Below, one piece after another: positions 1 to 64,000 of a DNA stretch of 64,000 nucleotides (position 1 is its first letter; every line of letters begins with the position of its first letter). Position numbers and translations under genes: made by a program. The stretch comes from an uncultured Gammaproteobacteria bacterium (GTDB lineage Bacteria > Patescibacteriota > Microgenomatia > Levybacterales > UBA12049): the NCBI GenBank assembly GCA_965230895.1, contig OZ246394.1:1441887-1505886 (forward strand), in the 5' to 3' direction. The notes beneath the pieces are model-generated. The model ran no database searches. It was given only the letters and a program-made list of their open reading frames with translations, and was not told where the DNA came from.

Positions 1-2
1 TG

Positions 3-2402
3 GTTGGGTATGATGTCTTCGAACCAATGGGGCTGGATGGCTTTGGTATTCATTCAGAGAATCATGCGATTAAAACAAACTCACATCCTGTAGATCATGC
101 AAAGAGGACGGAAGAAAACTTTTATCGCCAATTGCATGCAACTGGTAATTCTTATGCCTGGGATAACAAGCTAGAAACCTACGACCCTCATTATTATCGC
201 TGGACACAATGGCTTTTTGTGCAACTTTTTAAATCAGGTTTGGCTTATAGGAAAAGCTCTCCGGTTAATTTCTGTCCTTCATGTATGACTGTACTTTCCG
301 ATGAACAGGTTATAGATGGGCACTGTGAGCGATGTGATTCCGTGGTTGAAAAGAAACAATTGGAGCAATGGTTCTTCAAAATTACCGACTATGCCGAGCG
401 TTTACTCAATAACATAGAACACATGGACTGGACTGACAAGGTTAGAGTTGCTCAAAGAAATTGGATTGGCCGAAGTGAAGGCGTGCGTCTTGAGTTCGAG
501 GTCAGCGGATTGCCTTCCTATAAAGACAAGATTGCTGTATTTACCACGGCTATTGATACTGTCTATGGAGTGACGTTCATGGTCATTTCACCAGAGCATC
601 CTTTAGTTAAAGAGATCCTGGAGAATACGAATGTTAAGGCTAGAAGGGATGAAATAGAGACTTATATTAAACAGGCTCAACACAAATCTGAAGTTGAACG
701 TACTGCAGAAGGTAAGGCTAAGACTGGCGTAGCAAGCGGGATTTCCGTCATCAACCCCTTGAATGGAGAATCCGTTCCATTGTGGATTGCGGATTATGTT
801 TTGATGGGATATGGAACTGGCGCTGTGATGGGAGTACCAGGACATGATGCAAGAGATCATGCATTTGCCAAAAAGTACAAATTAGAAATAAAAGCTGTCG
901 TGAAACCAAAAACGGGTACGAAAAATGCACACGTCCAAAAAGACGGTTTTTGGGATTATAAAGAAATTAAGACATTGTTCAAAAATGAGTCAGAAATGAT
1001 TAATTCCGAAAGACTTAACGGCCTTTCGAGCTCAGACGCAAAGGAAAAGCTTGTGCAATTAATAGCAGCAAAAGGTTACGGAAAGGCTGAAAAGACGTAC
1101 CATTTACGTGACTGGTTAATCTCTCGTCAGAGATATTGGGGACCGCCAATTCCAATGATTTATTGTGATACTTGTGCAACAAAAGGAAAATCATGGTTTA
1201 CGACCAAAGAAGGTTTGATGCAAAAGTTGGTTGACGGAAAAGATAGAAATGAGATGGCTGGCTGGTACCCAGAAGAAAATTTACCAGTAGAATTGCCATA
1301 TATTAAAGATTTCAAGCCAATGGGCACAGGGAAATCTCCTTTAGCAAATCATCCAAGTTTTTATGAAACGAAGTGTCCAGAATGTGGGGGCGATGCTCGA
1401 CGCGAAACTGATGTCTCCGATACTTTCTTGGATTCTGCATGGTACTTCTTACGATATTTAGCCACCGATTTAGAATATATTCCTTTCCCAATGAAAGAAG
1501 AAAAGGCAAAGCAATTCCCTGGAGCTACAAAAGAAGAAATTGAGAAAGCAGTCAAACGTCAATCATGGCTTCCAGTAACGATGTATATCGGTGGTGCTGA
1601 GCATTCTGTATTGCATTTGTTGTATGCGCGGTTTGTCACCATGGCACTTCATGATATGGGTTATTTAGATTTTGAAGAACCCTTTACAAGGTTTTATGCG
1701 CATGGATTGATCATCAAAGATGGAGCCAAAATGAGTAAGAGTAAAGGGAATGTCATCAACCCAGATGATTACATCCGCAAATATGGTGTGGATACGTTGC
1801 GGAGTTATCTTCTGTTCCTTGGTCCGTTTAATCAAGGTGGTGACTTCCGAGACACCGGAATTGAAGGTATGCATCGATTTATTAAGCGAGTTTGGGTCAT
1901 GTTTAAAGAGCAAGGCAAAGGCAGTGGAGAACCATCTGCTGAAGGTTTAAAGTTTATGCATGAAGCAGTCAAGGGTGTGACAGAGGATTTATATGAACTT
2001 CGATTCAATACAGCTATTGCAAAGCTCATGATCTGGTATAACTTCTTGGCAAAGCAAAAGACTATCAGCAAAGAAGAATTAGAAACATATCTGCAATTGT
2101 TTGCACCATTTGCTCCACATCTGACAGAAGAATTATGGCAGGAACTTGGCAATCCGTTCTCAATTCATACGAGTTCGTGGCCATCTTTTAATGAAAAGTA
2201 TTTAAAGCAAGATACGCTCATTGTTGCAGTTCAGGTAAATGGAAAGTTGCGTAGTACGCTTGAAATAGCAACTGCAGATAAGGATAAAAAAGACATGATT
2301 GAAAAGCTTGGGCGAGAGAAGGAAGAAGTCGCAAAGTTCTTGCAGGGAAGTGTTCGAAAAGTTATTTACGTACCCGGTAAAATCCTCAACTTTGTTGTCT
2401 AA
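3..2402 (+). CDS. leuS: Leucyl-tRNA synthetase, 5'-partial (continues upstream of window)
   Basis: Frame is open from the window start. GYDVFEPMGLDGFG follows the HIGH region and a KMSKS motif (GAKMSKSKGNV) is present. Length and domain order are typical of bacterial LeuRS. Confidence 0.9.
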   Translation, partial: VGYDVFEPMGLDGFGIHSENHAIKTNSHPVDHAKRTEENFYRQLHATGNSYAWDNKLETYDPHYYRWTQWLFVQLFKSGLAYRKSSPVNFCPSCMTVLSDEQVIDGHCERCDSVVEKKQLEQWFFKITDYAERLLNNIEHMDWTDKVRVAQRNWIGRSEGVRLEFEVSGLPSYKDKIAVFTTAIDTVYGVTFMVISPEHPLVKEILENTNVKARRDEIETYIKQAQHKSEVERTAEGKAKTGVASGISVINPLNGESVPLWIADYVLMGYGTGAVMGVPGHDARDHAFAKKYKLEIKAVVKPKTGTKNAHVQKDGFWDYKEIKTLFKNESEMINSERLNGLSSSDAKEKLVQLIAAKGYGKAEKTYHLRDWLISRQRYWGPPIPMIYCDTCATKGKSWFTTKEGLMQKLVDGKDRNEMAGWYPEENLPVELPYIKDFKPMGTGKSPLANHPSFYETKCPECGGDARRETDVSDTFLDSAWYFLRYLATDLEYIPFPMKEEKAKQFPGATKEEIEKAVKRQSWLPVTMYIGGAEHSVLHLLYARFVTMALHDMGYLDFEEPFTRFYAHGLIIKDGAKMSKSKGNVINPDDYIRKYGVDTLRSYLLFLGPFNQGGDFRDTGIEGMHRFIKRVWVMFKEQGKGSGEPSAEGLKFMHEAVKGVTEDLYELRFNTAIAKLMIWYNFLAKQKTISKEELETYLQLFAPFAPHLTEELWQELGNPFSIHTSSWPSFNEKYLKQDTLIVAVQVNGKLRSTLEIATADKDKKDMIEKLGREKEEVAKFLQGSVRKVIYVPGKILNFVV

Positions 2403-2457
2403 TATTCATAGGCTTTTCTCTCTTTACATTTTACTTTGAAGTTTGTAATCTATCATT

Positions 2458-3096
2458 ATGGACTTGCAAGAGCGACTCACAGAATTTATTAAAGAACATT
2501 TTGTGGCTCTTCTTATCGGCGGTGTCGGACTTACTTTTCTTGTCTATGGTTTTGTTAGCTTTTATTACGTGAGTGTTCCCAAAGAAGAAGTCCAATTCAA
2601 TGCGAGCGCTAAGCCTTCGACCACACTCAAGCAAAAAAACACCAAGGAAAAAAAGATTACTGTTGATGTCTCTGGTGCTGTAAATAAACCTGGTGTCTAT
2701 ATGCTTTCTCCTGAGAGTAGGGTGCAAGATGCGATTGTAGAAGCTGGTGGTCTGGCTGGAACTGTTGATCAACAGAAAGTCTCTCAAAGCCTCAATTTGG
2801 CAGCGCCACTTACTGATGGTGCAAAACTCTATATCCCAGTGCTTGGAGACCAAACTGTGACATCACAAGCGACATCTGGAAAGAGTTCAGGAACTGTACA
2901 ATCGGCTACCAGTTCTATCATCAATATTAATTCGGCGACCGAAGATGAGCTCGATGCTCTTCCTGGCGTTGGAGAGGTTACGGCAAGCAAGATTATTGAA
3001 AACCGTCCTTATACAGCACTTGAAGAATTAGTTGAAAAGAAAGCAGTAGGGCAGGCAACCTTTGAAAAGATTAAGGATCAAATCAGTGTGTACTAG
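2458..3096 (+). CDS. comEA: ComEA-like competence DNA-binding protein (N-terminal TM, SLBB-like domain, tandem helix-hairpin-helix)
   Basis: N-terminal hydrophobic helix. C-terminal INSATEDELDALPGVGEVTASKIIENRPY is a classic HhH motif pair. Sits immediately upstream of ComEC. Confidence 0.8.
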   Translation: MDLQERLTEFIKEHFVALLIGGVGLTFLVYGFVSFYYVSVPKEEVQFNASAKPSTTLKQKNTKEKKITVDVSGAVNKPGVYMLSPESRVQDAIVEAGGLAGTVDQQKVSQSLNLAAPLTDGAKLYIPVLGDQTVTSQATSGKSSGTVQSATSSIININSATEDELDALPGVGEVTASKIIENRPYTALEELVEKKAVGQATFEKIKDQISVY

Positions 3097-3101
3097 CCTC
3101 T

Positions 3102-4343
3102 ATGAAGATATTGTTTGCCTGCATCTTAATCGTTCTTTTGCTTTGGAGGTTTCATACCTACTTTCAGGAAAAACCGGCATACAAAGACGGACAGAATTTG
3201 CAAATACAAGTAACGTTGCAGGAGGAACCAGAGCTGAGTAACAAAGGACAAAAGTTTTCAGTAACTGATCCCTATAACCAAACGATTTACGTTACTGCTG
3301 CTGCATTTCCTAGGCTTCAGTATGGAGAAGTGATTGTTTTAAAAGGAATACTTTCAGAGCGTCTACTTGATGATGGCCGGATAACCTACAGTATTTATCA
3401 ACCTGAGGTTGCCGTACTTTTTCCAGCCCATGATCTTGTCTCTGGCTATGCAAAAGAAGTCCGGGAGCGATCGAAGTCTGTATTTGAAGCATCATTACCT
3501 CCGATATCTGCTAGCCTTCTTATGGGAATTGTCTTTGGGTCAAAGGAACATTTTCCTGAGGAAGTCTTCGATGCTTTACAAGCAACTGGGGTACTGCATG
3601 TTATCGCGGCTTCAGGAATGAATGTTACGTTCGTTTCCGCTGCATTGTTGTATGGATTTGGATATTTCATGCGAAGGCAATTTGCTTTAATTCTTGGTTG
3701 TTTTGGGATCATCTTTTATTTGTTTCTCGTCGGGTTTGAACCTTCAATCCTTCGTGCTTCAATCATGGGAATTCTCGCCTTTGGTGCTAGTCTTTTCGGA
3801 AGGCAACATGTGGCTGCGTACGCTGTGCTTGTAAGTGCTGCCTTTATGCTTCTTTGGCAGCCTGGATTTCTGTTTGATTTAGGATTTCAATTATCTTTCC
3901 TTGCAACACTTGGAATTATATTTGTTAAGCCCTTAATCACACTTCCACAGAATTTCTTTACAGAATCGATTACAACCACATTTGCGGCACAGGTGGGGAC
4001 ACTTCCGATTCTGCTTGGAGTTTTCGGACAATTTGGTCTGTTATCTTTACTTGTAAATGCACTCGTTCTTTGGACAATCCCAATTGTGATGCTCGTAGGA
4101 AGTGTCGCCGCAATTCTTGGGTTATTGATTCCGCAACTTGGTCAAGTAATCGTTTTGATTACACTTCCATTTTTGACATTTTTTGAGTTCGTAATTTTGT
4201 CATTTGGACAAAATTCATGGGTGTTGCAAATTCCTCACATGCCAATTGCGGTTTGGGTTGCATATTATCTGATACTGATTGTTATCGTGCTTCGGAAGAA
4301 ACCAAGCAGGGATGTAAAACCATCGCTGTTTTCTGATCTATGA
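3102..4343 (+). CDS. comEC: ComEC/Rec2 N-terminal and polytopic membrane channel portion (DUF4131 plus competence domain); lacks the metallo-beta-lactamase domain
   Basis: Multi-pass hydrophobic protein of 413 aa adjacent to comEA. The MBL domain is encoded by the next ORF. Confidence 0.75.
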   Translation: MKILFACILIVLLLWRFHTYFQEKPAYKDGQNLQIQVTLQEEPELSNKGQKFSVTDPYNQTIYVTAAAFPRLQYGEVIVLKGILSERLLDDGRITYSIYQPEVAVLFPAHDLVSGYAKEVRERSKSVFEASLPPISASLLMGIVFGSKEHFPEEVFDALQATGVLHVIAASGMNVTFVSAALLYGFGYFMRRQFALILGCFGIIFYLFLVGFEPSILRASIMGILAFGASLFGRQHVAAYAVLVSAAFMLLWQPGFLFDLGFQLSFLATLGIIFVKPLITLPQNFFTESITTTFAAQVGTLPILLGVFGQFGLLSLLVNALVLWTIPIVMLVGSVAAILGLLIPQLGQVIVLITLPFLTFFEFVILSFGQNSWVLQIPHMPIAVWVAYYLILIVIVLRKKPSRDVKPSLFSDL

Positions 4344-5200
4344 ATAAGATAACTTTTATTGTCGCTTTGACAATATTTAGCCTTGTATTTTTAACATTTT
4401 GGCAATATGTTAGCTTTAATGACGCAAAAATACATATTGTTTTTTGCGACGTAGGACAAGGTGATGCGATCTTGATTAAAACGTCAAATAACAAATATAT
4501 CCTCGTTGATGGAGGCCCAGATCGAAGCGTAATTAATTGTCTTTCAAAGCATATGCCGTTTTGGAATCGCAAGATTGATCTGATGCTGTTGACACATCCT
4601 CATGCTGATCATTTCTTTGGGATGTTCTATGTGCTTGAGCGGTATCAGGTTGGAGCTTTCGCGACGGAAGACTTAGTTAACAAAACTGCTGCGTATAACG
4701 AACTTATGAAGATGCTTGATGCGAAAGGTGTCAGCAGATCATATGTCTCATCAGGTGATCAATGGAGTATTGGAAATACTGAAGTTATAGTTGCTGGGCC
4801 TACCCAAGAATACCTTTTCCAAACCAGTCCGGGCGGGACAATCGGAGAGAGCAAAGAGTTTGCCTCACTCATTCTCAATATAATCTTTGGAGATTTTTCT
4901 GTACTCTTAACAGGGGATAGCCAAGTCAGTGGGATTGAGGATGCACAGAATCAATTAGAGCTTCCAATTGATATTCTCCATGTACCGCATCACGGATCTG
5001 GGACAGGACTCGATGAAGAGGTTTTAAAAGATCTGGAACCGACTCTTGCAGTAGTCTCTGTTGGCGCTGAGAATCGCTACAATCATCCTCATCCGCGGAT
5101 CATGAGTCTTTTGCAATCTCTGCAAATTGATGTCCTTAGAACGGATCAGAAAGGCACTATTGAAATTGTGAGTGATGGGACCGGGTTTGTTACGAAGTAG
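4340..5200 (+). CDS. ComEC-type metallo-beta-lactamase domain protein encoded as a separate ORF (overlaps the upstream ORF by 4 nt, ATGA)
   Basis: HPHADH metal-binding motif. Later HVPHHGS and NHPH motifs typical of the ComEC C-terminal MBL fold. Its own N-terminal TM helix. Confidence 0.75.
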   Translation: MNKITFIVALTIFSLVFLTFWQYVSFNDAKIHIVFCDVGQGDAILIKTSNNKYILVDGGPDRSVINCLSKHMPFWNRKIDLMLLTHPHADHFFGMFYVLERYQVGAFATEDLVNKTAAYNELMKMLDAKGVSRSYVSSGDQWSIGNTEVIVAGPTQEYLFQTSPGGTIGESKEFASLILNIIFGDFSVLLTGDSQVSGIEDAQNQLELPIDILHVPHHGSGTGLDEEVLKDLEPTLAVVSVGAENRYNHPHPRIMSLLQSLQIDVLRTDQKGTIEIVSDGTGFVTK

Positions 5201-5876
5201 GATTTTCTTCAAGAAGACTATCGATATCGTCGAGAAGCTGATTACTCCTGTCAGGCGTGAATTTTTTAACCGGGGGATCAACAGGCATATGCCATTCTAA
5301 GTTTGCGTCGGCTAATAATCCAGTAAAGTATTTTACTATTCGTAATCTATCATCGCGGGTGACACCATGGACTGTTTCTTCATGCGTTAAACCATATGAC
5401 GTGAGTTGAGCTTGCGCAGCTAATATCGCTGTTTGTCTTCTTGCTTCGGCAAGAGATGTCTCTTCTGTAATGCTATCCAGACGTCTAGCAAGCGCTAAGC
5501 TATATCGCACTTCAGCCGCAGAATCTGGATTTGGCCCTGCGTTTACAACTTCCTGTGGCTGCTCCTCATTTATTGTTGGTGGAATAAAGAAAGGGAAAAC
5601 TGGTTTTGGTTCAGGCTTTTTCGCTTTATTAACAGAATTTTGGAATGTTTTAATTCCTGCCAAAAGTTCACCATGATCTTTTGGAGCATAACCTAATGCG
5701 ACTCCAAAAACTACTGCATCGCGAAGATGCTGGTGGAACGATAACCAAGCATCAGGGATGCCGGCATATTTCGTTTCGCCTTCTTGTATAAGATTGTTCG
5801 CAATGAACTTTGATGCTGTAGAACTATTTTGATTTCTTCTTTCCTGCAAGGGAAGCCTGCCTAGCTGTTCTTTCAT
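5190..5876 (-). CDS. Hypothetical protein (228 aa), last gene of the minus-strand two-component operon
   Basis: Long ORF on the same strand, 21 nt downstream of the kinase gene. No recognisable motif. Confidence 0.5.
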   Translation of the reverse strand: MKEQLGRLPLQERRNQNSSTASKFIANNLIQEGETKYAGIPDAWLSFHQHLRDAVVFGVALGYAPKDHGELLAGIKTFQNSVNKAKKPEPKPVFPFFIPPTINEEQPQEVVNAGPNPDSAAEVRYSLALARRLDSITEETSLAEARRQTAILAAQAQLTSYGLTHEETVHGVTRDDRLRIVKYFTGLLADANLEWHMPVDPPVKKFTPDRSNQLLDDIDSLLEENPTS

Positions 5877-5897
5877 TGAACGGATTATACCACGTGG

Positions 5898-7634
5898 TTA
5901 ATTGACAAGTTTTTGTCCTTGAGTAGCTGCCACCGGAGCAGTTGCAGGTGTAGCTGCGTCAGTCTTTGCAGCTGAATCAAGTGGGAGGGAGAATGTAATT
6001 GTTGTTCCTCGACCTTCTTCTGATTCTAGCGAAACTTGACCTCCGTGTGCTTCCACAACTCCTTTAACGATATAGAGGCCCAAGCCTGTACCGACAACAC
6101 CATTTTGTGTTCCACCAAGTTGAGTGAACTTAGAGAAGAGCAAATGTTGTTTGTCTTTTGGAATACCAGCACCAGTATCAGATACTGAAACAACGACGCT
6201 TCCAATTGCTGGCTTTGCAGTAAGTTTGACAGTACCACCTGAAGAAGTAAACTTCAAAGAATTGGAGATAAGGTTGTTGACGACCTGGCCGATGTGAATG
6301 GGATCGAACTTAAAGGATGGAATTGATGGATCGATATCAACATCAAGATTAATAAATCGCTCGTGTGCCTGCGGAGCAAAGACAGCAATTCTTTCTTGAA
6401 TTAACTTCTTCATATCGCCAGGTATCTTGGATATCGTGAACAATCCTGCTTCGAGTTTCGCAGCATCAAGGATAAGAGAAACTTCATCAAGCATCTTTCG
6501 TGATTGCCCTGAGATAAGTCCAATGATCTTGTTCTTTTCCTCATCAGCAAGTGGGGCAGGTGGGTTCATCAAAAGTTCTGAACTTGCTTTGATTGCAGTC
6601 AATGGACTTCTGAGTTCGTGAACCATAATGTTTGTAAAGTCTTCCTTCATCTTTGCGACAGACTTTTCAAGCGTAATGTCATGGAGAAGTACTGATGCTC
6701 CGATAACTTTTCGTTCGGTGGTGATACTTTCATCAAAGACTGGTGTGATGAAAATCTGAAATACTTTCTCATCGATATTAACTTCTTTTTCTTCGATGAC
6801 ACGCTTATGGTTGATTGCTCGTTGGATCTTGGCACTAAAGTCATAAGTATTTGGAAGTGCGCTCAAAAGATCAATTGTGGTTGGATTCTCTTTTGGAATA
6901 TCGAGGAAGTCTTTTGCAGCGTCGTTGATGACATTCAATTGTCCATTTACATCGACCATGAAGAGACCATCGGCGAGACTTCCAATCATTGCCATAAGCT
7001 TTCCTTTTTCAAGCTGCAAGATGTTTTCTAGTCGGGACAATGTTTCTGATGCCATTGCTGCAATCTTGTACAGAGTAGTCATTTCCTCTTCACTGTAAAG
7101 ATTCTCTTTTGTAGAAGCGACATTCATCAACGCAACCACTCGGTCATTGATTATCAATGGGATATGGAAGAACGAAGAAGGTCCTGCGTGGTTCAAATCA
7201 TCCACTGCAACGCCGGAGATGTTTGGTTCAATCCGATCAGGAATACTATTGCCTTCCATTGCACGGAATGAATTTTGCATACTTGTTTTGATGTTCTCAA
7301 GATAATTTTTGCTGACACCTTCTTTAATGTGGGTTTTGAAAATGAATTTGTCATTATCCAAGATTAAAGCCGATACAGTAGAGTAGCTCAAAAGTGTATC
7401 GAGACTTCCTGTGATGACATCAACAACTTTTTCAACATTCAACGAATATCCAATACGATCTTGAACTTCCTTCAGCATGGTAATCTCGTAAAGTCGTTGT
7501 TTTTGTTTCTTCTCGTTCTCAACAAGTTTCTGAATAGCTTTCTCTTCCTTCATTGAAAAGAAGATTGCAACGACTCCAAATACTATTGTCGCGACAATTG
7601 CTACGCCTATGATTATGTACATTCCTAAATCCAT
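5898..7634 (-). CDS. Sensor histidine kinase (N-terminal TM, coiled coil, GAF, PAS, HisKA, HATPase_c)
   Basis: H-box MVHELRSPLTAIK. G1/G2 boxes DTGAGIP and GTGLGLYIV. PAS-like MAMIGSLADGLFMVD. Hydrophobic N-terminus. Confidence 0.85.
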   Translation of the reverse strand: MDLGMYIIIGVAIVATIVFGVVAIFFSMKEEKAIQKLVENEKKQKQRLYEITMLKEVQDRIGYSLNVEKVVDVITGSLDTLLSYSTVSALILDNDKFIFKTHIKEGVSKNYLENIKTSMQNSFRAMEGNSIPDRIEPNISGVAVDDLNHAGPSSFFHIPLIINDRVVALMNVASTKENLYSEEEMTTLYKIAAMASETLSRLENILQLEKGKLMAMIGSLADGLFMVDVNGQLNVINDAAKDFLDIPKENPTTIDLLSALPNTYDFSAKIQRAINHKRVIEEKEVNIDEKVFQIFITPVFDESITTERKVIGASVLLHDITLEKSVAKMKEDFTNIMVHELRSPLTAIKASSELLMNPPAPLADEEKNKIIGLISGQSRKMLDEVSLILDAAKLEAGLFTISKIPGDMKKLIQERIAVFAPQAHERFINLDVDIDPSIPSFKFDPIHIGQVVNNLISNSLKFTSSGGTVKLTAKPAIGSVVVSVSDTGAGIPKDKQHLLFSKFTQLGGTQNGVVGTGLGLYIVKGVVEAHGGQVSLESEEGRGTTITFSLPLDSAAKTDAATPATAPVAATQGQKLVN

Positions 7635-7639
7635 AATGG

Positions 7640-8137
7640 TTAATTTGCAGTAGACTGCTGTTCGTGTTCGGTTTTTACGCTATCTTTATTCTCTGAGGCT
7701 TCCTTGTGGTCCTCAGTATGTTCTTCTGGTGCATCTGTCTTTACCGCATCAGGAACTGCCGCCGGGGTTGGCTCTTCGTGATGTTCAGTTGAATGCTCAT
7801 TTTGGTTCAATTGTGGCTCTGCAGGTTTCATCTCTTGTGCATGTCCTTCTGAAGGTTGTACTCCCTCTGCAGTAGGGTATGCTGTAATAATTGCATTGAG
7901 AAGTGGACGCATCGTCTTTTTGACCATGAGCGGGGACAATTCACGGAATTGTTCAAGGAGTTTAATGCTCACTTCCTGGGGATTCCCATCGATACCTGTT
8001 ACTCGACCTTCATTATTTACATGAAGTCCTGAAACGTTTTTTGCTTTTGCAAGAGTGATCGCAGGACCCAGAATAACCATCTGGCTTTGCAGAGTATCAG
8101 TCAGTAATTGTTGGTAGTTCAGGGCAGAGTCACTCAT
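7640..8137 (-). CDS. Hypothetical protein (165 aa) with acidic His/Glu-rich tail, between the response regulator and the kinase
   Basis: ORF fills the gap between the RR and HK genes on the same strand. No known motif recognised. Confidence 0.5.
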   Translation of the reverse strand: MSDSALNYQQLLTDTLQSQMVILGPAITLAKAKNVSGLHVNNEGRVTGIDGNPQEVSIKLLEQFRELSPLMVKKTMRPLLNAIITAYPTAEGVQPSEGHAQEMKPAEPQLNQNEHSTEHHEEPTPAAVPDAVKTDAPEEHTEDHKEASENKDSVKTEHEQQSTAN

Positions 8138-8148
8138 GGTAGTATAGC

Positions 8149-8700
8149 CTACCCAGTGTTATTGTTTTGGGTAGGGTCAGCCGGTGGATTTGGTTGTGGG
8201 TTATTTGGCTGCTGTGGTTGAACAGGTGGCTGCGGTTGTGTTGGCGATGGTTGTTGTGGTTGTCCTTGAACTGGTGGCGCAGCGACTTGTGCATTTGGAT
8301 CAACTGGGGCTGCTGTTGCTGGAGCACTTCCTTGAAGATCTGTCAAAAGCGTCTTTACTTTTTCAACAAGGTCTTTGGTTTCTATCTGGTACTTGAGGAT
8401 GTAATCTACCGCACCTTTCTCAATAGCTTCTTTCATCATTTGATTTTCATTGTAATTTGAGATAAGCATGACTGGAATATTTGAAGTTGTTGGATCTGCT
8501 TTCAGAGCGGTGAGTACTGCATTTCCTAACATGTCCGGCATAATCTGATCAAGAAGGACCATGTCAGGCTTTTGCGTTTTCACTTGATTAATCCCATCAG
8601 TACCATTTGTTGCAGTGATTACTTCAAATCCAGCACTCTTTAAACCCATGGACCATGTAGCAGCTGTAAGTTGATCGTCATCGACGATAAGGACTTTCAT
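8149..8700 (-). CDS. Single-domain response regulator (CheY-like receiver) with a Pro/Gln-rich C-terminal tail
   Basis: MKVLIVDDD...LLDQIMPDM receiver signature with the acceptor Asp in LLD. No output domain. C-terminal PVQGQPQQPSPTQPQPP low-complexity tail. Confidence 0.8.
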   Translation of the reverse strand: MKVLIVDDDQLTAATWSMGLKSAGFEVITATNGTDGINQVKTQKPDMVLLDQIMPDMLGNAVLTALKADPTTSNIPVMLISNYNENQMMKEAIEKGAVDYILKYQIETKDLVEKVKTLLTDLQGSAPATAAPVDPNAQVAAPPVQGQPQQPSPTQPQPPVQPQQPNNPQPNPPADPTQNNNTG

Positions 8701-8854
8701 AGTTACTTTTCACGCTAGCAACATTTTCACAGAAATGCAAGCAGCAAATAGATATCATTACAAGGTTGTTACAAAAAATGTTGGATTACTTTGCACGCTC
8801 CGTGCAATCGGACTGAGGAGATAATAAAAAGAACTTACAGCTTATGACGGATTC

Positions 8855-8878
8855 TCGATAATTTGGTATACTGTCTTC
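8855..8878 (+). promoter_or_regulatory. Possible extended -10 promoter (TGGTATACT) ending about 7 nt before the argS ATG, implying a leaderless or very short-leader mRNA
   Basis: Sequence ttggtatactgtcttcATG. No obvious Shine-Dalgarno. Weak -35. Confidence 0.25.
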
Positions 8879-10576
8879 ATGATAAAGCAAGAGATCACGA
8901 AGCTCGTCCAAAAAGTCCTGGATAGCAGAGATATTCAGGATGTAAAAGTTATTATTGATTACCCAACGGATGCAAAACATGGAGACTATGCATCGAACGT
9001 TGCTCTCATTGCCGCAAAAAAGGTTGGGAAGAATCCAATGGATTTTGCAGAAGACTTGAAGACTGCATTAGAAGAAGAGGGAAAGGATCTCTTCGAAAAG
9101 ATTGAGGTCGCAAAACCTGGATTTATAAACTTCACTCTCAAGGTCGACGTACTTATTGCAGAAATTGAAAATGAGAGCCTTCCAGATGTCGGCAGAAATA
9201 GAAAAGTAGTTGTGGAATATTCTTCACCAAATATAGCAAAACCATTCACAATAGGTCATTTGCGCTCGACAATCATCGGAGATGCTGTAGCAAATCTCCT
9301 TTCTGCAACTGGTTGGGATGTAAAGCGTGACAATCATATCGGTGATTGGGGCACGCAATTTGGCAAACAAATTTATGCCATCAAAACCTGGGGAAATGAA
9401 ATAGAAATTGAACAAGCAGAGCGTCCTGTCAAAGAATTGGTTGCGCTTTATGTAAAGTTCCACGAAGAAGCAGAAAAAAATCCAGCACTCGAAGATGAAG
9501 CACGTGAATGGTTCAAGAAGCTTGAAGATGGAGATCAAGAAGCGCGAGCTTTGTGGCAAAAATGTATTGATTGGTCTTGGAAAGAATTTGATGTGATCTA
9601 TCAGCAGTTGGATGTTTCATTTACAGAAAACGATGGAAGGGGTTATGGTGAAGCGTTCTTTGAAGACAAAATGGATGCTGTTGTTGCTGAATTAAAGGAT
9701 AAAAATCTTCTCGCCAAAGGAAAAGAAGGTGCGCAGATTATTGAGTTTGAAGAGAGTACCAAATTGCCTCCGTTAATGATACTCAAAAAGGATGGAGCAT
9801 CACTTTATTCTACAAGAGATTTGGCGACTGATACGTTTCGTTTAGATCATTATGGTGATAAGGCTTTGCTGATTATTAATGAAGTAGGAGCGGAGCAAGC
9901 CTTGTATTTCAGACAACTTTACAAGCTTGAAGAGATGCTTGGCTGGGTAAAGTCTGGGCAGCGAGTGCATATCAAACATGGATTGTATCGATTCAAAGAA
10001 GGAAAGATGTCAACACGTAAAGGGAATGTCATTTGGTTGGAAGATGTGTTGGCCGAGGCGAAGAAGAGAGCAGAAGAGTTAGCGAAAGAAGCTGGAGAAG
10101 TATCCGACATTGTGGCCATCGGTGCTATCAAATGGAATGATTTGAAGCGAACACCAGAACAAGATATCGCTTTTGAATGGGATGAGGTTCTCAATATGCA
10201 AGGTAACTCCGGGCCATACATGCAATACACATATGTTCGTACAAAAAGCGTTCTAGACAAAGCAAAAGAGGCTGGAGTTTCTGGTTTTGAATTCTCTTAT
10301 GGTGGAGAGATCAATCCTGAAGAACGAGAATTACTTCGGTTGCTTGCGCGCTTTGATGAAGTTGTTTTGGAAGCTGCTGCGAAGTTCTCTCCAAGTACTA
10401 TAGCAACGTATCTTTTTGATTTAGCGCAGACTTTTAATTTGTTCTATCAGAAACATCCTATTCTTAAAGGTGATGAATCGCGTATGCAATTTCGCCTTAT
10501 GATTACGTCTTCTGTTGGAAAAACAATTAAACAAGGCCTTTCGCTTCTTGGCATTCAAGCTCCAGACAGGATGTAA
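8879..10576 (+). CDS. argS: Arginyl-tRNA synthetase
   Basis: 565 aa. N-terminal Arg_tRNA_synt_N-like region, class I core and C-terminal DALR anticodon-binding region. Size typical of ArgRS. Confidence 0.85.
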   Translation: MIKQEITKLVQKVLDSRDIQDVKVIIDYPTDAKHGDYASNVALIAAKKVGKNPMDFAEDLKTALEEEGKDLFEKIEVAKPGFINFTLKVDVLIAEIENESLPDVGRNRKVVVEYSSPNIAKPFTIGHLRSTIIGDAVANLLSATGWDVKRDNHIGDWGTQFGKQIYAIKTWGNEIEIEQAERPVKELVALYVKFHEEAEKNPALEDEAREWFKKLEDGDQEARALWQKCIDWSWKEFDVIYQQLDVSFTENDGRGYGEAFFEDKMDAVVAELKDKNLLAKGKEGAQIIEFEESTKLPPLMILKKDGASLYSTRDLATDTFRLDHYGDKALLIINEVGAEQALYFRQLYKLEEMLGWVKSGQRVHIKHGLYRFKEGKMSTRKGNVIWLEDVLAEAKKRAEELAKEAGEVSDIVAIGAIKWNDLKRTPEQDIAFEWDEVLNMQGNSGPYMQYTYVRTKSVLDKAKEAGVSGFEFSYGGEINPEERELLRLLARFDEVVLEAAAKFSPSTIATYLFDLAQTFNLFYQKHPILKGDESRMQFRLMITSSVGKTIKQGLSLLGIQAPDRM

Positions 10577-10590
10577 ATATCACTTTCTCC

Positions 10591-10625
10591 TTGACAGATC
10601 GTTTCAAAATTTGATGTACTAAAAT
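10591..10625 (+). promoter_or_regulatory. Conserved upstream element of the dockerin-protein paralogs: TTGACA-N5-TTCAAAATT-N7-ACTAAAAT
   Basis: The same pattern (TTGACA...TTCAAAATT...ACTAGAAAT) recurs upstream of 11957. Spacing to the A/T-rich hexamer is about 23 nt, atypical for sigma70. Confidence 0.4.
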
Positions 10626-10656
10626 CACTGATTCTTTTCACAGGGTCTTTTCTGCC

Positions 10657-11847
10657 ATGCATCCGTCAGAACATAAAAAGTTAACGCATTACTCACCGCT
10701 TGTCGTCATGAGTGTTTTTGGATTGATGATCGGATTGTATATTGCAATCATTGGTTCGCAAACAAGTCAAGAAAATAGAAGTCGTGCCGCCATTGTAAAC
10801 GGAACATATAATGGAACGCTCAATAGTAACAGCAATATTATCAATGGTGGAGTTACAGGAGACGTTATCGGGAGCAGCAATACCATCTCAGGAAATGTTG
10901 CGGGGTGCGTGAAGGGGAATAGCAACATTATCGGTGGAAGAGTTTCTGGGACAGTTACTGGTACAGGGAATATCGTCGCTCTGGGATCTGGTGGAGGCCC
11001 ATGCTTAAGTGCGACCCCAACGCTTGCTCCAACAGCTGTTCCTACCTCAGCACCAACTTCAGTTCCAACAGTGGCAAAGACTCCTACGCCATCCGCTACA
11101 AAAACTCCAACACCAACTCCGACAAAAACACCGACTCCTACTCAAGGTGTGACTCCAGGACTAACTTTGGTACCTACAACAGTTCCAACAGCTACCAAAG
11201 TCCCAACCCCTACGACATTCCTCACAACATTCCCAACGCTTACTGCTACGCCAACTCCAGTCCAGATTACAGCTACAATCGGGCCTACAGCTACTCCTGA
11301 ACCAAATAGTACTTTGGTTGCTGTGACATTATTCTTCCATGGGGTTGGAAAGGGTGGCGATAGTGTCAATCCTGATGCAGAAGGAAATATGAGCCCAGCA
11401 CATTCGAATAGAGTTATAAGCGTTGATGTTTACAATGATAACAATCAACTAGTTGGCAGCAAGCAAGGCACAGTAATCTTCAATGCTTCTGAAGGCAATT
11501 TCAAAGGCACTATCAGTCTTGGTACGACAATCACAACTGGTGCTCACACACTTCGAATTAAAGGAGAGCAGTATCTTCGAGGAATTGTCCCAGGTATTCA
11601 AATGCTTACTGCAGGGCAGACAAAGACACTTCCTGCTTTAACGTTAATTACTGGAGATGTGAACAATGATAATCAAATCAATATCGTTGACTACAATCTG
11701 CTTGTAGGTTGCTATAGTGATTTGCTTCCTCCAGTTAGTTGCAATGCAGGGGATAACGTCAGAACAGATCTTAATGATGATGGTAACGTCAACCAATTTG
11801 ATTACAATCTCTTCATTCGAGAATTAACCAACCTTGGTGGACAGTAA
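10657..11847 (+). CDS. Secreted/membrane-anchored protein with Pro/Thr linker, beta-sandwich domain and C-terminal dockerin-like double EF-hand repeat
   Basis: N-terminal TM/signal. PT-rich linker (TPTPTKTPTPT). C-terminal GDVNNDNQINIVDYNLL...DLNDDGNVNQFDYNLFIREL matches the dockerin type I repeat pattern. Its C-terminal ~150 aa are near-identical to 11957..13720. Confidence 0.7.
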   Translation: MHPSEHKKLTHYSPLVVMSVFGLMIGLYIAIIGSQTSQENRSRAAIVNGTYNGTLNSNSNIINGGVTGDVIGSSNTISGNVAGCVKGNSNIIGGRVSGTVTGTGNIVALGSGGGPCLSATPTLAPTAVPTSAPTSVPTVAKTPTPSATKTPTPTPTKTPTPTQGVTPGLTLVPTTVPTATKVPTPTTFLTTFPTLTATPTPVQITATIGPTATPEPNSTLVAVTLFFHGVGKGGDSVNPDAEGNMSPAHSNRVISVDVYNDNNQLVGSKQGTVIFNASEGNFKGTISLGTTITTGAHTLRIKGEQYLRGIVPGIQMLTAGQTKTLPALTLITGDVNNDNQINIVDYNLLVGCYSDLLPPVSCNAGDNVRTDLNDDGNVNQFDYNLFIRELTNLGGQ

Positions 11848-11885
11848 AAAGTTGTTCAATTACTTTTCATCACCACTTTTCACAG

Positions 11886-11921
11886 TTGACAAACTCTTCA
11901 AAATTCTGCTCTACTAGAAAT
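11886..11921 (+). promoter_or_regulatory. Second copy of the TTGACA...TTCAAAATT...ACTAGAAAT element upstream of the CBM-dockerin gene
   Basis: Alignment with 10591..10625. Confidence 0.4.
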
Positions 11922-11956
11922 AGGTCGTACTGCGACTGTAACTATCGAAAGCTAAT

Positions 11957-13720
11957 ATGGAAGAAAACCAACCAAAACCAGTTAACATCCAAGAAATTAA
12001 ACCAATAAATCCGAGGAAAAATTACCTCAAAATTTCACTTCCGCTTGTAGGGATGGTGCTTTTGGTAGGTGCAGGATATCTTGTCTTGAATACTGCTCAA
12101 CAACAGACAGACAATCGGAGTAAGGCTTCAACTGCTGGATTAAATTATGTTAAAAATCCAGGTTGTGAGTCTGGAACGACGAATTGGACTGCATATCAAG
12201 GGACAATGTCACGAGTCAGTGGAGTTGCTCATTCTGGTTCAGCTTCCTGTCGTATGGTTTATAGTTCTGGTGGCTATTATACAATCGATGATAATCCTTC
12301 AAGTGTTGTGAGTCCAAGACAAGGAGAGACTTTCACTGCTACAGCATGGGTCCGTACTGATAATGCTGTAGGGAAACAGGTTCAGCTCGCTTTGCGATTA
12401 CGCGGTGGCACAACAAAGCTTGTAACAGGTCCAACATATACATTAACAAGCGGTTGGCAGCAGATTCAAAATACAGTTACGATTGATACTGCAACACGAA
12501 CAGAACTTGAATTTTATATAGTCCAATTGAATGCTACTTCAGGGAACTCATTCTATGCTGACGACATGACACTCTATCTTGGAAACGGCGCAATTCCAAC
12601 TACGGTTCCTCCATCTCCTACGCTTGCTCCTACATTGACCAAGGCTCCAACTGCTACACCAACATTTCCTCCAACACCTGCGCCAACTGCAATTCCAACA
12701 ACAGTTCCAACTGCAACGAAGGCTCCAACTTCTGGACCAACACCAACCAATGGTCCAACGATCATGACCATTAACAAATCTTCATACGAACCTGGAGAAA
12801 ACGTGACTGTCTACTGGACAACGATCACTAATCCAACTGCGAAAGACTGGATTGGACTTTATACTCCAAGTGCTGCAAATGGAGATGAGATTGGTTGGAT
12901 TTACACCAACTGCACCCAGACGTCTACAACTCCTGTAGCGTCCGGAAGTTGCACATTCCCATTACCTCCAACTGCACCAACGAACTTCCTTGAACTTCGA
13001 TTGCATCCAAATGACACCAACAATGTCATAGCAAAAAGTCCTACATTTGCTGTGGTTGGTCCAACATCTACACCGACACCTGTTTTGATGACAGCAACAC
13101 CATTCCCGACAACTGTACCGACAGCAGTTCCAACCGTCATTGCTCAAACCCCAATGCCGACCGCTACAGTTGTTCCTGGAAATACATATGTTAACCTATC
13201 GCTGCTCCTTCATGGATTGGGCAAAGGTGGCGATTCTGTCAATGCCGGATCAATTGGCAACATGAGCCCATTGCACCCACAAAAGCCAGTGACAGTTGAT
13301 GTCTATGACGTACAAAATCAATTGGTAGTTTCAAAGACTGGCACAATCACATTTAATGCAACCAATGGTAACTTCACTGGCAACGTAGAACTTGGTTCAC
13401 AATTCGCAACTGGTATTTACACAGTTAAGATTAAGACTGAGCAAAATCTTCGTGGCTTGATCGCTGGTATCCAGACAATTACTCAAGGCCAAGTTACAAA
13501 CCTTCCAAGTGCAACTCTCGTTACCGGTGATATCAACAATGACAATCAAATCAATATCGTTGACTACAACATCATCGTTGGTTGCTACAGTGATTTGCTT
13601 CCAGCAGTTAGTTGCACTGATATCAATAAGCTCCGAGCTGACTTGACTGATGATGGTAAGGTAAACCAATTCGATTACAACCTCTTCATCCGTGAATTAA
13701 CAAACCTTGGAGGTCAATAA
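11957..13720 (+). CDS. Paralogous secreted protein with CBM_4_9-like carbohydrate-binding module, PT linkers and C-terminal dockerin-like repeat
   Basis: NPGCESGTTNWTAYQG...ASCRMVY resembles CBM_4_9 jelly-roll modules. The C-terminal ~150 aa are near-identical to 10657..11847, including DINNDNQINIVDYNIIVGCYSDLL. Confidence 0.7.
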   Translation: MEENQPKPVNIQEIKPINPRKNYLKISLPLVGMVLLVGAGYLVLNTAQQQTDNRSKASTAGLNYVKNPGCESGTTNWTAYQGTMSRVSGVAHSGSASCRMVYSSGGYYTIDDNPSSVVSPRQGETFTATAWVRTDNAVGKQVQLALRLRGGTTKLVTGPTYTLTSGWQQIQNTVTIDTATRTELEFYIVQLNATSGNSFYADDMTLYLGNGAIPTTVPPSPTLAPTLTKAPTATPTFPPTPAPTAIPTTVPTATKAPTSGPTPTNGPTIMTINKSSYEPGENVTVYWTTITNPTAKDWIGLYTPSAANGDEIGWIYTNCTQTSTTPVASGSCTFPLPPTAPTNFLELRLHPNDTNNVIAKSPTFAVVGPTSTPTPVLMTATPFPTTVPTAVPTVIAQTPMPTATVVPGNTYVNLSLLLHGLGKGGDSVNAGSIGNMSPLHPQKPVTVDVYDVQNQLVVSKTGTITFNATNGNFTGNVELGSQFATGIYTVKIKTEQNLRGLIAGIQTITQGQVTNLPSATLVTGDINNDNQINIVDYNIIVGCYSDLLPAVSCTDINKLRADLTDDGKVNQFDYNLFIRELTNLGGQ

Positions 13721-13723
13721 ACT

Positions 13724-15148
13724 ATGCCTGAAGGAGAATCACCTCAGTTACCACGCATTGATACAAATGCACAATTTGAACCACCAACTGAACCAATTCC
13801 AGTTGCTCAAGATCATCCAGTGAAGAATTGGAGGAGGAGAGTTGGGGCAGCAAGTCTCGTTGTTGGAGTAGCTGCAGCAGGAATGGGATTTGCTTCTCTC
13901 AGATCAGAATCCACTCCAGATGGGGAAGGAACTTCTATCGCTGGTCCCGTCGAACCTGGTCCTACCGAGCCATCTGCTGAAGCATTGCCTCCAAAAGATG
14001 ACGAAATACTCCAATTGAATCCAGATGCATTCGGATTGAAAGATAAATATTACGGATCAGGCTCAGATTTGTTAATTAAGTCCGATGTCCCAGCAGAGAG
14101 GCTAATTCAGGACGATCCTTCCACTGAAGTTATTCCACTGATTAAGATTAAACCTGGCACGGGTGAAATTTCTTTTCTTGATGTGTCCCCAACAGGTGTT
14201 GCTCCTGAGGTTATGGATTGGTTTCAAAACGGGCTTAAAGAATATCAACCATTTATAAAAGCAGCATTGGATTCGGGTACGCTCAAACAAGTAATAATTG
14301 GCACTCAATCAGGTGGGGCTTCAGCAGCTTCTGATGAAAGTATGTTTATCAATAACGGTAATTTATTGGTAGATATTCCTTTTACAGAAGGTACATACAA
14401 AAAAGAAACTTTAATAACTACAGTTGGCCATGAAGTCGGGCATGCATTGTTTGCTAACCGACCGATTTCTGATTTATCAACAGAACTTGCCGATCGTATG
14501 ACTGATGAACGGTTTCGTCAGGCATGCCAGGATGTGAGAAATATTGCAGTGGATCAGCTAGAAAAGCAGTTCACTGAGCAAGAGGCGTTAATAAAAGATT
14601 TGATGAGATATGATCCTTCATCAAAGCGCATTGATCAGCTGTTTTTGTCCAGAGTCCAAAGTGGAAATTTGAATTCTCTATACCCAACGAAGATAGGGGA
14701 GAAAAATGCATATACAGAAACTCCATCCTGTGAGTTTTCTCGGATAACAGCACTCATGGGAAGATTACGAGAAAAGGTTGGAGCAATTCGTAAAGATACC
14801 AATAGGGAATCAAGCCCGGAGGAGCGGCAAACTTTATTTGATCTCAATGACAAAACAAACGAATTTGCAAGGGAGGACTCTGTCTATAAAAACTTCACTG
14901 ATGAAACATATACAGGCGAAAGACTTGCTGGACATCCAGAAGATGACCTTGACGAAGCTGCAGCATCTTTATTTATGCTGACGACACATCTTCCAAATGA
15001 GTTTGGACGGAAGATAAGTGAACTTCCTGAAGATCAAGCAGCAGCTATAACTGAGTTGTGGGAGACTGTTATGGAGGAATACGCCGAAGTACCAGGTGTT
15101 CAAATAGCTTTAGCTCCAGGAATGAGTCAAGTGAAATCTCATATTTAA
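13724..15148 (+). CDS. Putative zinc metalloprotease (HEXXH) with N-terminal TM anchor
   Basis: TTVGHEVGHALF contains HEXXH. Hydrophobic segment VGAASLVVGVAAAGMGFA. Translationally coupled to the upstream dockerin gene (4-nt gap). Confidence 0.6.
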   Translation: MPEGESPQLPRIDTNAQFEPPTEPIPVAQDHPVKNWRRRVGAASLVVGVAAAGMGFASLRSESTPDGEGTSIAGPVEPGPTEPSAEALPPKDDEILQLNPDAFGLKDKYYGSGSDLLIKSDVPAERLIQDDPSTEVIPLIKIKPGTGEISFLDVSPTGVAPEVMDWFQNGLKEYQPFIKAALDSGTLKQVIIGTQSGGASAASDESMFINNGNLLVDIPFTEGTYKKETLITTVGHEVGHALFANRPISDLSTELADRMTDERFRQACQDVRNIAVDQLEKQFTEQEALIKDLMRYDPSSKRIDQLFLSRVQSGNLNSLYPTKIGEKNAYTETPSCEFSRITALMGRLREKVGAIRKDTNRESSPEERQTLFDLNDKTNEFAREDSVYKNFTDETYTGERLAGHPEDDLDEAAASLFMLTTHLPNEFGRKISELPEDQAAAITELWETVMEEYAEVPGVQIALAPGMSQVKSHI

Positions 15149-15149
15149 T

Positions 15150-15491
15150 ATGGCTGAAATAGCATCTGCACCTTCTGAGGCGAGACATGCTTTAACTGAG
15201 CGTCCTCGTGATCCAATCCCTCGTCCAGAGGTTCGTGGAAGACATCGGATGCAACCACCGAGACGAGAAGGTTTGCCGATAGCTCCTTCTTTGGTTGCTT
15301 TGGGAGTTCTTGCAAGTGGTGCACTGAGTGATGGAAGAGCTGAGGTTCAAATCGATATTGTTCCTCCCAAGTCACCGGTTGAATCTCCAATGCAAGGCTC
15401 AATCGAACCTGTGCCGATGGTTCCACAAGACCATGAATTGGAGAATCATTTTGATGCGGCAGCAGTTGTGGCCGAAGCATTAAAGCATTAG
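15150..15491 (+). CDS. Questionable small ORF (113 aa) in a GC-richer segment; an equally long ORF exists on the opposite strand
   Basis: Only ORF-level evidence. Arg/Pro-rich low-complexity translation. Strand chosen by operon direction. Confidence 0.25.
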   Translation: MAEIASAPSEARHALTERPRDPIPRPEVRGRHRMQPPRREGLPIAPSLVALGVLASGALSDGRAEVQIDIVPPKSPVESPMQGSIEPVPMVPQDHELENHFDAAAVVAEALKH

Positions 15492-15550
15492 GATTCTTCT
15501 AGGTCTTGTGATCTTAGATGAAGGTGCTAGAATAGGTTTTTATCTAGGTT

Positions 15551-16825
15551 ATGCAGTTCACCAGAAAAGTTTTACCAAACGGACTTCGAGTTCTCCTTAT
15601 CCCAATGCCAGCAATGGAAAGCGCAACAGTTCTTGTCATGGCTGGAGCAGGTTCACGCTATGAAACGACAAAGAATAGTGGAATATCTCATTTCCTCGAG
15701 CACATGGCATTTAAAGGGACAGAAAAACGACCTGATGCTATGGCTATTTCATCATTAATAGATGGCATGGGTGGTGAATTCAATGCCTTTACTGGCAAAG
15801 AAACCACAGGTTACTACATCAAATCCGCAAAGTCCCGTATCGAAACTTCAATCGATCTGCTCTCCGACATGTTGACGCATTCCAAGTTCGATCCAAAAGA
15901 AATTGAAAAAGAAAAAGGAGTCATCATCGAAGAGATTAATCTTTATGAAGATATGCCTGCACGAAAGATTGGAGATATCTATGAGCAATTACTTTACGGA
16001 GACACGCCAATGGGTTGGGATATTGCAGGCAATAAAGATGTAATCCGGGCTGTGACTCGAGATGATTTCGTCAATTACATGGCTGAACTTTATAGTGCAA
16101 GTAACTTAACGGTAGTAGTGGCAGGAGGAATTGATGAAGGGGAAACGTTTGCTTTGATTGAAAAGTATTTTGGTGGCATGAATACATTCGGGACAAAGAA
16201 GCATGAGAACGTTGTGGAATCACAAGAAAAGCCAGCTGTCTTGGTCAAACAAAAGCAGACAGAACAGATTCATATTGCTCTCGGAGTACGAACCGTTTCA
16301 GTTGGTTCTCCAAAACGTTATCCGCTTTCAGTTCTCTCAGCAATCCTTGGTGGAGGTATGTCTTCAAGACTTTTCCATGAAGTCCGAGAGAAGCGGGGAT
16401 TAGCATATTATGTCCGCACAAGTTCAGATGAATATGCTGATGTTGGATCACTTGTTTCAACTGCTGGAATTGATCCAAAACGAGTTCTCGAAGCAGTTGA
16501 AGTTATGGTTGCTGAATACGGTAAGATCTCTCGAGGAGAAATGGGATTAACGGATGAGGAGCTCTCAAAAGCGAAGGAATTTTTGAAAGGTCACTTAGTA
16601 TTGGATTTGGAAGATAGTCGGTCTGTAGCAGGATTCTACGCCCATCAGGAACTATTGGAAGATCATATCGAGAACCCATCTGACGTAATTACAGAAATTG
16701 ATAAAGTAACCAAAGAAGATATTGAAGCAGTTGGGAAAGAATTCTTTATCGAAAAGACATTGAACTTAGCATTGATTGGTAATTTTGAAGATGGACAGAA
16801 ATTAGAAGCTCTGTTAAAATTATAA
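15551..16825 (+). CDS. M16-family (pitrilysin/insulinase-like) zinc peptidase
   Basis: Inverted zinc-binding motif HFLEHMAFKGT (HxxEH). 424 aa with M16 N- and C-terminal halves. Confidence 0.85.
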   Translation: MQFTRKVLPNGLRVLLIPMPAMESATVLVMAGAGSRYETTKNSGISHFLEHMAFKGTEKRPDAMAISSLIDGMGGEFNAFTGKETTGYYIKSAKSRIETSIDLLSDMLTHSKFDPKEIEKEKGVIIEEINLYEDMPARKIGDIYEQLLYGDTPMGWDIAGNKDVIRAVTRDDFVNYMAELYSASNLTVVVAGGIDEGETFALIEKYFGGMNTFGTKKHENVVESQEKPAVLVKQKQTEQIHIALGVRTVSVGSPKRYPLSVLSAILGGGMSSRLFHEVREKRGLAYYVRTSSDEYADVGSLVSTAGIDPKRVLEAVEVMVAEYGKISRGEMGLTDEELSKAKEFLKGHLVLDLEDSRSVAGFYAHQELLEDHIENPSDVITEIDKVTKEDIEAVGKEFFIEKTLNLALIGNFEDGQKLEALLKL

Positions 16826-16833
16826 TCTAACTT

Positions 16834-17301
16834 ATGGAACAAACAGTTGTACTTGTAAAACCAGACGGCGTCCAAAGAGGACTTATCGGAGAAATCATCT
16901 CACGATTCGAGCGCAAAGGCTTGAAGCTTTCAGCTTTGAAAATGATTTCACTTAGCGATTCACTTCTTGAAGAGTGGTATGTGCACCACAAAGATAAGCC
17001 ATTCTTCCCAGGTTTGAAATCATACATGAAATCTTATCCAGTTGTCGCTATGCTTTGGGAAGGTATTGATGCTGCAACAACAGTACGTACAATGATTGGT
17101 ATTACAAAGGCTCGAGAGGCAGCTCCAGGAACAATCCGCGGAGATTTTGCAATGAGCCAGCAATATAATCTTATCCATGCTTCAGAGAGTCCAGAAGCTG
17201 CAGAAAGAGAACGTGCAATCATGTTTGATCCATCAGATCTTTTCGATTGGGAAAAAGTAGATAGCATCCACGTATACCTCGAAGAAGAGCGAAAGAAATA
17301 A
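16834..17301 (+). CDS. ndk: Nucleoside diphosphate kinase
   Basis: VVLVKPDGVQRGLIGEIISRFERKGLKL and NLIHASES (active-site His) are diagnostic NDK motifs. 155 aa. Confidence 0.9.
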   Translation: MEQTVVLVKPDGVQRGLIGEIISRFERKGLKLSALKMISLSDSLLEEWYVHHKDKPFFPGLKSYMKSYPVVAMLWEGIDAATTVRTMIGITKAREAAPGTIRGDFAMSQQYNLIHASESPEAAERERAIMFDPSDLFDWEKVDSIHVYLEEERKK

Positions 17302-17367
17302 CTTCGTCTTATTGGTTTTTATGTTTCCAGTAATCTTGTTGGTAATTGTCGTTGTTTTTTATTTGTT

Positions 17368-17616
17368 ATGACAGAAAGAAGACCACATACAGAAGAAGAG
17401 CCAAGCATTTCTACTCGTGATCATTTGCGAGGCGCAGTGGATAGTATCACCCGAGACATGACACGTGGTCCTGTCGGAACCTCAGTTTTAGGCCTGACTG
17501 TGGGAGCAGGGATTCTTGCTCGAGGCGGAGTTGAAGTTGGAAGACGTGTTGGTGAAACTGCAATTAATGCAGGACTTGGAACTGCAAAGATTATCTTCAG
17601 TCGAAACCGACGTTAA
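17368..17616 (+). CDS. Small hypothetical protein (82 aa)
   Basis: ORF only. Gly/Val-rich, possible membrane peptide. Confidence 0.3.
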   Translation: MTERRPHTEEEPSISTRDHLRGAVDSITRDMTRGPVGTSVLGLTVGAGILARGGVEVGRRVGETAINAGLGTAKIIFSRNRR

Positions 17617-18035
17617 CCTTGAGTCTTTTGTTGCTCTGATTGCTGGTCAGGAGGAGGAGCAGGTTTATTTTCCTCTTGATTGATGACGGTTGTCAAAAGA
17701 TCTATATAGCACTTCACACCACTATCTTTTACCTTCATAACACCATTTTTTAAGGGTATCACTTCTTCTGTCCCGTCCATTTTATGAAGCTTGATAGAAT
17801 CCTTGAGAACGGAGATAAAGTTTGAATGTTCTGGAAGCACATCAAAGAGTCCAGTGTCATTGATCGATGTAACTGCTTTGACGTCATCGTCAAAAAGTAC
17901 TTGTCTTCGATTCCTGACCATGACATGAATCCTATCTGCGACAATTTTTTGTATCGGAGCATCGGTGCTCGCAATTGGTGGAGGTGCAGGCTGAACCGGT
18001 TGCTGCGGCTCTTGTGGTTTGTTTGGATCTTCCAT
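17613..18035 (-). CDS. atpC: F-type ATP synthase epsilon subunit (atpC-like) with Pro/Gln-rich N-terminal extension
   Basis: Position directly after beta in the operon. 140 aa. Beta-sandwich-like core (IHVMVRN...LPEHSNFISVL). Confidence 0.6.
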   Translation of the reverse strand: MEDPNKPQEPQQPVQPAPPPIASTDAPIQKIVADRIHVMVRNRRQVLFDDDVKAVTSINDTGLFDVLPEHSNFISVLKDSIKLHKMDGTEEVIPLKNGVMKVKDSGVKCYIDLLTTVINQEENKPAPPPDQQSEQQKTQG

Positions 18036-18037
18036 AA

Positions 18038-19429
<1,392 letters not shown>

Positions 19430-19537
19430 TTATAAAATTGAAAGTTGAGAATGGAGAATTGATAAATATTCTTAACCTTTATTAGATTACTCAATTTGGT
19501 AAAAACTCTCAACTCGCAATTTTTAATTCGCAACTCT

Positions 19538-20425
19538 TTAGGCTAGCTTCCAAAGTGCTAGTCCATTTAATGCTTCAGTTTGCTTTTTATTCATCATACG
19601 GTGAGTGGCAAAACGTTTCTCAAGGTTAATTGTTTTGAGTTTGTTGCTGATGTTCTCTCGAGCGATATCCAAGGTTGTGATACGAGACGCATAACGTGCG
19701 AGTTCGGATTCTGTAACTGTCTGATGGATGATTCCAGCAAAGATTTCTCCTTCAAAGAAGGCGAGGATCTTCTCCAGAGAAGGTTCAAATAAATAATGGA
19801 CCATCAATGCGGATTCTCCAGCAGGTGCTTTCTCATGACCTGAAACATCAAGTGAAGCTACGGTTTGAGAAGCGAGACTCTCAAATCGAGGATAGAAAAT
19901 GATAACGTTTTCAAACTTTACTAATTCTTTTGTTACTTGTTCAAGACCGTGTTCGGTGGCTTCTTTTTCTGAAAAGGCGTAAAAGGTAAAAGTACGTCCA
20001 GGAAATTGATCAGTGAATAATTTCTTTCCAAATTCTCCAATGATGATTGGTTCTGCTGGATGCTCATCAAGATATTCGACAAATTCTTTGTAGGTCTTTT
20101 GCAAGATTTTACTAAAGAATCCGGAATTTGCCGAAAGGAACACACATGCAGTTTTTCCATTCCCTCGTTTAAGCGACATTGTGTCTGGTTTTGAGCCAGG
20201 AAGCATACCATGCTTTTCTGCCACGAGGTGCATGATTTGATTTTTATAAGAGATAGTTACTTCTCTGTAGATATCGGCAAGTTCAGCATTTAAGTCTCGA
20301 CTCTCCAACACTTGGCCTCGAATACTACGCATCTTCATACTAGCGATTTCTTCAGAGGCTCCCACGATTTCTTTGATACCTGTGAGATCTTCAATTTGTG
20401 TCAGAATGTTTTTGATATAGTTCAT
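19538..20425 (-). CDS. atpG: F-type ATP synthase gamma subunit (start taken at internal Met MNYIKNIL to avoid a 41-nt overlap with atpA)
   Basis: About 295 aa ORF between alpha and beta genes with a coiled N- and C-terminus. The ORF-track start at 20473 overlaps atpA. Confidence 0.7.
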   Translation of the reverse strand: MNYIKNILTQIEDLTGIKEIVGASEEIASMKMRSIRGQVLESRDLNAELADIYREVTISYKNQIMHLVAEKHGMLPGSKPDTMSLKRGNGKTACVFLSANSGFFSKILQKTYKEFVEYLDEHPAEPIIIGEFGKKLFTDQFPGRTFTFYAFSEKEATEHGLEQVTKELVKFENVIIFYPRFESLASQTVASLDVSGHEKAPAGESALMVHYLFEPSLEKILAFFEGEIFAGIIHQTVTESELARYASRITTLDIARENISNKLKTINLEKRFATHRMMNKKQTEALNGLALWKLA

Positions 20426-20432
20426 AGTGTAT

Positions 20433-21926
20433 TTATATATTAACGAGTGGTGTTCTCTGTACACCGAAGACATGAAGCAACTTTTCTTGACGACTTCTGA
20501 TATCTTGCAACATGTCGTTTAAGGTTTTTGCATTGTTCACAATTTCTTTTACGAGTGCTTGTGCCTCTATGTTGTTGTCGTATGTATGCGTGATGGTTTG
20601 GATATCTTGCTCCATCTTTGCGTGATCATCCCAATTCTCCATCCATAGGAGTCCGAATATTACGATCTGTAAGTCTAATGTCTTTACATCAGTTGCACCT
20701 TGCGTGAAGTAGGCAAAGATACGATCAGCAACAGCCATCGTCTTCTTGATACCTGCACCAGCTTCCGCTGTAAAGTGGCTGAAGTTCTCTAGGCGTTGAT
20801 GAAGCGTCAGGAAACTTATCAACTCACGGTGAATACTCAAACGCAGCGGAGTTTGCGTCTGACGGCCGACACGACTAACAGAAAGGAAAGGATTGATTGC
20901 TGGACGATTACCTTTGGTAAACATATCGACATCAAAGTAGATATGGCCATCAGTCATTGACATAAGATTGGTTTGAATGAAACCGGCAATATCTCCTTCG
21001 ACAGATTCAACGACAGGCAAACAAGTGATCGAGTGCTCACTTCCGTTTGCGAGGACAAAATTTCCTGCACGTTCAAGCAGGCGTGCATGAGTATAGAAGA
21101 TATCAGCAGGGTAGGCATTTCGTCCAGGGAAACGTCGTCCGATAAGCATGATTTCACGGTATACTTTTGCGTGGGTGAACAGATCATCAAGCACTAAGAG
21201 CACATCATGTCCTTCGTCTCTGTAATATTCAGCCAAAGTCATCGCTGCAAATGGAGTGAGGTATGTGATACCGGAAGGATCTTCTGAGCTTGATGCAATA
21301 ATGACTGTGTTGTCGATGATGCCTGCATTTTTGAAGTAGGTTTCAATCTTCTTAATATCCGTTTTCTTTCGACCGATACCTGCATAGATACAGATTGTTC
21401 CAAGTTTTGATTGCTTCAGAATTGTTTGAAAGAGGAAACTTGTCTTACCGGTCTTTCTGTTTCCAATAACAAGTTGTCTTTGGCCTTTTCCAAGTGGTAC
21501 AAGCAGGTCTACCATGGTGACGCCTGTCTCAAGTGGAGTCACAATACGCTTACGAGTATTGATACCGCTTGGATTGATATCTATTGGTCGTGAAATTTTG
21601 GGTTTCTCAATAGTTTTTCCTACCTCCAAAGGCCGTCCAAAAGGATCTACTGTTTGTCCAAGGAGTTCAAATCCGACAGGCATTTCCTGCCTTGCTCCAG
21701 TACGAGTGACTCGAGTTCCAGCTTTAATTGAGTATTTTGAAAAGAGGAGAATTTCTACCTGATCACGGCTCATCGACAAGATCATTCCGAACTCTCCAGT
21801 CTCAAACATCACAATTTCCTGAAGTGTTGCTTGTGGCAAACCGTTCACATACACAATCGATTGATTGGATGCCTCTACAAAACCTACTTCTTCACTTGTG
21901 CTTAGATAATGCTGAAATGTTTTCAT
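20433..21926 (-). CDS. atpA: F-type ATP synthase alpha subunit
   Basis: P-loop GNRKTGKT (alpha-type GDRQTGKT pattern). 497 aa. Confidence 0.9.
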   Translation of the reverse strand: MKTFQHYLSTSEEVGFVEASNQSIVYVNGLPQATLQEIVMFETGEFGMILSMSRDQVEILLFSKYSIKAGTRVTRTGARQEMPVGFELLGQTVDPFGRPLEVGKTIEKPKISRPIDINPSGINTRKRIVTPLETGVTMVDLLVPLGKGQRQLVIGNRKTGKTSFLFQTILKQSKLGTICIYAGIGRKKTDIKKIETYFKNAGIIDNTVIIASSSEDPSGITYLTPFAAMTLAEYYRDEGHDVLLVLDDLFTHAKVYREIMLIGRRFPGRNAYPADIFYTHARLLERAGNFVLANGSEHSITCLPVVESVEGDIAGFIQTNLMSMTDGHIYFDVDMFTKGNRPAINPFLSVSRVGRQTQTPLRLSIHRELISFLTLHQRLENFSHFTAEAGAGIKKTMAVADRIFAYFTQGATDVKTLDLQIVIFGLLWMENWDDHAKMEQDIQTITHTYDNNIEAQALVKEIVNNAKTLNDMLQDIRSRQEKLLHVFGVQRTPLVNI

Positions 21927-22426
21927 GTTAGAAGTCCCATTATTTCGTCACGCTGGATTTGGAACCGTCCAGCCAACTTTTTGCGTACTGAAAAATCTTT
22001 ATATTGACCACCAGAGATGATAAGTGCGCCACCAACGATCGTCTTATCAAATTGTAAATCAATGATTGCTGTGGGTCCTACATTCTTTTTCACCCATTCA
22101 GAAAATGTTGTGATAGCATCTTCATCTGGTTGGAAGGCGAGTGTTAGTTGGATGACATTAAGTTTACGCAGTTTATCTTTTAATTCCTCGAGCGATTTGG
22201 ATATTGGTCCATGGCTTTCATGCGTAACTTCCTGTTTAAGAAGGTTATCTTTGAGTACTTGTCCAAGATCGTGGGGGAGATTATCAAAAATCCGTTGTAA
22301 TTCAGTACTTCCTTTCGGTGCGAAGAAGTTGTTCGAGAACTCATCAAGACAGATAAGAACAGCTGTCATTTCTGACTTCAGTCGAAGCTTACTTGTAATT
22401 TGATCAAAAAGGGCAGTTGTATCCAT
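21923..22426 (-). CDS. atpH: F-type ATP synthase delta (OSCP) subunit
   Basis: 167 aa, overlaps atpA start by 4 nt. C-terminal GGALIISGGQYKDFSVRKKL resembles the OSCP C-terminal motif. Confidence 0.65.
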   Translation of the reverse strand: MDTTALFDQITSKLRLKSEMTAVLICLDEFSNNFFAPKGSTELQRIFDNLPHDLGQVLKDNLLKQEVTHESHGPISKSLEELKDKLRKLNVIQLTLAFQPDEDAITTFSEWVKKNVGPTAIIDLQFDKTIVGGALIISGGQYKDFSVRKKLAGRFQIQRDEIMGLLT

Positions 22427-22443
22427 AATGGTGTGATGCGTTT

Positions 22444-23157
22444 CTACTTAAATACTTGTTCTTTCTTTGCAGTTTCAAGTGCTTCAAGAACGAGTTGCTT
22501 GTGTGTATCAAAGGTAATGCCTTGGCTTAATACCATCTCTGAAACTCTATACAAAATTTTGTAAATGTCTTCATCCATCTTCTGATACTTTTGTTTCTTA
22601 TAATCCTGTAGTTCCTTTTCAATCATGAGATACTCTTCATCAATTTTCTCTTTCACAACTTTCTCACTGTTTATAGTTTCTTTCTCAAGTGTCTCTCTGA
22701 ATTCTTTAAAGTCGGCAAGTACGTCTGATTGGATATCCTTTGTCATCGACTTCAGTGAGTTAATGTCCTGCTCTTGAATTTGTGTCATCATGTCTTGATA
22801 TGCTGTTTTCATTTCTTCTGAAGCTTGATTGAAGACTTCAGCCTGTTCTTGCTCAAGCTGTGTCAGCTTCTCTTTGAGCACGCTATTTGAGTTATCTTCA
22901 TATGCCTTACTGCTGGCGAGAATATCATTGGCATGTTTGTTTGCTTGGTCAATAATTTCTTGTGCTTTTCCATGTGCTTCCTCAAGCAGCTTGATTGGCT
23001 TCTCAGACATTTGGTTTTGCAGGTGCCGATTGAGTTCTTCAGTTTGGTGAAGCTTTTGACCATTTCTTGTATAAGAAATAGCCAGGACAAGAAGTGCCGC
23101 AGCAAGTACAGCAATTGTCACAGCAAGAAAAATTAATGTAATTGGTTCAATAGTCAT
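22444..23157 (-). CDS. atpF: F-type ATP synthase b subunit-like (single N-terminal TM plus long charged coiled coil)
   Basis: N-terminal TM IFLAVTIAVLAAALLVLAISY followed by about 200 aa of Glu/Lys/Gln-rich helix. Operon position upstream of delta. Confidence 0.6.
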   Translation of the reverse strand: MTIEPITLIFLAVTIAVLAAALLVLAISYTRNGQKLHQTEELNRHLQNQMSEKPIKLLEEAHGKAQEIIDQANKHANDILASSKAYEDNSNSVLKEKLTQLEQEQAEVFNQASEEMKTAYQDMMTQIQEQDINSLKSMTKDIQSDVLADFKEFRETLEKETINSEKVVKEKIDEEYLMIEKELQDYKKQKYQKMDEDIYKILYRVSEMVLSQGITFDTHKQLVLEALETAKKEQVFK

Positions 23158-23161
23158 GGTT

Positions 23162-23932
23162 TTATAGTACTAGAATCAAATACGCGATAGCAACACCAAA
23201 GAACATAATTGCGATTGTAACCATACTATTGATGAAGACACTCAAAAGGATAGCTTGTTTTGCAAGTGGATTACGCCCGATTGCTTCAACACCACGATTA
23301 GATGATCGTGCAAAGAATCTAAATCCGAAGAAGAAGGAGAGTAAGGCGATACTTCCTGAGACAACATATCGAACAAAGCCCAATGGTGTTTCCATCGCAG
23401 CCACAAATCCCATTGTTGCTGTATTCCAAAGATTCCTTGTGATATCGTTTGATACTCTTGCGAAATGAGGATGGAGAGTTACTAAAATAGTTCCAACTTT
23501 AGTTTTGTCGTTGTTACTATAATCCTGATCTGCTGTTCCGATAACATAGCCATTGTCGGTAGCTTTTTGTCCAACACCTGGTGTCGTTGATGATGTTATG
23601 AAATCTCCGCGTTGGATATTTCCATTTTGTGAAGAGACTCTCACTCGAACTTGCCCGACACTGATAATTGGAAGGTCGGTTGGAGAAGTTGTATCACTCA
23701 AGTAGACTGCAGGTTTTTTACTGACAACACCAAAGACTTGCGGATCATAGGCTGATGCAGTCTTTTTGTATCCTTCCGATGTAGCACTGATGATATCTCC
23801 GTCCTGAACGTTTTTATCCTCAACCGTAATACCAATTGCAGTACCATTGGAGAGATCGGATGCAAACACAGGGGCAATAGCTGAACCAAACAGCAGGGCA
23901 ATCACTGTAGCAAGAATACTTTTTCTAAGCAT
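23162..23932 (-). CDS. Signal-peptide protein with about 170-aa extracytoplasmic domain and a C-terminal two-helix hairpin resembling an F-type ATPase c subunit (loop RNP in place of RQP; Asn where the ion-binding Asp/Glu is expected)
   Basis: Sits where atpE would be expected (immediately upstream of atpF). The C-terminal GVEAIGRNPLAKQAILLSVFINSMVTIAIMFFGV aligns loosely with the c-subunit loop/helix 2. No acidic residue in helix 2. Assignment tentative. Confidence 0.45.
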   Translation of the reverse strand: MLRKSILATVIALLFGSAIAPVFASDLSNGTAIGITVEDKNVQDGDIISATSEGYKKTASAYDPQVFGVVSKKPAVYLSDTTSPTDLPIISVGQVRVRVSSQNGNIQRGDFITSSTTPGVGQKATDNGYVIGTADQDYSNNDKTKVGTILVTLHPHFARVSNDITRNLWNTATMGFVAAMETPLGFVRYVVSGSIALLSFFFGFRFFARSSNRGVEAIGRNPLAKQAILLSVFINSMVTIAIMFFGVAIAYLILVL

Positions 23933-24034
23933 AGTTCCTCCTTATTCTATAGTACGCAGGAATTGGAAGGGATGTCAAGGTAACGAAGCGGTTCTTTGTG
24001 GTGCACGTTAAACGAATGAGAAATATATTTCAAA

Positions 24035-24994
24035 TTATATCCTAGTATATCTTACTGATCTACCTTTGCCTTGAGTAAAGAGCAATCCTAATGAGGTTAA
24101 TTTTGCTAAATCACGTGAAGCAGTAATTTGCGAAATATGGAAAATCTTTTGGACGGTGCGATTTGTGATGACAGTTTTGGGATCATCAAGTAATGTCATT
24201 ATTGTTTTTTGTCGTTCATTAAGTTCTCCAATCTTTTCTTGAACCGGCAATTTTTCAGTTTGGGATAATTGTGAATAAGTAAGCTCAAGACTTTGAGAAA
24301 GAGTCTTTACAAAATACTCAACCCAACTCGTTACATTAGGCTTTGCTACAGCTGTTTGATAATGACCCAGAAAAATCTTATGTTCTTCAGCCCAAGGCTT
24401 TTCTAGAACCATAAGCCCTCGACAATCTATACCACCTCTGTACAAAAAGAGATAACTGCAAAGAGTCGAGAACATATCTGCTTTTATCCCTGGAGGTAAA
24501 AGGCTTCTGTATAAAAGTTTTGCGATTGCACCTTGGACATATGGATTATCTGAACTTACTTGGAGATATGTAGTAATTTCCTGGAGATGTTTTTCGGTTG
24601 TTGCTGATTTTTCTCCACCAATATAATCATATATTTGCATAATGTTTTTTACGTGTACTGGATTAGGGTTTAAAGTCCAATCCCTTTTGATATAGTCAAG
24701 AGACTGTTTGTATCCTAAAACAGTATTTTGTATCAGATCTCTTTTCTGAGGATTTTTTTGCATTGCAAAAACAATTTGATTAGACAAAATTGATTTTATT
24801 TTTTCTCGCAGAACTGGGATTTCTGTTTCTGTTAATCCAAAATAAATGCGGTCCATTGTCGCTGCAAACTGGACGGTCAATTCCTTCTTTGGCTCCATAG
24901 GGTAGAGGATGATTTGTTTGCGTGCCACTTCAGCTTTTTCAAGAAAGCGAAGCATGTATGGTGAGATAGCATAGACGATATCGAGCATAAGCAA
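24035..24994 (-). CDS. Hypothetical cytoplasmic protein with C-terminal winged-helix DNA-binding domain (Fic-family-like architecture, canonical HPFx[DE]GNGR motif not recognisable)
   Basis: 319-aa ORF. C-terminal ITNRTVQKIFHISQITASRDLAKLTSLGLLFTQGKGRSVRY looks like a wHTH. Divergent from giant gene 1. Confidence 0.5.
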   Translation of the reverse strand: MLMLDIVYAISPYMLRFLEKAEVARKQIILYPMEPKKELTVQFAATMDRIYFGLTETEIPVLREKIKSILSNQIVFAMQKNPQKRDLIQNTVLGYKQSLDYIKRDWTLNPNPVHVKNIMQIYDYIGGEKSATTEKHLQEITTYLQVSSDNPYVQGAIAKLLYRSLLPPGIKADMFSTLCSYLFLYRGGIDCRGLMVLEKPWAEEHKIFLGHYQTAVAKPNVTSWVEYFVKTLSQSLELTYSQLSQTEKLPVQEKIGELNERQKTIMTLLDDPKTVITNRTVQKIFHISQITASRDLAKLTSLGLLFTQGKGRSVRYTRI

Positions 24995-25189
24995 AAAGTA
25001 CCAAAATCCACAAAAACCGTCAAGGTATCAGAACATTAAACAATTTTTTGTAAAGTGATATTGTGATATCGATTACATCAGTTGATTTTAAAAGATTTTT
25101 CACGGAGATTTTTGTCCTGCATAGGGACATTTTTTGTTTGCAAAACGACTCAGAAGACAAACTTATCCATTTGAAGCTAGATCAGTAAA

Positions 25190-25270
25190 TAATGATAAGA
25201 TTAAGATAAGATAATACTCAGCCTTGACAAGCCATATTAATATATGTAGTAATAAATATACTGGCAAAAG
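25190..25270 (+). promoter_or_regulatory. Conserved promoter/operator module, copy 1: GATAAGAT direct repeats, -35 TTGACA (25224-25229), invariant 18-mer ATTAATATATGTAGTAAT containing an extended -10-like TGTAGTAAT
   Basis: The same architecture and the identical 18-mer occur upstream of all three giant genes, 89-99 nt from TTGACA to ATG. Confidence 0.65.
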
Positions 25271-25318
25271 TTAAGCAAACCTATCCATTTGTGCGTGAAA
25301 ACTAGCCGGTGCTGCCCA

Positions 25319-28300
25319 ATGAACGAATCACTGCTCACAATACAGGAAGCTGCGAAGCTATTAGGAGTTTCTCCAACAACGCTTCGTCGCTGGGAAGAAC
25401 GAAAGGTTCTTCTTCCGTATCGAACTGCTGGAAACCAGCGAAGATATTCTCGAGAACAGCTTTTAGCCTTCAAAAAGAATGGTTACAGACCAGTCCAAAT
25501 GGCCTCCGTAGCTCCGTCTGATGCTCCAAAGGTGAATGAACCTATCGTTACTCCGATGCATCAAGCACAAGCTTCTGTTGACCAACTCATCACTCCTCAA
25601 TCTCCAGTCCAAACAACAGCTAATCCAATCTTAGTAACGCAGACTCAAAATGAGGCTAATGTCCAAGTTTCTGATATAGTTAGTCAAGCTCAAGAGAGGG
25701 TCGTTTCGGGGTACAAAATGCCATCCCGCTTGCCAAATGTCCGTGAGCTATCTCCAATGGCGGGTGTATTTGCTGCGCTTGTCGTCTTCGTTGGATTTGT
25801 CCTTGCAGCATCGTTAGCTCCTACATGGGGTGAAGATTTAGATAGGCTTGGTAAAGGATTCCCAAGAGATGGAGCAAGCGCTCAGCAAGTTCTGGCTGCA
25901 AATGACAATACGCCTTTATTTGTTTTGAAAGTTAATGTTCCGAGTGTCTTTGGAAAGAAAGCTTCATTCCTCGATAGCGTCGATATTAGCAAAGGCTTAA
26001 CCGTGGGAGGCGTTGCTACGATGAGTGGCGGGATCATTACCAACAATGCTGACATCAATGCTGGAACTGGTCGGTTAACTGCATCAAACGTAGTCTATTC
26101 AGTACTCGCAGGCAATAATATCTCGATTACTGGTGACCCTCAAAATCCTACCATTTCAGCTGACTTCGGTGGAGGAGTAGTGAGTTCATTCCAAGGGCAA
26201 AGTGGAGCGGTTTCTTTGCTTCAAGGCTCGGGAATTGGACTTGATGGTTTGACGATCACAAACACAGGCGTACTTTCCGTTCAAGGTCAATCCGGTGCAG
26301 TTAATTTCACTGGAGGAGCAGGAATTACGCTCAATAATCTTACTATAACAAACAGTGATCCAGGTTCAGCTCAAAAGATCTTCAGTACGTTCAACATAGA
26401 TGGCACTCCTGTGGCTGCTAGCTCTAATACTGATACCTTCAATTTCGCTGCTGGAAGCGGAATTACGCTCAGTACAAATACTACAGACAAAATTTTGACT
26501 ATCTCGGCGAACGGAGGAGCCACAAGTCAATGGACAACTACAGGATCAGATATATATTATAACTTGGGTAATGTAGGCATAGGAAATTCAGCTCCAGGTA
26601 CAACGTTGGATGTCACTGGAGATGGAAGGTTTTCTGGTACGCTTACCGTCTCAGGCTTAAGTACAGGAATTGTCAAAGCAGATGGATCAGGATTACTCTC
26701 AACAAGCGCATTGAATCTAGCTGGAGGAGCTTCAGAAATAACTGGAGTTTTGCCTGTAGCAAATGGAGGTACAGGTTTATCTTCAATTCCTACAAATGGT
26801 CAACTTCTTATAGGTAATGGAACTGACTACACATTGGGCAACCTAACAGGCACAGTCAATCAGATTACTATAAGCAATGGTGCTGGCTCAATTACTTTTT
26901 CAACTCCTCAAGATATTCATACTGCAGCCTCACCAACGTTTGCAACTATGAACTTAACCAACAGCACAAACCAGCTTGTATTTGGAACTGGAACAACTGG
27001 CACGATCAGTATGGATCCATTAACCACAAATCGTACCTATACATTCCCGGATGCAAGTGGAACTGTTTGTTTAACTTCGGGAAATTGTAGTGGTGGAGGT
27101 GGTGGAGGTATATCGGGTGCTGGGACAACGAACTATATCGCCAAGTTCACCAGCTCGAGCGGTATATCGGATTCTTCGATTTACGATAATGGAAAAGTTG
27201 GTATAGGAACTACAAGCCCGGAAGGGCTTTTAACTGTTTCTGGGGGACCTGCTGGCAAGGCTCTTGCAGTGTTTAATTACACTGGGTCAGGACAAAATAT
27301 TTTGACTGCTTCAGCCTCTGGAACCACAAGACTTACAATCAACAGTTCCGGGGACCTAAATATCATCGGTGGTGCGTATCAAATTAATGGCACTTCAGTT
27401 TTAACTAGTAACACGCTTGGTTCAGGGATAGTCAATTCTTCACTTACTTCAGTTGGTGCACTTGACTCAGGTTCAATCACTGCAGGTTTTGGCAACATTA
27501 ACGTGGGTATGGACAGTATCAGTGGAGGCGATATAACTTCAGTTGGTCCTGTAGGATTTGTCTCAACAGGAAATGGTGCAGGCTTATCGTTCTCAGGTAC
27601 TGGAAACCACGACATAACAGCATCTTCAGGTGTGCTTCGATTAGGCGCTGTGACATTAACTGGTGCGCTTACTGGGAATGGCCAAAATGTCACAGGCTTA
27701 AATAATCTTTCTGCTGGAGGTACCGTAACCTTTGGTGGGCTTGGAACGGGTATCGTTCAAAGTAATGGTTCAGGAGTACTTTCAAGTGGTGCTTTGAACT
27801 TGGCTGGAGGAGCTTCCTACGTAACTGGAGTTCTCCCTGTGACAAATGGTGGTACAGGATTGAATTCATTCAATACAGGGGACCTTATCTTTGCCTCTGC
27901 AAGTAATACATTGGCTGCATTGCCAATCGGTACTGAAGGCCAGGTCCTTGCTGTTTCTGGAGCGGGAACTCCTACATGGATTTCTACCGGAACACTTAAT
28001 TATTGGCAGCGAGCAAACGGTGCACTTGCTCCATTAAATATCTCTGATGATCTTCTTGTAGGGGGTGTCTCAACAGCTTCCGCGAAATTTCAGATCTTTG
28101 GAATCTCAGGTAATGCATCAACTTCCGGAACCTTCACGTTTAATACTGCAGGCGTGATTCAAAGTACCAATAACCATGGTATTACAATTGGAGGTTCGAC
28201 AACAGGAAATATTACCTTGTCTCCACAAAATGGTTCTGGGACAGTCACTTCAACAGGGAATCTTAATCTTCTTTCGGGTAAGGTATATCAGATTAATGGA

Positions 28301-31300
28301 TCAAATGTCTTAACCTCATCAACACTTGGTTCTAGTGTCACTGCATCTTCATTGACATCGGTTGGTACATTGACTGGTGGTTCAATTGCCTCAGGATTTG
28401 GTACTATCGCTACTGCCAACACCATCACTGGTACAACGTTGAATGGCACAACTGGGATCAATACAGGTGCAGGTGGTGGAACGCAAAGAATTGACACTTC
28501 TGGTAACCTTACAAATATCGGAACAACCCAATTGAATGGCATCACTTATACATGGCCAGGTTCAGCGGGAGGAAGCAACAATGTTCTAACTTCTGATGGC
28601 AGTGGTGGTTTGAGTTGGAATGATGTAACTACATTACCAGGCGTAGGTGATATAACAGCAATTGGAGATGTTCTTTCTGGCCCTGCATTCACTGCTGGTG
28701 GTACGCAAGGAACCTCTTTGTACTTCTATGATGCAGATGGACGGGGACAACTTACTATAGCGAACCTAACTGCTGCTCGAACATATACATTACCTGATGC
28801 TTCCGGCACAATCTGCCTTGATTCTGGGAACTGTGCAGGATCAGGTGGTGGGATTGTTGGTACAGGTACAGCGGGTCAATTAGCTTTCTTTAATGGTACA
28901 GGTACAATAACATCTGAGACTTCAGGCTTTGCATGGGATGCAACAAATAAAAAGCTTGGCATTGGTACGGATACTCCAACAGGCAAGCTTACAGTTTCTG
29001 GTGCAGCTGCTGGGAAAGCGTTAGCTATATTTGATGAGCTTGGTGATCAGGACATATTCTCAGCTTCAGCTTCAGGAATTACACAATTGAGATTAGCTCG
29101 AAATGGTGACTTGGCAATTGAAGGAATGCTTTCTGATCTTACGCAAAATGCATTAACAGTGAATGACAACTTGAATTTAGTCTCAGGCAACGCATTCCAG
29201 ATAAATGGCACAAATGTTTTGAGCTCATCGACACTTGGCTCAGGGGTTGTTAGCTCCTCATTGACTTCCGTTGGAGCTCTTTCATCGGGTTCAATTGCAA
29301 ATGGGTTTGGCAGTATCTTTACTTCAAATACTATTCAAGGTAGTGACATCACTGCTTCTGGAACAACAGGATTTACTGCTTCCGGCAATGGTGCTGGTTT
29401 AACCTTCTCAGGCACGGGTAATCATAGCATAAGTGCATCATCCGGAACCCTCCAGATCGGAGCCGCGACGTTGACTGGTGACTTAACTGGTAACAGCCAA
29501 AGTATCGTCGGAGTAAACAATTTGTCTGCGAGTGGCACAATTACTTTTGGAGGTTTGTCGACAGGGATTGTAAAGAGTAACGGCTCTGGTATCCTTTCTT
29601 CAAGCGCAGTCAACCTAGCTTCAGGTGATATCACTGGTACGCTTGGAGTTGCAAATGGTGGTACAGGTATAACTTCAGTTGGTGGTGCTGGTGGAGTAGC
29701 TTACTCCAATGGATCAACCTTTGCCTTCACAGCAGCAGGATTAAGTGGTCAGGTGTTAGTTTCAAATGGTACAGGCGCACCTTCATGGACTGACCCATCA
29801 ACGCTCGGAACAAATTATTGGCAACGAAATTCAGGTTTGCTTGCACCTCTTAATATAGCTGATGATTTGGCTGTTGGTGGATCAAGTACAGGATCAGCGA
29901 AGTTCCAGATCTTTGGCGGGACAGGTAATGCTTCAACTTCAGGTACGCTAACGTTCAATACTGCAGGCACTATCCAGACAACCAATAATCAAACCTTAAC
30001 CTTCGGAGGCGCGAGTACCGGCAATATCGTCTTCTCACCATTAAATGGTGCGGGTACTGTATTAGTTAATGGTAGTATGAATCTTTCTTCAGGTAATACA
30101 TATCAGATTAATGGAACAACTGTGTTATCTGCAACAACTCTTGGGACGGGAGTTGTCAATTCTTCGCTTACAAATGTCGGAATTTTGACTGGAGGCTCTA
30201 TTGCTTCCGGATTTGGAACAATCGCTACTGCCAATACAATTACCGGTACTACTATAAATGGAACGACTGGAATTAATACCGGTGCAGGAGCTGGTACACA
30301 ACGAATTACTAATAATGGTAATTTGGTTAATATCGGAACAACCCAATTAAATGGTGTAACGTATACCTGGCCAAGTGCAGATGGATCATCTGATTATGTG
30401 CTGACAACTGACAGCAGTGGTGGATTAACATGGAAGAATGTAACATCTGTCGGTGGAGCAGGTGATATAACAGCGATTGGAGATGTCACTTCAGGAGCGG
30501 CATTTACAGCTGCTGGTACACAAGGAACCTCTTTGTATTTCTATGATACAGATGGACGTGGTCAAGTAACCATTGCAAACCTCACAGCGCCTCGAACATA
30601 CACATTGCCTGATGCTTCCGGCACCGTTTGTCTCGATTCCGGTAACTGTGCTGGATCTGGTGGTGGTTTGACGGGAAGTGGAACTGCGGGACAAGTTGCA
30701 TTCTTCAATGGGACTGGTACTTTGACATCTGAAACATCAGGATTTGCTTGGGATGCAACAAATAAGAAGCTTGGTATTGGTACAAATACTCCAACCGGTA
30801 AATTGACGGTTTCTGGAGGTGCGACAGGAAAAGCACTTGCAGTCTTCGATGAAACAGGTGATCAGGATATCATTACTGCGTCTGCGTCAGGTACAACACA
30901 GTTTGTTCTTAACCGAAATGGTAATCTCGCAATTGAAGGTCAGCTTTCCGATCTCTCTCAGAATACACTTACTGTTAATGACAATTTGAACCTCACAACC
31001 GGAAATGAGTTCCAAATCAACAGCGCAAGCATCTTGAGTGCTTCAACTCTTGGTTCAAGTGTCATCAATTCATCTTTGACGTCAGTTGGAGCTTTGACGA
31101 GTGGCTCTATTGCTTCAGGCTTTGGTACTATATTAACAACTAATACCATCCAGGGTTCAGATATTACCGCATCAGGAGCTACAGGGTTTACCGCTTCTGG
31201 TAATGGAGCTGGATTGACGTTCTCAGGCACGGGTAATCATATCGTAAGTGCATCATCTGGAACACTCCAATTTGGTGCAGCCACATTGACTGGTGCAATC

Positions 31301-34300
31301 ACTGGAAATGGCCAAAATGTCACTGGCTTGAACAATCTTTCAGCTGGTGGAACGATCACATTTGGTGGACTTTCTACAGGAGTCGTCAAGAGCAACGGTT
31401 CAGGCGTTCTTTCATCAAGTGCGATTGGCTTAAATACAGGCGATGTTACGGGAACACTTCCAGTTGGCAATGGTGGAACTGGCCAAACAAGCTTCACAAC
31501 CAACGGAGTAGTATATGGTAATGGTTCAAGTGCGTTGTCCGTAACATCCGCACCAACTGGTGGACAAGTACTTCTCGGGAACAACTCCGGAGTTCCAACA
31601 TTCACCACTATTTCAGGTGGTGTAACTATTAGTAATACTGGTGTTGCAACGATTGCATTATCATCTTCAGGCGATACCGGTAATACAAGTTCAAACTCAG
31701 GATTGGAATTCAATACAACTGATGGATTATCACTCCTTAGAGGTTGTGCAAATGACGAAATCCTTAAATGGAATGATTCCTCAAAGACATGGGTATGTGC
31801 GACTGATGCTGGTGGTTCTGGATCTGCTGGTACTATTAATGTTCAGAATAATGAAGTTGGGATTGGATCCAATGTCGATACAATTGACTTTGGTACAGAC
31901 TTTACTGTCGCAGCATCTCCATCAAATGAAGCAAATGTCTCAATCGCTGATGATGTCTTGGATTTCTCAGAATTCATCGACAACATGACATTGGATGCAA
32001 ATACAAGCATTGCTACAGCGAACTTTAACTTAACACTCGGAACAAACGCTGGGACAGGCGGAGTCGTTGTTTCTCCAAATGCAGGTGGTAATGCAGCCTT
32101 GATCGTTAACAAGCAGGGAACAGGTGATATCTTCACGGCTTCTGCTTCAGGTACAACCCGATTGACCTTGAGCAATTCTGGTAACTTAAATATTGTTGGT
32201 GGTAGTTATCAAATTGGTGGTACAAATGTTTTGAGTAGTAGCACCCTTGGATCAGGTGTCATAGCTTCTTCTTTGACAAGTGTTGGGGCATTGAACTCCG
32301 GTTCAATAACTTCAGGCTTTGGAGCAATTGATACAGGAACTGATGCTATCTCTGGTGGAGACATCACTGCAACTGGAACGACTGGCTTTACCGCTTCTGG
32401 TAACGGCGCAGGTCTCACATTCTCAGGAACAGGTAACCATTCAATTTCAGCTTCAGCTGGAACCTTGCAGTTGGGCGCAACCACATTGACCGGAGCAATC
32501 ACAGGAAATGGTCAAAATGTTACAGGTTTGAACAATTTCTCAGCTGGCGGAACGGTAACCTTTGGAGGATTTACAACCGATGGCGGCTTACTCTACACAA
32601 ATGGTTCAGGCGTTCTCGCTCAGACATCTGCGGGGACAGGCGGACAATGTTTGGTCTCCAACGGTGGTGGCGCACCAACATGGGGAGCATGTGCTGGTGG
32701 TTTGGCTAATTATTGGAATTTAGCAAATGGTGTTATTACACCACAGAATTCAACTGTTGATTTCTTAATTGGTGGCCAAGCTACAAGTTCAGCAAAGTTC
32801 GCTGTCTTAAATGTTAATTCAGGAACACCAACAGCATCTGTCTCAGCTGGAGCGACAGGTGGTCTTTCAATCGCAGCAGATGGCACAATTGGCACAACAA
32901 ATCGACAATCATTAACTCTTGGTAACAGTTCAACAGGTAATATCGTCTTGAATGGATTTGGAGCTGGTATCGTTAAGACCACTGCTTCAGGTGTACTCTC
33001 AAGTTCAGCACTTAATTTAGCTTCAGCAGAAGTTACTGGTACACTTGGTGTCGGCAATGGTGGAACTGGCCAAACAAGCTTCACAACAAATGGCGTTGTC
33101 TACGGAAATGGTTCAAGTGCGTTGTCTGTAACCTCTGCGCCAACTGGCGGCCAAATCTTGATGGGCAATAACTCTGGAGTTCCTACATTCACAACCGTTT
33201 CAGGTGGCCTTACCTTGAGTGATACAGGCGTTGCTTCAATTGTCTTAACTTCATCAAACGATACTGCGAACACGAGCTCTAATTCAGGACTGGAGTTCAG
33301 TACAGCAAATGGCTTGTCATTGCTTCGGGGATGCAACAATGGCCAGATCTTGAAATGGAATGAAACTTCAAAGCTTTGGGAATGTGGTTCTGACGCTGGT
33401 GGAACCGGTGGCCCTGCAGGTGTTGTCAATGTTGAGAACAATGACTCAGGTGTTGGTACAGATGTTGATACCATTGATTTCAGTTCAGATTTCTTGGTCA
33501 CAGCATCTCCATCAACAGAAGCAAATGTTTCAATTGCTGATGATGTTATTGACTTCACAGAACTTGCTGATAGCTTGAGCCTTGATGCTGCAACACAAAT
33601 TGCCTTAAATAACTTCAACCTCACACTCGGAACAAACGCTGGTACAGGTGGAGTTATTGTTGCTCCAAATGCTGGCGGCAATGCTGCATTAATCATCAAC
33701 AAGCAGGGGACAGGCGACATCTTTACAGCTTCAGCTTCAGGTACCACTCGATTGGCTTTGACAAATAGTGGAGACTTGAACATCATCGGTGGCGCATATC
33801 AGATTGGTGGTACAAGTGTCTTGAGTAGTAACACGCTTGGTTCAGGTGTAGTTAATTCATCTTTGACAAGTGTTGGTGCATTGAACTCCGGTTCAATAAC
33901 TTCAGGCTTTGGAGCAATTGATACAGGTACAGATAATATCTCCGGAGGCAATCTCACTGCTACAGGAACGACTGGTTTCATCGCTTCAGGCAATGGTGCA
34001 GGTTTGACATTCTCAGGCACAGGCAATCATGACATCACAGCATCTGGTGGTACACTCCGATTGGGTGCAGCGACATTGACTGGGGCAATCACAGGAAACG
34101 GTCAAAATGTCACTGGTATTGCGAACCTGGGTGCAACCGGAACTGTAACCTTTGGCAGCTTCACAACAGATGGTGGTTTGCTCTACACAAATGGTTCAGG
34201 CGTAGTCGCACAAACTGCACAAGGCACAGCTGGTCAATGTCTTCTCTCAAATGCAGGTGGCGCACCAACATGGGGTTCATGTACTGGCGGCTTAGCTAAT

Positions 34301-37300
34301 TATTGGAACCAAAATAACGGTGCATTGTCTGCAATGAATTCTACCGTTGATTTGCTTGTCGGTGGACAATCATCCGCTTCAGCAAAGTTTGCTGTCTTGA
34401 ATGTTAACTCAGGAACACCAACAGCATCTGTATCAGCTGGAGCAACTGGTGGTATCTCAATTGCAGCGGATGGAACAATCGGTACAACAGCCCGCCAATC
34501 ACTTACACTTGGCAATAGCACCACAGGCAACATTGTCTTAAATGGATTTGGAGCTGGCATAGTGAAGACCAGTGCTTCAGGCGTTCTTTCATCAAGTGCG
34601 ATCGGTTTGAATACAGCGGATGTCACTGGTACCTTGCCAGTTGGTAATGGTGGTACTGGAGCAACATCGTTTACAGCCGGTGGTGTCCTTTATGGAAATG
34701 GTTCAAGTGCAGTAGCAGCTTCTTCTCAAGGAACAGCTGGCCAAGCATTACTCTCCGGCGGTACTGGCGCACCAACATGGACAACTGGGACACTTTCACT
34801 CGCTGGTAATTTCACAACGGCAGGTGCAAATGCTTTGACACTTACCACAACTGGCGCAACAAATGTCACGCTTCCAACCACCGGAACGCTTGCCACATTG
34901 GCTGGTACTGAGACGCTCAGTGGTAAGACACTCACTGCTCCACGAATTGCAAATGGTGGATTCATCGCTGACGCCAATGGTAATGAACAATTGATCTTCA
35001 ATACAACAGCATCAGCAATCAACGAATTAACGCTCACCAATGCAGCGGCAAGTGGTGTCGTTACCCTCGCTGCAACAGGCGGTGACACTAATATTCCATT
35101 TGCAATCGATGCAAAGGGGACGGGAGAACTTAGATTGAATGGAACCGGAACTGGTAACATATTGCTTGGTGGTGGATTCGGATCAACAGGTTGTACGCTT
35201 ACAAATTCATCTGGAGCATTTGCATGTAACGGCGCAATCACAGGTTCAAATATCTCTGGTTCAACTTCAGGAACCAACACTGGTGATCAGACAATTACCT
35301 TGACTGGTGATGTCACGGGAAGTGGTACAGGTTCATTTGCGACAACAATCGCGGACAATTCAGTCGATGGTACAGATATTGCACTAGGCTCAGATACTGC
35401 GGGTGATTTAATGTACTACAACGGAACTGATTGGGTCCGATTAGCTGCAGGTACTGGAAACCAAGTGTTGCATTCCGGTTCAACACCATCTTGGGGTGCA
35501 CTTGATTTGACGACTCAAGTGACAGGAACTCTTCCAATTGCCAATGGCGGTACAAATTCAACTGCGACACCAACCAATGGTGGTATCGCATATGGTACTG
35601 GCACAGCATTTGCCTTTACTTCTGCCGGAACCGGTGGACAATGTCTCCAATCAAATGGAGCCGCTGCACCGACATGGGGAACTTGTACAGGAGGATTGGC
35701 TAACTACTGGAATCTCTCAAATGGTACTTTGGCCCCAGTAAATACAACACTTGATCTTTTGGTAGGTGGGACAAGTTCATCTTCAGCGAAATTTGCAGTT
35801 TTGAATGTTAATTCAGGAACACCAACAGCGTCAGTCTCAGCTGGTTCAGCTGGCGCAGCATACTTAACAGCAGCTGGTGCATTGCAAACGACTGCAAATC
35901 AAACACTCTCTCTTGGTGGTAACACAACTGGCAACATAGTCTTGAATGGTGATGGCAGTGATCGAGTCGGTGTTGGTGTTTCAACTCCAGTTGCTATGTT
36001 TAATATTGGTGAATACTCAGATTCTGTTGTTTCTCTTGCTCTTGGAAACGATGCAAATGCAGCTAATTATGGTTTAGCTGCGTTCAATAATAACTTAAAG
36101 CTTGTTGCTCCTTCAGGATTTAGATTTATGACAGGCACACCAGGTGGAACTGAAGTAATGACTATCACTGGAGGTAATTTGGGTGTTGGAGTAACTTCTC
36201 CAACCGCAAAGCTTGATGTTAACGGAGCAGCATCCGTCTCAGGTTCATTAACCTTCCGAACTGGAGCAGGCACAATTCAAACGACTGCAAATAACACATT
36301 AACGCTTGGTGGTAATACAACAGGAAACATCGTCTTCAACCCATTGAACGGAGCAGGCACAGTCCGAATCACATCGTTGGCTAACTGTAACACGATTGAT
36401 ACTGACGCAAATGGTGTTCTCTCCTGTGGAACTGATGAGAGTGGTGGAGTTCAGAACTACTGGAATCTTTCAAATGGAGCACTCTCTCCAGTCAATAGTA
36501 CCGCTGATCTTTTAGTTGGTGGGGCAGCTTCATCATCAGCAAAGTTTGCAGTTCTGAATGTGAACTCAGGTACACCAACAGCATCTGTATCAGCTGGTTC
36601 AGCAGGCGGTGCATCATTAACAGCAACCGGTGTCCTGGGGACAACAGCGCGCCAATCCTTAACGTTGGGTAACAGTACAACCGGTAACATCGTCTTGAAT
36701 GGATTCACGACTGGCGTGGTAAAGAGCAATGCTTCAGGCGTTCTTTCATCAAGTGCAATCGGTTTGAATACAGCGGATGTCACTGGTACCTTGCCAGTTG
36801 GTAATGGTGGTACTGGAGCAACATCGTTTACAGCCGGTGGTGTCCTTTATGGAAATGGTTCAAGTGCAGTAGCAGCTTCAACACAAGGTACAAGTGGGCA
36901 AGTGCTTCTTTCCGGAGGGACAGGCGCTCCAACATGGACAACTGGTACATTGACCTTGGCGGGCAATTTCAGTACATCAGGTGCAAATGCATTGACGCTT
37001 ACAACAACAGGTGCAACTAATGTGACTTTGCCTACAACTGGTACATTGGCAACGCTTGCTGGTACAGAAACACTCAGTGGTAAGACACTCACAGCGCCAC
37101 GATTTGTAAATGGTGGATTCATCGCTGATGCCAATGGCAATGAACAATTAATCTTTAATACGACAGCATCAGCAATCAATGAATTGACGTTAACGAATGC
37201 CGCTGCTAGTGGAGTTGTCACTTTGGCAGCAACAGGTGGAGACACCAACATTCCATTCGCAATTGATGCAAAGGGGACGGGAGAACTCCGATTGAATGGA

Positions 37301-39358
37301 ACAGGAACCGGTAATATCTTGCTTGGTGGTGGATTCGGCTCAACAGGGTGTACGCTTACAAATTCATCTGGAGCATTTGCATGTAATGGAGCGATCACAG
37401 GTTCAAACATTTCTGGTTCAACTTCTGGAACAAATACTGGCGACCAGACGATCACGTTAACAGGAGACGTTACTGGATCAGGCACAGGATCTTTTGGTAC
37501 AACCATTGCAGATAATGCTGTTGATGGTACAGACATCTCACTTGCTTCTGAGGCACAAGGCAATATCATGTACTTCGATGGAACTGATTGGGTACGATTG
37601 GCAAATGGTACAGGCAATCAAGTGCTTCACTCCGGTACAACTCCATCATGGGGAGCAGTGGATCTCACAACTCAAGTTACTGGGACACTTCCAATCGCAA
37701 ATGGTGGTACAAATTCAACAGCAACTCCAACCAATGGCGGAATCGCTTATGGAACTGGAACTGCATTTGCATTCACAAGTGCAGGAAGCGGTGGACAATG
37801 TCTCCAATCAAATGGAGCAGCAGCTCCAACATGGGGATCATGTGGCGGTGGTATTTCAAATTACTGGAATATCAACCAAGGCACAATTGCTCCTGTAAAT
37901 ACAACACTCGACTTGTTGGTTGGTGGCACAAGTTCATCATCAGCGAAGTTTGCAGTATTGGGCATAAATTCAGGCACACCAACAGCATCTGTTTCAGCAA
38001 CAGCTTCAGGCAATGGACTCTCACTTGGTGGCGATGCAGTGATCCAGTCACTTCGAAATAACACATTAACTATCGGTGGAAATACGACTGGCAACATCAC
38101 ATTGTCACCTTTGAATGGAAGTGGTACAGTCACTTCAACTGGCGATCTTAACCTCGCTACTGGTAAAGTATTCCAGATTAATGGAGCATCAGTTCTCTCA
38201 TCAACAACCCTTGGTACAAGTGTCGTATCATCATCTCTTACAACAGTTGGAGCTTTGAATGCAGGTTCAATTACATCCGGATTTGGAGCAATTGATGTCG
38301 GCTCAGATAACATTGCTGGAGGAGACATCACTGCAAGTGGAACTACTGGTTACATCGCTTCAGGCAACGGTGCTGGCTTAAACTTCTCAGGAGCAAGTAC
38401 CCATACAATTCAAGCGTCAGCAGGTACATTGCAGATCAACGCTTTCACCATGGGTGGAGCAATTACAGGGGGAGGAAATAACATCACTGGCCTTGGGCAG
38501 CTTACTGTTGATAACTTAAGACTTGATGGAAACACATTAGATACAACTTCTGGTGATCTTACAATTGCAGCAAGTGGTGGTGATATCATCTTCTCAGATA
38601 CAAATACACTTAATATTGGTGGCAATGTTTCAGACGTTGCATACAATATCATTGGCGACACTATCTCAGGTGCAAATGGAAATATGAATTCAGACGATGA
38701 TTTGTTCGTCGAAGGAGATTTGCAAGTTGCTGGTACACTCTTTGCGAATGTCACAACAGGTTTGGCTGCAAATTCACTCGTCTTCACTGGAACCAATGGT
38801 GTGCTTTCTGTTGATAGCTCTAACTTCTCAGTGAATAACACAACCAAGAGAATTGGTATTGGTACAAATTCACCTTTGGCATCGCTTGATGTTCGAGCAA
38901 CTTCTGGTACTGTGCCAGCAGCATCAGTTTCAGGTACAACTGCAATGGCAGCAATGATCGTCGATAATAATGGTGTAGGTGATCTCTTCACAGCAAGTAA
39001 GTCTGGTGCAACGAAGTTCGTAGTCACAAATGCAGGGAGAGTTGGTATTGGGACAGGGACACCATCAACGACTGCATTACTTGATGTTGAAGGACAGATT
39101 CAATCAAGTGAATTACAACTGACATCAGGAGGAGTAATCGGATGGAATTATTACAATAATGGACTTGATCGATACCTCGCAACAGGAGAAGCATTCCAAT
39201 GGTGGCAGAATGGAGCAAACCTTAACCTTATGTCAGCAGGGAGTGGAGCAGCAAACAGTCAGATCGTCTTCAAGACAGCAATGACTATCAATGCAAGCGG
39301 CAATGTCGTCGTAAACAATGATGGTAACGCACAGGATTTCCAGGTTAAAAGGAGATAA
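25319..39358 (+). CDS. Giant surface protein 1, part 1: N-terminal MerR-type HTH, one TM helix, about 4,500 aa of nested tandem G/T/S/N-rich repeats. The ORF-track start at 25289 is a TTG; the ATG at 25319 matches the start context of paralog 2.
   Basis: LTIQEAAKLLGVSPTTLRRWEERKVLLPYRTAGNQRRYSREQL fits the MerR HTH pattern (TLRxWE..G.L.P.R...G.R.Y). TM LSPMAGVFAALVVFVGFVLAASLAP. Long uninterrupted frame. Paralogous to 45391.. and 54607.. Confidence 0.85.
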   Translation: MNESLLTIQEAAKLLGVSPTTLRRWEERKVLLPYRTAGNQRRYSREQLLAFKKNGYRPVQMASVAPSDAPKVNEPIVTPMHQAQASVDQLITPQSPVQTTANPILVTQTQNEANVQVSDIVSQAQERVVSGYKMPSRLPNVRELSPMAGVFAALVVFVGFVLAASLAPTWGEDLDRLGKGFPRDGASAQQVLAANDNTPLFVLKVNVPSVFGKKASFLDSVDISKGLTVGGVATMSGGIITNNADINAGTGRLTASNVVYSVLAGNNISITGDPQNPTISADFGGGVVSSFQGQSGAVSLLQGSGIGLDGLTITNTGVLSVQGQSGAVNFTGGAGITLNNLTITNSDPGSAQKIFSTFNIDGTPVAASSNTDTFNFAAGSGITLSTNTTDKILTISANGGATSQWTTTGSDIYYNLGNVGIGNSAPGTTLDVTGDGRFSGTLTVSGLSTGIVKADGSGLLSTSALNLAGGASEITGVLPVANGGTGLSSIPTNGQLLIGNGTDYTLGNLTGTVNQITISNGAGSITFSTPQDIHTAASPTFATMNLTNSTNQLVFGTGTTGTISMDPLTTNRTYTFPDASGTVCLTSGNCSGGGGGGISGAGTTNYIAKFTSSSGISDSSIYDNGKVGIGTTSPEGLLTVSGGPAGKALAVFNYTGSGQNILTASASGTTRLTINSSGDLNIIGGAYQINGTSVLTSNTLGSGIVNSSLTSVGALDSGSITAGFGNINVGMDSISGGDITSVGPVGFVSTGNGAGLSFSGTGNHDITASSGVLRLGAVTLTGALTGNGQNVTGLNNLSAGGTVTFGGLGTGIVQSNGSGVLSSGALNLAGGASYVTGVLPVTNGGTGLNSFNTGDLIFASASNTLAALPIGTEGQVLAVSGAGTPTWISTGTLNYWQRANGALAPLNISDDLLVGGVSTASAKFQIFGISGNASTSGTFTFNTAGVIQSTNNHGITIGGSTTGNITLSPQNGSGTVTSTGNLNLLSGKVYQINGSNVLTSSTLGSSVTASSLTSVGTLTGGSIASGFGTIATANTITGTTLNGTTGINTGAGGGTQRIDTSGNLTNIGTTQLNGITYTWPGSAGGSNNVLTSDGSGGLSWNDVTTLPGVGDITAIGDVLSGPAFTAGGTQGTSLYFYDADGRGQLTIANLTAARTYTLPDASGTICLDSGNCAGSGGGIVGTGTAGQLAFFNGTGTITSETSGFAWDATNKKLGIGTDTPTGKLTVSGAAAGKALAIFDELGDQDIFSASASGITQLRLARNGDLAIEGMLSDLTQNALTVNDNLNLVSGNAFQINGTNVLSSSTLGSGVVSSSLTSVGALSSGSIANGFGSIFTSNTIQGSDITASGTTGFTASGNGAGLTFSGTGNHSISASSGTLQIGAATLTGDLTGNSQSIVGVNNLSASGTITFGGLSTGIVKSNGSGILSSSAVNLASGDITGTLGVANGGTGITSVGGAGGVAYSNGSTFAFTAAGLSGQVLVSNGTGAPSWTDPSTLGTNYWQRNSGLLAPLNIADDLAVGGSSTGSAKFQIFGGTGNASTSGTLTFNTAGTIQTTNNQTLTFGGASTGNIVFSPLNGAGTVLVNGSMNLSSGNTYQINGTTVLSATTLGTGVVNSSLTNVGILTGGSIASGFGTIATANTITGTTINGTTGINTGAGAGTQRITNNGNLVNIGTTQLNGVTYTWPSADGSSDYVLTTDSSGGLTWKNVTSVGGAGDITAIGDVTSGAAFTAAGTQGTSLYFYDTDGRGQVTIANLTAPRTYTLPDASGTVCLDSGNCAGSGGGLTGSGTAGQVAFFNGTGTLTSETSGFAWDATNKKLGIGTNTPTGKLTVSGGATGKALAVFDETGDQDIITASASGTTQFVLNRNGNLAIEGQLSDLSQNTLTVNDNLNLTTGNEFQINSASILSASTLGSSVINSSLTSVGALTSGSIASGFGTILTTNTIQGSDITASGATGFTASGNGAGLTFSGTGNHIVSASSGTLQFGAATLTGAITGNGQNVTGLNNLSAGGTITFGGLSTGVVKSNGSGVLSSSAIGLNTGDVTGTLPVGNGGTGQTSFTTNGVVYGNGSSALSVTSAPTGGQVLLGNNSGVPTFTTISGGVTISNTGVATIALSSSGDTGNTSSNSGLEFNTTDGLSLLRGCANDEILKWNDSSKTWVCATDAGGSGSAGTINVQNNEVGIGSNVDTIDFGTDFTVAASPSNEANVSIADDVLDFSEFIDNMTLDANTSIATANFNLTLGTNAGTGGVVVSPNAGGNAALIVNKQGTGDIFTASASGTTRLTLSNSGNLNIVGGSYQIGGTNVLSSSTLGSGVIASSLTSVGALNSGSITSGFGAIDTGTDAISGGDITATGTTGFTASGNGAGLTFSGTGNHSISASAGTLQLGATTLTGAITGNGQNVTGLNNFSAGGTVTFGGFTTDGGLLYTNGSGVLAQTSAGTGGQCLVSNGGGAPTWGACAGGLANYWNLANGVITPQNSTVDFLIGGQATSSAKFAVLNVNSGTPTASVSAGATGGLSIAADGTIGTTNRQSLTLGNSSTGNIVLNGFGAGIVKTTASGVLSSSALNLASAEVTGTLGVGNGGTGQTSFTTNGVVYGNGSSALSVTSAPTGGQILMGNNSGVPTFTTVSGGLTLSDTGVASIVLTSSNDTANTSSNSGLEFSTANGLSLLRGCNNGQILKWNETSKLWECGSDAGGTGGPAGVVNVENNDSGVGTDVDTIDFSSDFLVTASPSTEANVSIADDVIDFTELADSLSLDAATQIALNNFNLTLGTNAGTGGVIVAPNAGGNAALIINKQGTGDIFTASASGTTRLALTNSGDLNIIGGAYQIGGTSVLSSNTLGSGVVNSSLTSVGALNSGSITSGFGAIDTGTDNISGGNLTATGTTGFIASGNGAGLTFSGTGNHDITASGGTLRLGAATLTGAITGNGQNVTGIANLGATGTVTFGSFTTDGGLLYTNGSGVVAQTAQGTAGQCLLSNAGGAPTWGSCTGGLANYWNQNNGALSAMNSTVDLLVGGQSSASAKFAVLNVNSGTPTASVSAGATGGISIAADGTIGTTARQSLTLGNSTTGNIVLNGFGAGIVKTSASGVLSSSAIGLNTADVTGTLPVGNGGTGATSFTAGGVLYGNGSSAVAASSQGTAGQALLSGGTGAPTWTTGTLSLAGNFTTAGANALTLTTTGATNVTLPTTGTLATLAGTETLSGKTLTAPRIANGGFIADANGNEQLIFNTTASAINELTLTNAAASGVVTLAATGGDTNIPFAIDAKGTGELRLNGTGTGNILLGGGFGSTGCTLTNSSGAFACNGAITGSNISGSTSGTNTGDQTITLTGDVTGSGTGSFATTIADNSVDGTDIALGSDTAGDLMYYNGTDWVRLAAGTGNQVLHSGSTPSWGALDLTTQVTGTLPIANGGTNSTATPTNGGIAYGTGTAFAFTSAGTGGQCLQSNGAAAPTWGTCTGGLANYWNLSNGTLAPVNTTLDLLVGGTSSSSAKFAVLNVNSGTPTASVSAGSAGAAYLTAAGALQTTANQTLSLGGNTTGNIVLNGDGSDRVGVGVSTPVAMFNIGEYSDSVVSLALGNDANAANYGLAAFNNNLKLVAPSGFRFMTGTPGGTEVMTITGGNLGVGVTSPTAKLDVNGAASVSGSLTFRTGAGTIQTTANNTLTLGGNTTGNIVFNPLNGAGTVRITSLANCNTIDTDANGVLSCGTDESGGVQNYWNLSNGALSPVNSTADLLVGGAASSSAKFAVLNVNSGTPTASVSAGSAGGASLTATGVLGTTARQSLTLGNSTTGNIVLNGFTTGVVKSNASGVLSSSAIGLNTADVTGTLPVGNGGTGATSFTAGGVLYGNGSSAVAASTQGTSGQVLLSGGTGAPTWTTGTLTLAGNFSTSGANALTLTTTGATNVTLPTTGTLATLAGTETLSGKTLTAPRFVNGGFIADANGNEQLIFNTTASAINELTLTNAAASGVVTLAATGGDTNIPFAIDAKGTGELRLNGTGTGNILLGGGFGSTGCTLTNSSGAFACNGAITGSNISGSTSGTNTGDQTITLTGDVTGSGTGSFGTTIADNAVDGTDISLASEAQGNIMYFDGTDWVRLANGTGNQVLHSGTTPSWGAVDLTTQVTGTLPIANGGTNSTATPTNGGIAYGTGTAFAFTSAGSGGQCLQSNGAAAPTWGSCGGGISNYWNINQGTIAPVNTTLDLLVGGTSSSSAKFAVLGINSGTPTASVSATASGNGLSLGGDAVIQSLRNNTLTIGGNTTGNITLSPLNGSGTVTSTGDLNLATGKVFQINGASVLSSTTLGTSVVSSSLTTVGALNAGSITSGFGAIDVGSDNIAGGDITASGTTGYIASGNGAGLNFSGASTHTIQASAGTLQINAFTMGGAITGGGNNITGLGQLTVDNLRLDGNTLDTTSGDLTIAASGGDIIFSDTNTLNIGGNVSDVAYNIIGDTISGANGNMNSDDDLFVEGDLQVAGTLFANVTTGLAANSLVFTGTNGVLSVDSSNFSVNNTTKRIGIGTNSPLASLDVRATSGTVPAASVSGTTAMAAMIVDNNGVGDLFTASKSGATKFVVTNAGRVGIGTGTPSTTALLDVEGQIQSSELQLTSGGVIGWNYYNNGLDRYLATGEAFQWWQNGANLNLMSAGSGAANSQIVFKTAMTINASGNVVVNNDGNAQDFQVKRR
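25328..25480 (+). other. MerR-type helix-turn-helix domain at the cytoplasmic N-terminus of giant protein 1 (equivalents at about 45400-45550 and about 54616-54760)
   Basis: TIQEAAKLLGVSPTTLRRWEERKVLLPYRTAGNQRRYSREQLL fits the MerR/HTH_17 pattern. Conserved in all three paralogs and immediately followed by about 100 aa of linker and one TM helix. Confidence 0.7.
34589..35840 (+). repeat. Near-identical 1.25-kb segment, copy A (pairs with 36746..37995; offset 2157 nt, 719 codons)
   Basis: Long runs of identical nucleotides, e.g. tcatcaagtgc.atcggtttgaatacagcggatgtcactggtaccttgccagttggtaatggtggtactggagcaacatcgtttacagccggtggtgtcctttatggaaatggttcaagtgcagtagcagcttc in both copies. Confidence 0.85.
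36746..37995 (+). repeat. Near-identical 1.25-kb segment, copy B
   Basis: See copy A. Protein identity is above 95% over about 415 aa. Confidence 0.85.
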
Positions 39359-41111
39359 TGATGCCAATCTGTTATTCACCCAGGGATCAACAGATAGAGT
39401 TGGTATCGGGACAAATACTCCGTTAGCAAAACTTGATATCCGTGGAACACTTGGTACAACGACAGTAGCATCAGTTTCAGGAAATACTTCGAGAGCAGCA
39501 TTCCTCGTTGATAATAATGGAGTTGGTGATTTGTTTACTGCAAGTAAATCTGGTGCACGAAAGTTTGTTATCAATAATCAAGGATATCTTGGCTTGGGAG
39601 GCGCAAATGCTGATACAACAAATTATATTAGTGCCGCTAACTTTGCAGTCCAAAATGATGGGCAAGTTTACACAACAGGTCTTAATAATTACAGCTCAGG
39701 GAATAATGCTTACATCAACTTGGCTTTAACAGGTACAACTATCCAACGTAACGTTGCTGATGCCAATGCAGCATTGATTGTCCAACAGCTTAATGCTTCA
39801 AGTACAGGAGATATCCTTCAATTAGCAAACAGTGCTGGTACAGTTTTGAAAGTCACAAGAGGTGGTTCACTTGGTCTTGGTGCAACAACACCACTTGCAA
39901 CCTTTGATGTTCGGGGTAATTCTGGTACCACACCAGTTGCTTCAGTATCAGGGCTTACCTCAATGGCAGCATTGGTTGTAAATAACAATGGTGTTGGTGA
40001 TCTCTTTACAGCTTCTAAGTCTGGTTTGCCTAAGTTTACAATTAAAAATAACGGAAGAGTAGAAATCGGACAACAGGTAACCAATCCAAGTTCAAATGAT
40101 ACGCTGACGATAAAGAACATCGCAGGTTCAAATACAGACTTCTCTATGGAAGATGGAAATGGTGTAAATCGATGGACATGGTTCGCAAATACAAGTGGCG
40201 TTACTGGTTTCTATGACGCATCAAATGCATTGACGCCATTCTATATTGAAGAGGGTGCAGGCAATAACTCAATTACAATTGATTCTACTGGCAATGTCGG
40301 TATTGGTGTAGCAAATGCTACGCAGGCGCTTGAACTTTCTTCCGGAAAGATTATCCAAATGAATTCAGGTCAAATTCAGGATTATGGTGATATCACTATG
40401 AAGTTGGATGCTGATAACAATGGCTCAAATGACTTCGAGATCTTGAACGGTGGTAGCACTTCCGTCTTCAAGGTAACAGAAGCTGGTGTTGTAACTATCA
40501 CTGATGGAAGTGGGAATGGATTCAGCTTCGATCCAGCAACTGGTCCAACATATTCAGGTACAGCAAGACCACCAAGAAAGGTTACACTAAGTGCAGAATA
40601 TCCAGGAGCTATCCTAACAGCATCTGGTTCAGCGACAACAAATGGACTTATGACATCTGATGCTTCTCCATCTGCAGCAACTCTAGCAAGATTTATGAAC
40701 TACTATGAATGGAATTCCAGCCAGACATCATATCAAGATTATACAGTTGCGGTTAAAGTAACATTACCTGATGATTTTGTAGCCTGGGAAACATCAAATG
40801 CAATTCAGATTTATTACAACACTGAAGCTGGCACAAACACAAGTAATAAGCTAGACGTTCGAATTCAGAATGCTGATATCGGCCTAACGCTTGCAGAATA
40901 CTCGACTCCAGTGGCATTACGTACAAATCAAAATACGTCATCAAAGGCATGGACTGCAATTTCTATTGATGACTCAGAAATTGATAGAGGAGTGAATCAG
41001 GATCTTGATATCGCTGGGGATACAGCAATTATTTTCTTGAAGATGTATTCTAAGGATAATAACTATGTCCAAGTTGGAGATATAATCCTCAATTACAGAT
41101 CGAATAAGTGA
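39318..41111 (+). CDS. Giant surface protein 1, part 2 (same repeat family continues in the +1 frame; unique about 230-aa C-terminal domain). Probably one gene with 25319..39358, interrupted by a frameshift near 39346.
   Basis: The translation continues the LDxRGxxGTTxVASVSG...NNGVGDLFTASKSGxxKF repeat units seen upstream. The 41-nt overlap of the two frames lies at an A4 homopolymer (gttaaaaggag). Confidence 0.7.
   Translation: MMVTHRISRLKGDNDANLLFTQGSTDRVGIGTNTPLAKLDIRGTLGTTTVASVSGNTSRAAFLVDNNGVGDLFTASKSGARKFVINNQGYLGLGGANADTTNYISAANFAVQNDGQVYTTGLNNYSSGNNAYINLALTGTTIQRNVADANAALIVQQLNASSTGDILQLANSAGTVLKVTRGGSLGLGATTPLATFDVRGNSGTTPVASVSGLTSMAALVVNNNGVGDLFTASKSGLPKFTIKNNGRVEIGQQVTNPSSNDTLTIKNIAGSNTDFSMEDGNGVNRWTWFANTSGVTGFYDASNALTPFYIEEGAGNNSITIDSTGNVGIGVANATQALELSSGKIIQMNSGQIQDYGDITMKLDADNNGSNDFEILNGGSTSVFKVTEAGVVTITDGSGNGFSFDPATGPTYSGTARPPRKVTLSAEYPGAILTASGSATTNGLMTSDASPSAATLARFMNYYEWNSSQTSYQDYTVAVKVTLPDDFVAWETSNAIQIYYNTEAGTNTSNKLDVRIQNADIGLTLAEYSTPVALRTNQNTSSKAWTAISIDDSEIDRGVNQDLDIAGDTAIIFLKMYSKDNNYVQVGDIILNYRSNK
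39340..39356 (+). other. Putative +1 frameshift site in giant gene 1 at an A4 run (ccaggttaaaaggagataa)
   Basis: Deleting one A converts ...DFQVKRR* into ...DFQVKGDNDANLLFTQGS..., continuous with ORF 39318..41111. Confidence 0.6.
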
Positions 41112-41245
41112 TAAAGGGGAGTGTTGTACCTGATTTATAGTTGAATTTTGCTTCAGTCTATACTTGTCCGCATCGTTTGCAACTGTACAAAAATTGATCT
41201 AGTATAAAGAAGGAGTACTGCCGATTTTTTCGGGTACCTTTTGCT

Positions 41246-44200
41246 ATGCATACTGCCTTATTAATGCAAGAATCACGCCTCAATCATCTCAAACGTATCG
41301 TGGCGGTCGTGAATATCATGACACTTGCTTTGGGACATTTTGCTTTGCCTGTTCATGCAGCAGTTGGTGCAAGTACTTCTGCCCAACCAACAGCTTCTCA
41401 AACAAAAGCTCCCGTCAAAAAGGTTGCAGGAATATCTAATGAAATCAACCGATTGACGTTGGCTGATGATGCTTACTCCAATATCTCTGCGAAACCCCCA
41501 ATCCCGGTAACTGTGGATGTAATGGAAAAAGAAGATTACAAAGCCGATGAACCAGTCACTGTCACAGTGAACAATCCGGATCGGGATGCATTTACGGCCA
41601 AAGTTGTTAATGCAAAAGGTGAAGAAATTCCTGTTGAAAAAAGAATTGTGGACCGGGGAAGTGAAGCCGAAGTGCTTTTGGCGAGTACCAATCAATTTGT
41701 TCCCGGCAAATTTACCATTGAGGTTACTGATGCCAAAGGCAATATATCCAAACAGGATTTCACCTGGGGAGTCCTGGCTTTGAATACAGATAAGGCAACG
41801 TACAAACCGCAGGAAACCGCAGCAATTTCCATGGCTGTTCTTGATGACAAAGGAGAAATGGTTTGTAATGCGGATGTCACGCTCAAAATTACCAACGAGC
41901 AAACCTATATGCAAACGACTTTGTCTACCGAAAACGGTAAGATCGAAATAAATAAAGAATGCTCGACTAAAATCCTGACAACTGTCCCTGATTATGAAGC
42001 CACATATGTCGTTGGCGACGAAGGTAAATATGCGATGGAGCTGCAGGCAAAAACAGAAAAGGGAAGTTACACAATCCATGATGAATTCAATGTCAAAGCG
42101 CAAACACCTTTCGAGATCCGACGAACAAGTGCAACCCGTTTGTATCCACCTCTTACATATCCGATGAATATTGAAGTCACTGCAAGTGAAGATTTTGAGG
42201 GAACTGTCACAGAAACTGTGCCTGATAGTTTTACCATTACACCAGTCGATCAACAATCATCCTATGATGGATTAAAGACTGTGTATTTGGATGGCAAAGA
42301 TCCTGAGAAAAGGATTGAGCAAAATGTCCTGGGTGCAAGTATGTCCGCATTGCAAATGCCTTTTGACGGAAGCTATGCTATCACCCAAGGTTTTGGAGGG
42401 TATATGACCGATGGGGAATTGCGTAATTTCTACTCACAATATGGTCTCTCTGGACATGATGGAGTGGATTTCGCTTTGCCGATGGGAACGCCTCTTTATG
42501 CTGTGGACGATGGCAATGTCGTTTTCTCTGGCCCTGGAGATTATGGTATCACCATCATCATCCAACATGCCTGGGGGAAATCCTATTACGGCCATTTAAG
42601 TAAGGCAGAGGCTCCAAAGGAATCCTCTGTAAAAAAAGGCTCGCTCATCGGATACTCAGGAAATACAGGTGAATCAACCGGACCCCATTTACATTTCGGG
42701 ATGAAGCCAGAGAATCCTGACATGAATAATGGCTATTCTGGGAAAATCGATCCACTTCCATATCTCAATCTTACCGGCAATGGCATCAGACCTCCAGCTT
42801 TGGAACAGGCAATCAATTCATCAGGAGTTCTGTCTGCAACAACTTCGGCTGAAAGTGAAGCAACACATTCCGCAGACAAACCAAACCTGACCGAACCTGT
42901 CGCTCCAAGTGCTTCAGCATCAGCAACGCCTGAGCAGACGAAGGCACTCAATGAAGAAAAGGCTGCACCGTTTACTGTCTTGAGTCAGGAAATAGCAAAT
43001 GAAGTCGCAGATTCTGAGACGAGTGTGACTGAAAAAGTAAAAGTCCTGAAGTGGAAGGTCTCTTTGAAGAAGGGCGAGAAGACGACATTGAGTTACGCAT
43101 ATAAAGCACCTGAAGTAAGTCCACAATTTTATCTTTTAGGTTCTGTAAAAATTTTTAACAAGGATGAGCAGCTTGTCTTCGATGATGTGCGTAAATGGCA
43201 GCTTGCAGGCGACGCAATCGGTGCAAAGTGGTACGACTACAATTGGTTATATCGCAAGGAGATCTCAATTGATAGCTCTCAGGTTCCTTCTACACAGACT
43301 AATTTCCCTGTCTTAGTTAGTTTGACAAGTGATAGTAATCTCTCTACCAGTTCACAAGCTGATGGAGACGATATTCTCTTTACCGATGGAACTGGTATAA
43401 CGAAGCTTTCGCACGAAATCGAAAGCTATAGCTCAGGTACGTTGGTTGCTTGGGTGGAAGTGCCAAGTGTTTCCTCTTCATCGAACACAAGTATTTATAT
43501 GTACTACGGCAATGCAACAGTATCTAGCCAACAAGATGTAGCAAATACTTGGAATAATGGTTCTAATCAGTTTAGATTCGTACAGCATTTAAATGATGGT
43601 AACGTAAGCACAGTTGTTGATTCGACAACAAACGGGAATAATGGTACGAAAATAGTTTCTGCTTCGCAGCCATCTAATTATGCGAGTGGCAAAATAGGAG
43701 CAGCAATGGATTTCGCAGGAAATTCAGCGGGTGCTACAGGTATCACAATCTCTGGCTCACCAGCCAATATTCTTGACGTTACAGATAGTGACTATACATT
43801 CAGCGGATGGTTTAATCCTGATACAATACCCGCTGCCACAGGATTGAGAGATTACGCAGTTGTAGGAAGAAGAGGAAATTTCAGTGGATTAAGTTACGCT
43901 GCGAATCCTGATTTCTTTGCTACCCTTCGCACGACGAGTGCCTTTAACGCCAATACTGCTTCTAATGTCTATGCTACGGGCAGCTGGCATTACGTTGTCC
44001 AGACCGTTAATAATACTTCTAAAGTTCTTTCAATTTATGTTAATGGTTCATTAGTAGATTCTACTTCCTATACCGGAACTTTGCGCAACTATTCAAGTAC
44101 TGAGCCTTATATGATTGGAAGAGCAGATCCAAATGGTACATGTAATACAGATTATGTTTGGTGTGCTGATGGGAAGATCGATGAGGCAAGGCTTTCCAAT

Positions 44201-44371
44201 GTCGCTAGATCAGCGGATTGGATAGCAACCGAGTATAACAATCAAAATTCTCCTGGAACCTTCTACACAGTCGGTTCTGAAGAAACAAAAGTGTATGCGC
44301 CATTGCCTGCTGAGCTTATGCGTCATGGGAAATTCTTTGATACTAGGGGAGAGCAGCCATTCGTTTTCTAG
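41246..44371 (+). CDS. Secreted multidomain protein: N-terminal anchor/signal, Ig-like beta domains, M23 (LytM-type) metallopeptidase domain, DUF2341-like domain and C-terminal LamG/concanavalin-A-like lectin domain
   Basis: M23 motifs GHDGVDFALPMGTPLYAVDDG and GYSGNTGESTGPHLHFGM (HxxxD, HxH). WYDYNWLYRKEISID...NFPVLVSL resembles DUF2341. C-terminal DGKIDEARLSNVARSADWI is a typical LamG_3 ending. Confidence 0.8.
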   Translation: MHTALLMQESRLNHLKRIVAVVNIMTLALGHFALPVHAAVGASTSAQPTASQTKAPVKKVAGISNEINRLTLADDAYSNISAKPPIPVTVDVMEKEDYKADEPVTVTVNNPDRDAFTAKVVNAKGEEIPVEKRIVDRGSEAEVLLASTNQFVPGKFTIEVTDAKGNISKQDFTWGVLALNTDKATYKPQETAAISMAVLDDKGEMVCNADVTLKITNEQTYMQTTLSTENGKIEINKECSTKILTTVPDYEATYVVGDEGKYAMELQAKTEKGSYTIHDEFNVKAQTPFEIRRTSATRLYPPLTYPMNIEVTASEDFEGTVTETVPDSFTITPVDQQSSYDGLKTVYLDGKDPEKRIEQNVLGASMSALQMPFDGSYAITQGFGGYMTDGELRNFYSQYGLSGHDGVDFALPMGTPLYAVDDGNVVFSGPGDYGITIIIQHAWGKSYYGHLSKAEAPKESSVKKGSLIGYSGNTGESTGPHLHFGMKPENPDMNNGYSGKIDPLPYLNLTGNGIRPPALEQAINSSGVLSATTSAESEATHSADKPNLTEPVAPSASASATPEQTKALNEEKAAPFTVLSQEIANEVADSETSVTEKVKVLKWKVSLKKGEKTTLSYAYKAPEVSPQFYLLGSVKIFNKDEQLVFDDVRKWQLAGDAIGAKWYDYNWLYRKEISIDSSQVPSTQTNFPVLVSLTSDSNLSTSSQADGDDILFTDGTGITKLSHEIESYSSGTLVAWVEVPSVSSSSNTSIYMYYGNATVSSQQDVANTWNNGSNQFRFVQHLNDGNVSTVVDSTTNGNNGTKIVSASQPSNYASGKIGAAMDFAGNSAGATGITISGSPANILDVTDSDYTFSGWFNPDTIPAATGLRDYAVVGRRGNFSGLSYAANPDFFATLRTTSAFNANTASNVYATGSWHYVVQTVNNTSKVLSIYVNGSLVDSTSYTGTLRNYSSTEPYMIGRADPNGTCNTDYVWCADGKIDEARLSNVARSADWIATEYNNQNSPGTFYTVGSEETKVYAPLPAELMRHGKFFDTRGEQPFVF

Positions 44372-44476
44372 ACAGAACTTTTGGCATATCGCCAAAGGTC
44401 ATCAAATGCGAAATGACAAATGGTAACGCGTCTTGATGAGTCTTTAGATTTCTTTACATTTTAGTCGCTTTATTCT

Positions 44477-45004
44477 ATGCTGAGTGCCATGCAAAAAGTA
44501 AAAACCTTTCATAAAAAACACCCAGTTGCTTCCACACTGATTGCAGTAGGATTAGTCGGTGTTCTCATTGGTGGTGGATATGGTGGCTTTCGTTACTGGC
44601 AGTATACAATGAGCCCTGAGGGCATCTTCCAGAAAGAAGCAAAGCAATACGAATCTGATTGGAATGCGATGATGAAAAACGCTGGAGAGCAGATAAATCT
44701 TCCGAAAGATGAAGTCCCAGTGCTCGCAACAGTTACTGACAAGTCTGCTCTCGATAAACAAAAGTTTTTTGCAAATGCACAGGAGGGAGATAAAATTATC
44801 ATGTATAAAAAACACAAAATTGCGTATCTTTATCGTCCTTCAGTTGGGAAGGTCATTACCAAAGCAACGTTGAACTTGGTTGCTCCAACAGCAATTCCTT
44901 TTGAATCTGCTTCTGTTGCAGGGACATCTTCCTCAGAACTTGAGAAAGGGCCAGTGATAGAAGCTTCAAAAGAAGGAACCCTCGATAAACTCATACCGCA
45001 ATAA
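44477..45004 (+). CDS. Small membrane-anchored hypothetical protein (175 aa)
   Basis: One TM helix LIAVGLVGVLIGGGYGGF, then a soluble domain. Located between the M23 protein and giant gene 2. Confidence 0.5.
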   Translation: MLSAMQKVKTFHKKHPVASTLIAVGLVGVLIGGGYGGFRYWQYTMSPEGIFQKEAKQYESDWNAMMKNAGEQINLPKDEVPVLATVTDKSALDKQKFFANAQEGDKIIMYKKHKIAYLYRPSVGKVITKATLNLVAPTAIPFESASVAGTSSSELEKGPVIEASKEGTLDKLIPQ

Positions 45005-45254
45005 TTCTGAGCATCAAATTGATTTATTAATTTACCTTTTGATATATTTTGACTTCTTTGTTGAATAAAGAAAATTATACGAGGAAAGTTTCTCAAAATT
45101 AACTTATTATAAGACTTCAGAAGAATAAAAATCCGACTAATAAAATTTGCAACGAAAGTTTGCAATAAAGGCGTATAACCAAATGAGAAATCTACATCTC
45201 TTTTGCCCTAAAAGATCCCCGAGATTTTTCACGAAATATCTGAGCACAATCGGT

Positions 45255-45340
45255 AAATGATGATAAGTATATGATAAGATTATTCTCATCCTTGACAGCC
45301 TTATTAATATATGTAGTAATTATATTATGTGAAAATATTG
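45255..45340 (+). promoter_or_regulatory. Conserved promoter/operator module, copy 2 (TTGACA 45292-45297; 18-mer 45303-45320)
   Basis: Sequence identity to copy 1 and copy 3. Upstream GATAAGTATATGATAAGAT repeats. Confidence 0.65.
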
Positions 45341-45390
45341 GACAAAGTGTGACAAAGTCTAGTATTTGAGCTCAAATTCATTACTGCCCA

Positions 45391-48300
45391 ATGAACAACG
45401 AGTATCTAACAATTCAAGAAGCTGCAACTTTTTTCCGCGTTTCGACAAGGACGCTCAGACGCTGGGAAGAAAAAGGTTACCTTACGTCTCACCGGACGTT
45501 TGGGAACCAAAGACGCTACAGTAAAGCGCAGCTATCCCAATTGCTGGGTGCTGCCGCAGCAGCGGGTGAGGCTGATGTCCAAGTTTCTGAGCAGACAAAT
45601 ACCGCAAAGCCATTTGGATTTCAATCCCAGCCGCAGTATGTCCCTCAAAAAGCCTCAATAGCACATCCAAACCCGATTCCAGTTCATTCGATTCACAAGC
45701 AAATTCAGCCTGAACCTACTCATATCCAAACACTCAAACCTGAGCATAGATTCCATAAGCCTCAATCTGCCATGACATTTGGTGCTGTGATTGCAATAAT
45801 TCTTTTGTCGACGATTGCAGTTATAGGATTTTCGAATGCGCAAACGATTGATGAAAAAAGTCAAGCATTTATCTCATTTCTGAAACCAGGAGAAACGGTC
45901 GAGCAAGTAGGTGGACAAAGTGTTCTTGCTGCAGAAGATAGAATCTCTTCTTTGCAGTTGCAAGTTGATGTGCCAGCTGTATTCGCAAAAAAAGTGACCT
46001 TTCTCGATGCATTTGAGATCAAGAATAGTTTGACAGTGAACAGTGCTTCAAACCTCTTTGGTGGAATTAAAACAAACAACAAAGATATCGATGCAGGAAC
46101 TGGCCAACTGACTGCATCAAACGTGGTCTATTCAGTTCTTTCCGGTACAAATATTTCCATTACCGGTGATCCTCAAAACCCAGTAATCTCCGCACAAGGT
46201 GGAGTAAATTCTGTACAAGGTTTAACTGGCACAATTGCCTTTACCTCAGGAAATGGAATTGATCTTGATGGGTTGGAGATTGTGAACACTGGTGTGCTTT
46301 CATTGCAAGGAGAAAGCGGCGATGTAGCATTTACAGGTGGAACTGGAATCGGCGTGAATGGTCTCACCATCACCAATACTGATCCAGGTTCTGCTCAAAA
46401 AATCTTTGGAACGATTCGCGTTGGATCAACAAATATTTCAGCTGGGTCAAATACAGATACGTTCACAATTTCAGCCGGTGCAGGGATAACATTGGCTCCA
46501 GATGCTGGGAACAAGACATTGACCATCACGAGCAATGCAGCTGGAGTATTGAGTGGCATGACGACAAACGGAGTCTTGTACGCAACCTCTGCAACGACAG
46601 CAACTTCAACTGGGGAAGCTCCAAATGGCTTTATCCTCAAATCAATGGGGCCAGGAAATGCACCACAATGGGTTGCTCCAGGAACAGTTCTTGGATATCT
46701 GCCGTTTGATTTCCTTACGGATGGAACCAATACCACTGCCAACATGATCGTTGGGACCGGAGCAAGTCTTGGGTACACAGGAAGTGGGACGATTAATGCT
46801 TCCTCTTTACAAAATGCGACTTGGGTTGCTCCAGGTGCAATCGGTTCATCAACGCCAAATACCGGTGCATTCACTGCTCTTACAGCAACGACGTTGAATG
46901 GTTTGACTGTCACAGCAAACGGTGCTAATACTCTCAACATAGCTACAGGGAAGACAATTACACTTAACAACTCTCTCTCACTTTCAGGAACAGATGGGAC
47001 TGTCTTCACATTCCCATCAGCAAACGACACACTTGTTGGCCGAAATAGTACAGATACCTTGACCAACAAAACTATTGCTGCGGGATCAAATACCATAACC
47101 GGTTTGACAAATTCCAATCTTTCAGGATCCGCAGGGATTACCAATGCAAATCTCCAAAATTCATCACTTACCGTGACTGCAGGGAGTGGCTTGTCTGGTG
47201 GAGGATTGGTAAGTCTCGGAGGATCGGTTTCACTCCAAAATGCCGGTGTTACATCCGCAACCGCAGGGACTGGAATTTCAATCAACGTTGCGACAGGGGA
47301 TATCACTGTCACCAACAATGGCGTGACATCTGCAGTTGCTGGAACAGGTATCGGCGTCAGTGGTCCGACTGGAGCGATTACGTTTACAAACAACGGAGTG
47401 ACTTCATTGACAGGGACCGCAAACCAAGTAAATGTTTCAGGAAGTACTGGAGGCATTACGTTGAGTTTGCCTCAGAACATTCATACAGCAGCGACTCCAA
47501 CATTTGCAGGATTGACGCTTTCAAATCTCACGGCAAATGGCGGGATCTTATACACCAACGGCACAGGAACTGTTGCACAAACTTCTGTGGGATCGCCTGG
47601 TCAATGTCTCACTTCTAATGGAGGCGGTGCTCCATCCTGGAGTACTTGTGCAGGATCAAGCTATTGGAATCTTTCCAATGGAACACTCTCTCCAGTGAAC
47701 AATACATTGGATCTTTTAGTTGGCGGCACAAGTTCGAACTCCGCAAAATTTGCAGTTCTGAATGTTAATTCTGGAACACCTGTTGCATCAATATCAGCAG
47801 GATCTGCTGGAGCCGCTTATTTAACAGCAACTGGTACATTGCAAACCACTGCAAACCAAACACTCTCGCTTGGCGGCAATACAACTGGCAACATCATCTT
47901 GAATGGTGATGGGAGTAATAACGTTGGGATCGGCACTTTAAATCCAACGTTTGGTTTGGATGTAGCTACGGTAAATGGTGCACGGATACTCTTTGACGAT
48001 GGCTTGGGAGACCCTCGCATTCACTTCAGTCAAGTAGGAGATAATCCAACCCAAGATTTCTACCGATGGACAGGTTCTGGAAGTAATTATTTCGCTTCAC
48101 GATTTAATGTGAGTCCCGGAACAGGTGATGGGATTTTTAACATTCAGGGTGCAAATGATACAAACATGGGCTCGCATACTTTCTCTGATCTTTTGAGTAT
48201 CGTGCTGGGCGGACCAAATCAAGGAAACGTAGGTCTTGGTAACTCTGCTCCTTCACAATTTCTTGATATGGTTCGAAACCAGAACGAATCAACAATGGTA

Positions 48301-51300
48301 AGTTTGGCAAATACAGATAGTGGTGCATTTGCTTACACCATGTACCGAGTTGCTAACGATACTGGCAATGGGGAATTTGGTATTGGTTCATCGGGTAATA
48401 ATGACTTTGCATTTGCGAATAGAGCATATCTTTACGCAAGTTCAGCGACAAATGGTTTAACTTTAGCTGCTGATGGAAGTGGGGATGATATACGGTTTTA
48501 CACAGGAGGTTATGCTCCAACAGATGAACGAATGCGGATTGATAGTGCGGGAAATGTTGGAATCGGAGCAAGTCTTCCACTTGCTACGCTTGATGTTCGA
48601 GGCAATTCGGGAACAACTCCTGTTACATCAGTCTCAGGTATCACGGCACAAGCTACATTGCTCGTCGATAATAACGGAGTGGGTGATCTCTTCACCGCAA
48701 GTAAATCTGGTGCTACTCGGTTTAGTATAGCTAACAATGGAAATCTTATTGCAACGGGCACCTTAACTGGCTTAACGGGTTTGACTACTTCGGGAACAGT
48801 AACGTTGTCATCACTCACAACTGATGGAGGAATCATGTTCACAAATGGTTCCGGAACAATTAGTCAAACGTCTGCAGGAGGTCTTGGTCAATGTCTGATG
48901 TCTAGTGGTGGAGGTGTTCCAACTTGGGGAACATGTGCAGGTGGCACAAATCTTTGGCAATCAAACAATGGAACAATCTCACCATTCTCAAGTGCGCTTG
49001 ACCTCTTGGTCGGTGGTACAAGTACTGCTTCTGCAAAATTCAGATTTATCAATGCGAATTCAGGAACCCCAACAGCATCAATCTCAGCAAACTCAGGCAA
49101 CAATGCCGCATACTTAAGTGGCACTGGAATCTTGTCCACGACAAATGCTCAAACATTAACTCTTGGAAGCGCAACCACAGGAAATGTCGTGGTTGATTCA
49201 GGATCTGGATTGATTACACTTTCAGACAACACAACTGTTGCAGGTAATCTCAATCTCCAAACAGGAAATGCATTCCAGATCAATGGCACCAATGTTTTGA
49301 CTAATAATACGCTTGGATCTGGTGTGACGACATCTTCTTTGACAACCGTTGGCGCCTTAGCAAATGGATCCATAGCCAATGGATTTGGCACGATCTTTAC
49401 CTCGAATACGATTCAGGGAAGTAATATTACCGCAAGTGGGACAACCGGATTTACAGCTTCAGGAAATGGTGCTGGACTCACATTCTCTGGCACAGGGAAC
49501 CATGACATCACAGCATCCAGTGGTACGCTTAGAATGGGTGATGTTACCTTTAACGGCGTTATCACAACCGGTCTCACTGGCAACAACGCTGCACTGTACG
49601 CTGTTTCAGGGACAGGAACATTAGCAGGTGCAACAACAAATACACAAAACCTCTGTCTCTTGTCTGGGGTATCAGCTCCTGCCTGGGGAAGTTGTCCGAT
49701 TGGGGCAAATTACTGGAATCAAAATAATGGCGCGTTATCTCCAATGAACTCCACTGTCGATTTCCTTTTGGGCGGCCAAGCTTCAAGCTCCGCGAAGTTT
49801 GCAGTACTCGGTATGAACTCAGGAACTCCAACAGCATCAGTTTCAGCAACAAGCACTGGAAACGGATTATCATTGGCTGGCGATGGCACGATTCAAACGC
49901 TCCGAAATAATACACTCACATTAGGCGGAAGTACCACCGGAAACATTCTCCTTATGCCTACCAATGGAAGCGGGCGAGTAGGGATTGGGACTGCAACGCC
50001 GCAGAGTACATTGGATGTAAATGGGACAGTAAGGTTTACCAATCAATTGAATTTTACTGATGCAGTCTTTGGGCAAATCCAAACGCTTGTAGGAAATGCG
50101 TATCTTGATTTCAAGACAGCAGCTGGAACTGGTGCAATTACCTTTACACCAAATGCAACAGAAGCAATGAGAATTTCACCAAATGGTATGGTCGGAATTG
50201 GTACAAATGGATTGCTTACACCATTTGCAACATTGGATGTTCGCGGCCGATCAGGAACTTCACCAATTGCCTCATTGTCTGGTGCAACATCGCAGGCATC
50301 TTTGGTTATTGATCAGTCTGGTGTTGGGGATCTCTTTACTGCAAGTAAATCAGGCCTCACAAGATTTGTTATCGATAATGCTGGCAACGTAAAGGTTGGG
50401 ACACAAACATCCGGTGCGAGTTTGCAAGTGACAGGTATGAGTGGCTATGGAGTTATGATTGGCGGCGGCGCTGGTGGAGGAAATACAATTGATGGAACTT
50501 TGAATGGTGTAATGAATCAGCCATTGTGGCTTAACTCTGCATCTGCGCAAGATGTCTATATTGCTCCAAACGGTGGAAGTGTTGGTATAGGTACAAGTGC
50601 TCCTGCAGGAGCACTTGATGTCAGAGGTAATTCAGGAACTGCACCAGCTGCTTCATTCTCGGGACAAACATCTCGAGCAGCAATGGTTGTCGACAACAAT
50701 GGCACCGGAGACATCTTTACAGCTTCAAAATCAGGTGCATCAAAGTTCACGATCTTGAATAACGGAAACCTTCAAGTAAATAATTACACGACAAATGGAG
50801 GAGTCCTTTATACAAATGCGTCAGGAGTTGTTGGCCAAACAGCAGCTGGTTCAGGTGGACAATGTTTGCAATCTAATGGTGGAGGCGCACCAACATGGGG
50901 TTCATGTACTGGAGGTATGGTTAATTACTGGCAGCAAAACAATGGCGCTGTCTCTCCAGCAAATAGCACCAATGACTTCATTATTGGAGGTACTGCAACT
51001 TCATCAGCACGATTCTCTGTAACAGGAATGAGTTACACACTTGGAGGCGTGAGCTCTTTTAACTCTGCTAATGCACTTCCATCAGGGAGAACATTTAATG
51101 GCGTAGTCTCAGCAAATGGATATATCTATTCAATCGGTGGATACAATGGTGGTGGTCAATCAACTGTTTACTATGCATCATTGAATGCAGACGGTTCAGT
51201 GGGAGACTGGAGAACGACATCAGCTTTGCCTACAAGTTTGAGTAATGCGACTGCAGTTGTCTACAACGGCTACGTATATGTGGCTGGTGGACAGGTTTCT

Positions 51301-53958
51301 GTAACGTTGCAGAATAAAGTCTATTACGCTCGTCTTAATACCGATGGAACACTTGGTTCATGGCAGACTGGTACAAATCTTCCTCAAGCGATCCAATCAC
51401 AATCTTCAGTGGTTGCAAATGGTTATTTGTACATGCTTGGAGGATCAAATAACGTTATCAACAACAACATCAATACTATTTATTACACAAAGATCAATGC
51501 GGATGGTTCGATCGGAGCGTGGGTAACAAATGGAACAAACCTTCCTGCTGCTACTCGCGGTCATACATCTGTTGTCGCAAATGGATATGTTTATATGATT
51601 GGTGGTAATGCAAGTGGTGGAACGACAAATGTTTACTATGCAAAGCTCAACGGTGACGGTTCGGTAGGATCATGGACTTCAACCAATGGGCTCCCAGCAG
51701 CAAGAGTTGGTCATTCTTCGATGGTCGCAAATGGTTTTGTCTATGCTGTCGGTGGAGACGATACAAGTAATGCGCAAGATGAAGTGTATTATGCGAAATT
51801 AAATGATAATGGATCTCTTGGGACATGGTCAACCAATCAATATCTGCTTCCGGGAGTTCGTGGCAATATTTCGAAGAATGGTGTTATCGAAAATGGTTAT
51901 ATGTACGTTCTCGGCGGATCTACGACGACAAGTGGTACAAGCGGTATCCAAAGTACTGTGTACTACGCAAGTACCGCCAGAATTTCAATGAATGCGAACT
52001 TGGATTTGATTGGATTGTCCGGAGGAAATATCGCTTCAGCATCAGGTATGGTAGGCAACGGATCAGTTGGCGGAAGTATCTATGCTGGAAATATCTTTAG
52101 TAATGGTAGTCTTACTGTCGCAGGAAGTGCTCAATTATGGAATGGACTTTCAGTCAATGGTAATCAGACATTGAATGGTTCATTGAATATCTTTGGTTCA
52201 AATGGCACAACGCCTGCTGCTTCAGTGTCGGCTAGTACTGCAGGTGCGGCGATGGTAGTCGATAACACTGGCGTGGGAGATCTCTTTACAGCCTCTAAAT
52301 CCGGTGCGACAAAATTTGTTATCAAAAACAACGGAAATGTCGGTATTGGGACTGATAATCCTACGTTCCCATTGCAAGTTGAAGGAATATCTTCACTTAA
52401 TTATGTTACGAATCCAAATATCTATGGTGTGAATATCGGTGGAGGTATCTTGTTCTCTCAATACAATACAGGTACAGCGGAAAATGTATACCTTAAAGTT
52501 TGGGAAGCAAACGCTGGATTCGTATTTGAAAATAACGGTGCAGCGACAAATGAAATCGCGAGACTTACAGGTACTGGATCATTTGGACTTGGAACAAGTA
52601 ACTTTACCAACTTGCCAGACGGCTCGCTTCACCTTGGGAATGGTGCAATCTGTGTTGACGATGGAGGTAGTAATTGTGACGATGCATCGAGAGTTGCGGG
52701 CAGAATCTACGCAGAATCAAGTACTGTTACTGCAATTGATTTGGCTGAAAACTATCCTTCAAAAGACAACACAATGGAACCTGGAGACGTAGTAATTGCT
52801 GATCCAAACAATACTGAATATGTGAAGCGCTCTGAAGGTTCGTATCAGGGAAGTGTGATCGGTATTATTTCTACTAAGCCTGGTATCCTTCTTGGAGGAT
52901 TTGGTGATGAAGAAAAACGATTTGGTAATGACAAGAAGTATCCAATCGCTCTTGCCGGAAGAATCCCTACAAAAGTAAGTACAGAAAATGGTCCAATCAA
53001 ACCTGGAGATTATCTTACCTCAAGTAGCATCCCAGGTGTCGCTATGAAGGCAACCCAAGCGGGTACAACCATTGCAAAAGCTGTTGAAGCATACGATAAC
53101 TCTGATCCTCGAGTTGTCGGCAAAGTTGTCGCTTTGGTCAACCCATCCTGGTATGACCCACGAGCAAGTTTGAATAGTGATGGCAATATCACTGTTGATG
53201 GTAAGCAGTTCAATCCACAACTTGCACAAGATCAGAACACTGCAATGTCTGATTACTCATTCAATGCAAGGACAGCGACCTCTTCAGCTTTGACTGATGT
53301 GACGAATAAGACAAATGTCCTGCAACAGATGCTATCTGTATTGACGCAACGAGTGGATACGTTAGAAACCAATGCAAGTAGCTCTGCATTTATGACAAGT
53401 GCTCCTGGTGGATTTGTATCATCATCGGCTGCAGAATTAGACCTCGAAAAGCTTGATGTCAACAAACTTACAGTCACTGATACATTGGCTGTTGTAGGGC
53501 GTACAACGCTTGCTGACGTAGGTGTTACTGGAAAGGTGAATATTGGGCTACTCAGCATTGAAGGACTTGATGATGAGGGTTCTGCAGCGATCAATACATC
53601 AGTTGGAACGTTGCGTTTGCAATCAAATGGCTTGAATGGCATTGACATACTCAATGGCAAGATGACAATTGATGCCAAAGGTAACCTTAAGACCGTAGGG
53701 GAGATAACAGCAAAGAAAGTTAATATCGATACAGAAGAAGTAGCGAGTGCTTCTCTTGGTGAGGTCATCCTCAAGTCAGGTCAGACGAAGGTGACCGTTA
53801 AGACAACAGCGCTCTCTGAGAAGTCCAAGATCTTTGTTCAAGCTGAGGAAGTGCCTGTTACGACGGCGGTAAAGAAAGTCTCTAAGGATACCTTTGAGAT
53901 TAGAGTTCGATCTGCTGAAGACTCAGACGTCAGCTTAAGCTGGTGGATTGTTAACTAG
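45391..53958 (+). CDS. Giant surface protein 2 (2,855 aa): N-terminal MerR-type HTH, TM helix, G/T/S/N-rich repeats, six-blade Kelch propeller, unique C-terminal domain
   Basis: N-terminus LTIQEAATFFRVSTRTLRRWEEKGYLTSHRTFGNQRRYSKAQL. TM MTFGAVIAIILLSTIAVIGF. Repeats share the GQCLxSNGGGAP(T/S)WGxC and LDVRGNSGTxP motifs with gene 1. Kelch blades at about 51055..51975. Confidence 0.85.
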   Translation: MNNEYLTIQEAATFFRVSTRTLRRWEEKGYLTSHRTFGNQRRYSKAQLSQLLGAAAAAGEADVQVSEQTNTAKPFGFQSQPQYVPQKASIAHPNPIPVHSIHKQIQPEPTHIQTLKPEHRFHKPQSAMTFGAVIAIILLSTIAVIGFSNAQTIDEKSQAFISFLKPGETVEQVGGQSVLAAEDRISSLQLQVDVPAVFAKKVTFLDAFEIKNSLTVNSASNLFGGIKTNNKDIDAGTGQLTASNVVYSVLSGTNISITGDPQNPVISAQGGVNSVQGLTGTIAFTSGNGIDLDGLEIVNTGVLSLQGESGDVAFTGGTGIGVNGLTITNTDPGSAQKIFGTIRVGSTNISAGSNTDTFTISAGAGITLAPDAGNKTLTITSNAAGVLSGMTTNGVLYATSATTATSTGEAPNGFILKSMGPGNAPQWVAPGTVLGYLPFDFLTDGTNTTANMIVGTGASLGYTGSGTINASSLQNATWVAPGAIGSSTPNTGAFTALTATTLNGLTVTANGANTLNIATGKTITLNNSLSLSGTDGTVFTFPSANDTLVGRNSTDTLTNKTIAAGSNTITGLTNSNLSGSAGITNANLQNSSLTVTAGSGLSGGGLVSLGGSVSLQNAGVTSATAGTGISINVATGDITVTNNGVTSAVAGTGIGVSGPTGAITFTNNGVTSLTGTANQVNVSGSTGGITLSLPQNIHTAATPTFAGLTLSNLTANGGILYTNGTGTVAQTSVGSPGQCLTSNGGGAPSWSTCAGSSYWNLSNGTLSPVNNTLDLLVGGTSSNSAKFAVLNVNSGTPVASISAGSAGAAYLTATGTLQTTANQTLSLGGNTTGNIILNGDGSNNVGIGTLNPTFGLDVATVNGARILFDDGLGDPRIHFSQVGDNPTQDFYRWTGSGSNYFASRFNVSPGTGDGIFNIQGANDTNMGSHTFSDLLSIVLGGPNQGNVGLGNSAPSQFLDMVRNQNESTMVSLANTDSGAFAYTMYRVANDTGNGEFGIGSSGNNDFAFANRAYLYASSATNGLTLAADGSGDDIRFYTGGYAPTDERMRIDSAGNVGIGASLPLATLDVRGNSGTTPVTSVSGITAQATLLVDNNGVGDLFTASKSGATRFSIANNGNLIATGTLTGLTGLTTSGTVTLSSLTTDGGIMFTNGSGTISQTSAGGLGQCLMSSGGGVPTWGTCAGGTNLWQSNNGTISPFSSALDLLVGGTSTASAKFRFINANSGTPTASISANSGNNAAYLSGTGILSTTNAQTLTLGSATTGNVVVDSGSGLITLSDNTTVAGNLNLQTGNAFQINGTNVLTNNTLGSGVTTSSLTTVGALANGSIANGFGTIFTSNTIQGSNITASGTTGFTASGNGAGLTFSGTGNHDITASSGTLRMGDVTFNGVITTGLTGNNAALYAVSGTGTLAGATTNTQNLCLLSGVSAPAWGSCPIGANYWNQNNGALSPMNSTVDFLLGGQASSSAKFAVLGMNSGTPTASVSATSTGNGLSLAGDGTIQTLRNNTLTLGGSTTGNILLMPTNGSGRVGIGTATPQSTLDVNGTVRFTNQLNFTDAVFGQIQTLVGNAYLDFKTAAGTGAITFTPNATEAMRISPNGMVGIGTNGLLTPFATLDVRGRSGTSPIASLSGATSQASLVIDQSGVGDLFTASKSGLTRFVIDNAGNVKVGTQTSGASLQVTGMSGYGVMIGGGAGGGNTIDGTLNGVMNQPLWLNSASAQDVYIAPNGGSVGIGTSAPAGALDVRGNSGTAPAASFSGQTSRAAMVVDNNGTGDIFTASKSGASKFTILNNGNLQVNNYTTNGGVLYTNASGVVGQTAAGSGGQCLQSNGGGAPTWGSCTGGMVNYWQQNNGAVSPANSTNDFIIGGTATSSARFSVTGMSYTLGGVSSFNSANALPSGRTFNGVVSANGYIYSIGGYNGGGQSTVYYASLNADGSVGDWRTTSALPTSLSNATAVVYNGYVYVAGGQVSVTLQNKVYYARLNTDGTLGSWQTGTNLPQAIQSQSSVVANGYLYMLGGSNNVINNNINTIYYTKINADGSIGAWVTNGTNLPAATRGHTSVVANGYVYMIGGNASGGTTNVYYAKLNGDGSVGSWTSTNGLPAARVGHSSMVANGFVYAVGGDDTSNAQDEVYYAKLNDNGSLGTWSTNQYLLPGVRGNISKNGVIENGYMYVLGGSTTTSGTSGIQSTVYYASTARISMNANLDLIGLSGGNIASASGMVGNGSVGGSIYAGNIFSNGSLTVAGSAQLWNGLSVNGNQTLNGSLNIFGSNGTTPAASVSASTAGAAMVVDNTGVGDLFTASKSGATKFVIKNNGNVGIGTDNPTFPLQVEGISSLNYVTNPNIYGVNIGGGILFSQYNTGTAENVYLKVWEANAGFVFENNGAATNEIARLTGTGSFGLGTSNFTNLPDGSLHLGNGAICVDDGGSNCDDASRVAGRIYAESSTVTAIDLAENYPSKDNTMEPGDVVIADPNNTEYVKRSEGSYQGSVIGIISTKPGILLGGFGDEEKRFGNDKKYPIALAGRIPTKVSTENGPIKPGDYLTSSSIPGVAMKATQAGTTIAKAVEAYDNSDPRVVGKVVALVNPSWYDPRASLNSDGNITVDGKQFNPQLAQDQNTAMSDYSFNARTATSSALTDVTNKTNVLQQMLSVLTQRVDTLETNASSSAFMTSAPGGFVSSSAAELDLEKLDVNKLTVTDTLAVVGRTTLADVGVTGKVNIGLLSIEGLDDEGSAAINTSVGTLRLQSNGLNGIDILNGKMTIDAKGNLKTVGEITAKKVNIDTEEVASASLGEVILKSGQTKVTVKTTALSEKSKIFVQAEEVPVTTAVKKVSKDTFEIRVRSAEDSDVSLSWWIVN
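51055..51975 (+). other. Six-blade Kelch-type beta-propeller module inside giant protein 2
   Basis: Six repeats of the pattern NGY(I/V/L/M)Y..GG....(T/N).VYYA.LN.DGS.G.W.....LP.....(S/T).VV. Confidence 0.75.
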
Positions 53959-54486
53959 GTAGATTACTTGCTATAGCAATAATTGAAACTTATTCATTAA
54001 AGCTAAATATAGTTGTATTAGCATACTATATGAAAAATTCATTCTTTTAGAAATTTAAGATGAGGAATTGCTCTTTTTCTCAGATCTTCACACTGCTTCT
54101 TAGTTATTCTTTGGAGTAATAATTATTCGTTATTGAAAGTACTGAGAAACATCAAGAACATTAAATTATCTCCAAGGTTTTGGTGATAACATTATTTACC
54201 TTTTGATACAGATAGTCATATTGCTTTTTTCTCTACATTGAATTGGCTTTTCTCTCGTATTTTTCTTCAAAGCTAAATATCTATCTTCCAAAATTCCATC
54301 AAAAGTAGAGAAGTCTTATCTCAACAATAAGTGGTACAAAAATATGTTAAATGTATCAAAGTGGGTAGTAAATTTTTCGTGAAAAAAAACTTGAGTTTTG
54401 AAGCTGTGAAAAAACTCTATATTCTTACAAAACTTCATCTTTATAAAAACTTGGACATTGAGGATATTGAGGCTAATAACGAGAAT

Positions 54487-54575
54487 TTGATGAGATTAAG
54501 ATAAGATTAATTTGTGCTTGACAGGCTTAATTAATATATGTAGTAATATATATACTAGCAAAAGTTGGACATTAG
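54487..54575 (+). promoter_or_regulatory. Conserved promoter/operator module, copy 3 (TTGACA 54518-54523; 18-mer 54530-54547)
   Basis: Sequence identity to copies 1 and 2. Upstream GAGATTAAGATAAGATTA repeats. Confidence 0.65.
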
Positions 54576-54606
54576 GCAGGGTGTCCAAGTTCCTAGAAGA
54601 CCTGCC

Positions 54607-57600
54607 ATGAAGGATCAAACTCTAACAATTCAAGAAGCTGCAAAATTCCTTGGAGTAGCTACCAAGACTCTCCGCCGATGGGACGAGAGTGGGCGATTAA
54701 AGCCTGAGCGAACAGTTGGGAACCAACGTCGCTACTCACTCTCAGAACTTGAAGCATTCCAACAAACTAAGCCCCAATTTCCAGTTATTTCCGATCCTGC
54801 TTCTGAAGCTCCTCTACCTTCCCATATTGCTGTCGCACAAGAGGCTGTAGATTTACAAGCAAAAAATGCAGTTAATGAACAGCCACAATTCTCTGGAGTT
54901 GTTGATGCTCAAGTTTCCAAGACGGAAGTAAAAGAAGAAGTTTCGAAGCCACAGCCTTTTGGTTTGGGAACTGTACCAATGCAAAGTTCACTTGAGAGAA
55001 AGGAATCAAATGATAACTCTAACGAATCAAAAGGCATCAAGATTGGTTTCTTTTCTCATCCTCATTATGCGATGGCTCTGGCTGGCGCTTTAGCTCTGCT
55101 TCTCCTTTTCTTCACCTTTGGCTTCATTAATGCTCAGAATGCAAATGACACTGATCTCGCTTTCCAGAATAAGGCTGTTCTTGCTGCAGGGGATAAGACG
55201 CCGTTGATTGTGCTTCGGGTGAACGTTCCAAGTGTCTTTGGAAAACAAGCAACCTTCCTCGACAGTGTAAATATCCAGAAGGGTCTTACGGTTGGTGGCG
55301 TGGCTACATTGAGTGGAGGTGTGGTCACAAATAACGCAGATATCAATGCTGGAACTGGTCGACTGACTGCATCAAATGTAATCTATTCATTGCTTGCTGG
55401 ATCAAATATCTCAATCACCGGTGATCCTCAAAATCCTACAATCGCTGCAGATTTTGGGAGTGGCTTGGTTTCATCCTTCCAAGGTGAAACCGGTGCTGTC
55501 ACATTGCTTCAGGGTTCAGGTATTGGGCTTGACGGATTAACGATAACAAACACTGGTGTACTCTCTGTTCAAGGCCAAACAGGGTCTGTTACCTTCACTG
55601 GCGGCAATGGAGTAAGTGTCTCAGGCACCACGATCAACAATACTGATCCTGGATCTGCACAAAATATCTTCAAGAGTATTATTGCTGGCTCAACGACTAT
55701 AGACGCAAATTCAAATAATGATTCAGTCACATTTGCAGCTGGTTCAGGCATTACTATAACAGGTAATGCGGGTAGTAAGACTGTGACAATTACGAGCAAT
55801 GCTAGTGGTACATTATCAGGTTTAACCACAAATGGCGTACTCTACGCAACCGATCCAAACAATGCTTCAAGTACAACAGCTGGTACAACTGGCACAGTGC
55901 TCAAAGGTGTTACCGCTGGAGCGCCTATCTTTGGAGCAGTAGATTTATCAGCTGATGTGACAGGCCTTCTGGCTGTTAATCGGGGCGGTACAGGTTTGAC
56001 TACAACACCAACCAATGGCCAACTTCTTATCGGCAATGGTGCTGGTTACAGTCTTGGAACAATCACTGCTGGAGCAGGAATCGGTGTCAGCAATGGTGCA
56101 GGCACAATTTCACTTACGAACAACGGCGTTTTGTCTATAACGGGCACAGCGAATCAGATAACCACTTCAGGAAGTACTGGTGCGATTACTCTTTCATTGC
56201 CTCAAGATATTGCAACAAGTTCAAATCCGATCTTTTCATCGCTCAGTCTGACGGCCAATACCAATCAACTGACTTTGGGTACTGGGAACACTGGAGTTTT
56301 GACACTTAGCGCCTTGTCCGGCAATCGAACTTATACATTGCCTGATGCGTCTGGAGAAATCTGTCTCTCGATTGGTAATTGTCCGGGAGGTGGAGGAGGA
56401 ACCATTGGAGGATCGGGAACGACGAATTACCTCCCGCGCTTTACTAGCGCAACCAATCTGGGCAACTCGCTCATTTACGATACCGGAACGAAGATTGGTA
56501 TAGGCACAACCAGCCCGCAAGGGCTTTTTTCCGTTGTTGGGGGTGCTGCTGGACAAGCCTTAGTTAGCCTCGACGAAACAGGTGATCAAAATATCTTGGT
56601 CGGGTCAGCCTCTGGCACAACACGCTTTGTCTTCGATCGAGCAGGCAATCTCAACATCAATGGCGGTTCGTATCAGATTGGAGGTTCAAATGTTTTGACC
56701 TCAACGACATTGGGGTCAAGTGTCACTGGATCCTCTTTGACGAGTGTCAGTACGCTTAATGCTGGCTCAATAGCTTCAGGCTTTGGTTCAATTGACGTGG
56801 GAGCAGATTCGATTTCTGGTGGAGACATCACTGCAACCGGTTCAACTGGAATTACTATAACAGGCAATGGAGCTGGATTGACCTTTTCAGGCACGGGTAA
56901 TCATGTCATAAATGCATCATCTGGAGTACTTCAATTTGGGGCAGCTACGTTGACCGGTGCAATCACGGGTAATAATCAAAATATCACTGGACTTTCCAAT
57001 TTATCAGCTGCTGGAACGATCACATTTAGTGGACTATCAACAGGAGTAGTGAAAAGCAATGGTTCGGGTGTCCTTTCATCAAGTGCGGTTGGCTTGAACA
57101 CAAGTGATGTCACCGGAATTCTTGGTCCAACAAATGGTGGTACTGGCTTGAACAGTTACAATGCAGGAGATCTCATTTACGCATCAGGATCAAATACACT
57201 AGCTGCACGGGCAATTGGAACAAATGGACAAATTTTGACTGTTTCCGGTGGCGTACCAGTCTGGGCTGATGCTGGCGGACTTATCAATTTCTGGCAAAGA
57301 GCAAATGGTGCAATTTCACCGCTTAACATCACAGACGATTTCCTCATCGGTGGAACTGCGACATCATCAGCTCGATTCCAAATTTCTGGAACAACCGGTG
57401 ATGCTTCAACTTCCGGTAGCATAACTTTCAGAAATGGCGGATCAATCCAGACAACTTCTAATCAATCATTTACGATTGGTGGTAGTACAACAGGCAACAT
57501 TACACTTGCTCCGTTAAATGGCAATGGTGTCGTCACTGTCAATGGAGACCTCAATCTTGCTTCAGGAAAGGCTTTGCAGATTAACGGATCAAGTGTCCTC

Positions 57601-60600
57601 ACTGCAAGTACATTGGGTTCAAGTGTCATTAATTCCTCACTGACTTCAGTTGGGGCGTTAACAGGTGGATCAATCGCTTCAGGTTTTGGAACGATCACAA
57701 CAACCAATACCATCACCGGCACGACATTAAACGGGACAACAGGTATCAATACTGGCGCATCAGCTGGAACACAGCGAATCGATGCATCAGGCAACTTGGT
57801 TAATATAGGAAACATTACCGCGAGCGGGACAATTACCTTTAGTGGCTTATCAACGAACAATGGCTTGCTTTACACCAATGGTTCAGGAGTTGTTTCTCAA
57901 GCAGCAGCTGGAACATCAGGCCAACTCCTTGTTGCAAATGGTTCTGGTGTCCCAACATTTGTGACACTTTCAAGTGATGCAACATTGGCTGCAAATGGTA
58001 CGTTAACAATCGGTGCTGATGCTGTAGCGTTGGGAACGGATACTACCGGAAATTATGTCGCGACATTATCTTCAGGAAATGGTATCTCAGCGGCAGCAAC
58101 GGGAGAAGGTTCCACTCCGACGATTGCGCTTGCAGCATTGACAGCTGATTGGAATCAGACAGGTGGATTTGACATCGTCTTGGGAAATGCTTCAAGTGAG
58201 CTTCGAATCATGGAATCATCAGGAGCTACATATTACGGAACAATTGATGTCGGAGATCTGACCAATAATCAAACATATACGTTCCCAGATGCATCTGGTA
58301 CCGTTTGTCTGCTTGAAGCTGCAAATTGTACAGGTGGAGCAAGCAGTTCTAAGTGGCAGAGAAATGGTACAGTGCTTGCACCATTAACAGCCTCAGATCA
58401 AGTTGTTCTCGGTGGTAATACTACGACTGACTTCCAATTTGAAGTAAATGGATATCGAGTCGGTAAAGCATTGGTTTCATTTAATCAGACAGGTGATCAA
58501 AACATACTTACTGCAAGTTCATCAGGTGTGACAAAGTTCAACCTTACGAACACCGGCAATATAGAATTCGCAGGCAATACAAGTTTCCTTAATACACTTA
58601 CCTCAGTGGCGACTGCAAATAGAACATACACATTGCCTGATGCTGATGGCACAATTTGTTTGACGACAGGTAATTGTGCTGGTGTCGGTGGAGGACTTAC
58701 TGGTGCAGGAACTTCAGGACAAATTGCATTCTTCAATGGCACAGGAACTTTGACTTCTGAGACTTCAGGATTTGCCTGGGATGCAACCAACAATAAATTA
58801 GGTATCGGCAATGACACGCCGACAGGTAAATTGGATGTTACTGGCGCAAATCTTGGAAAAGCGCTTGTCATCTTCAATGAAACAGGCGATCAAGATATTC
58901 TAGTTGGATCTGCTTCTGGAACAACACGATTTGTCTTTGACCGAACAGGTAACTTAAATCTTAATGGTGGAGCGTATCAAATCGGAGGGGCAACCGTGCT
59001 TAGTTCTACAACGCTTGGATCAAGTGTTGTTTCATCTTCACTGACATCCGTTGGTGCATTAACTGGCGGATCAATTGCATCTGGATTTGGGACAATCGCA
59101 ACAAATAACACCATTACCGGTACTACTATAAATGGTACGACAGGAATTAATACTGGAGCAGGTGCTGGTACACAGCGAATTGATAACAATGGTAATCTCT
59201 CAAATATCGGAACGATTAATGCTTCAGGTGCTTTGACCTTTGGCAACTACACAACCAACGGTGGACTCTTATATACAAATGGTTCTGGAGTCGTTGGTCA
59301 AACTGGTGCAGGAACATCAGGACAAGTGCTCCAATCCAATGCAGGTGGTGCTCCAACATGGGTTGATGCAGCAACACTCGGCACGAATTATTGGCAGCGA
59401 ATTGCTGGTACAGTAAGTCCACTCAATATTACTGATGATCTTTTGATCGGTGGAACTGCGACAAGTTCTGCAAAGTTCCAAGTATTTGCAAATACAGGAA
59501 ATGCAACAACATCAGGTAATCTAACATTCAATGCAGCAAGTGCAATTCAGACGACACGAAATCAATCACTCACAATCGGAGGCGACACAACAGGCAATAT
59601 CACACTTTCACCTTTGAATGGTAACGGTACCGTGACTTCAACTGGAGACTTGAATCTTGCAACGGGTAAAGGTTACCAAATCAATGGAGCAAATGTTTTG
59701 ACTGCAACAGCACTTGGATCAAGTGTGGTTTCATCATCGCTTACATCGGTTGGTGCGTTAACTGGCGGATCAATTGGATCTGGATTTGGAACAATCGCAA
59801 CAAGTAACACAATCACTGGTACAACATTGAATGGTACGACAGGAATTAATACAGGAGCAGGAGCGGGAATACTCCGAATAGATAATAATGGCAATCTTTC
59901 TAACATCGGTACAATCGATTCCACATACTTGGATGCTACTGGTAATAATGTTAACTTGGCTGCATCAACCAATTTGCAATTCAATGGAACAACCGTTATT
60001 AATAGTTCACGAGAACTTAGTAACTTGACTGGATTGTCTACAAGTCTTAATCCGACTGCAGCAAATACGTATGCACTTGGTACAGGAACTGGCAATCAAT
60101 TCTCAACAATTTATGGACAGGCTTTGTATCAAAATGGCAATCAAGTTTGTGATACTTCAGGTAACTGTTCTGGATTGTCAGTTAATTATTGGGATCAGGC
60201 AAATGGTGTTATCAATCCAAAGAATGCAACGCTCGATTTCTTGGTAGGTGGCAACGCTACTGCTTCAGCTAAATTTGCAGTTTTGAACATTAACTCTGGC
60301 ATTCCAACAGCATCTGTTTCAGCAGGGACAAATGGTGCTGCTTATTTGACTGCAGCTGGAACGTTGCAAACTACGGCAAATCAGACTTTGACTATCGGAG
60401 GAAATTCAACTGGAAATATTATTCTTTCACCACTTGGTGGTTCAGGTACGGTTACTTCAACAGGCGATTTGAATTTGGCAAGTGGTAAGCAATTCCTTAT
60501 TAATGGTGCATCTGTTTTGACATCAACAGCACTTGGTACAGGAGTTGTTTCATCATCCCTCACAAGTGTCGGCGCATTAACTGGAGGATCAATCGGATCA

Positions 60601-63600
60601 GGTTTCGGTACGATCGCAACTGCAAATACCATCACTGGTACAACAGTAAATGGTACGACAGGAATTAATACTGGAGCAGGTGCTGGAACACTCCGAATCG
60701 ATAACAATGGTAACCTTTCAAACATTGGCACAATCAATGCAAGTGGTGCGATTACCTTTAGCAACTTGGGTGCGGGTATCGTGAAATCAACAGGTGGTGG
60801 ACTGCTTTCATCTTCTGCATTGAATTTGGCAAGTGGTACAGAAGTTACTGGAACGCTCGGAGCAGGAAATGGTGGTACAGGATTCAATTCTTATGCAACT
60901 GGTGATCTCCTGGTTGGAAATGGTTCAAGTACATTGAGTAAGTTGGCTATTGGCACAGACGGGCAAATTCTCTCAATAGCTGGTGGAACTCCTTCATGGA
61001 TTTCAAGTTCATCAATTAATTATTGGCAGCGAGCAAATGGATCACTTGCTCCGTTAAATATTACTGATGATCTTTTGATCGGTGGCACTGCGACAAGTTC
61101 AGCGAAGTTCCATGTCTATGGTTTGACAGGGAATGCTTCAACATCTGGTACATTAACTTTTGATACCGTAGGCAATATCCAAACGACTCGAAATCAAGCA
61201 TTAACCATCGGTGGAAATGCAACAGGAAATATTGCTTTGATGCCACAAAACGGTGCAGGTATGGTCGGTATAGGTACAACAACTCCAACCAATTCACTCA
61301 CTATTGGTGATGGTGGTATTACTATTAATAGAACAGGCGGTTTGGATCCAAATCTTGTCTTCAGTACAAGTGGAACAGCTCAAGCACAGATCCGTGGTGC
61401 AACTGATGGATCACTTTCATTTACCAATGGAAATGCTGGTACAACATGGGGCATCTTTAATTCAGTTGGAAGCTTTGGACTTGGTACTGGTTCAACGCCA
61501 CTTGCACGACTTGATGTAAGGGGTAATTCAGGGACAACTCCAGTTGCATCATTCTCTGGCAACACATCAAGAGCTGCGATGCTCGTTGATAATAATGGAG
61601 TAGGCGACTTGTTCACCGCTTCAAAGAGTGGCGCTACCAAGTTTGTCATCGCAAACAATGGTAACGTCGGCATCGGTACACCAACTCCAAATTCTGCATT
61701 GAGTATCGTCAATCCGATTGCAGCACAAACAGGATTAACGATCCGCGCGAATGCCTCACAAAGTACAAATACATTTGTTATTGAAGATAGTGGTGGTACT
61801 CCACAGTTCACTATTGATCAATATGGTGGCATCTATGGCTCAAATGGATTAACAATTGATCGATATGCTGGTATCGGTACAGGTGGAAGTTCTGGAACGC
61901 AACTCCGAATTCAGACAATTACAGTCAACGATGTTGGTTTTGATACCACTGGTATGAATGGGCAAATCGCAAATCTTGCAAACTTCAATCCAGTCTTTGG
62001 TTATACAGGTGCATGGTTTGATGAATCCGCAAACTTACGTATCGGCAATGGAGCTCCTGATACAGGTAAATTAAATGTAACGGGTGCATATACAGGAAAG
62101 GCATTGGCAATTTTTAATGAGATAGGCAACCAAGATATCTTTACCGCATCAAGTGCTGGAACGACACGATTCACAATCGCAAATAATGGCACACTTACAG
62201 CATCTGCCTACACAACAGCAGGCGGACTCTTATACACAAATGGTACAGGAACAGTCGCCCAAACAGGTGCTGGCACATCCGGTCAATGTCTTTTCGGTGG
62301 TGCAACTCCTTCATGGGGAACTTGTGCAGTGGGTACGAATTATTGGAATGTTTCAAATGGTGCACTTTCTCCTGTTAATAATACCCTTGATCTGTTGATT
62401 GGAGGAACAGCTTCATCATCAGCAAAGTTTGCGTTCCTTAATGCGAATTCAGGAACTCCAACAGCAAGTATCTCTGCTAATTCTGGTGGAAATGCAACAT
62501 ACTTAACAGGAGATGGCACACTTTCTACAACATTAAATAGAACATTAAGCTTGAATCCAAACGGCGGAAATGTAGGAATCGGCACAACAAATGCTACACA
62601 AAAGCTTACGGTAAACGGAAGAATCAGAACCGATGGAGGAATGGTCTTCAATCAAGGATTGGCGCCAACAGCTAACTTCATTTATGTCGGAGGAGATACC
62701 GCGGGTGCTACCGATCAACAGTTCGGATTTGTTCTTGCAGGTGTTGGTTCTACAACTGCCGCACAAGGAGGATACTTTGTCGGTAGAGGAAATAACTTCA
62801 GTGACATTTCAAATCAAAAAGGAAATATGTATTTTGCTGCTGGGAATCCAGGTGGAGCAGGAGCACTTGAAGGATCTCTCAATTTCTTAACGGGAAACGA
62901 AGTGAATCGAATGATGATTACAAATGCCGGTACCATCGGTGTTGGCACAACAAGTCCACTTGCAACATTGGATGTCCGAGGACAAGTTGGTACCAATCCA
63001 ATTGCTTCATTCTCAGGATCAACTTCAAGAGCAGGATTGATTGTTGATAATAGCGGAACAGGGGATCTTTTCTCAGCTTCATCATCAGGACTTAATCGAT
63101 TTGTTGTGAAGCAAGATGGTAATGTGGGTATCGGTACAGCCACTCCAAATTCAAAGCTTGAGGTAGCGGGTCAAGTACGTACAAGTGGGGCATCCGGAGG
63201 ATACAGATTGGAGGCACAAGATAATGGTGGATCCTTCTATACATTATATAGTGCTTCAGGGGAATTAACATTTTATGGAGGGCTTAATGTTCGTGCAATC
63301 TTAACAGCAAGCGGCTTATTTGGCTTAGGAACAAATGTTTATGATCCACAAGCACAAATGGATATCCGAAGTACACTTGGGACGCAACCGATAGCATCAC
63401 TCTCAGGTACTACTTCACGAGCAGGTTTTGTTGTTGACAACAATGGAGTTGGAGACCTTTTCACAGCATCAAAGAGCGGCGCAACGAAGTTTACAATCTT
63501 GAACAATGGAAACATTTCAATGAACAACTACAACAACTGTGGTATGTTGACGACAGTTGGAACGGTGCTCACATGTAGCTCTGCGCCAGCAGGAAGTACA

Positions 63601-64000
63601 AATTATTGGAATCTTGCGAATGGTACATTGGCTCCAGTAAATACTACACTTGATCTGTTGGTTGGTGGTACTTCTTCATCATCAGCAAAGTTTGCAGTCT
63701 TGAATGTTAATTCCGGTACGCCAACTGCGTCCATATCTGCAACAGGTACAGGAAACGGCTTGGCTTTAGCAGGGGATGGTACTATCCAATCGCTCAGAAA
63801 GAATACATTAACGCTTGGAGGATCGACGACAGGTGATATCTTGTTCAAGCCAAATAATTCTTCAAGTAGTTTATACCTAGGATCAAATGGAAGTGTAGGT
63901 CTCGGTACGACAGATACCTCAGCTGGAAAGTTTACAGTTTCGGGAACATATACTGATCCAGCTGATGGTTATGCAGGCCTTGCTATTAGTCCAACATTTA
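54607..64000 (+). CDS. Giant surface protein 3, 3'-partial (more than 3,130 aa, no stop within window), same HTH-TM-repeat architecture. Absent from the ORF track because the frame never closes.
   Basis: Manual translation from ATG 54607 gives MKDQTLTIQEAAKFLGVATKTLRRWDESGRLKPERTVGNQRRYSLSELEAF, then TM ALAGALALLLLFFTFGF, then LIVLRVNVPSVFGKQATFLDSVNIQKGLTVGGVATLSGG, near-identical to gene 1 residues about 200-260. Only short antisense ORFs are reported for 54.6-64 kb. Confidence 0.8.
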   Translation, partial: MKDQTLTIQEAAKFLGVATKTLRRWDESGRLKPERTVGNQRRYSLSELEAFQQTKPQFPVISDPASEAPLPSHIAVAQEAVDLQAKNAVNEQPQFSGVVDAQVSKTEVKEEVSKPQPFGLGTVPMQSSLERKESNDNSNESKGIKIGFFSHPHYAMALAGALALLLLFFTFGFINAQNANDTDLAFQNKAVLAAGDKTPLIVLRVNVPSVFGKQATFLDSVNIQKGLTVGGVATLSGGVVTNNADINAGTGRLTASNVIYSLLAGSNISITGDPQNPTIAADFGSGLVSSFQGETGAVTLLQGSGIGLDGLTITNTGVLSVQGQTGSVTFTGGNGVSVSGTTINNTDPGSAQNIFKSIIAGSTTIDANSNNDSVTFAAGSGITITGNAGSKTVTITSNASGTLSGLTTNGVLYATDPNNASSTTAGTTGTVLKGVTAGAPIFGAVDLSADVTGLLAVNRGGTGLTTTPTNGQLLIGNGAGYSLGTITAGAGIGVSNGAGTISLTNNGVLSITGTANQITTSGSTGAITLSLPQDIATSSNPIFSSLSLTANTNQLTLGTGNTGVLTLSALSGNRTYTLPDASGEICLSIGNCPGGGGGTIGGSGTTNYLPRFTSATNLGNSLIYDTGTKIGIGTTSPQGLFSVVGGAAGQALVSLDETGDQNILVGSASGTTRFVFDRAGNLNINGGSYQIGGSNVLTSTTLGSSVTGSSLTSVSTLNAGSIASGFGSIDVGADSISGGDITATGSTGITITGNGAGLTFSGTGNHVINASSGVLQFGAATLTGAITGNNQNITGLSNLSAAGTITFSGLSTGVVKSNGSGVLSSSAVGLNTSDVTGILGPTNGGTGLNSYNAGDLIYASGSNTLAARAIGTNGQILTVSGGVPVWADAGGLINFWQRANGAISPLNITDDFLIGGTATSSARFQISGTTGDASTSGSITFRNGGSIQTTSNQSFTIGGSTTGNITLAPLNGNGVVTVNGDLNLASGKALQINGSSVLTASTLGSSVINSSLTSVGALTGGSIASGFGTITTTNTITGTTLNGTTGINTGASAGTQRIDASGNLVNIGNITASGTITFSGLSTNNGLLYTNGSGVVSQAAAGTSGQLLVANGSGVPTFVTLSSDATLAANGTLTIGADAVALGTDTTGNYVATLSSGNGISAAATGEGSTPTIALAALTADWNQTGGFDIVLGNASSELRIMESSGATYYGTIDVGDLTNNQTYTFPDASGTVCLLEAANCTGGASSSKWQRNGTVLAPLTASDQVVLGGNTTTDFQFEVNGYRVGKALVSFNQTGDQNILTASSSGVTKFNLTNTGNIEFAGNTSFLNTLTSVATANRTYTLPDADGTICLTTGNCAGVGGGLTGAGTSGQIAFFNGTGTLTSETSGFAWDATNNKLGIGNDTPTGKLDVTGANLGKALVIFNETGDQDILVGSASGTTRFVFDRTGNLNLNGGAYQIGGATVLSSTTLGSSVVSSSLTSVGALTGGSIASGFGTIATNNTITGTTINGTTGINTGAGAGTQRIDNNGNLSNIGTINASGALTFGNYTTNGGLLYTNGSGVVGQTGAGTSGQVLQSNAGGAPTWVDAATLGTNYWQRIAGTVSPLNITDDLLIGGTATSSAKFQVFANTGNATTSGNLTFNAASAIQTTRNQSLTIGGDTTGNITLSPLNGNGTVTSTGDLNLATGKGYQINGANVLTATALGSSVVSSSLTSVGALTGGSIGSGFGTIATSNTITGTTLNGTTGINTGAGAGILRIDNNGNLSNIGTIDSTYLDATGNNVNLAASTNLQFNGTTVINSSRELSNLTGLSTSLNPTAANTYALGTGTGNQFSTIYGQALYQNGNQVCDTSGNCSGLSVNYWDQANGVINPKNATLDFLVGGNATASAKFAVLNINSGIPTASVSAGTNGAAYLTAAGTLQTTANQTLTIGGNSTGNIILSPLGGSGTVTSTGDLNLASGKQFLINGASVLTSTALGTGVVSSSLTSVGALTGGSIGSGFGTIATANTITGTTVNGTTGINTGAGAGTLRIDNNGNLSNIGTINASGAITFSNLGAGIVKSTGGGLLSSSALNLASGTEVTGTLGAGNGGTGFNSYATGDLLVGNGSSTLSKLAIGTDGQILSIAGGTPSWISSSSINYWQRANGSLAPLNITDDLLIGGTATSSAKFHVYGLTGNASTSGTLTFDTVGNIQTTRNQALTIGGNATGNIALMPQNGAGMVGIGTTTPTNSLTIGDGGITINRTGGLDPNLVFSTSGTAQAQIRGATDGSLSFTNGNAGTTWGIFNSVGSFGLGTGSTPLARLDVRGNSGTTPVASFSGNTSRAAMLVDNNGVGDLFTASKSGATKFVIANNGNVGIGTPTPNSALSIVNPIAAQTGLTIRANASQSTNTFVIEDSGGTPQFTIDQYGGIYGSNGLTIDRYAGIGTGGSSGTQLRIQTITVNDVGFDTTGMNGQIANLANFNPVFGYTGAWFDESANLRIGNGAPDTGKLNVTGAYTGKALAIFNEIGNQDIFTASSAGTTRFTIANNGTLTASAYTTAGGLLYTNGTGTVAQTGAGTSGQCLFGGATPSWGTCAVGTNYWNVSNGALSPVNNTLDLLIGGTASSSAKFAFLNANSGTPTASISANSGGNATYLTGDGTLSTTLNRTLSLNPNGGNVGIGTTNATQKLTVNGRIRTDGGMVFNQGLAPTANFIYVGGDTAGATDQQFGFVLAGVGSTTAAQGGYFVGRGNNFSDISNQKGNMYFAAGNPGGAGALEGSLNFLTGNEVNRMMITNAGTIGVGTTSPLATLDVRGQVGTNPIASFSGSTSRAGLIVDNSGTGDLFSASSSGLNRFVVKQDGNVGIGTATPNSKLEVAGQVRTSGASGGYRLEAQDNGGSFYTLYSASGELTFYGGLNVRAILTASGLFGLGTNVYDPQAQMDIRSTLGTQPIASLSGTTSRAGFVVDNNGVGDLFTASKSGATKFTILNNGNISMNNYNNCGMLTTVGTVLTCSSAPAGSTNYWNLANGTLAPVNTTLDLLVGGTSSSSAKFAVLNVNSGTPTASISATGTGNGLALAGDGTIQSLRKNTLTLGGSTTGDILFKPNNSSSSLYLGSNGSVGLGTTDTSAGKFTVSGTYTDPADGYAGLAISPTF

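What the first reader, a model, noticed from the sequence alone, without database searches (positions are those of the whole stretch)
41246..44371. A 1,041-aa secreted M23 peptidase-DUF2341-LamG protein is embedded between the giant genes
The catalytic M23 (LytM/lysostaphin-type) motifs are intact (HDGVDF...D, HLHF), so the protein probably cleaves peptidoglycan cross-bridges. It is fused to a DUF2341-like module and a LamG-type lectin domain (DGKIDEARLSNVARSADWI ending). Placement inside the giant-protein locus suggests a functional link. It could be a wall-breaching or remodelling enzyme delivered to a target cell, or a tool to thread the giant fibres through the organism's own wall.
Basis: partly seen in the sequence, partly recalled or inferred. 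Interest (0 to 1): 0.65.

Follow-up and report, generated by a model that had tools for sequence, protein, structure and literature searches.

The report
Fibre-partnered wall-cutting enzyme of CPR bacteria
A secreted, apparently active cell-wall-cutting enzyme in an uncultivated Levybacteria-like bacterium belongs to a conserved gene trio with a giant membrane-anchored surface fibre and a small membrane protein, which gives a testable handle on how these tiny bacteria deal with cell walls, their own or a host's.

Summary
ORF 41246-44371 (+) encodes a 1,041-aa protein with a Sec-type signal peptide, three MG/Ig-like beta-sandwiches, an intact M23 domain (H404, D408, H450, H481, H483; best solved relative zoocin A), a conserved beta-sandwich, DUF2341 and LamG.

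New points:
- The family ends in an almost invariant C-terminal peptide, (L/M)MRHG(K/E/Q)(W/F)F...QPF(T/V)F.
- In 42 of 56 evaluable relatives, across Levy-, Ames-, Gottesman-, Roizman-, Woese- and Shapirobacteria, the gene directly upstream ends in one conserved ~190-aa jelly-roll domain. Gene ends often overlap.
- In the window this domain ends ORF 39318-41111. That ORF is the frameshifted tail of giant gene 25289-39358.
- A small membrane protein follows in 24 of 53 relatives (here 44477-45004).
- The giant proteins have an N-terminal cytoplasmic MerR-type HTH, one transmembrane helix and a G/S/T/N-rich exterior.

So the link to the giant gene is real and conserved, and it is specific to fibres carrying that end domain.

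Best reading (inferred): a peptidoglycan endopeptidase that partners its fibre and uses variable lectin modules for targeting, most likely on a neighbouring cell's wall. Opening the producer's own wall for the fibre is the main rival. I rate it a new variant of a known kind, of moderate interest.

The parts
41246..44371 (+). Gene for the 1041-aa secreted M23 / DUF2341 / LamG protein (the finding)
   Evidence: ORF list and translation; Pfam; 374 homologues
41246..41359 (+). Signal peptide, aa 1-38; predicted cleavage after VHA
   Evidence: Read from the sequence; AF2 models a helix at 4-32 followed by a disordered stretch at 33-82; relatives carry analogous A-x-A ends. Inferred, because no predictor was available
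41528..42286 (+). Three tandem MG/Ig-like beta-sandwich domains, aa 95-347, with invariant C207 and C239
   Evidence: AF2 pLDDT about 90 or higher; Foldseek matches to complement and alpha-2-macroglobulin MG arrays; Pfam MG2 below its cut-off; 47% mean identity across the family; 1889 representative proteins carry the module
42353..42775 (+). M23 metallopeptidase domain, aa 370-510; Zn and catalytic residues H404, D408, H450, H481, H483
   Evidence: Pfam; zoocin A 5kvp at E 1.3e-27; invariant residues; lysostaphin 4qpb at TMt 0.79, rmsd 2.3
42779..42979 (+). Disordered S/A/T/P/E-rich linker, aa 512-578
   Evidence: AF2 pLDDT below 50; low occupancy in the family alignment
43013..43213 (+). Conserved beta-sandwich, aa 590-656
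   Evidence: AF2; invariant G610, Y617, P622, Y629, G632, W651; 50% mean identity
43247..44290 (+). DUF2341 (aa 668-780) plus LamG / ConA-like lectin module (aa 781-1015); the variable part of the family
   Evidence: Pfam; AbnA domain 4 5hon at TMt 0.70 and the sialidase lectin domain; LamG only 26% mean identity
44303..44368 (+). Family-hallmark C-terminal peptide ...ELMRHGKFFDTRGEQPFVF (aa 1020-1041)
   Evidence: H1027, G1028 and F1031 invariant, R1026 and F1039 at 90% or more; present whatever domains precede it; apart from one 86-aa chance regex hit, found only on M23-family ORFs among 4754 ORFs of related loci; the only copy in the window; AF2 models a low-confidence beta-hairpin
25289..39358 (+). 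Giant fibre gene G1 (4689 aa as listed; probable ATG at 25319): MerR/HTH_17 domain, TM helix at about aa 153-182, G/S/T/N-rich exterior
39346..39349 (+). AAAA run where one extra A splits G1 from ORF 39318..41111
   Evidence: Deleting one A joins ...DFQVK to GDNDANLLF...; in the closest relative, L009, the matching domain is the C-terminus of one 5623-aa protein; the Logan contig L001 is identical
39318..41111 (+). ORF p597, the C-terminal part of the G1 fibre
40545..41108 (+). Conserved fibre end domain (CTD), a ~190-aa jelly-roll
   Evidence: Alignment A2 with the MTSDAS and NYYEW motifs; AF2 pLDDT 84.6, pTM 0.81; weak CBM / MAM / adhesin and phage-fibre-end fold matches; no Pfam family; ends the ORF directly upstream of 42/56 M23-family genes
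44477..45004 (+). p175: small N-in membrane protein with a conserved ~65-aa outer domain
   Evidence: TM at aa 15-39; homologues downstream of the M23 gene in 24/53 loci; alignment A3; 7/26 members add LytR_C
45391..53958 (+). Giant gene G2 (2855 aa): HTH, TM, Kelch propeller at about 1885-2072, and a different C-terminus (neighbour, not the partner)
54607..64000 (+). Giant gene G3 (more than 3130 aa, runs off the window): HTH, TM, fibre-like exterior

Best explanation
The gene encodes a Sec-exported, catalytically competent zinc endopeptidase of the lysostaphin / zoocin A type. Such enzymes cut peptide cross-links in peptidoglycan. It is the dedicated partner of the membrane-anchored fibre encoded directly upstream (G1 plus p597). 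The fibre has a cytoplasmic HTH, one TM helix, a long G/S/T/N-rich exterior and a conserved jelly-roll end domain. The inferred mechanism runs as follows. The fibre and the enzyme are made together. The enzyme's conserved parts (the MG-like array, the beta-sandwich and the C-terminal MRHGxWF...QPFxF peptide) hold it on the fibre's conserved end domain or on the small membrane protein p175. The enzyme's variable DUF2341/LamG lectin modules choose the glycan surface. The M23 domain then opens peptidoglycan locally, most likely in the wall of a neighbouring (host) cell that the fibre contacts. Shown: the architecture, the intact active site, the conserved gene trio, and the co-occurrence of the C-terminal peptide with the fibre end domain. 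Inferred: physical docking, the substrate, and whose wall is cut.
For: Intact M23. Pfam gives 87.8 bits. The HxxxD and HxH motifs plus H450 are invariant in 53 sequences. Zoocin A matches at E 1.3e-27, including the post-HxH segment NGYSGKIDP. The model matches lysostaphin at TMt 0.79 and StM23 at TMt 0.81.

Conserved pairing. Context look-ups put relatives directly after giant genes in four of the five contexts: the window's own contig (the MerR-type start is documented for the window gene) and the loci of P0002, P0014/P0017 and P0015/P0016. The MerR-type start is recorded for P0002 (5623 aa) and P0014/P0017 (4829 aa). Nothing is on record for the 5117-aa neighbour of P0015/P0016. In 68 genome loci, 42/56 M23-family genes have an ORF ending in the p597-type end domain within -213 to +442 nt upstream. 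Many overlap by 4-31 nt, which suggests coupled translation. Only 47 of 4754 ORFs carry that domain, and 42 of them sit in that position. A p175 homologue lies downstream in 24/53.

Peptide and end domain co-occur. The counts are 36 (both), 6 (peptide only), 2 (end domain only) and 9 (neither), Fisher p = 5e-5.

Conserved versus variable parts. Mean identity to the window protein is MG-like 47%, M23 63%, sandwich 50% and C-terminal peptide 55%, against LamG 26%. C-terminal domains are swapped or repeated among relatives.

Several pairs per genome and tandem duplicates. Loci L010, L012 (two copies) and L017 come from one MAG. P0014/P0017 and P0015/P0016 are tandem.

Housekeeping candidate elsewhere. 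A separate small LysM-M23 gene in a related genome is a more ordinary housekeeping candidate.

Fibre topology. The HTH is inside and one TM helix follows, so the C-terminus lies outside the cell.

Precedent. In another CPR bacterium, giant surface proteins and secreted peptidoglycan hydrolases have been proposed to mediate host attachment and wall degradation (PMC8080830).
Against: No experiment and no expression data are available. Docking was not tested, because no multimer prediction was available and the model coordinates could not be read. The peptide / end-domain association is not corrected for phylogeny, since peptide-less genes are the most distant relatives. A first, cruder test gave p = 0.67. 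The hosts of Levybacteria-like organisms are unknown, and if they lack murein the enzyme must act on the producer. Some p175 relatives carry LytR_C, which points to the producer's own envelope. In the window the intergenic gap is 134 nt with no overlap, and the upstream gene is frameshifted. Fourteen of the 56 family genes lack the end-domain neighbour. Three or four of these are second copies in tandem pairs.
Confidence: 0.45

Rival explanations
1. Space-maker for the producer's own wall. The enzyme opens the producer's own peptidoglycan locally so that the bulky folded exterior of the membrane-anchored fibre can pass through and be displayed. This would be like the dedicated wall hydrolases of flagella, type IV and type VI secretion systems (FlgJ, VirB1, TagX).
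For: The same conserved pairing with a membrane-anchored fibre applies. The fibre's N-terminal TM anchor means its whole exterior must cross the wall. Some p175 relatives carry LytR_C, a domain of cell-envelope proteins. The core of the enzyme and the fibre end domain are conserved across class-level lineages, which fits a conserved self ligand.
Against: G2 and G3 are equally large and equally anchored, yet have no enzyme of their own. Short end-domain proteins of about 500-900 aa still have a partner enzyme. One hydrolase could serve all fibres, yet genomes keep several specific pairs and tandem copies with differing lectin modules. The linkage is to the fibre's C-terminal end domain, not to its membrane-proximal part.
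Confidence: 0.3
2. Ordinary autolysin or wall-turnover enzyme. Its adjacency to surface-protein genes would reflect only shared regulation of envelope genes, with no physical or functional partnership.
For: M23 enzymes with signal peptides are commonly growth and separation autolysins (general knowledge; the review PMC9662197 is listed). NCBIfam hits are to MepM, ShyA and DipM, all below the equivalog cut-offs.
Against: 42/56 have the same end-domain neighbour, against about 1% of ORFs carrying that domain. Stop and start codons overlap in many pairs. A family-specific C-terminal peptide co-occurs with the neighbour. There are several copies per genome. A separate LysM-M23 candidate for housekeeping exists.
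Confidence: 0.1
3. Maturation protease. The M23 domain cleaves the fibre protein itself (for example releasing or trimming the conserved end domain) rather than peptidoglycan.
For: The pairing is conserved and specific to the end domain. Some M23 enzymes cut Gly-Gly bonds in proteins (general knowledge, e.g. LasA).
Against: No glycine-rich conserved site lies next to the end domain in alignment A2. The closest relatives are wall-lytic enzymes. Lectin-type C-terminal modules suggest a glycan surface target.
Confidence: 0.05
4. Prophage or phage-tail-derived lysis cassette (tail fibre, endolysin, holin-like small membrane protein).
For: The gene order resembles it superficially. The M23 domain hits phage endolysin and tape-measure families. 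The end domain's fold weakly resembles ends of phage fibres.
Against: PHROG hits are confined to the M23 domain. The fibre and p175 have none. The flanks are housekeeping genes: ATP synthase, tRNA ligases, NDK. The fibre has an N-terminal HTH and a TM anchor. The enzyme has its own signal peptide. The trio is conserved chromosomally across many lineages.
Confidence: 0.02
5. Catalytically dead LytM-type activator of amidases (like EnvC, NlpD or ActS).
For: A weak NCBIfam hit to ActS (24.4 bits against a cut-off of 375) and a PDB hit to EnvC at E 3.9e-4.
Against: All five zinc and catalytic residues are present and invariant.
Confidence: 0.01

Closest known systems
Zoocin A and lysostaphin (secreted M23 bacteriolysins of Gram-positive bacteria)
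   Same: The catalytic domain is the closest in sequence (zoocin A 5kvp at E 1.3e-27, including the NGxSGxIDP segment) and in fold (lysostaphin 4qpb at TMt 0.79). The logic is the same: a secreted catalytic domain, a flexible linker and a C-terminal targeting module.
   Different: The targeting modules here are DUF2341/LamG, not SH3b or TRD. A 250-aa MG-like array precedes the catalytic domain. A conserved C-terminal peptide is present. The gene is paired with a fibre gene. No FemABX-type immunity gene lies next to it. Instead a small membrane protein follows.
MepM / ShyA / Csd3 (Gram-negative M23 DD-endopeptidases for growth and cell shape)
   Same: M23 fold and motifs. NCBIfam domain-level hits of 58-67 bits. 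Multi-domain proteins in which other domains can gate the active site.
   Different: Scores are far below the equivalog cut-offs of 341-700 bits. The accessory domains and the gene context are different.
Dedicated wall hydrolases of envelope-spanning machines (FlgJ, VirB1, TagX; named from general knowledge)
   Same: A peptidoglycan hydrolase gene is genetically tied to a large surface structure.
   Different: The partner here is a single Sec-exported fibre protein, not a multi-protein machine. The tie is to the fibre's distal end domain. The hydrolase carries large lectin modules.
Phage long-tail-fibre tip adhesins (e.g. T2-type gp38 on gp37) and virion-associated M23 lysins (general knowledge; PHROG hits)
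   Same: A fibre is followed by a separately encoded protein that could sit on its end and carry host-recognition or wall-cutting functions. The end domain's fold weakly resembles ends of phage fibres.
   Different: The system is chromosomal and cellular. The fibre is membrane-anchored with a cytoplasmic HTH. There are no phage genes around. Docking is not shown.
Giant surface proteins and secreted wall hydrolases of Vampirococcus lugosii (PMC8080830)
   Same: It is a CPR bacterium in which giant membrane proteins were proposed for host attachment and secreted hydrolases for host-wall degradation.
   Different: That paper does not describe a conserved fibre / hydrolase gene pair, the end domain or the C-terminal peptide.

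Membership tests
Peptidase family M23 (lysostaphin type) | Match to PF01551 above the gathering score | tested here: met
   87.8 bits against 28.7, aa 403-490
Peptidase family M23 (lysostaphin type) | HxxxD zinc-ligand motif | tested here: met
   H404-D-G-V-D408; both invariant in 53 sequences
Peptidase family M23 (lysostaphin type) | HxH motif plus the upstream catalytic His | tested here: met
   H481-L-H483 and H450 (YYGHLS), all invariant; they align to zoocin A PHLHF and YAHLS
Peptidase family M23 (lysostaphin type) | M23 fold | tested here: met
   AF2 pLDDT mostly 77-95 across the domain; 4qpb at TMt 0.79 and rmsd 2.3; 9gy1 at TMt 0.81
Peptidase family M23 (lysostaphin type) | Cleavage of peptidoglycan peptide bonds | not testable with these tools
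   Needs a zymogram or muropeptide analysis
Degenerate LytM-domain amidase activators (EnvC / NlpD / ActS) | Loss of zinc ligands | tested here: not met
   All ligands are present
MepM / ShyA equivalogs (NCBIfam) | Full-length score above the equivalog cut-off | tested here: not met
   67.4 against 341 (MepM); 58.1 against 700 (ShyA)
LamG / concanavalin-A-like lectin (PF13385) | Profile match and jelly-roll fold | tested here: met
   65.3 bits against 27.6; 5hon_A at TMt 0.70
LamG / concanavalin-A-like lectin (PF13385) | Carbohydrate or other ligand binding | not testable with these tools
   No ligand information can be drawn from the sequence
DUF2341 (PF10102) | Profile match above the gathering score | tested here: met
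   49.3 bits against 23.4, aa 706-778
Alpha-2-macroglobulin MG2 domain (PF01835) | Profile match above the gathering score | tested here: not met
   22.6 bits against 32.8; only fold-level resemblance to MG arrays
Sortase-anchored surface proteins | C-terminal LPXTG-type motif, hydrophobic segment and basic tail | tested here: not met
   No [LIV]Px[TSA]G motif; no C-terminal hydrophobic segment
Contact-dependent / polymorphic toxin systems (CdiA-CdiI type) | Variable toxin domain at the fibre's C-terminus followed by a cognate immunity gene | tested here: not met
   The fibre's C-terminus is a conserved jelly-roll, not a variable toxin. The enzyme is a separate gene with a conserved catalytic core. 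An immunity role for p175 was not tested
Phage lysis cassette / prophage | Phage structural or lysis gene families in the neighbours | tested here: not met
   PHROG hits fall only in the M23 domain; the flanks are housekeeping genes
Dedicated hydrolases of surface machines (FlgJ / VirB1 / TagX type) | Conserved genetic linkage to the surface structure | tested here: met
   42/56
Dedicated hydrolases of surface machines (FlgJ / VirB1 / TagX type) | Required for assembly of that structure through the producer's wall | not testable with these tools
   Needs genetics or imaging

The most novel reading that the evidence does not exclude
The fibre and the enzyme form a cell-borne 'tail fibre with a lytic tip'. 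The conserved jelly-roll at the outer end of the membrane-anchored fibre would hold the M23 protein through the enzyme's conserved modules or its C-terminal peptide. The enzyme's exchangeable lectin modules would select the host surface. The M23 domain would breach the host wall at the contact point. The fibre's cytoplasmic MerR-type HTH would then couple this surface device directly to DNA. That would be a Microgenomates-wide host-contact apparatus with no described counterpart.
Probability: 0.22. Interest if true: 0.8.

Novelty: new variant of a known kind. Interest (0 to 1): 0.55.

Why it matters
Microgenomates-type CPR bacteria are abundant but uncultivated, and how they attach to partners or obtain material from them is unknown. 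This work identifies a conserved, multi-copy gene trio: a fibre with a conserved end domain, an active-looking wall endopeptidase with exchangeable lectin modules and a hallmark C-terminal peptide, and a small membrane protein. That gives concrete, clonable parts for several tests: enzyme specificity on candidate host walls, binding between the peptide or core modules and the fibre end domain, and localisation. If the enzyme acts on foreign walls, its lectin modules could help predict hosts from metagenomes. If it acts on the producer's own wall, it would show how monoderm cells push megadalton fibres through peptidoglycan. In either case the M23 domain by itself is ordinary.

Tried and rejected
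- tRNA and Rfam scans of the window found nothing.
- The promoter and terminator scan of 40900-45500 was not above shuffled expectation (16 against 10 +/- 2.9; 4 against 3.4), so it gives no evidence for or against an operon.
- No tandem DNA repeats were found in the giant genes.
- Pfam found no family for p597, its end domain or p175.
- A PDB profile search with the p175 family found nothing.
- The first peptide / end-domain test was uninformative (p = 0.67), because split ORFs were scored as lacking the peptide. The refined test gave p = 5e-5 but is not corrected for phylogeny.
- The C-terminal peptide was considered as a general sorting signal. That idea is not supported by the data in hand. 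Apart from one 86-aa chance regex hit, the peptide occurs only on M23-family ORFs in about 1 Mb of related loci and once in the window. Whole genomes were not scanned.
- Literature searches found no description of this gene trio, the peptide or HTH-anchored giant fibres. One search was wasted on an ambiguous term.
- Model coordinates could not be read, so I could not check whether the C-terminal peptide contacts the active site.
Full report
OBSERVATION. ORF 41246..44371 on the + strand starts at ATG and encodes 1041 aa. Pfam reports three domains above their gathering scores. They are Peptidase_M23 at aa 403-490 (E 5.5e-25), DUF2341 at aa 706-778 (E 6.9e-13) and Laminin_G_3 at aa 843-994 (E 8.9e-18). 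A sub-threshold MG2 hit lies at aa 180-220. The N-terminus has a basic stretch, a 19-residue hydrophobic core and VHA|A. Relatives have the same layout with A-x-A ends. I read this as a Sec signal peptide, but no predictor was available. There is no LPXTG motif and no C-terminal hydrophobic anchor.

ORGANISM AND SETTING. The window carries housekeeping genes: LeuRS, ComEA, ComEC, ArgRS, NDK, an M16 peptidase and the F-type ATP synthase. G+C content is 42.8%. The exact protein lies on a 1.61-Mb NCBI contig. The nearest named relatives of the ArgRS are Candidatus Levybacteria (70% identity) and Roizmanbacteria (57%). The organism is therefore a Levybacteria-like member of the Microgenomates (CPR / Patescibacteria).

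Three + strand giant genes surround the finding. G1 is 25289..39358 (4689 aa). G2 is 45391..53958 (2855 aa, with a Kelch propeller). G3 runs from about 54607 beyond the window end (more than 3130 aa). G1 and G2 begin with a MerR/HTH_17-type helix-turn-helix (Pfam E about 1e-11). G3 begins with the same motif by eye. In all three a single hydrophobic helix follows at about aa 125-182. The rest of each protein is rich in G, S, T and N. The topology is therefore N-terminus inside and everything else outside.

ANATOMY OF THE PROTEIN. An AlphaFold2 model built on a 53-sequence alignment has mean pLDDT 77. It shows:
- a signal helix at aa 4-32 and a disordered stretch at aa 33-82;
- three beta-sandwich domains at aa 95-347 (pLDDT about 90 or higher);
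- the M23 domain at aa 370-510;
- a disordered linker at aa 512-578;
- a conserved beta-sandwich at aa 590-656;
- DUF2341 at aa 668-780 and LamG at aa 781-1015;
- a low-confidence beta-hairpin at aa 1020-1041.

Foldseek against the PDB matches the M23 domain to lysostaphin (4qpb, TMt 0.79, rmsd 2.3 A) and StM23 (9gy1, TMt 0.81). It matches the N-terminal array to complement and alpha-2-macroglobulin MG arrays. It matches the C-terminal part to carbohydrate-binding jelly-rolls (AbnA domain 4 at TMt 0.70, and the sialidase lectin domain). By sequence the closest solved relative is zoocin A (E 1.3e-27), and the similarity runs past HxH into NGYSGKIDP. NCBIfam hits to MepM, ShyA and DipM cover the domain only and score far below the equivalog cut-offs.

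FAMILY. The search found 374 homologues. The family alignment A1 shows that H404, D408, H450, H481 and H483 are invariant. Two cysteines (C207, C239) and many residues in aa 150-330 and 600-656 are also invariant. So are H1027, G1028 and F1031 at the extreme C-terminus. Nearly every member ends in (L/M)MRHG(K/E/Q)(W/F)F, then 4-15 residues, then QPF(T/V)F, whatever domains come before. Mean identity to the window protein is 47% for the MG-like module, 63% for M23, 50% for the sandwich and 55% for the C-terminal peptide. It is only 26% for LamG. Many relatives replace or repeat the C-terminal modules. The MG-like module alone finds 1889 representative proteins at E <= 1e-3 and 839 at E <= 1e-30.

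THE LINK TO THE GIANT GENES. Context look-ups place relatives immediately downstream of giant genes. Those giants are 5623 and 4829 aa with a recorded MerR-type start, and 5117 aa with nothing on record. Some relatives occur as tandem pairs. I then fetched 68 genome loci, from Levy-, Ames-, Gottesman-, Roizman-, Woese- and Shapirobacteria MAGs.

BLASTP of the window's neighbours against all ORFs in these loci gave two results. First, the last ~200 aa of ORF 39318..41111 (p597) match the C-terminal end of the ORF directly upstream of the M23 gene in about 30 loci. Second, the 175-aa ORF 44477..45004 (p175) has homologues directly downstream in about 30 loci.

With profile HMMs, 42 of 56 evaluable family genes have an ORF ending in this end domain within -213 to +442 nt. 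Many overlap by 4-31 nt. Three or four of the 14 exceptions are second copies in tandem pairs. Only 47 of 4754 ORFs in the loci carry the domain, and 42 of them sit in that position. A p175 homologue lies within 3 kb downstream in 24 of 53. Partner proteins that are complete range from about 500 to 2000 aa. Those cut by contig ends exceed 3000 aa. The link is therefore to the end domain and not to size. G2 and G3 have other C-termini and are not followed by M23 genes.

The peptide-bearing subfamily and the end-domain neighbour co-occur. The counts are 36 (both), 6 (peptide only), 2 (end domain only) and 9 (neither), Fisher p = 5e-5. This is not corrected for phylogeny, and an earlier, cruder count gave p = 0.67.

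THE PARTNERS. p597 is the frameshifted end of G1. G1 reads ...NAQDFQVKRR**. The p597 frame reads ...LKGDNDANLLF. Removing one A from the AAAA run at about 39346-39349 gives DFQVKGDNDANLLF. In the closest relative the same domain ends a single 5623-aa protein. An independent Logan contig is 100% identical over 37357-48633, including the extra A. It may derive from the same reads.

The end domain has no Pfam family. It models confidently as a jelly-roll (pLDDT 84.6, pTM 0.81). It has only weak fold matches: CBM61, CBM11, CBM30, MAM and gingipain adhesin domains (TMt <= 0.56), and C-terminal parts of phage and giant-virus fibre proteins.

p175 has an N-in TM helix and a conserved ~65-aa outer domain. 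Seven of 26 relatives add a LytR_C domain. PHROG hits are confined to the M23 domain, so there is no sign of a prophage.

HOW IT MOST LIKELY WORKS.

Shown:
- an exported protein with an intact lysostaphin / zoocin-type active site;
- a conserved core and variable lectin modules;
- a conserved gene trio with frequent overlap of gene ends;
- several pairs per genome.

Inferred:
- the enzyme is made together with its fibre;
- it is held on the fibre's conserved end domain (or on p175) by its conserved modules or its C-terminal peptide;
- it is targeted by its lectin modules;
- it cuts peptide cross-links in peptidoglycan at the site the fibre reaches.

I favour a neighbouring cell's wall as the substrate (confidence 0.45), for four reasons. 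The pairing is one enzyme per end-domain fibre rather than one per genome. The recognition modules are the variable part, while the fibre end is conserved, as in phage fibres that carry a separate tip adhesin. Equally large anchored fibres without the end domain have no enzyme. A small LysM-M23 gene exists in a related genome as a housekeeping candidate.

The main rival is that the enzyme opens the producer's own wall so the fibre can pass (0.30). The LytR_C domains of p175 relatives and the deep conservation of the parts support it. Minor rivals are an unrelated autolysin (0.10), a maturation protease of the fibre (0.05), a phage cassette (0.02) and a dead LytM-type activator (0.01).

The C-terminal Phe-x-Phe end also resembles ligands of PDZ-type tail-specific proteases. 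That idea comes from general knowledge and is untested. Such a protease would be a control mechanism compatible with either main reading.

COMPARISON AND NOVELTY. The catalytic domain is an ordinary member of family M23, and all sequence and fold criteria are met. The protein is not a MepM or ShyA equivalog. It is not a degenerate activator, a sortase substrate or a CdiA-type toxin. In logic it works like lysostaphin and zoocin A: a catalytic domain, a linker and a targeting module. By genetic linkage it resembles the dedicated hydrolases of surface machines. I found no paper describing the trio, the C-terminal peptide or the HTH-anchored fibres. The nearest is the proposal that giant surface proteins and secreted hydrolases serve predation in Vampirococcus (PMC8080830). 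My verdict is a new variant of a known kind, with interest 0.55.

LIMITS.
- The loci were chosen through the M23 gene, so the reverse statistic (42 of 47 end-domain ORFs) is biased.
- ORFs were taken stop-to-stop.
- The counts are not phylogenetically independent.
- No expression, binding or activity data exist.

Noticed in passing
window 39318-39358 (AAAA run at about 39346-39349): Giant gene G1 (25289..39358) and ORF 39318..41111 are one fibre gene split by a single extra A. Removing it restores the repeat consensus DFQVKGDNDANLLF. The same base is present in an independent Logan contig (L001). It could be a true pseudogene, population variation, a programmed shift or a shared read error.
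   Followed up: partly
window 25319-25500, 45391-45540, 54607-54760: All three giant genes start with a MerR/HTH_17-type DNA-binding helix-turn-helix, followed by a linker and one TM helix. A cytoplasmic DNA-binding-type domain is thus fused to a giant extracellular fibre. Relatives in other Microgenomates share this start. Its purpose is unknown.
   Followed up: partly
window 44303-44368; loci L009-L072: The C-terminal peptide (L/M)MRHGx(W/F)F...QPFxF is a hallmark of this M23 family. It is not covered by any Pfam or NCBIfam model that matched here.
   Followed up: yes
proteins P0146, P0166, P0169, P0185, P0212, P0228 and others: The MG-like module of the enzyme also occurs in 2-3 copies inside other giant proteins (2.7-6.5 thousand aa) without M23. 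Several have the HTH start, and all end in a different conserved C-terminal strand, G[ST]Y[ST]T.[LI]TY[VI].T..F.
   Followed up: no
window 44477-45004; alignment A3: The p175 family has a TM helix and a conserved LPxxExPTIATVxD...NGDKVLxY...ILYRPSxNKII domain with no Pfam model. Longer relatives add a LytR_C domain.
   Followed up: partly
window 10657-11847 and 11957-13720: Two adjacent proteins carry C-terminal type I dockerin domains, one also with CBM_4_9. This is unusual for a CPR genome, and no cohesin partner was looked for.
   Followed up: no
window 51043-51606 (G2, aa about 1885-2072): A Kelch-type beta-propeller is embedded in giant protein G2. The G2-like C-terminal region also recurs near M23 genes in other loci (L019, L070, L071).
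   Followed up: no
loci L009, L011, L013, L016, L019 and others: Many third-party MAG records carrying these CPR loci are titled 'uncultured Gammaproteobacteria' or 'Pseudomonadales'. The gene content shows that these labels are wrong.
   Followed up: no
L006 and L007; L012, L043, L049: The M23-family genes are often tandemly duplicated, with different C-terminal modules. Sortase genes lie a few kb away in two loci, although the enzymes have no LPXTG motif.
   Followed up: partly

Follow-up and report, generated by a model that had tools for sequence, protein, structure and literature searches.

How the ultrasmall CPR/Patescibacteria recognise and hold their hosts is largely unknown, and what the literature puts forward for their attachment is type IV pili and “adhesins” that it leaves without a name (PMC10633639, PMC12206443). 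A cellular precedent is provided by the mosaic adhesive trimeric (MAT) fibres of Bdellovibrio bacteriovorus, a bacterium living on other bacteria (PMC10769870; 8OND, 8ON4). Their paralogues have a common stalk and swapped C-terminal tips, some of which are beta-sandwiches, and a cleaved S74 chaperone is either present or absent. The S74 domain (PF13884; phage T5 pb1, K1F endosialidase) nucleates the trimer at the C-terminus and is then removed by auto-proteolysis (PMC4690869). Another C-terminal chaperone is that of the phi29 pre-neck appendage gp12 (PF11962, MEROPS G2; 3GQH, 3GQK, 3SUC). This domain is described as auto-proteolytically released (PMC4690869, PMC13397572), the mature gp12* as ending at residue 691 (PMC6542822), and the release as ATP-dependent (PMC13397572). 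In the literature that we found, the phi29-type self-cleaving chaperone is described only for phage tail spikes, and our search returned no description of G2-type or HTH-anchored fibres in CPR.

Here we describe a locus that bears on the question of host attachment. The window, which means the whole stretch of DNA analysed (64,000 nucleotides), contains three paralogous giant fibre genes. Gene 2 (45391..53958, + strand) is one intact ORF of 2,855 aa according to the ORF list and its translation, and its protein was also found in a second, independent source (a 15.9-kb Logan contig, SRR14271372). Its best GTDB relative shares 43% identity. The protein begins with a MerR/HTH_17-type helix-turn-helix (aa 5-52; 45403..45546, +), predicted to be cytoplasmic and common to genes 1 and 3, which is matched by PF00376 (4.5e-11; 42.8 bits against a cut-off of 28.2) and PF12728 (1.2e-7). 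No MerR C-terminal domain was detected in gene 2, and a linker, a transmembrane helix and the fibre follow the HTH; of the architecture of MerR-family transcription regulators (winged HTH, then a dimerisation helix and an effector-binding domain), the DNA-binding module alone is in common. The single transmembrane segment (aa 127-149, AMTFGAVIAIILLSTIAVI...; 45769..45837, +) is the sole 19-residue window with a mean Kyte-Doolittle hydropathy above 1.6 (value 2.5) and carries basic residues on its N-terminal flank, and the topology is probably N-in/C-out. Gene 3 (54607..64000, +) has the HTH-TM-stalk order of gene 2 and extends over more than 3,100 aa before it leaves the window. Between genes 1 and 2 lies a gene whose product is an M23 peptidoglycan endopeptidase that also carries DUF2341 and Laminin_G_3 domains (41246..44371, +; Pfam PF01551 5.5e-25, PF13385 8.9e-18, PF10102 6.9e-13). 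Of 79 related loci, 8 likewise have an M23 gene close to the fibre gene of G2 type.

The stalk of gene 2 (45838..51057, +) covers about 1,740 aa before the Kelch propeller and is composed of repeated beta-rich fibre modules with VGIGTxxPxxxL and GVGDLFTASKSG motifs, recognised by their copies (aa 1096, 1644 and 1771) and by profile matches. Five VGIGTxxPxxxL motifs were counted in gene 2. The stalk-module profile A5 matched the Bdellovibrio MAT fibre Bd2133 (8ond_A) over 4 stretches with an E-value of 2.9e-5, which points to homologous beta-helix modules in the two stalks, and 7 of 9 module copies matched phrog_9942, a PHROG family of tail fibres. The stalk resembles, and is related to, both MAT fibres and phage tail fibres, the latter a comparison drawn in the sequence-only reading too. 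The MAT capping loop, VG(G/N)-x-x-x-P-x-x-x-L, differs by one residue of spacing from the VGIGTxxPxxxL motif of gene 2, whose trimer is predicted. There are further differences: MAT fibres open with a signal peptide, which precedes a conserved N-terminal beta-rich domain of ~130 aa, and gene 2 has a MerR HTH and TM anchor in place of the signal peptide, the proteins of the gene 2 cluster are 3-5 times longer, and no Kelch propeller is reported among the six MAT tip structures (PMC10769870). Because of G/S/T/N-rich sequence, blastp comparisons inside the window matched spuriously over the full length when composition was left uncorrected, and such matches were discarded.

The Kelch propeller of gene 2 occupies aa 1890-2194 (51058..51972, +). 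The six canonical blades noticed earlier from the letters alone were recovered as six NG[YF].Y..[GA]G motifs (aa 1909, 1959, 2010, 2064, 2114 and 2168; spacing 50-54 aa), a motif that neither gene 1 nor gene 3 contains, and five VYYA.LN.DGS.G.W motifs lie in the same region. Three Pfam families exceeded their cut-offs, namely PF24681 (72.7 bits against 50; E 3.6e-20), Kelch_6 (PF13964; 34.6 bits against 25.3) and Kelch_1 (PF01344; 23.5 against 20.1). The AF2 model is all-beta with six repeating 4-strand units (pLDDT 95.4, pTM 0.93), and Foldseek matched it to six-bladed Kelch domains (E~1e-17, TM 0.7-0.85), so that the periodicity is modelled as a closed six-bladed propeller. A search for homologues of the domain returned 741, with a best E-value of 1e-119. 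Among them are surface proteins from Saccharimonadales and further CPR in which the Kelch domain stands alone (for example P0121 and P0157); they share 45-49% identity over ~90% of the domain and have the identical six-blade consensus. These are small proteins of 400-550 aa with a signal peptide, one propeller, P[ND]TG[YF]G, a TM and a basic tail, some having a prepilin N-terminus instead, whereas the Kelch module of gene 2 lies inside a giant fibre.

A stalk module follows the propeller (aa ~2252-2443; 52144..52719, +), in which GVGDLFTASKSG recurs at aa 2294 and which shares 64-68% identity with copies in genes 1 and 3 and earlier in gene 2 (blastp with composition statistics). Because the module recurs downstream, we place the propeller in-line in the stalk and not at the start of a distal domain. 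The Kelch-stalk-G2-WWIVN order is identical in one related locus (L016), and another (L073) has three tandem propellers ahead of the G2 domain. The propeller would be a better candidate for ligand binding than the C-terminal tail. The analysis offers a candidate host-binding module and a rationale for the differing ends of the paralogues.

The sequence-only reading described ~600 aa after the propeller as a unique, non-repetitive tail and took it for a ligand-recognising head. Within the window, only aa 2444-2855 are unique, and ~2252-2443 belong to the shared stalk. Two motifs quoted from the tail were located (DLAENYPS... at aa 2450, KYPIALAGR... at aa 2516), but the supposed C-terminus, LDVNKLTV..., lies at aa 2688; the real end comes 168 residues later and is a beta-sandwich closing with ...SWWIVN. 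The same reading pointed to an intramolecular chaperone, and this lead was right; the proposed S74 type was not, as gene 2 has no SDxxxK motif anywhere and no PF13884 match at E<=10. Because the chaperone is of the Peptidase_G2 type of phi29 gp12, the tail is read differently: aa 2444-2855 most likely form a cassette for folding and self-cleavage that does not stay on the fibre, and not a ligand-recognising head. A “unique” tail of 400 aa becomes a recognisable cassette in the annotation.

The cassette opens with a predicted autocleavage site between I2449 and D2450 (motif I-DLAE; 52735..52749, +), which offers a testable maturation step. DLAE aligns in register to the phi29 gp12 site, where the cut falls between S691 and D692 of the sequence S691-D692-F-A-E695; PDB 3gqh, the cleaved gp12 fragment, begins at DFAE, and 3suc carries DFAQ. 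The G2-type domain itself (aa 2450-2600; 52738..53190, +) has a gpD/beta-tulip-like fold, and structure comparison identified it with the 3D fold of the gp12 C-terminal fragment. As in gp12, it lies directly C-terminal to a beta-rich fibre. Asp and Glu of the DxxE motif, which correspond to the cleavage-site Asp and the catalytic Glu of gp12, do not vary in any of the 45 aligned family members, and the motif is retained in about 96% of 301 instances of the domain. The family profile matched 6qz9_A in the PDB (E 7.4e-5), with DLAE placed over DFAE. The family profile was required for this identification, and single-sequence searches were nearly empty: PHROGs gave nothing for the tail, phmmer against the PDB gave only 8on4 (E 0.19), and Pfam gave nothing beyond K1-lyase_C (PF24146; E 0.0036, under the cut-off, which is exceeded by the homologue P0044). 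PF11962 did not match the tail even at E<=10, and it matched 17 of 45 close relatives (best 2.8e-7, some over the 25-bit cut-off). The domain family is very large, as clustering at 50% identity leaves 30,939 representatives, and many of its proteins have 2,000-5,700 aa.

After the G2-type domain, gene 2 continues for ~255 residues that have no counterpart in gp12. They comprise a predicted long helix, possibly a coiled coil (aa 2633-2663; 53287..53379, +; DSSP on the AF2 model, helix 194-224, moderate confidence), a beta-rich segment with LDVNKLTVTDTLAVVGRTTLADVGVTGKVNIG (aa ~2680-2788; 53428..53754, +), which is conserved across the full-length C-terminal homologues and has a pLDDT <50 in the monomer model, and the beta-sandwich ending in WWIVN (aa 2789-2855; 53755..53955, +; pLDDT ~90), which matches chains of phage depolymerase, tailspike and pyocin fibre (9k4a, 7eea, 7w1c, 6cl6). 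Unlike gp12, gene 2 also lacks the middle of the PF11962 profile (positions ~101-173) and encodes a cellular membrane-anchored fibre of 2,855 aa instead of a virion protein, and its domain would act outside the cell, without the ATP reported for gp12 release; its own cleavage is predicted. S74 would be similar to the gene 2 cassette in its role as a trimer nucleator that is later removed, but its fold is unrelated and it uses Ser/Lys dyad chemistry. In the same way some MAT fibres resemble gene 2 in having a self-cleaving chaperone, of the S74 (SDxxxK) type where that of gene 2 is of G2 type and its cleavage predicted, and others in having a beta-sandwich tip.

We consider it somewhat more probable than an even chance that gene 2 encodes a membrane-anchored, tail-fibre-like surface fibre of CPR/Patescibacteria, from which the G2 cassette would be cleaved and whose Kelch propeller would bind a ligand. 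The fibre is most likely a homotrimer. The chain would be exported N-in/C-out, the C-terminal cassette would trimerise first and act as the template on which the intertwined stalk folds, beginning at its distal end, and a correct trimer would allow the D2450/E2453 site to cut the chain between I2449 and D2450. The cleaved cassette of 406 aa would then be released or retained non-covalently, and the mature fibre would end ~255 residues past three laterally displayed propellers, which may bind a surface ligand, probably a glycan, on host or prey cells. Paralogues with other tips, such as gene 1, and the adjacent M23 cell-wall endopeptidase would fit a toolkit for host attachment and attack. The locus shows CPR giant fibres that are made from phage tail-fibre parts, including a phi29-type chaperone with predicted cleavage in gene 2. 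Several points count against this model. Release of gp12 is reported to be ATP-dependent and an exported fibre would have to fold without ATP; 406 aa, compared with 163 aa in gp12 and ending like a tailspike, seems a lot to discard; and the tandem G2 copies of many relatives, all with DxxE, are awkward for a simple release of a terminal chaperone. The fold is shared with capsid cement proteins that do not cleave, and the miss of PF11962 on gene 2 itself also counts against the model.

Some of these points agree better with the earlier idea that the C-terminal ~400-600 aa are retained as a paralogue-specific receptor-binding head, in which the G2-like domain would stay uncleaved, a trimeric knob built like a beta-tulip or a decoration protein. 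The terminal sandwich does look like the domains at the C-terminus of tailspikes, depolymerases and pyocin fibres, many relatives contain 2-3 tandem G2 domains, and the fold can work without cleavage because a G2-like copy elsewhere in the window (23162-23932) has no DxxE. A purely structural role, however, leaves the near-invariance of DxxE unexplained, the cleaved gp12 fragment is a better structural match than a cement protein, and relatives carry the cassette in its minimal form (G2 plus sandwich) behind phage-type enzymatic beta-helices such as HylP, the classic place for a chaperone. We regard a retained head as rather unlikely. It is still less probable that the three paralogues are one-component contact sensors and the cassette a form of the phi29 chaperone that works outside the cell and needs no ATP. 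The fibre, its Kelch or other tip engaging a host cell, may then be coupled mechanically or proteolytically, via the TM helix, to the cytoplasmic MerR-type domain, host attachment may directly reprogramme transcription by analogy with tethered factors of the ToxR or Notch type, and the tandem DxxE copies of relatives could be programmed break-points at which the tip is shed or remodelled.

The propeller might also be an enzyme, like the NanM sugar mutarotase or galactose oxidase, instead of a lectin or adhesin module, and the fibre would therefore deliver a catalytic activity. This would agree with a weak match to NCBIfam TIGR03548 (cyclically permuted mutarotase), with the precomputed PF24996 (NANM) on homologues and with the JGI name “N-acetylneuraminic acid mutarotase”. 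But the match scores 44 bits, far under the cut-off of 243, the mutarotase names are automatic annotations, and the nearest structures in Foldseek are protein- or ligand-binding Kelch domains, which makes an enzyme improbable. We give hardly any weight to the view that the region is a prophage or a cluster of phage tail-fibre genes and not a cellular surface structure, an origin that we reject on gene context. The phage-type domains (G2 chaperone, tailspike-like sandwich, tail-fibre-like stalk) and weak relatives in jumbo Pseudomonas phages (33% identity) would favour it. Against it, each of the three genes opens with an HTH and a membrane anchor, the tail matched no PHROG family, the checked genes upstream of the cluster are housekeeping genes, and in GTDB genomes, where at least 563 loci are related, CPR lineages predominate in the record titles of the best 80. 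Because LeuRS, ArgRS, ComEC and F-ATPase genes flank the cluster and the fibre homologues are from CPR (Saccharimonadales, Levyibacteriota, Daviesbacteria and others), we assign the locus, on its sequence context, to the cell and not to a phage.

Returning to the preferred surface fibre, the paralogues do share a stalk and differ at their ends, as in MAT fibres and as first proposed for genes 1 and 2. The end of gene 1 is unrelated to that of gene 2: its last ~185-250 aa gave an hhalign probability of 0.09% against the gene 2 tail profile. It comprises a C-terminal domain of ~185 aa (KVTLSAEYPG...MTSDASPSA...NYYEW...VQVGDIILNY; 40563..41111, +), which has no Pfam, PDB or profile-profile match, is absent from the 79 related loci and has 25 homologues, all of them unannotated and all from CPR. 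Gene 1, treated as a single gene in the sequence-only reading, consists of two overlapping ORFs (25289-39358 and 39318-41111) with a 1-nt shift of frame at an A-run (39347..39350, +). When one A is removed from this run, DFQVK is joined to GDNDANLLF...RVGIGT, which resembles DFRIESDGNANMFFVD...EVGIGT of P0278.

Gene 2 (45391-53958, + strand), an intact ORF of 2,855 codons, is one of three very large paralogous genes which all lie on the same strand from 25.3 kb onward. Gene 1 (25289-39358, +) continues in another frame as 39318-41111, and gene 3 (+) begins near 54607 and is cut off by the end of the window. The window belongs to a cellular chromosome and not to a phage; genes for LeuRS, ArgRS, ComEC, a histidine kinase and the alpha, gamma and beta subunits of an F-type ATPase lie in its left third. 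For every part of gene 2, by far most homologues belong to Patescibacteria/CPR (Saccharimonadales, Levyibacteriota, Daviesbacteria and others). The closest relative among GTDB representatives is 43% identical, and a single 15.9-kb Logan contig was the only place where the exact protein turned up. Between genes 1 and 2 lie a small unannotated ORF and a gene (41246-44371, +) for a 1,041-aa protein with M23 peptidoglycan endopeptidase, DUF2341 and Laminin_G_3 domains, the last of which is lectin-like. An M23 gene is close to a fibre gene with a Peptidase_G2-type (G2) domain in 8 of 79 related loci, and the endopeptidase next door fits a toolkit aimed at the host cell wall. Besides, a 587-aa protein (11957-13720) combines a CBM_4_9 carbohydrate-binding domain with a C-terminal type I dockerin, a surprising find for a small CPR genome.

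Gene 2 carries a Kelch propeller at aa 1890-2194 (nt 51058-51972, +). The six blades proposed by the sequence-only reading were borne out by motifs, Pfam, AlphaFold2 and Foldseek alike. The motif NG[YF].Y..[GA]G occurs six times (aa 1909-2168, 50-54 aa apart) and not once in either paralogue, gene 3 being covered as far as the window reaches. PF24681 reached 72.7 bits (cut-off 50), and Kelch_6 and Kelch_1 also exceeded their own cut-offs. The AlphaFold2 model, built on an alignment of 50 homologues, reached a mean pLDDT of 95.4 and a pTM of 0.93, and its top Foldseek matches in PDB (E~1e-17, TM 0.7-0.85) are six-bladed Kelch domains, such as designed SAKe6 proteins, KLHL12, Keap1 and LZTR1.

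We detected 741 homologues of the Kelch domain, the best being 45-49% identical over about 90% of it. Most are CPR proteins of 400-550 aa with a signal peptide, a single propeller and a P[ND]TG[YF]G-TM-basic tail, and some have a prepilin N-terminus instead, so the propeller is a mobile surface module. Its number per fibre varies, since an ORF in frame +2 of CAYSNN010000029.1 carries three tandem six-bladed propellers (aa 513-834, 1021-1321 and 1403-1720) before the same G2-type domain. In another Patescibacteria genome (locus L016) the order is that of gene 2: Kelch, about 315 aa of stalk and the same C-terminal region ending in WWIVN. Among the stand-alone proteins, six from Saccharimonadales (P0121, P0124, P0125, P0127, P0148 and P0157) end in P[ND]TG[YF]G, a hydrophobic helix and a basic tail, which by sequence resembles a sorting signal of a variant sortase type, and three others (P0133, P0142 and P0193) place the propeller on a pilin-like protein with a prepilin N-terminus.

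The propeller is an insert inside the stalk, because a stalk module recurs C-terminal to it. In blastp with composition correction, aa ~2252-2443 turned out to be a further module copy, with 64-68% identity to copies in genes 1 and 3 and earlier in gene 2, and the stalk signature GVGDLFTASKSG is found at aa 1096, 1644 and 1771 and then at 2294. The tail of about 600 aa, previously read as unique, is thus unique within the window only over aa 2444-2855. A profile of nine module copies from the three paralogues matched the trimeric beta-helix of the Bdellovibrio MAT fibre Bd2133 (8ond_A, E 2.9e-5), and 7 of the 9 copies matched the PHROG tail-fibre family phrog_9942.

At the N-termini, all three genes encode a MerR/HTH_17/excisionase-type helix-turn-helix (25316-25480, 45403-45546 and 54616-54770; PF00376, 42.8 bits in gene 2), followed by a linker. 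At the linker end, aa 127-149 form the sole strongly hydrophobic segment of the gene 2 protein, which predicts that the HTH is cytoplasmic and that the chain crosses the membrane once, leaving about 2,700 residues outside the cell. A hydrophobic anchor stretch follows the HTH in all three genes, and a DNA-binding domain tethered to an extracellular fibre of several thousand residues, as predicted here, would be unusual. The HTH-fibre-G2 order, with two HTH copies, also exists in Daviesbacteria proteins of about 800-900 aa annotated as "MerR family regulators" and in 4 of the 79 related loci.

The unique C-terminal region starts exactly at the motif DLAENYPS (D2450). A search with this region alone gave no above-threshold match in Pfam or PHROG. 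However, 418 homologues were detected, with a common core at aa ~2450-2600, and the Asp and Glu of DLAE are invariant across an alignment of 45 cores. The 45-core profile matched the phage phi29 pre-neck appendage protein gp12 (6qz9_A, E 7.4e-5), with DLAE opposite D692-F-A-E695; PDB 3gqh, the cleaved C-terminal fragment of gp12, begins at precisely the aligned Asp, and PDB 3suc has DFAQ at this position. Individually, 17 of the 45 relatives matched PF11962, the G2 chaperone family. Published work is in agreement: residue 691 is the last one of mature gp12* (PMC6542822), and the C-terminal domain of gp12 is an intramolecular chaperone released auto-proteolytically (PMC4690869), with trimerisation preceding cleavage, an ATP-dependent release and a fold which ECOD groups with the head decoration protein gpD (PMC13397572). 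An S74 chaperone, the earlier proposal, is excluded, as gene 2 has neither the SDxxxK motif nor a PF13884 match.

The G2 domain is followed by three more elements: a predicted long helix (aa 2633-2663, +), a beta-rich segment that is conserved but not placed by the monomer model (aa ~2680-2788, +) and, at the C-terminal end (+), a confidently modelled beta-sandwich of about 67 aa ending in WWIVN. The LDVNKLTV... stretch, formerly taken for the C-terminus, lies inside the beta-rich segment. The C-terminal model matched phage depolymerase, tailspike and pyocin-fibre chains (9k4a, 7eea, 7w1c and 6cl6), most likely via the sandwich, because the segment before it is poorly modelled; the sandwich also gave a sub-threshold K1-lyase_C match. 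In short relatives the G2 domain directly adjoins the sandwich, both after a phage-type HylP hyaluronidase beta-helix, indicating that they act as a single C-terminal cassette.

Domain order, homologies and folds of gene 2 were obtained by computation, and we hold the domain assignments with high confidence. Taken together, we lean towards a model in which the fibre would be a homotrimer whose C-terminal cassette nucleates folding; the chain would then cut itself between I2449 and D2450 and shed a 406-aa fragment, and the new tip of the mature fibre would lie about 255 residues beyond three displayed Kelch propellers, which may bind a ligand on the host surface. Bdellovibrio MAT fibres, in which S74 cleavage is shown experimentally and tips are swapped among paralogues (PMC10769870), are a cellular precedent for a self-cleaving chaperone with tip swapping, although the chaperone there is S74-type and that of gene 2 phi29-type. 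All parts of the fibre are of known kinds; our literature search found no description of their combination, namely a CPR giant fibre which has an HTH-TM N-terminal anchor, Kelch propellers in line with the stalk and a chaperone cassette of the phi29 and not the S74 type.

In the main rival, which we consider rather unlikely, the G2 domain would be a trimeric knob that is not cleaved, with the C-terminal region kept as the head. Several facts call for caution about the cleavage model and lead to this rival: PF11962 does not match gene 2 itself, gp12 release reportedly requires ATP, which is absent outside the cell, and the gene 2 cassette is 2.5 times as long as that of gp12 and ends in a tailspike-like domain. 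The same fold is used by non-cleaving capsid cement proteins, and one G2-like domain encoded in the window itself lacks DxxE, the motif at the predicted cleavage site. Moreover, two or three full tandem G2-type copies occur in 147 of the 148 top-scoring representatives (P0266-P0413; for example P0267, aa 1596-1751 and 1859-2013), and DxxE is kept in 148 of 153 inner and 141 of 148 last copies (about 96% of copies), which a simple terminal-chaperone model would not predict. In these 148 representatives the domain lies at a median of about 390 aa from the C-terminus. The whole family is very large, with 30,939 representatives at E<=1e-3 (24,959 at E<=1e-10), many of them proteins of 2,000-5,700 aa, and annotated phages contain merely a dozen weak relatives.

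The G2-like domain of the window belongs to a 256-aa protein (23162-23932, - strand) with a signal peptide, a G2/beta-tulip-like core (family profile, 116.7 bits) and a C-terminal hairpin. The hairpin, which has Ile opposite the ion-binding Glu, resembles ATP synthase subunit c (9itj_H, E 0.0018). This gene heads the F-ATPase operon (b-like, delta, alpha, gamma, beta), the usual place of atpB and atpE, and no gene for a canonical subunit a or c was detected at the operon.

As proposed earlier, the paralogues differ distally, at least for genes 1 and 2, gene 3 running off the window. The last ~185 aa of gene 1 form a conserved domain (KVTLSAEYPG...MTSDASPSA...NYYEW...VQVGDIILNY) unrelated to the gene 2 tail (hhalign probability 0.09%). 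It has no PDB or Pfam match and no copy in the 79 related loci; none of its 25 detected homologues is annotated, and the few named are CPR. A shift of frame by 1 nt at an AAAA run (39347-39350) divides gene 1 in two, and its downstream ORF, which has no HTH, TM or signal sequence, begins directly in stalk sequence. Possible causes of the shift are a sequencing error, recent pseudogenisation and programmed +1 frameshifting; removing one A joins DFQVK to GDNDANLLF...RVGIGT, similar to a motif in the relative P0278.
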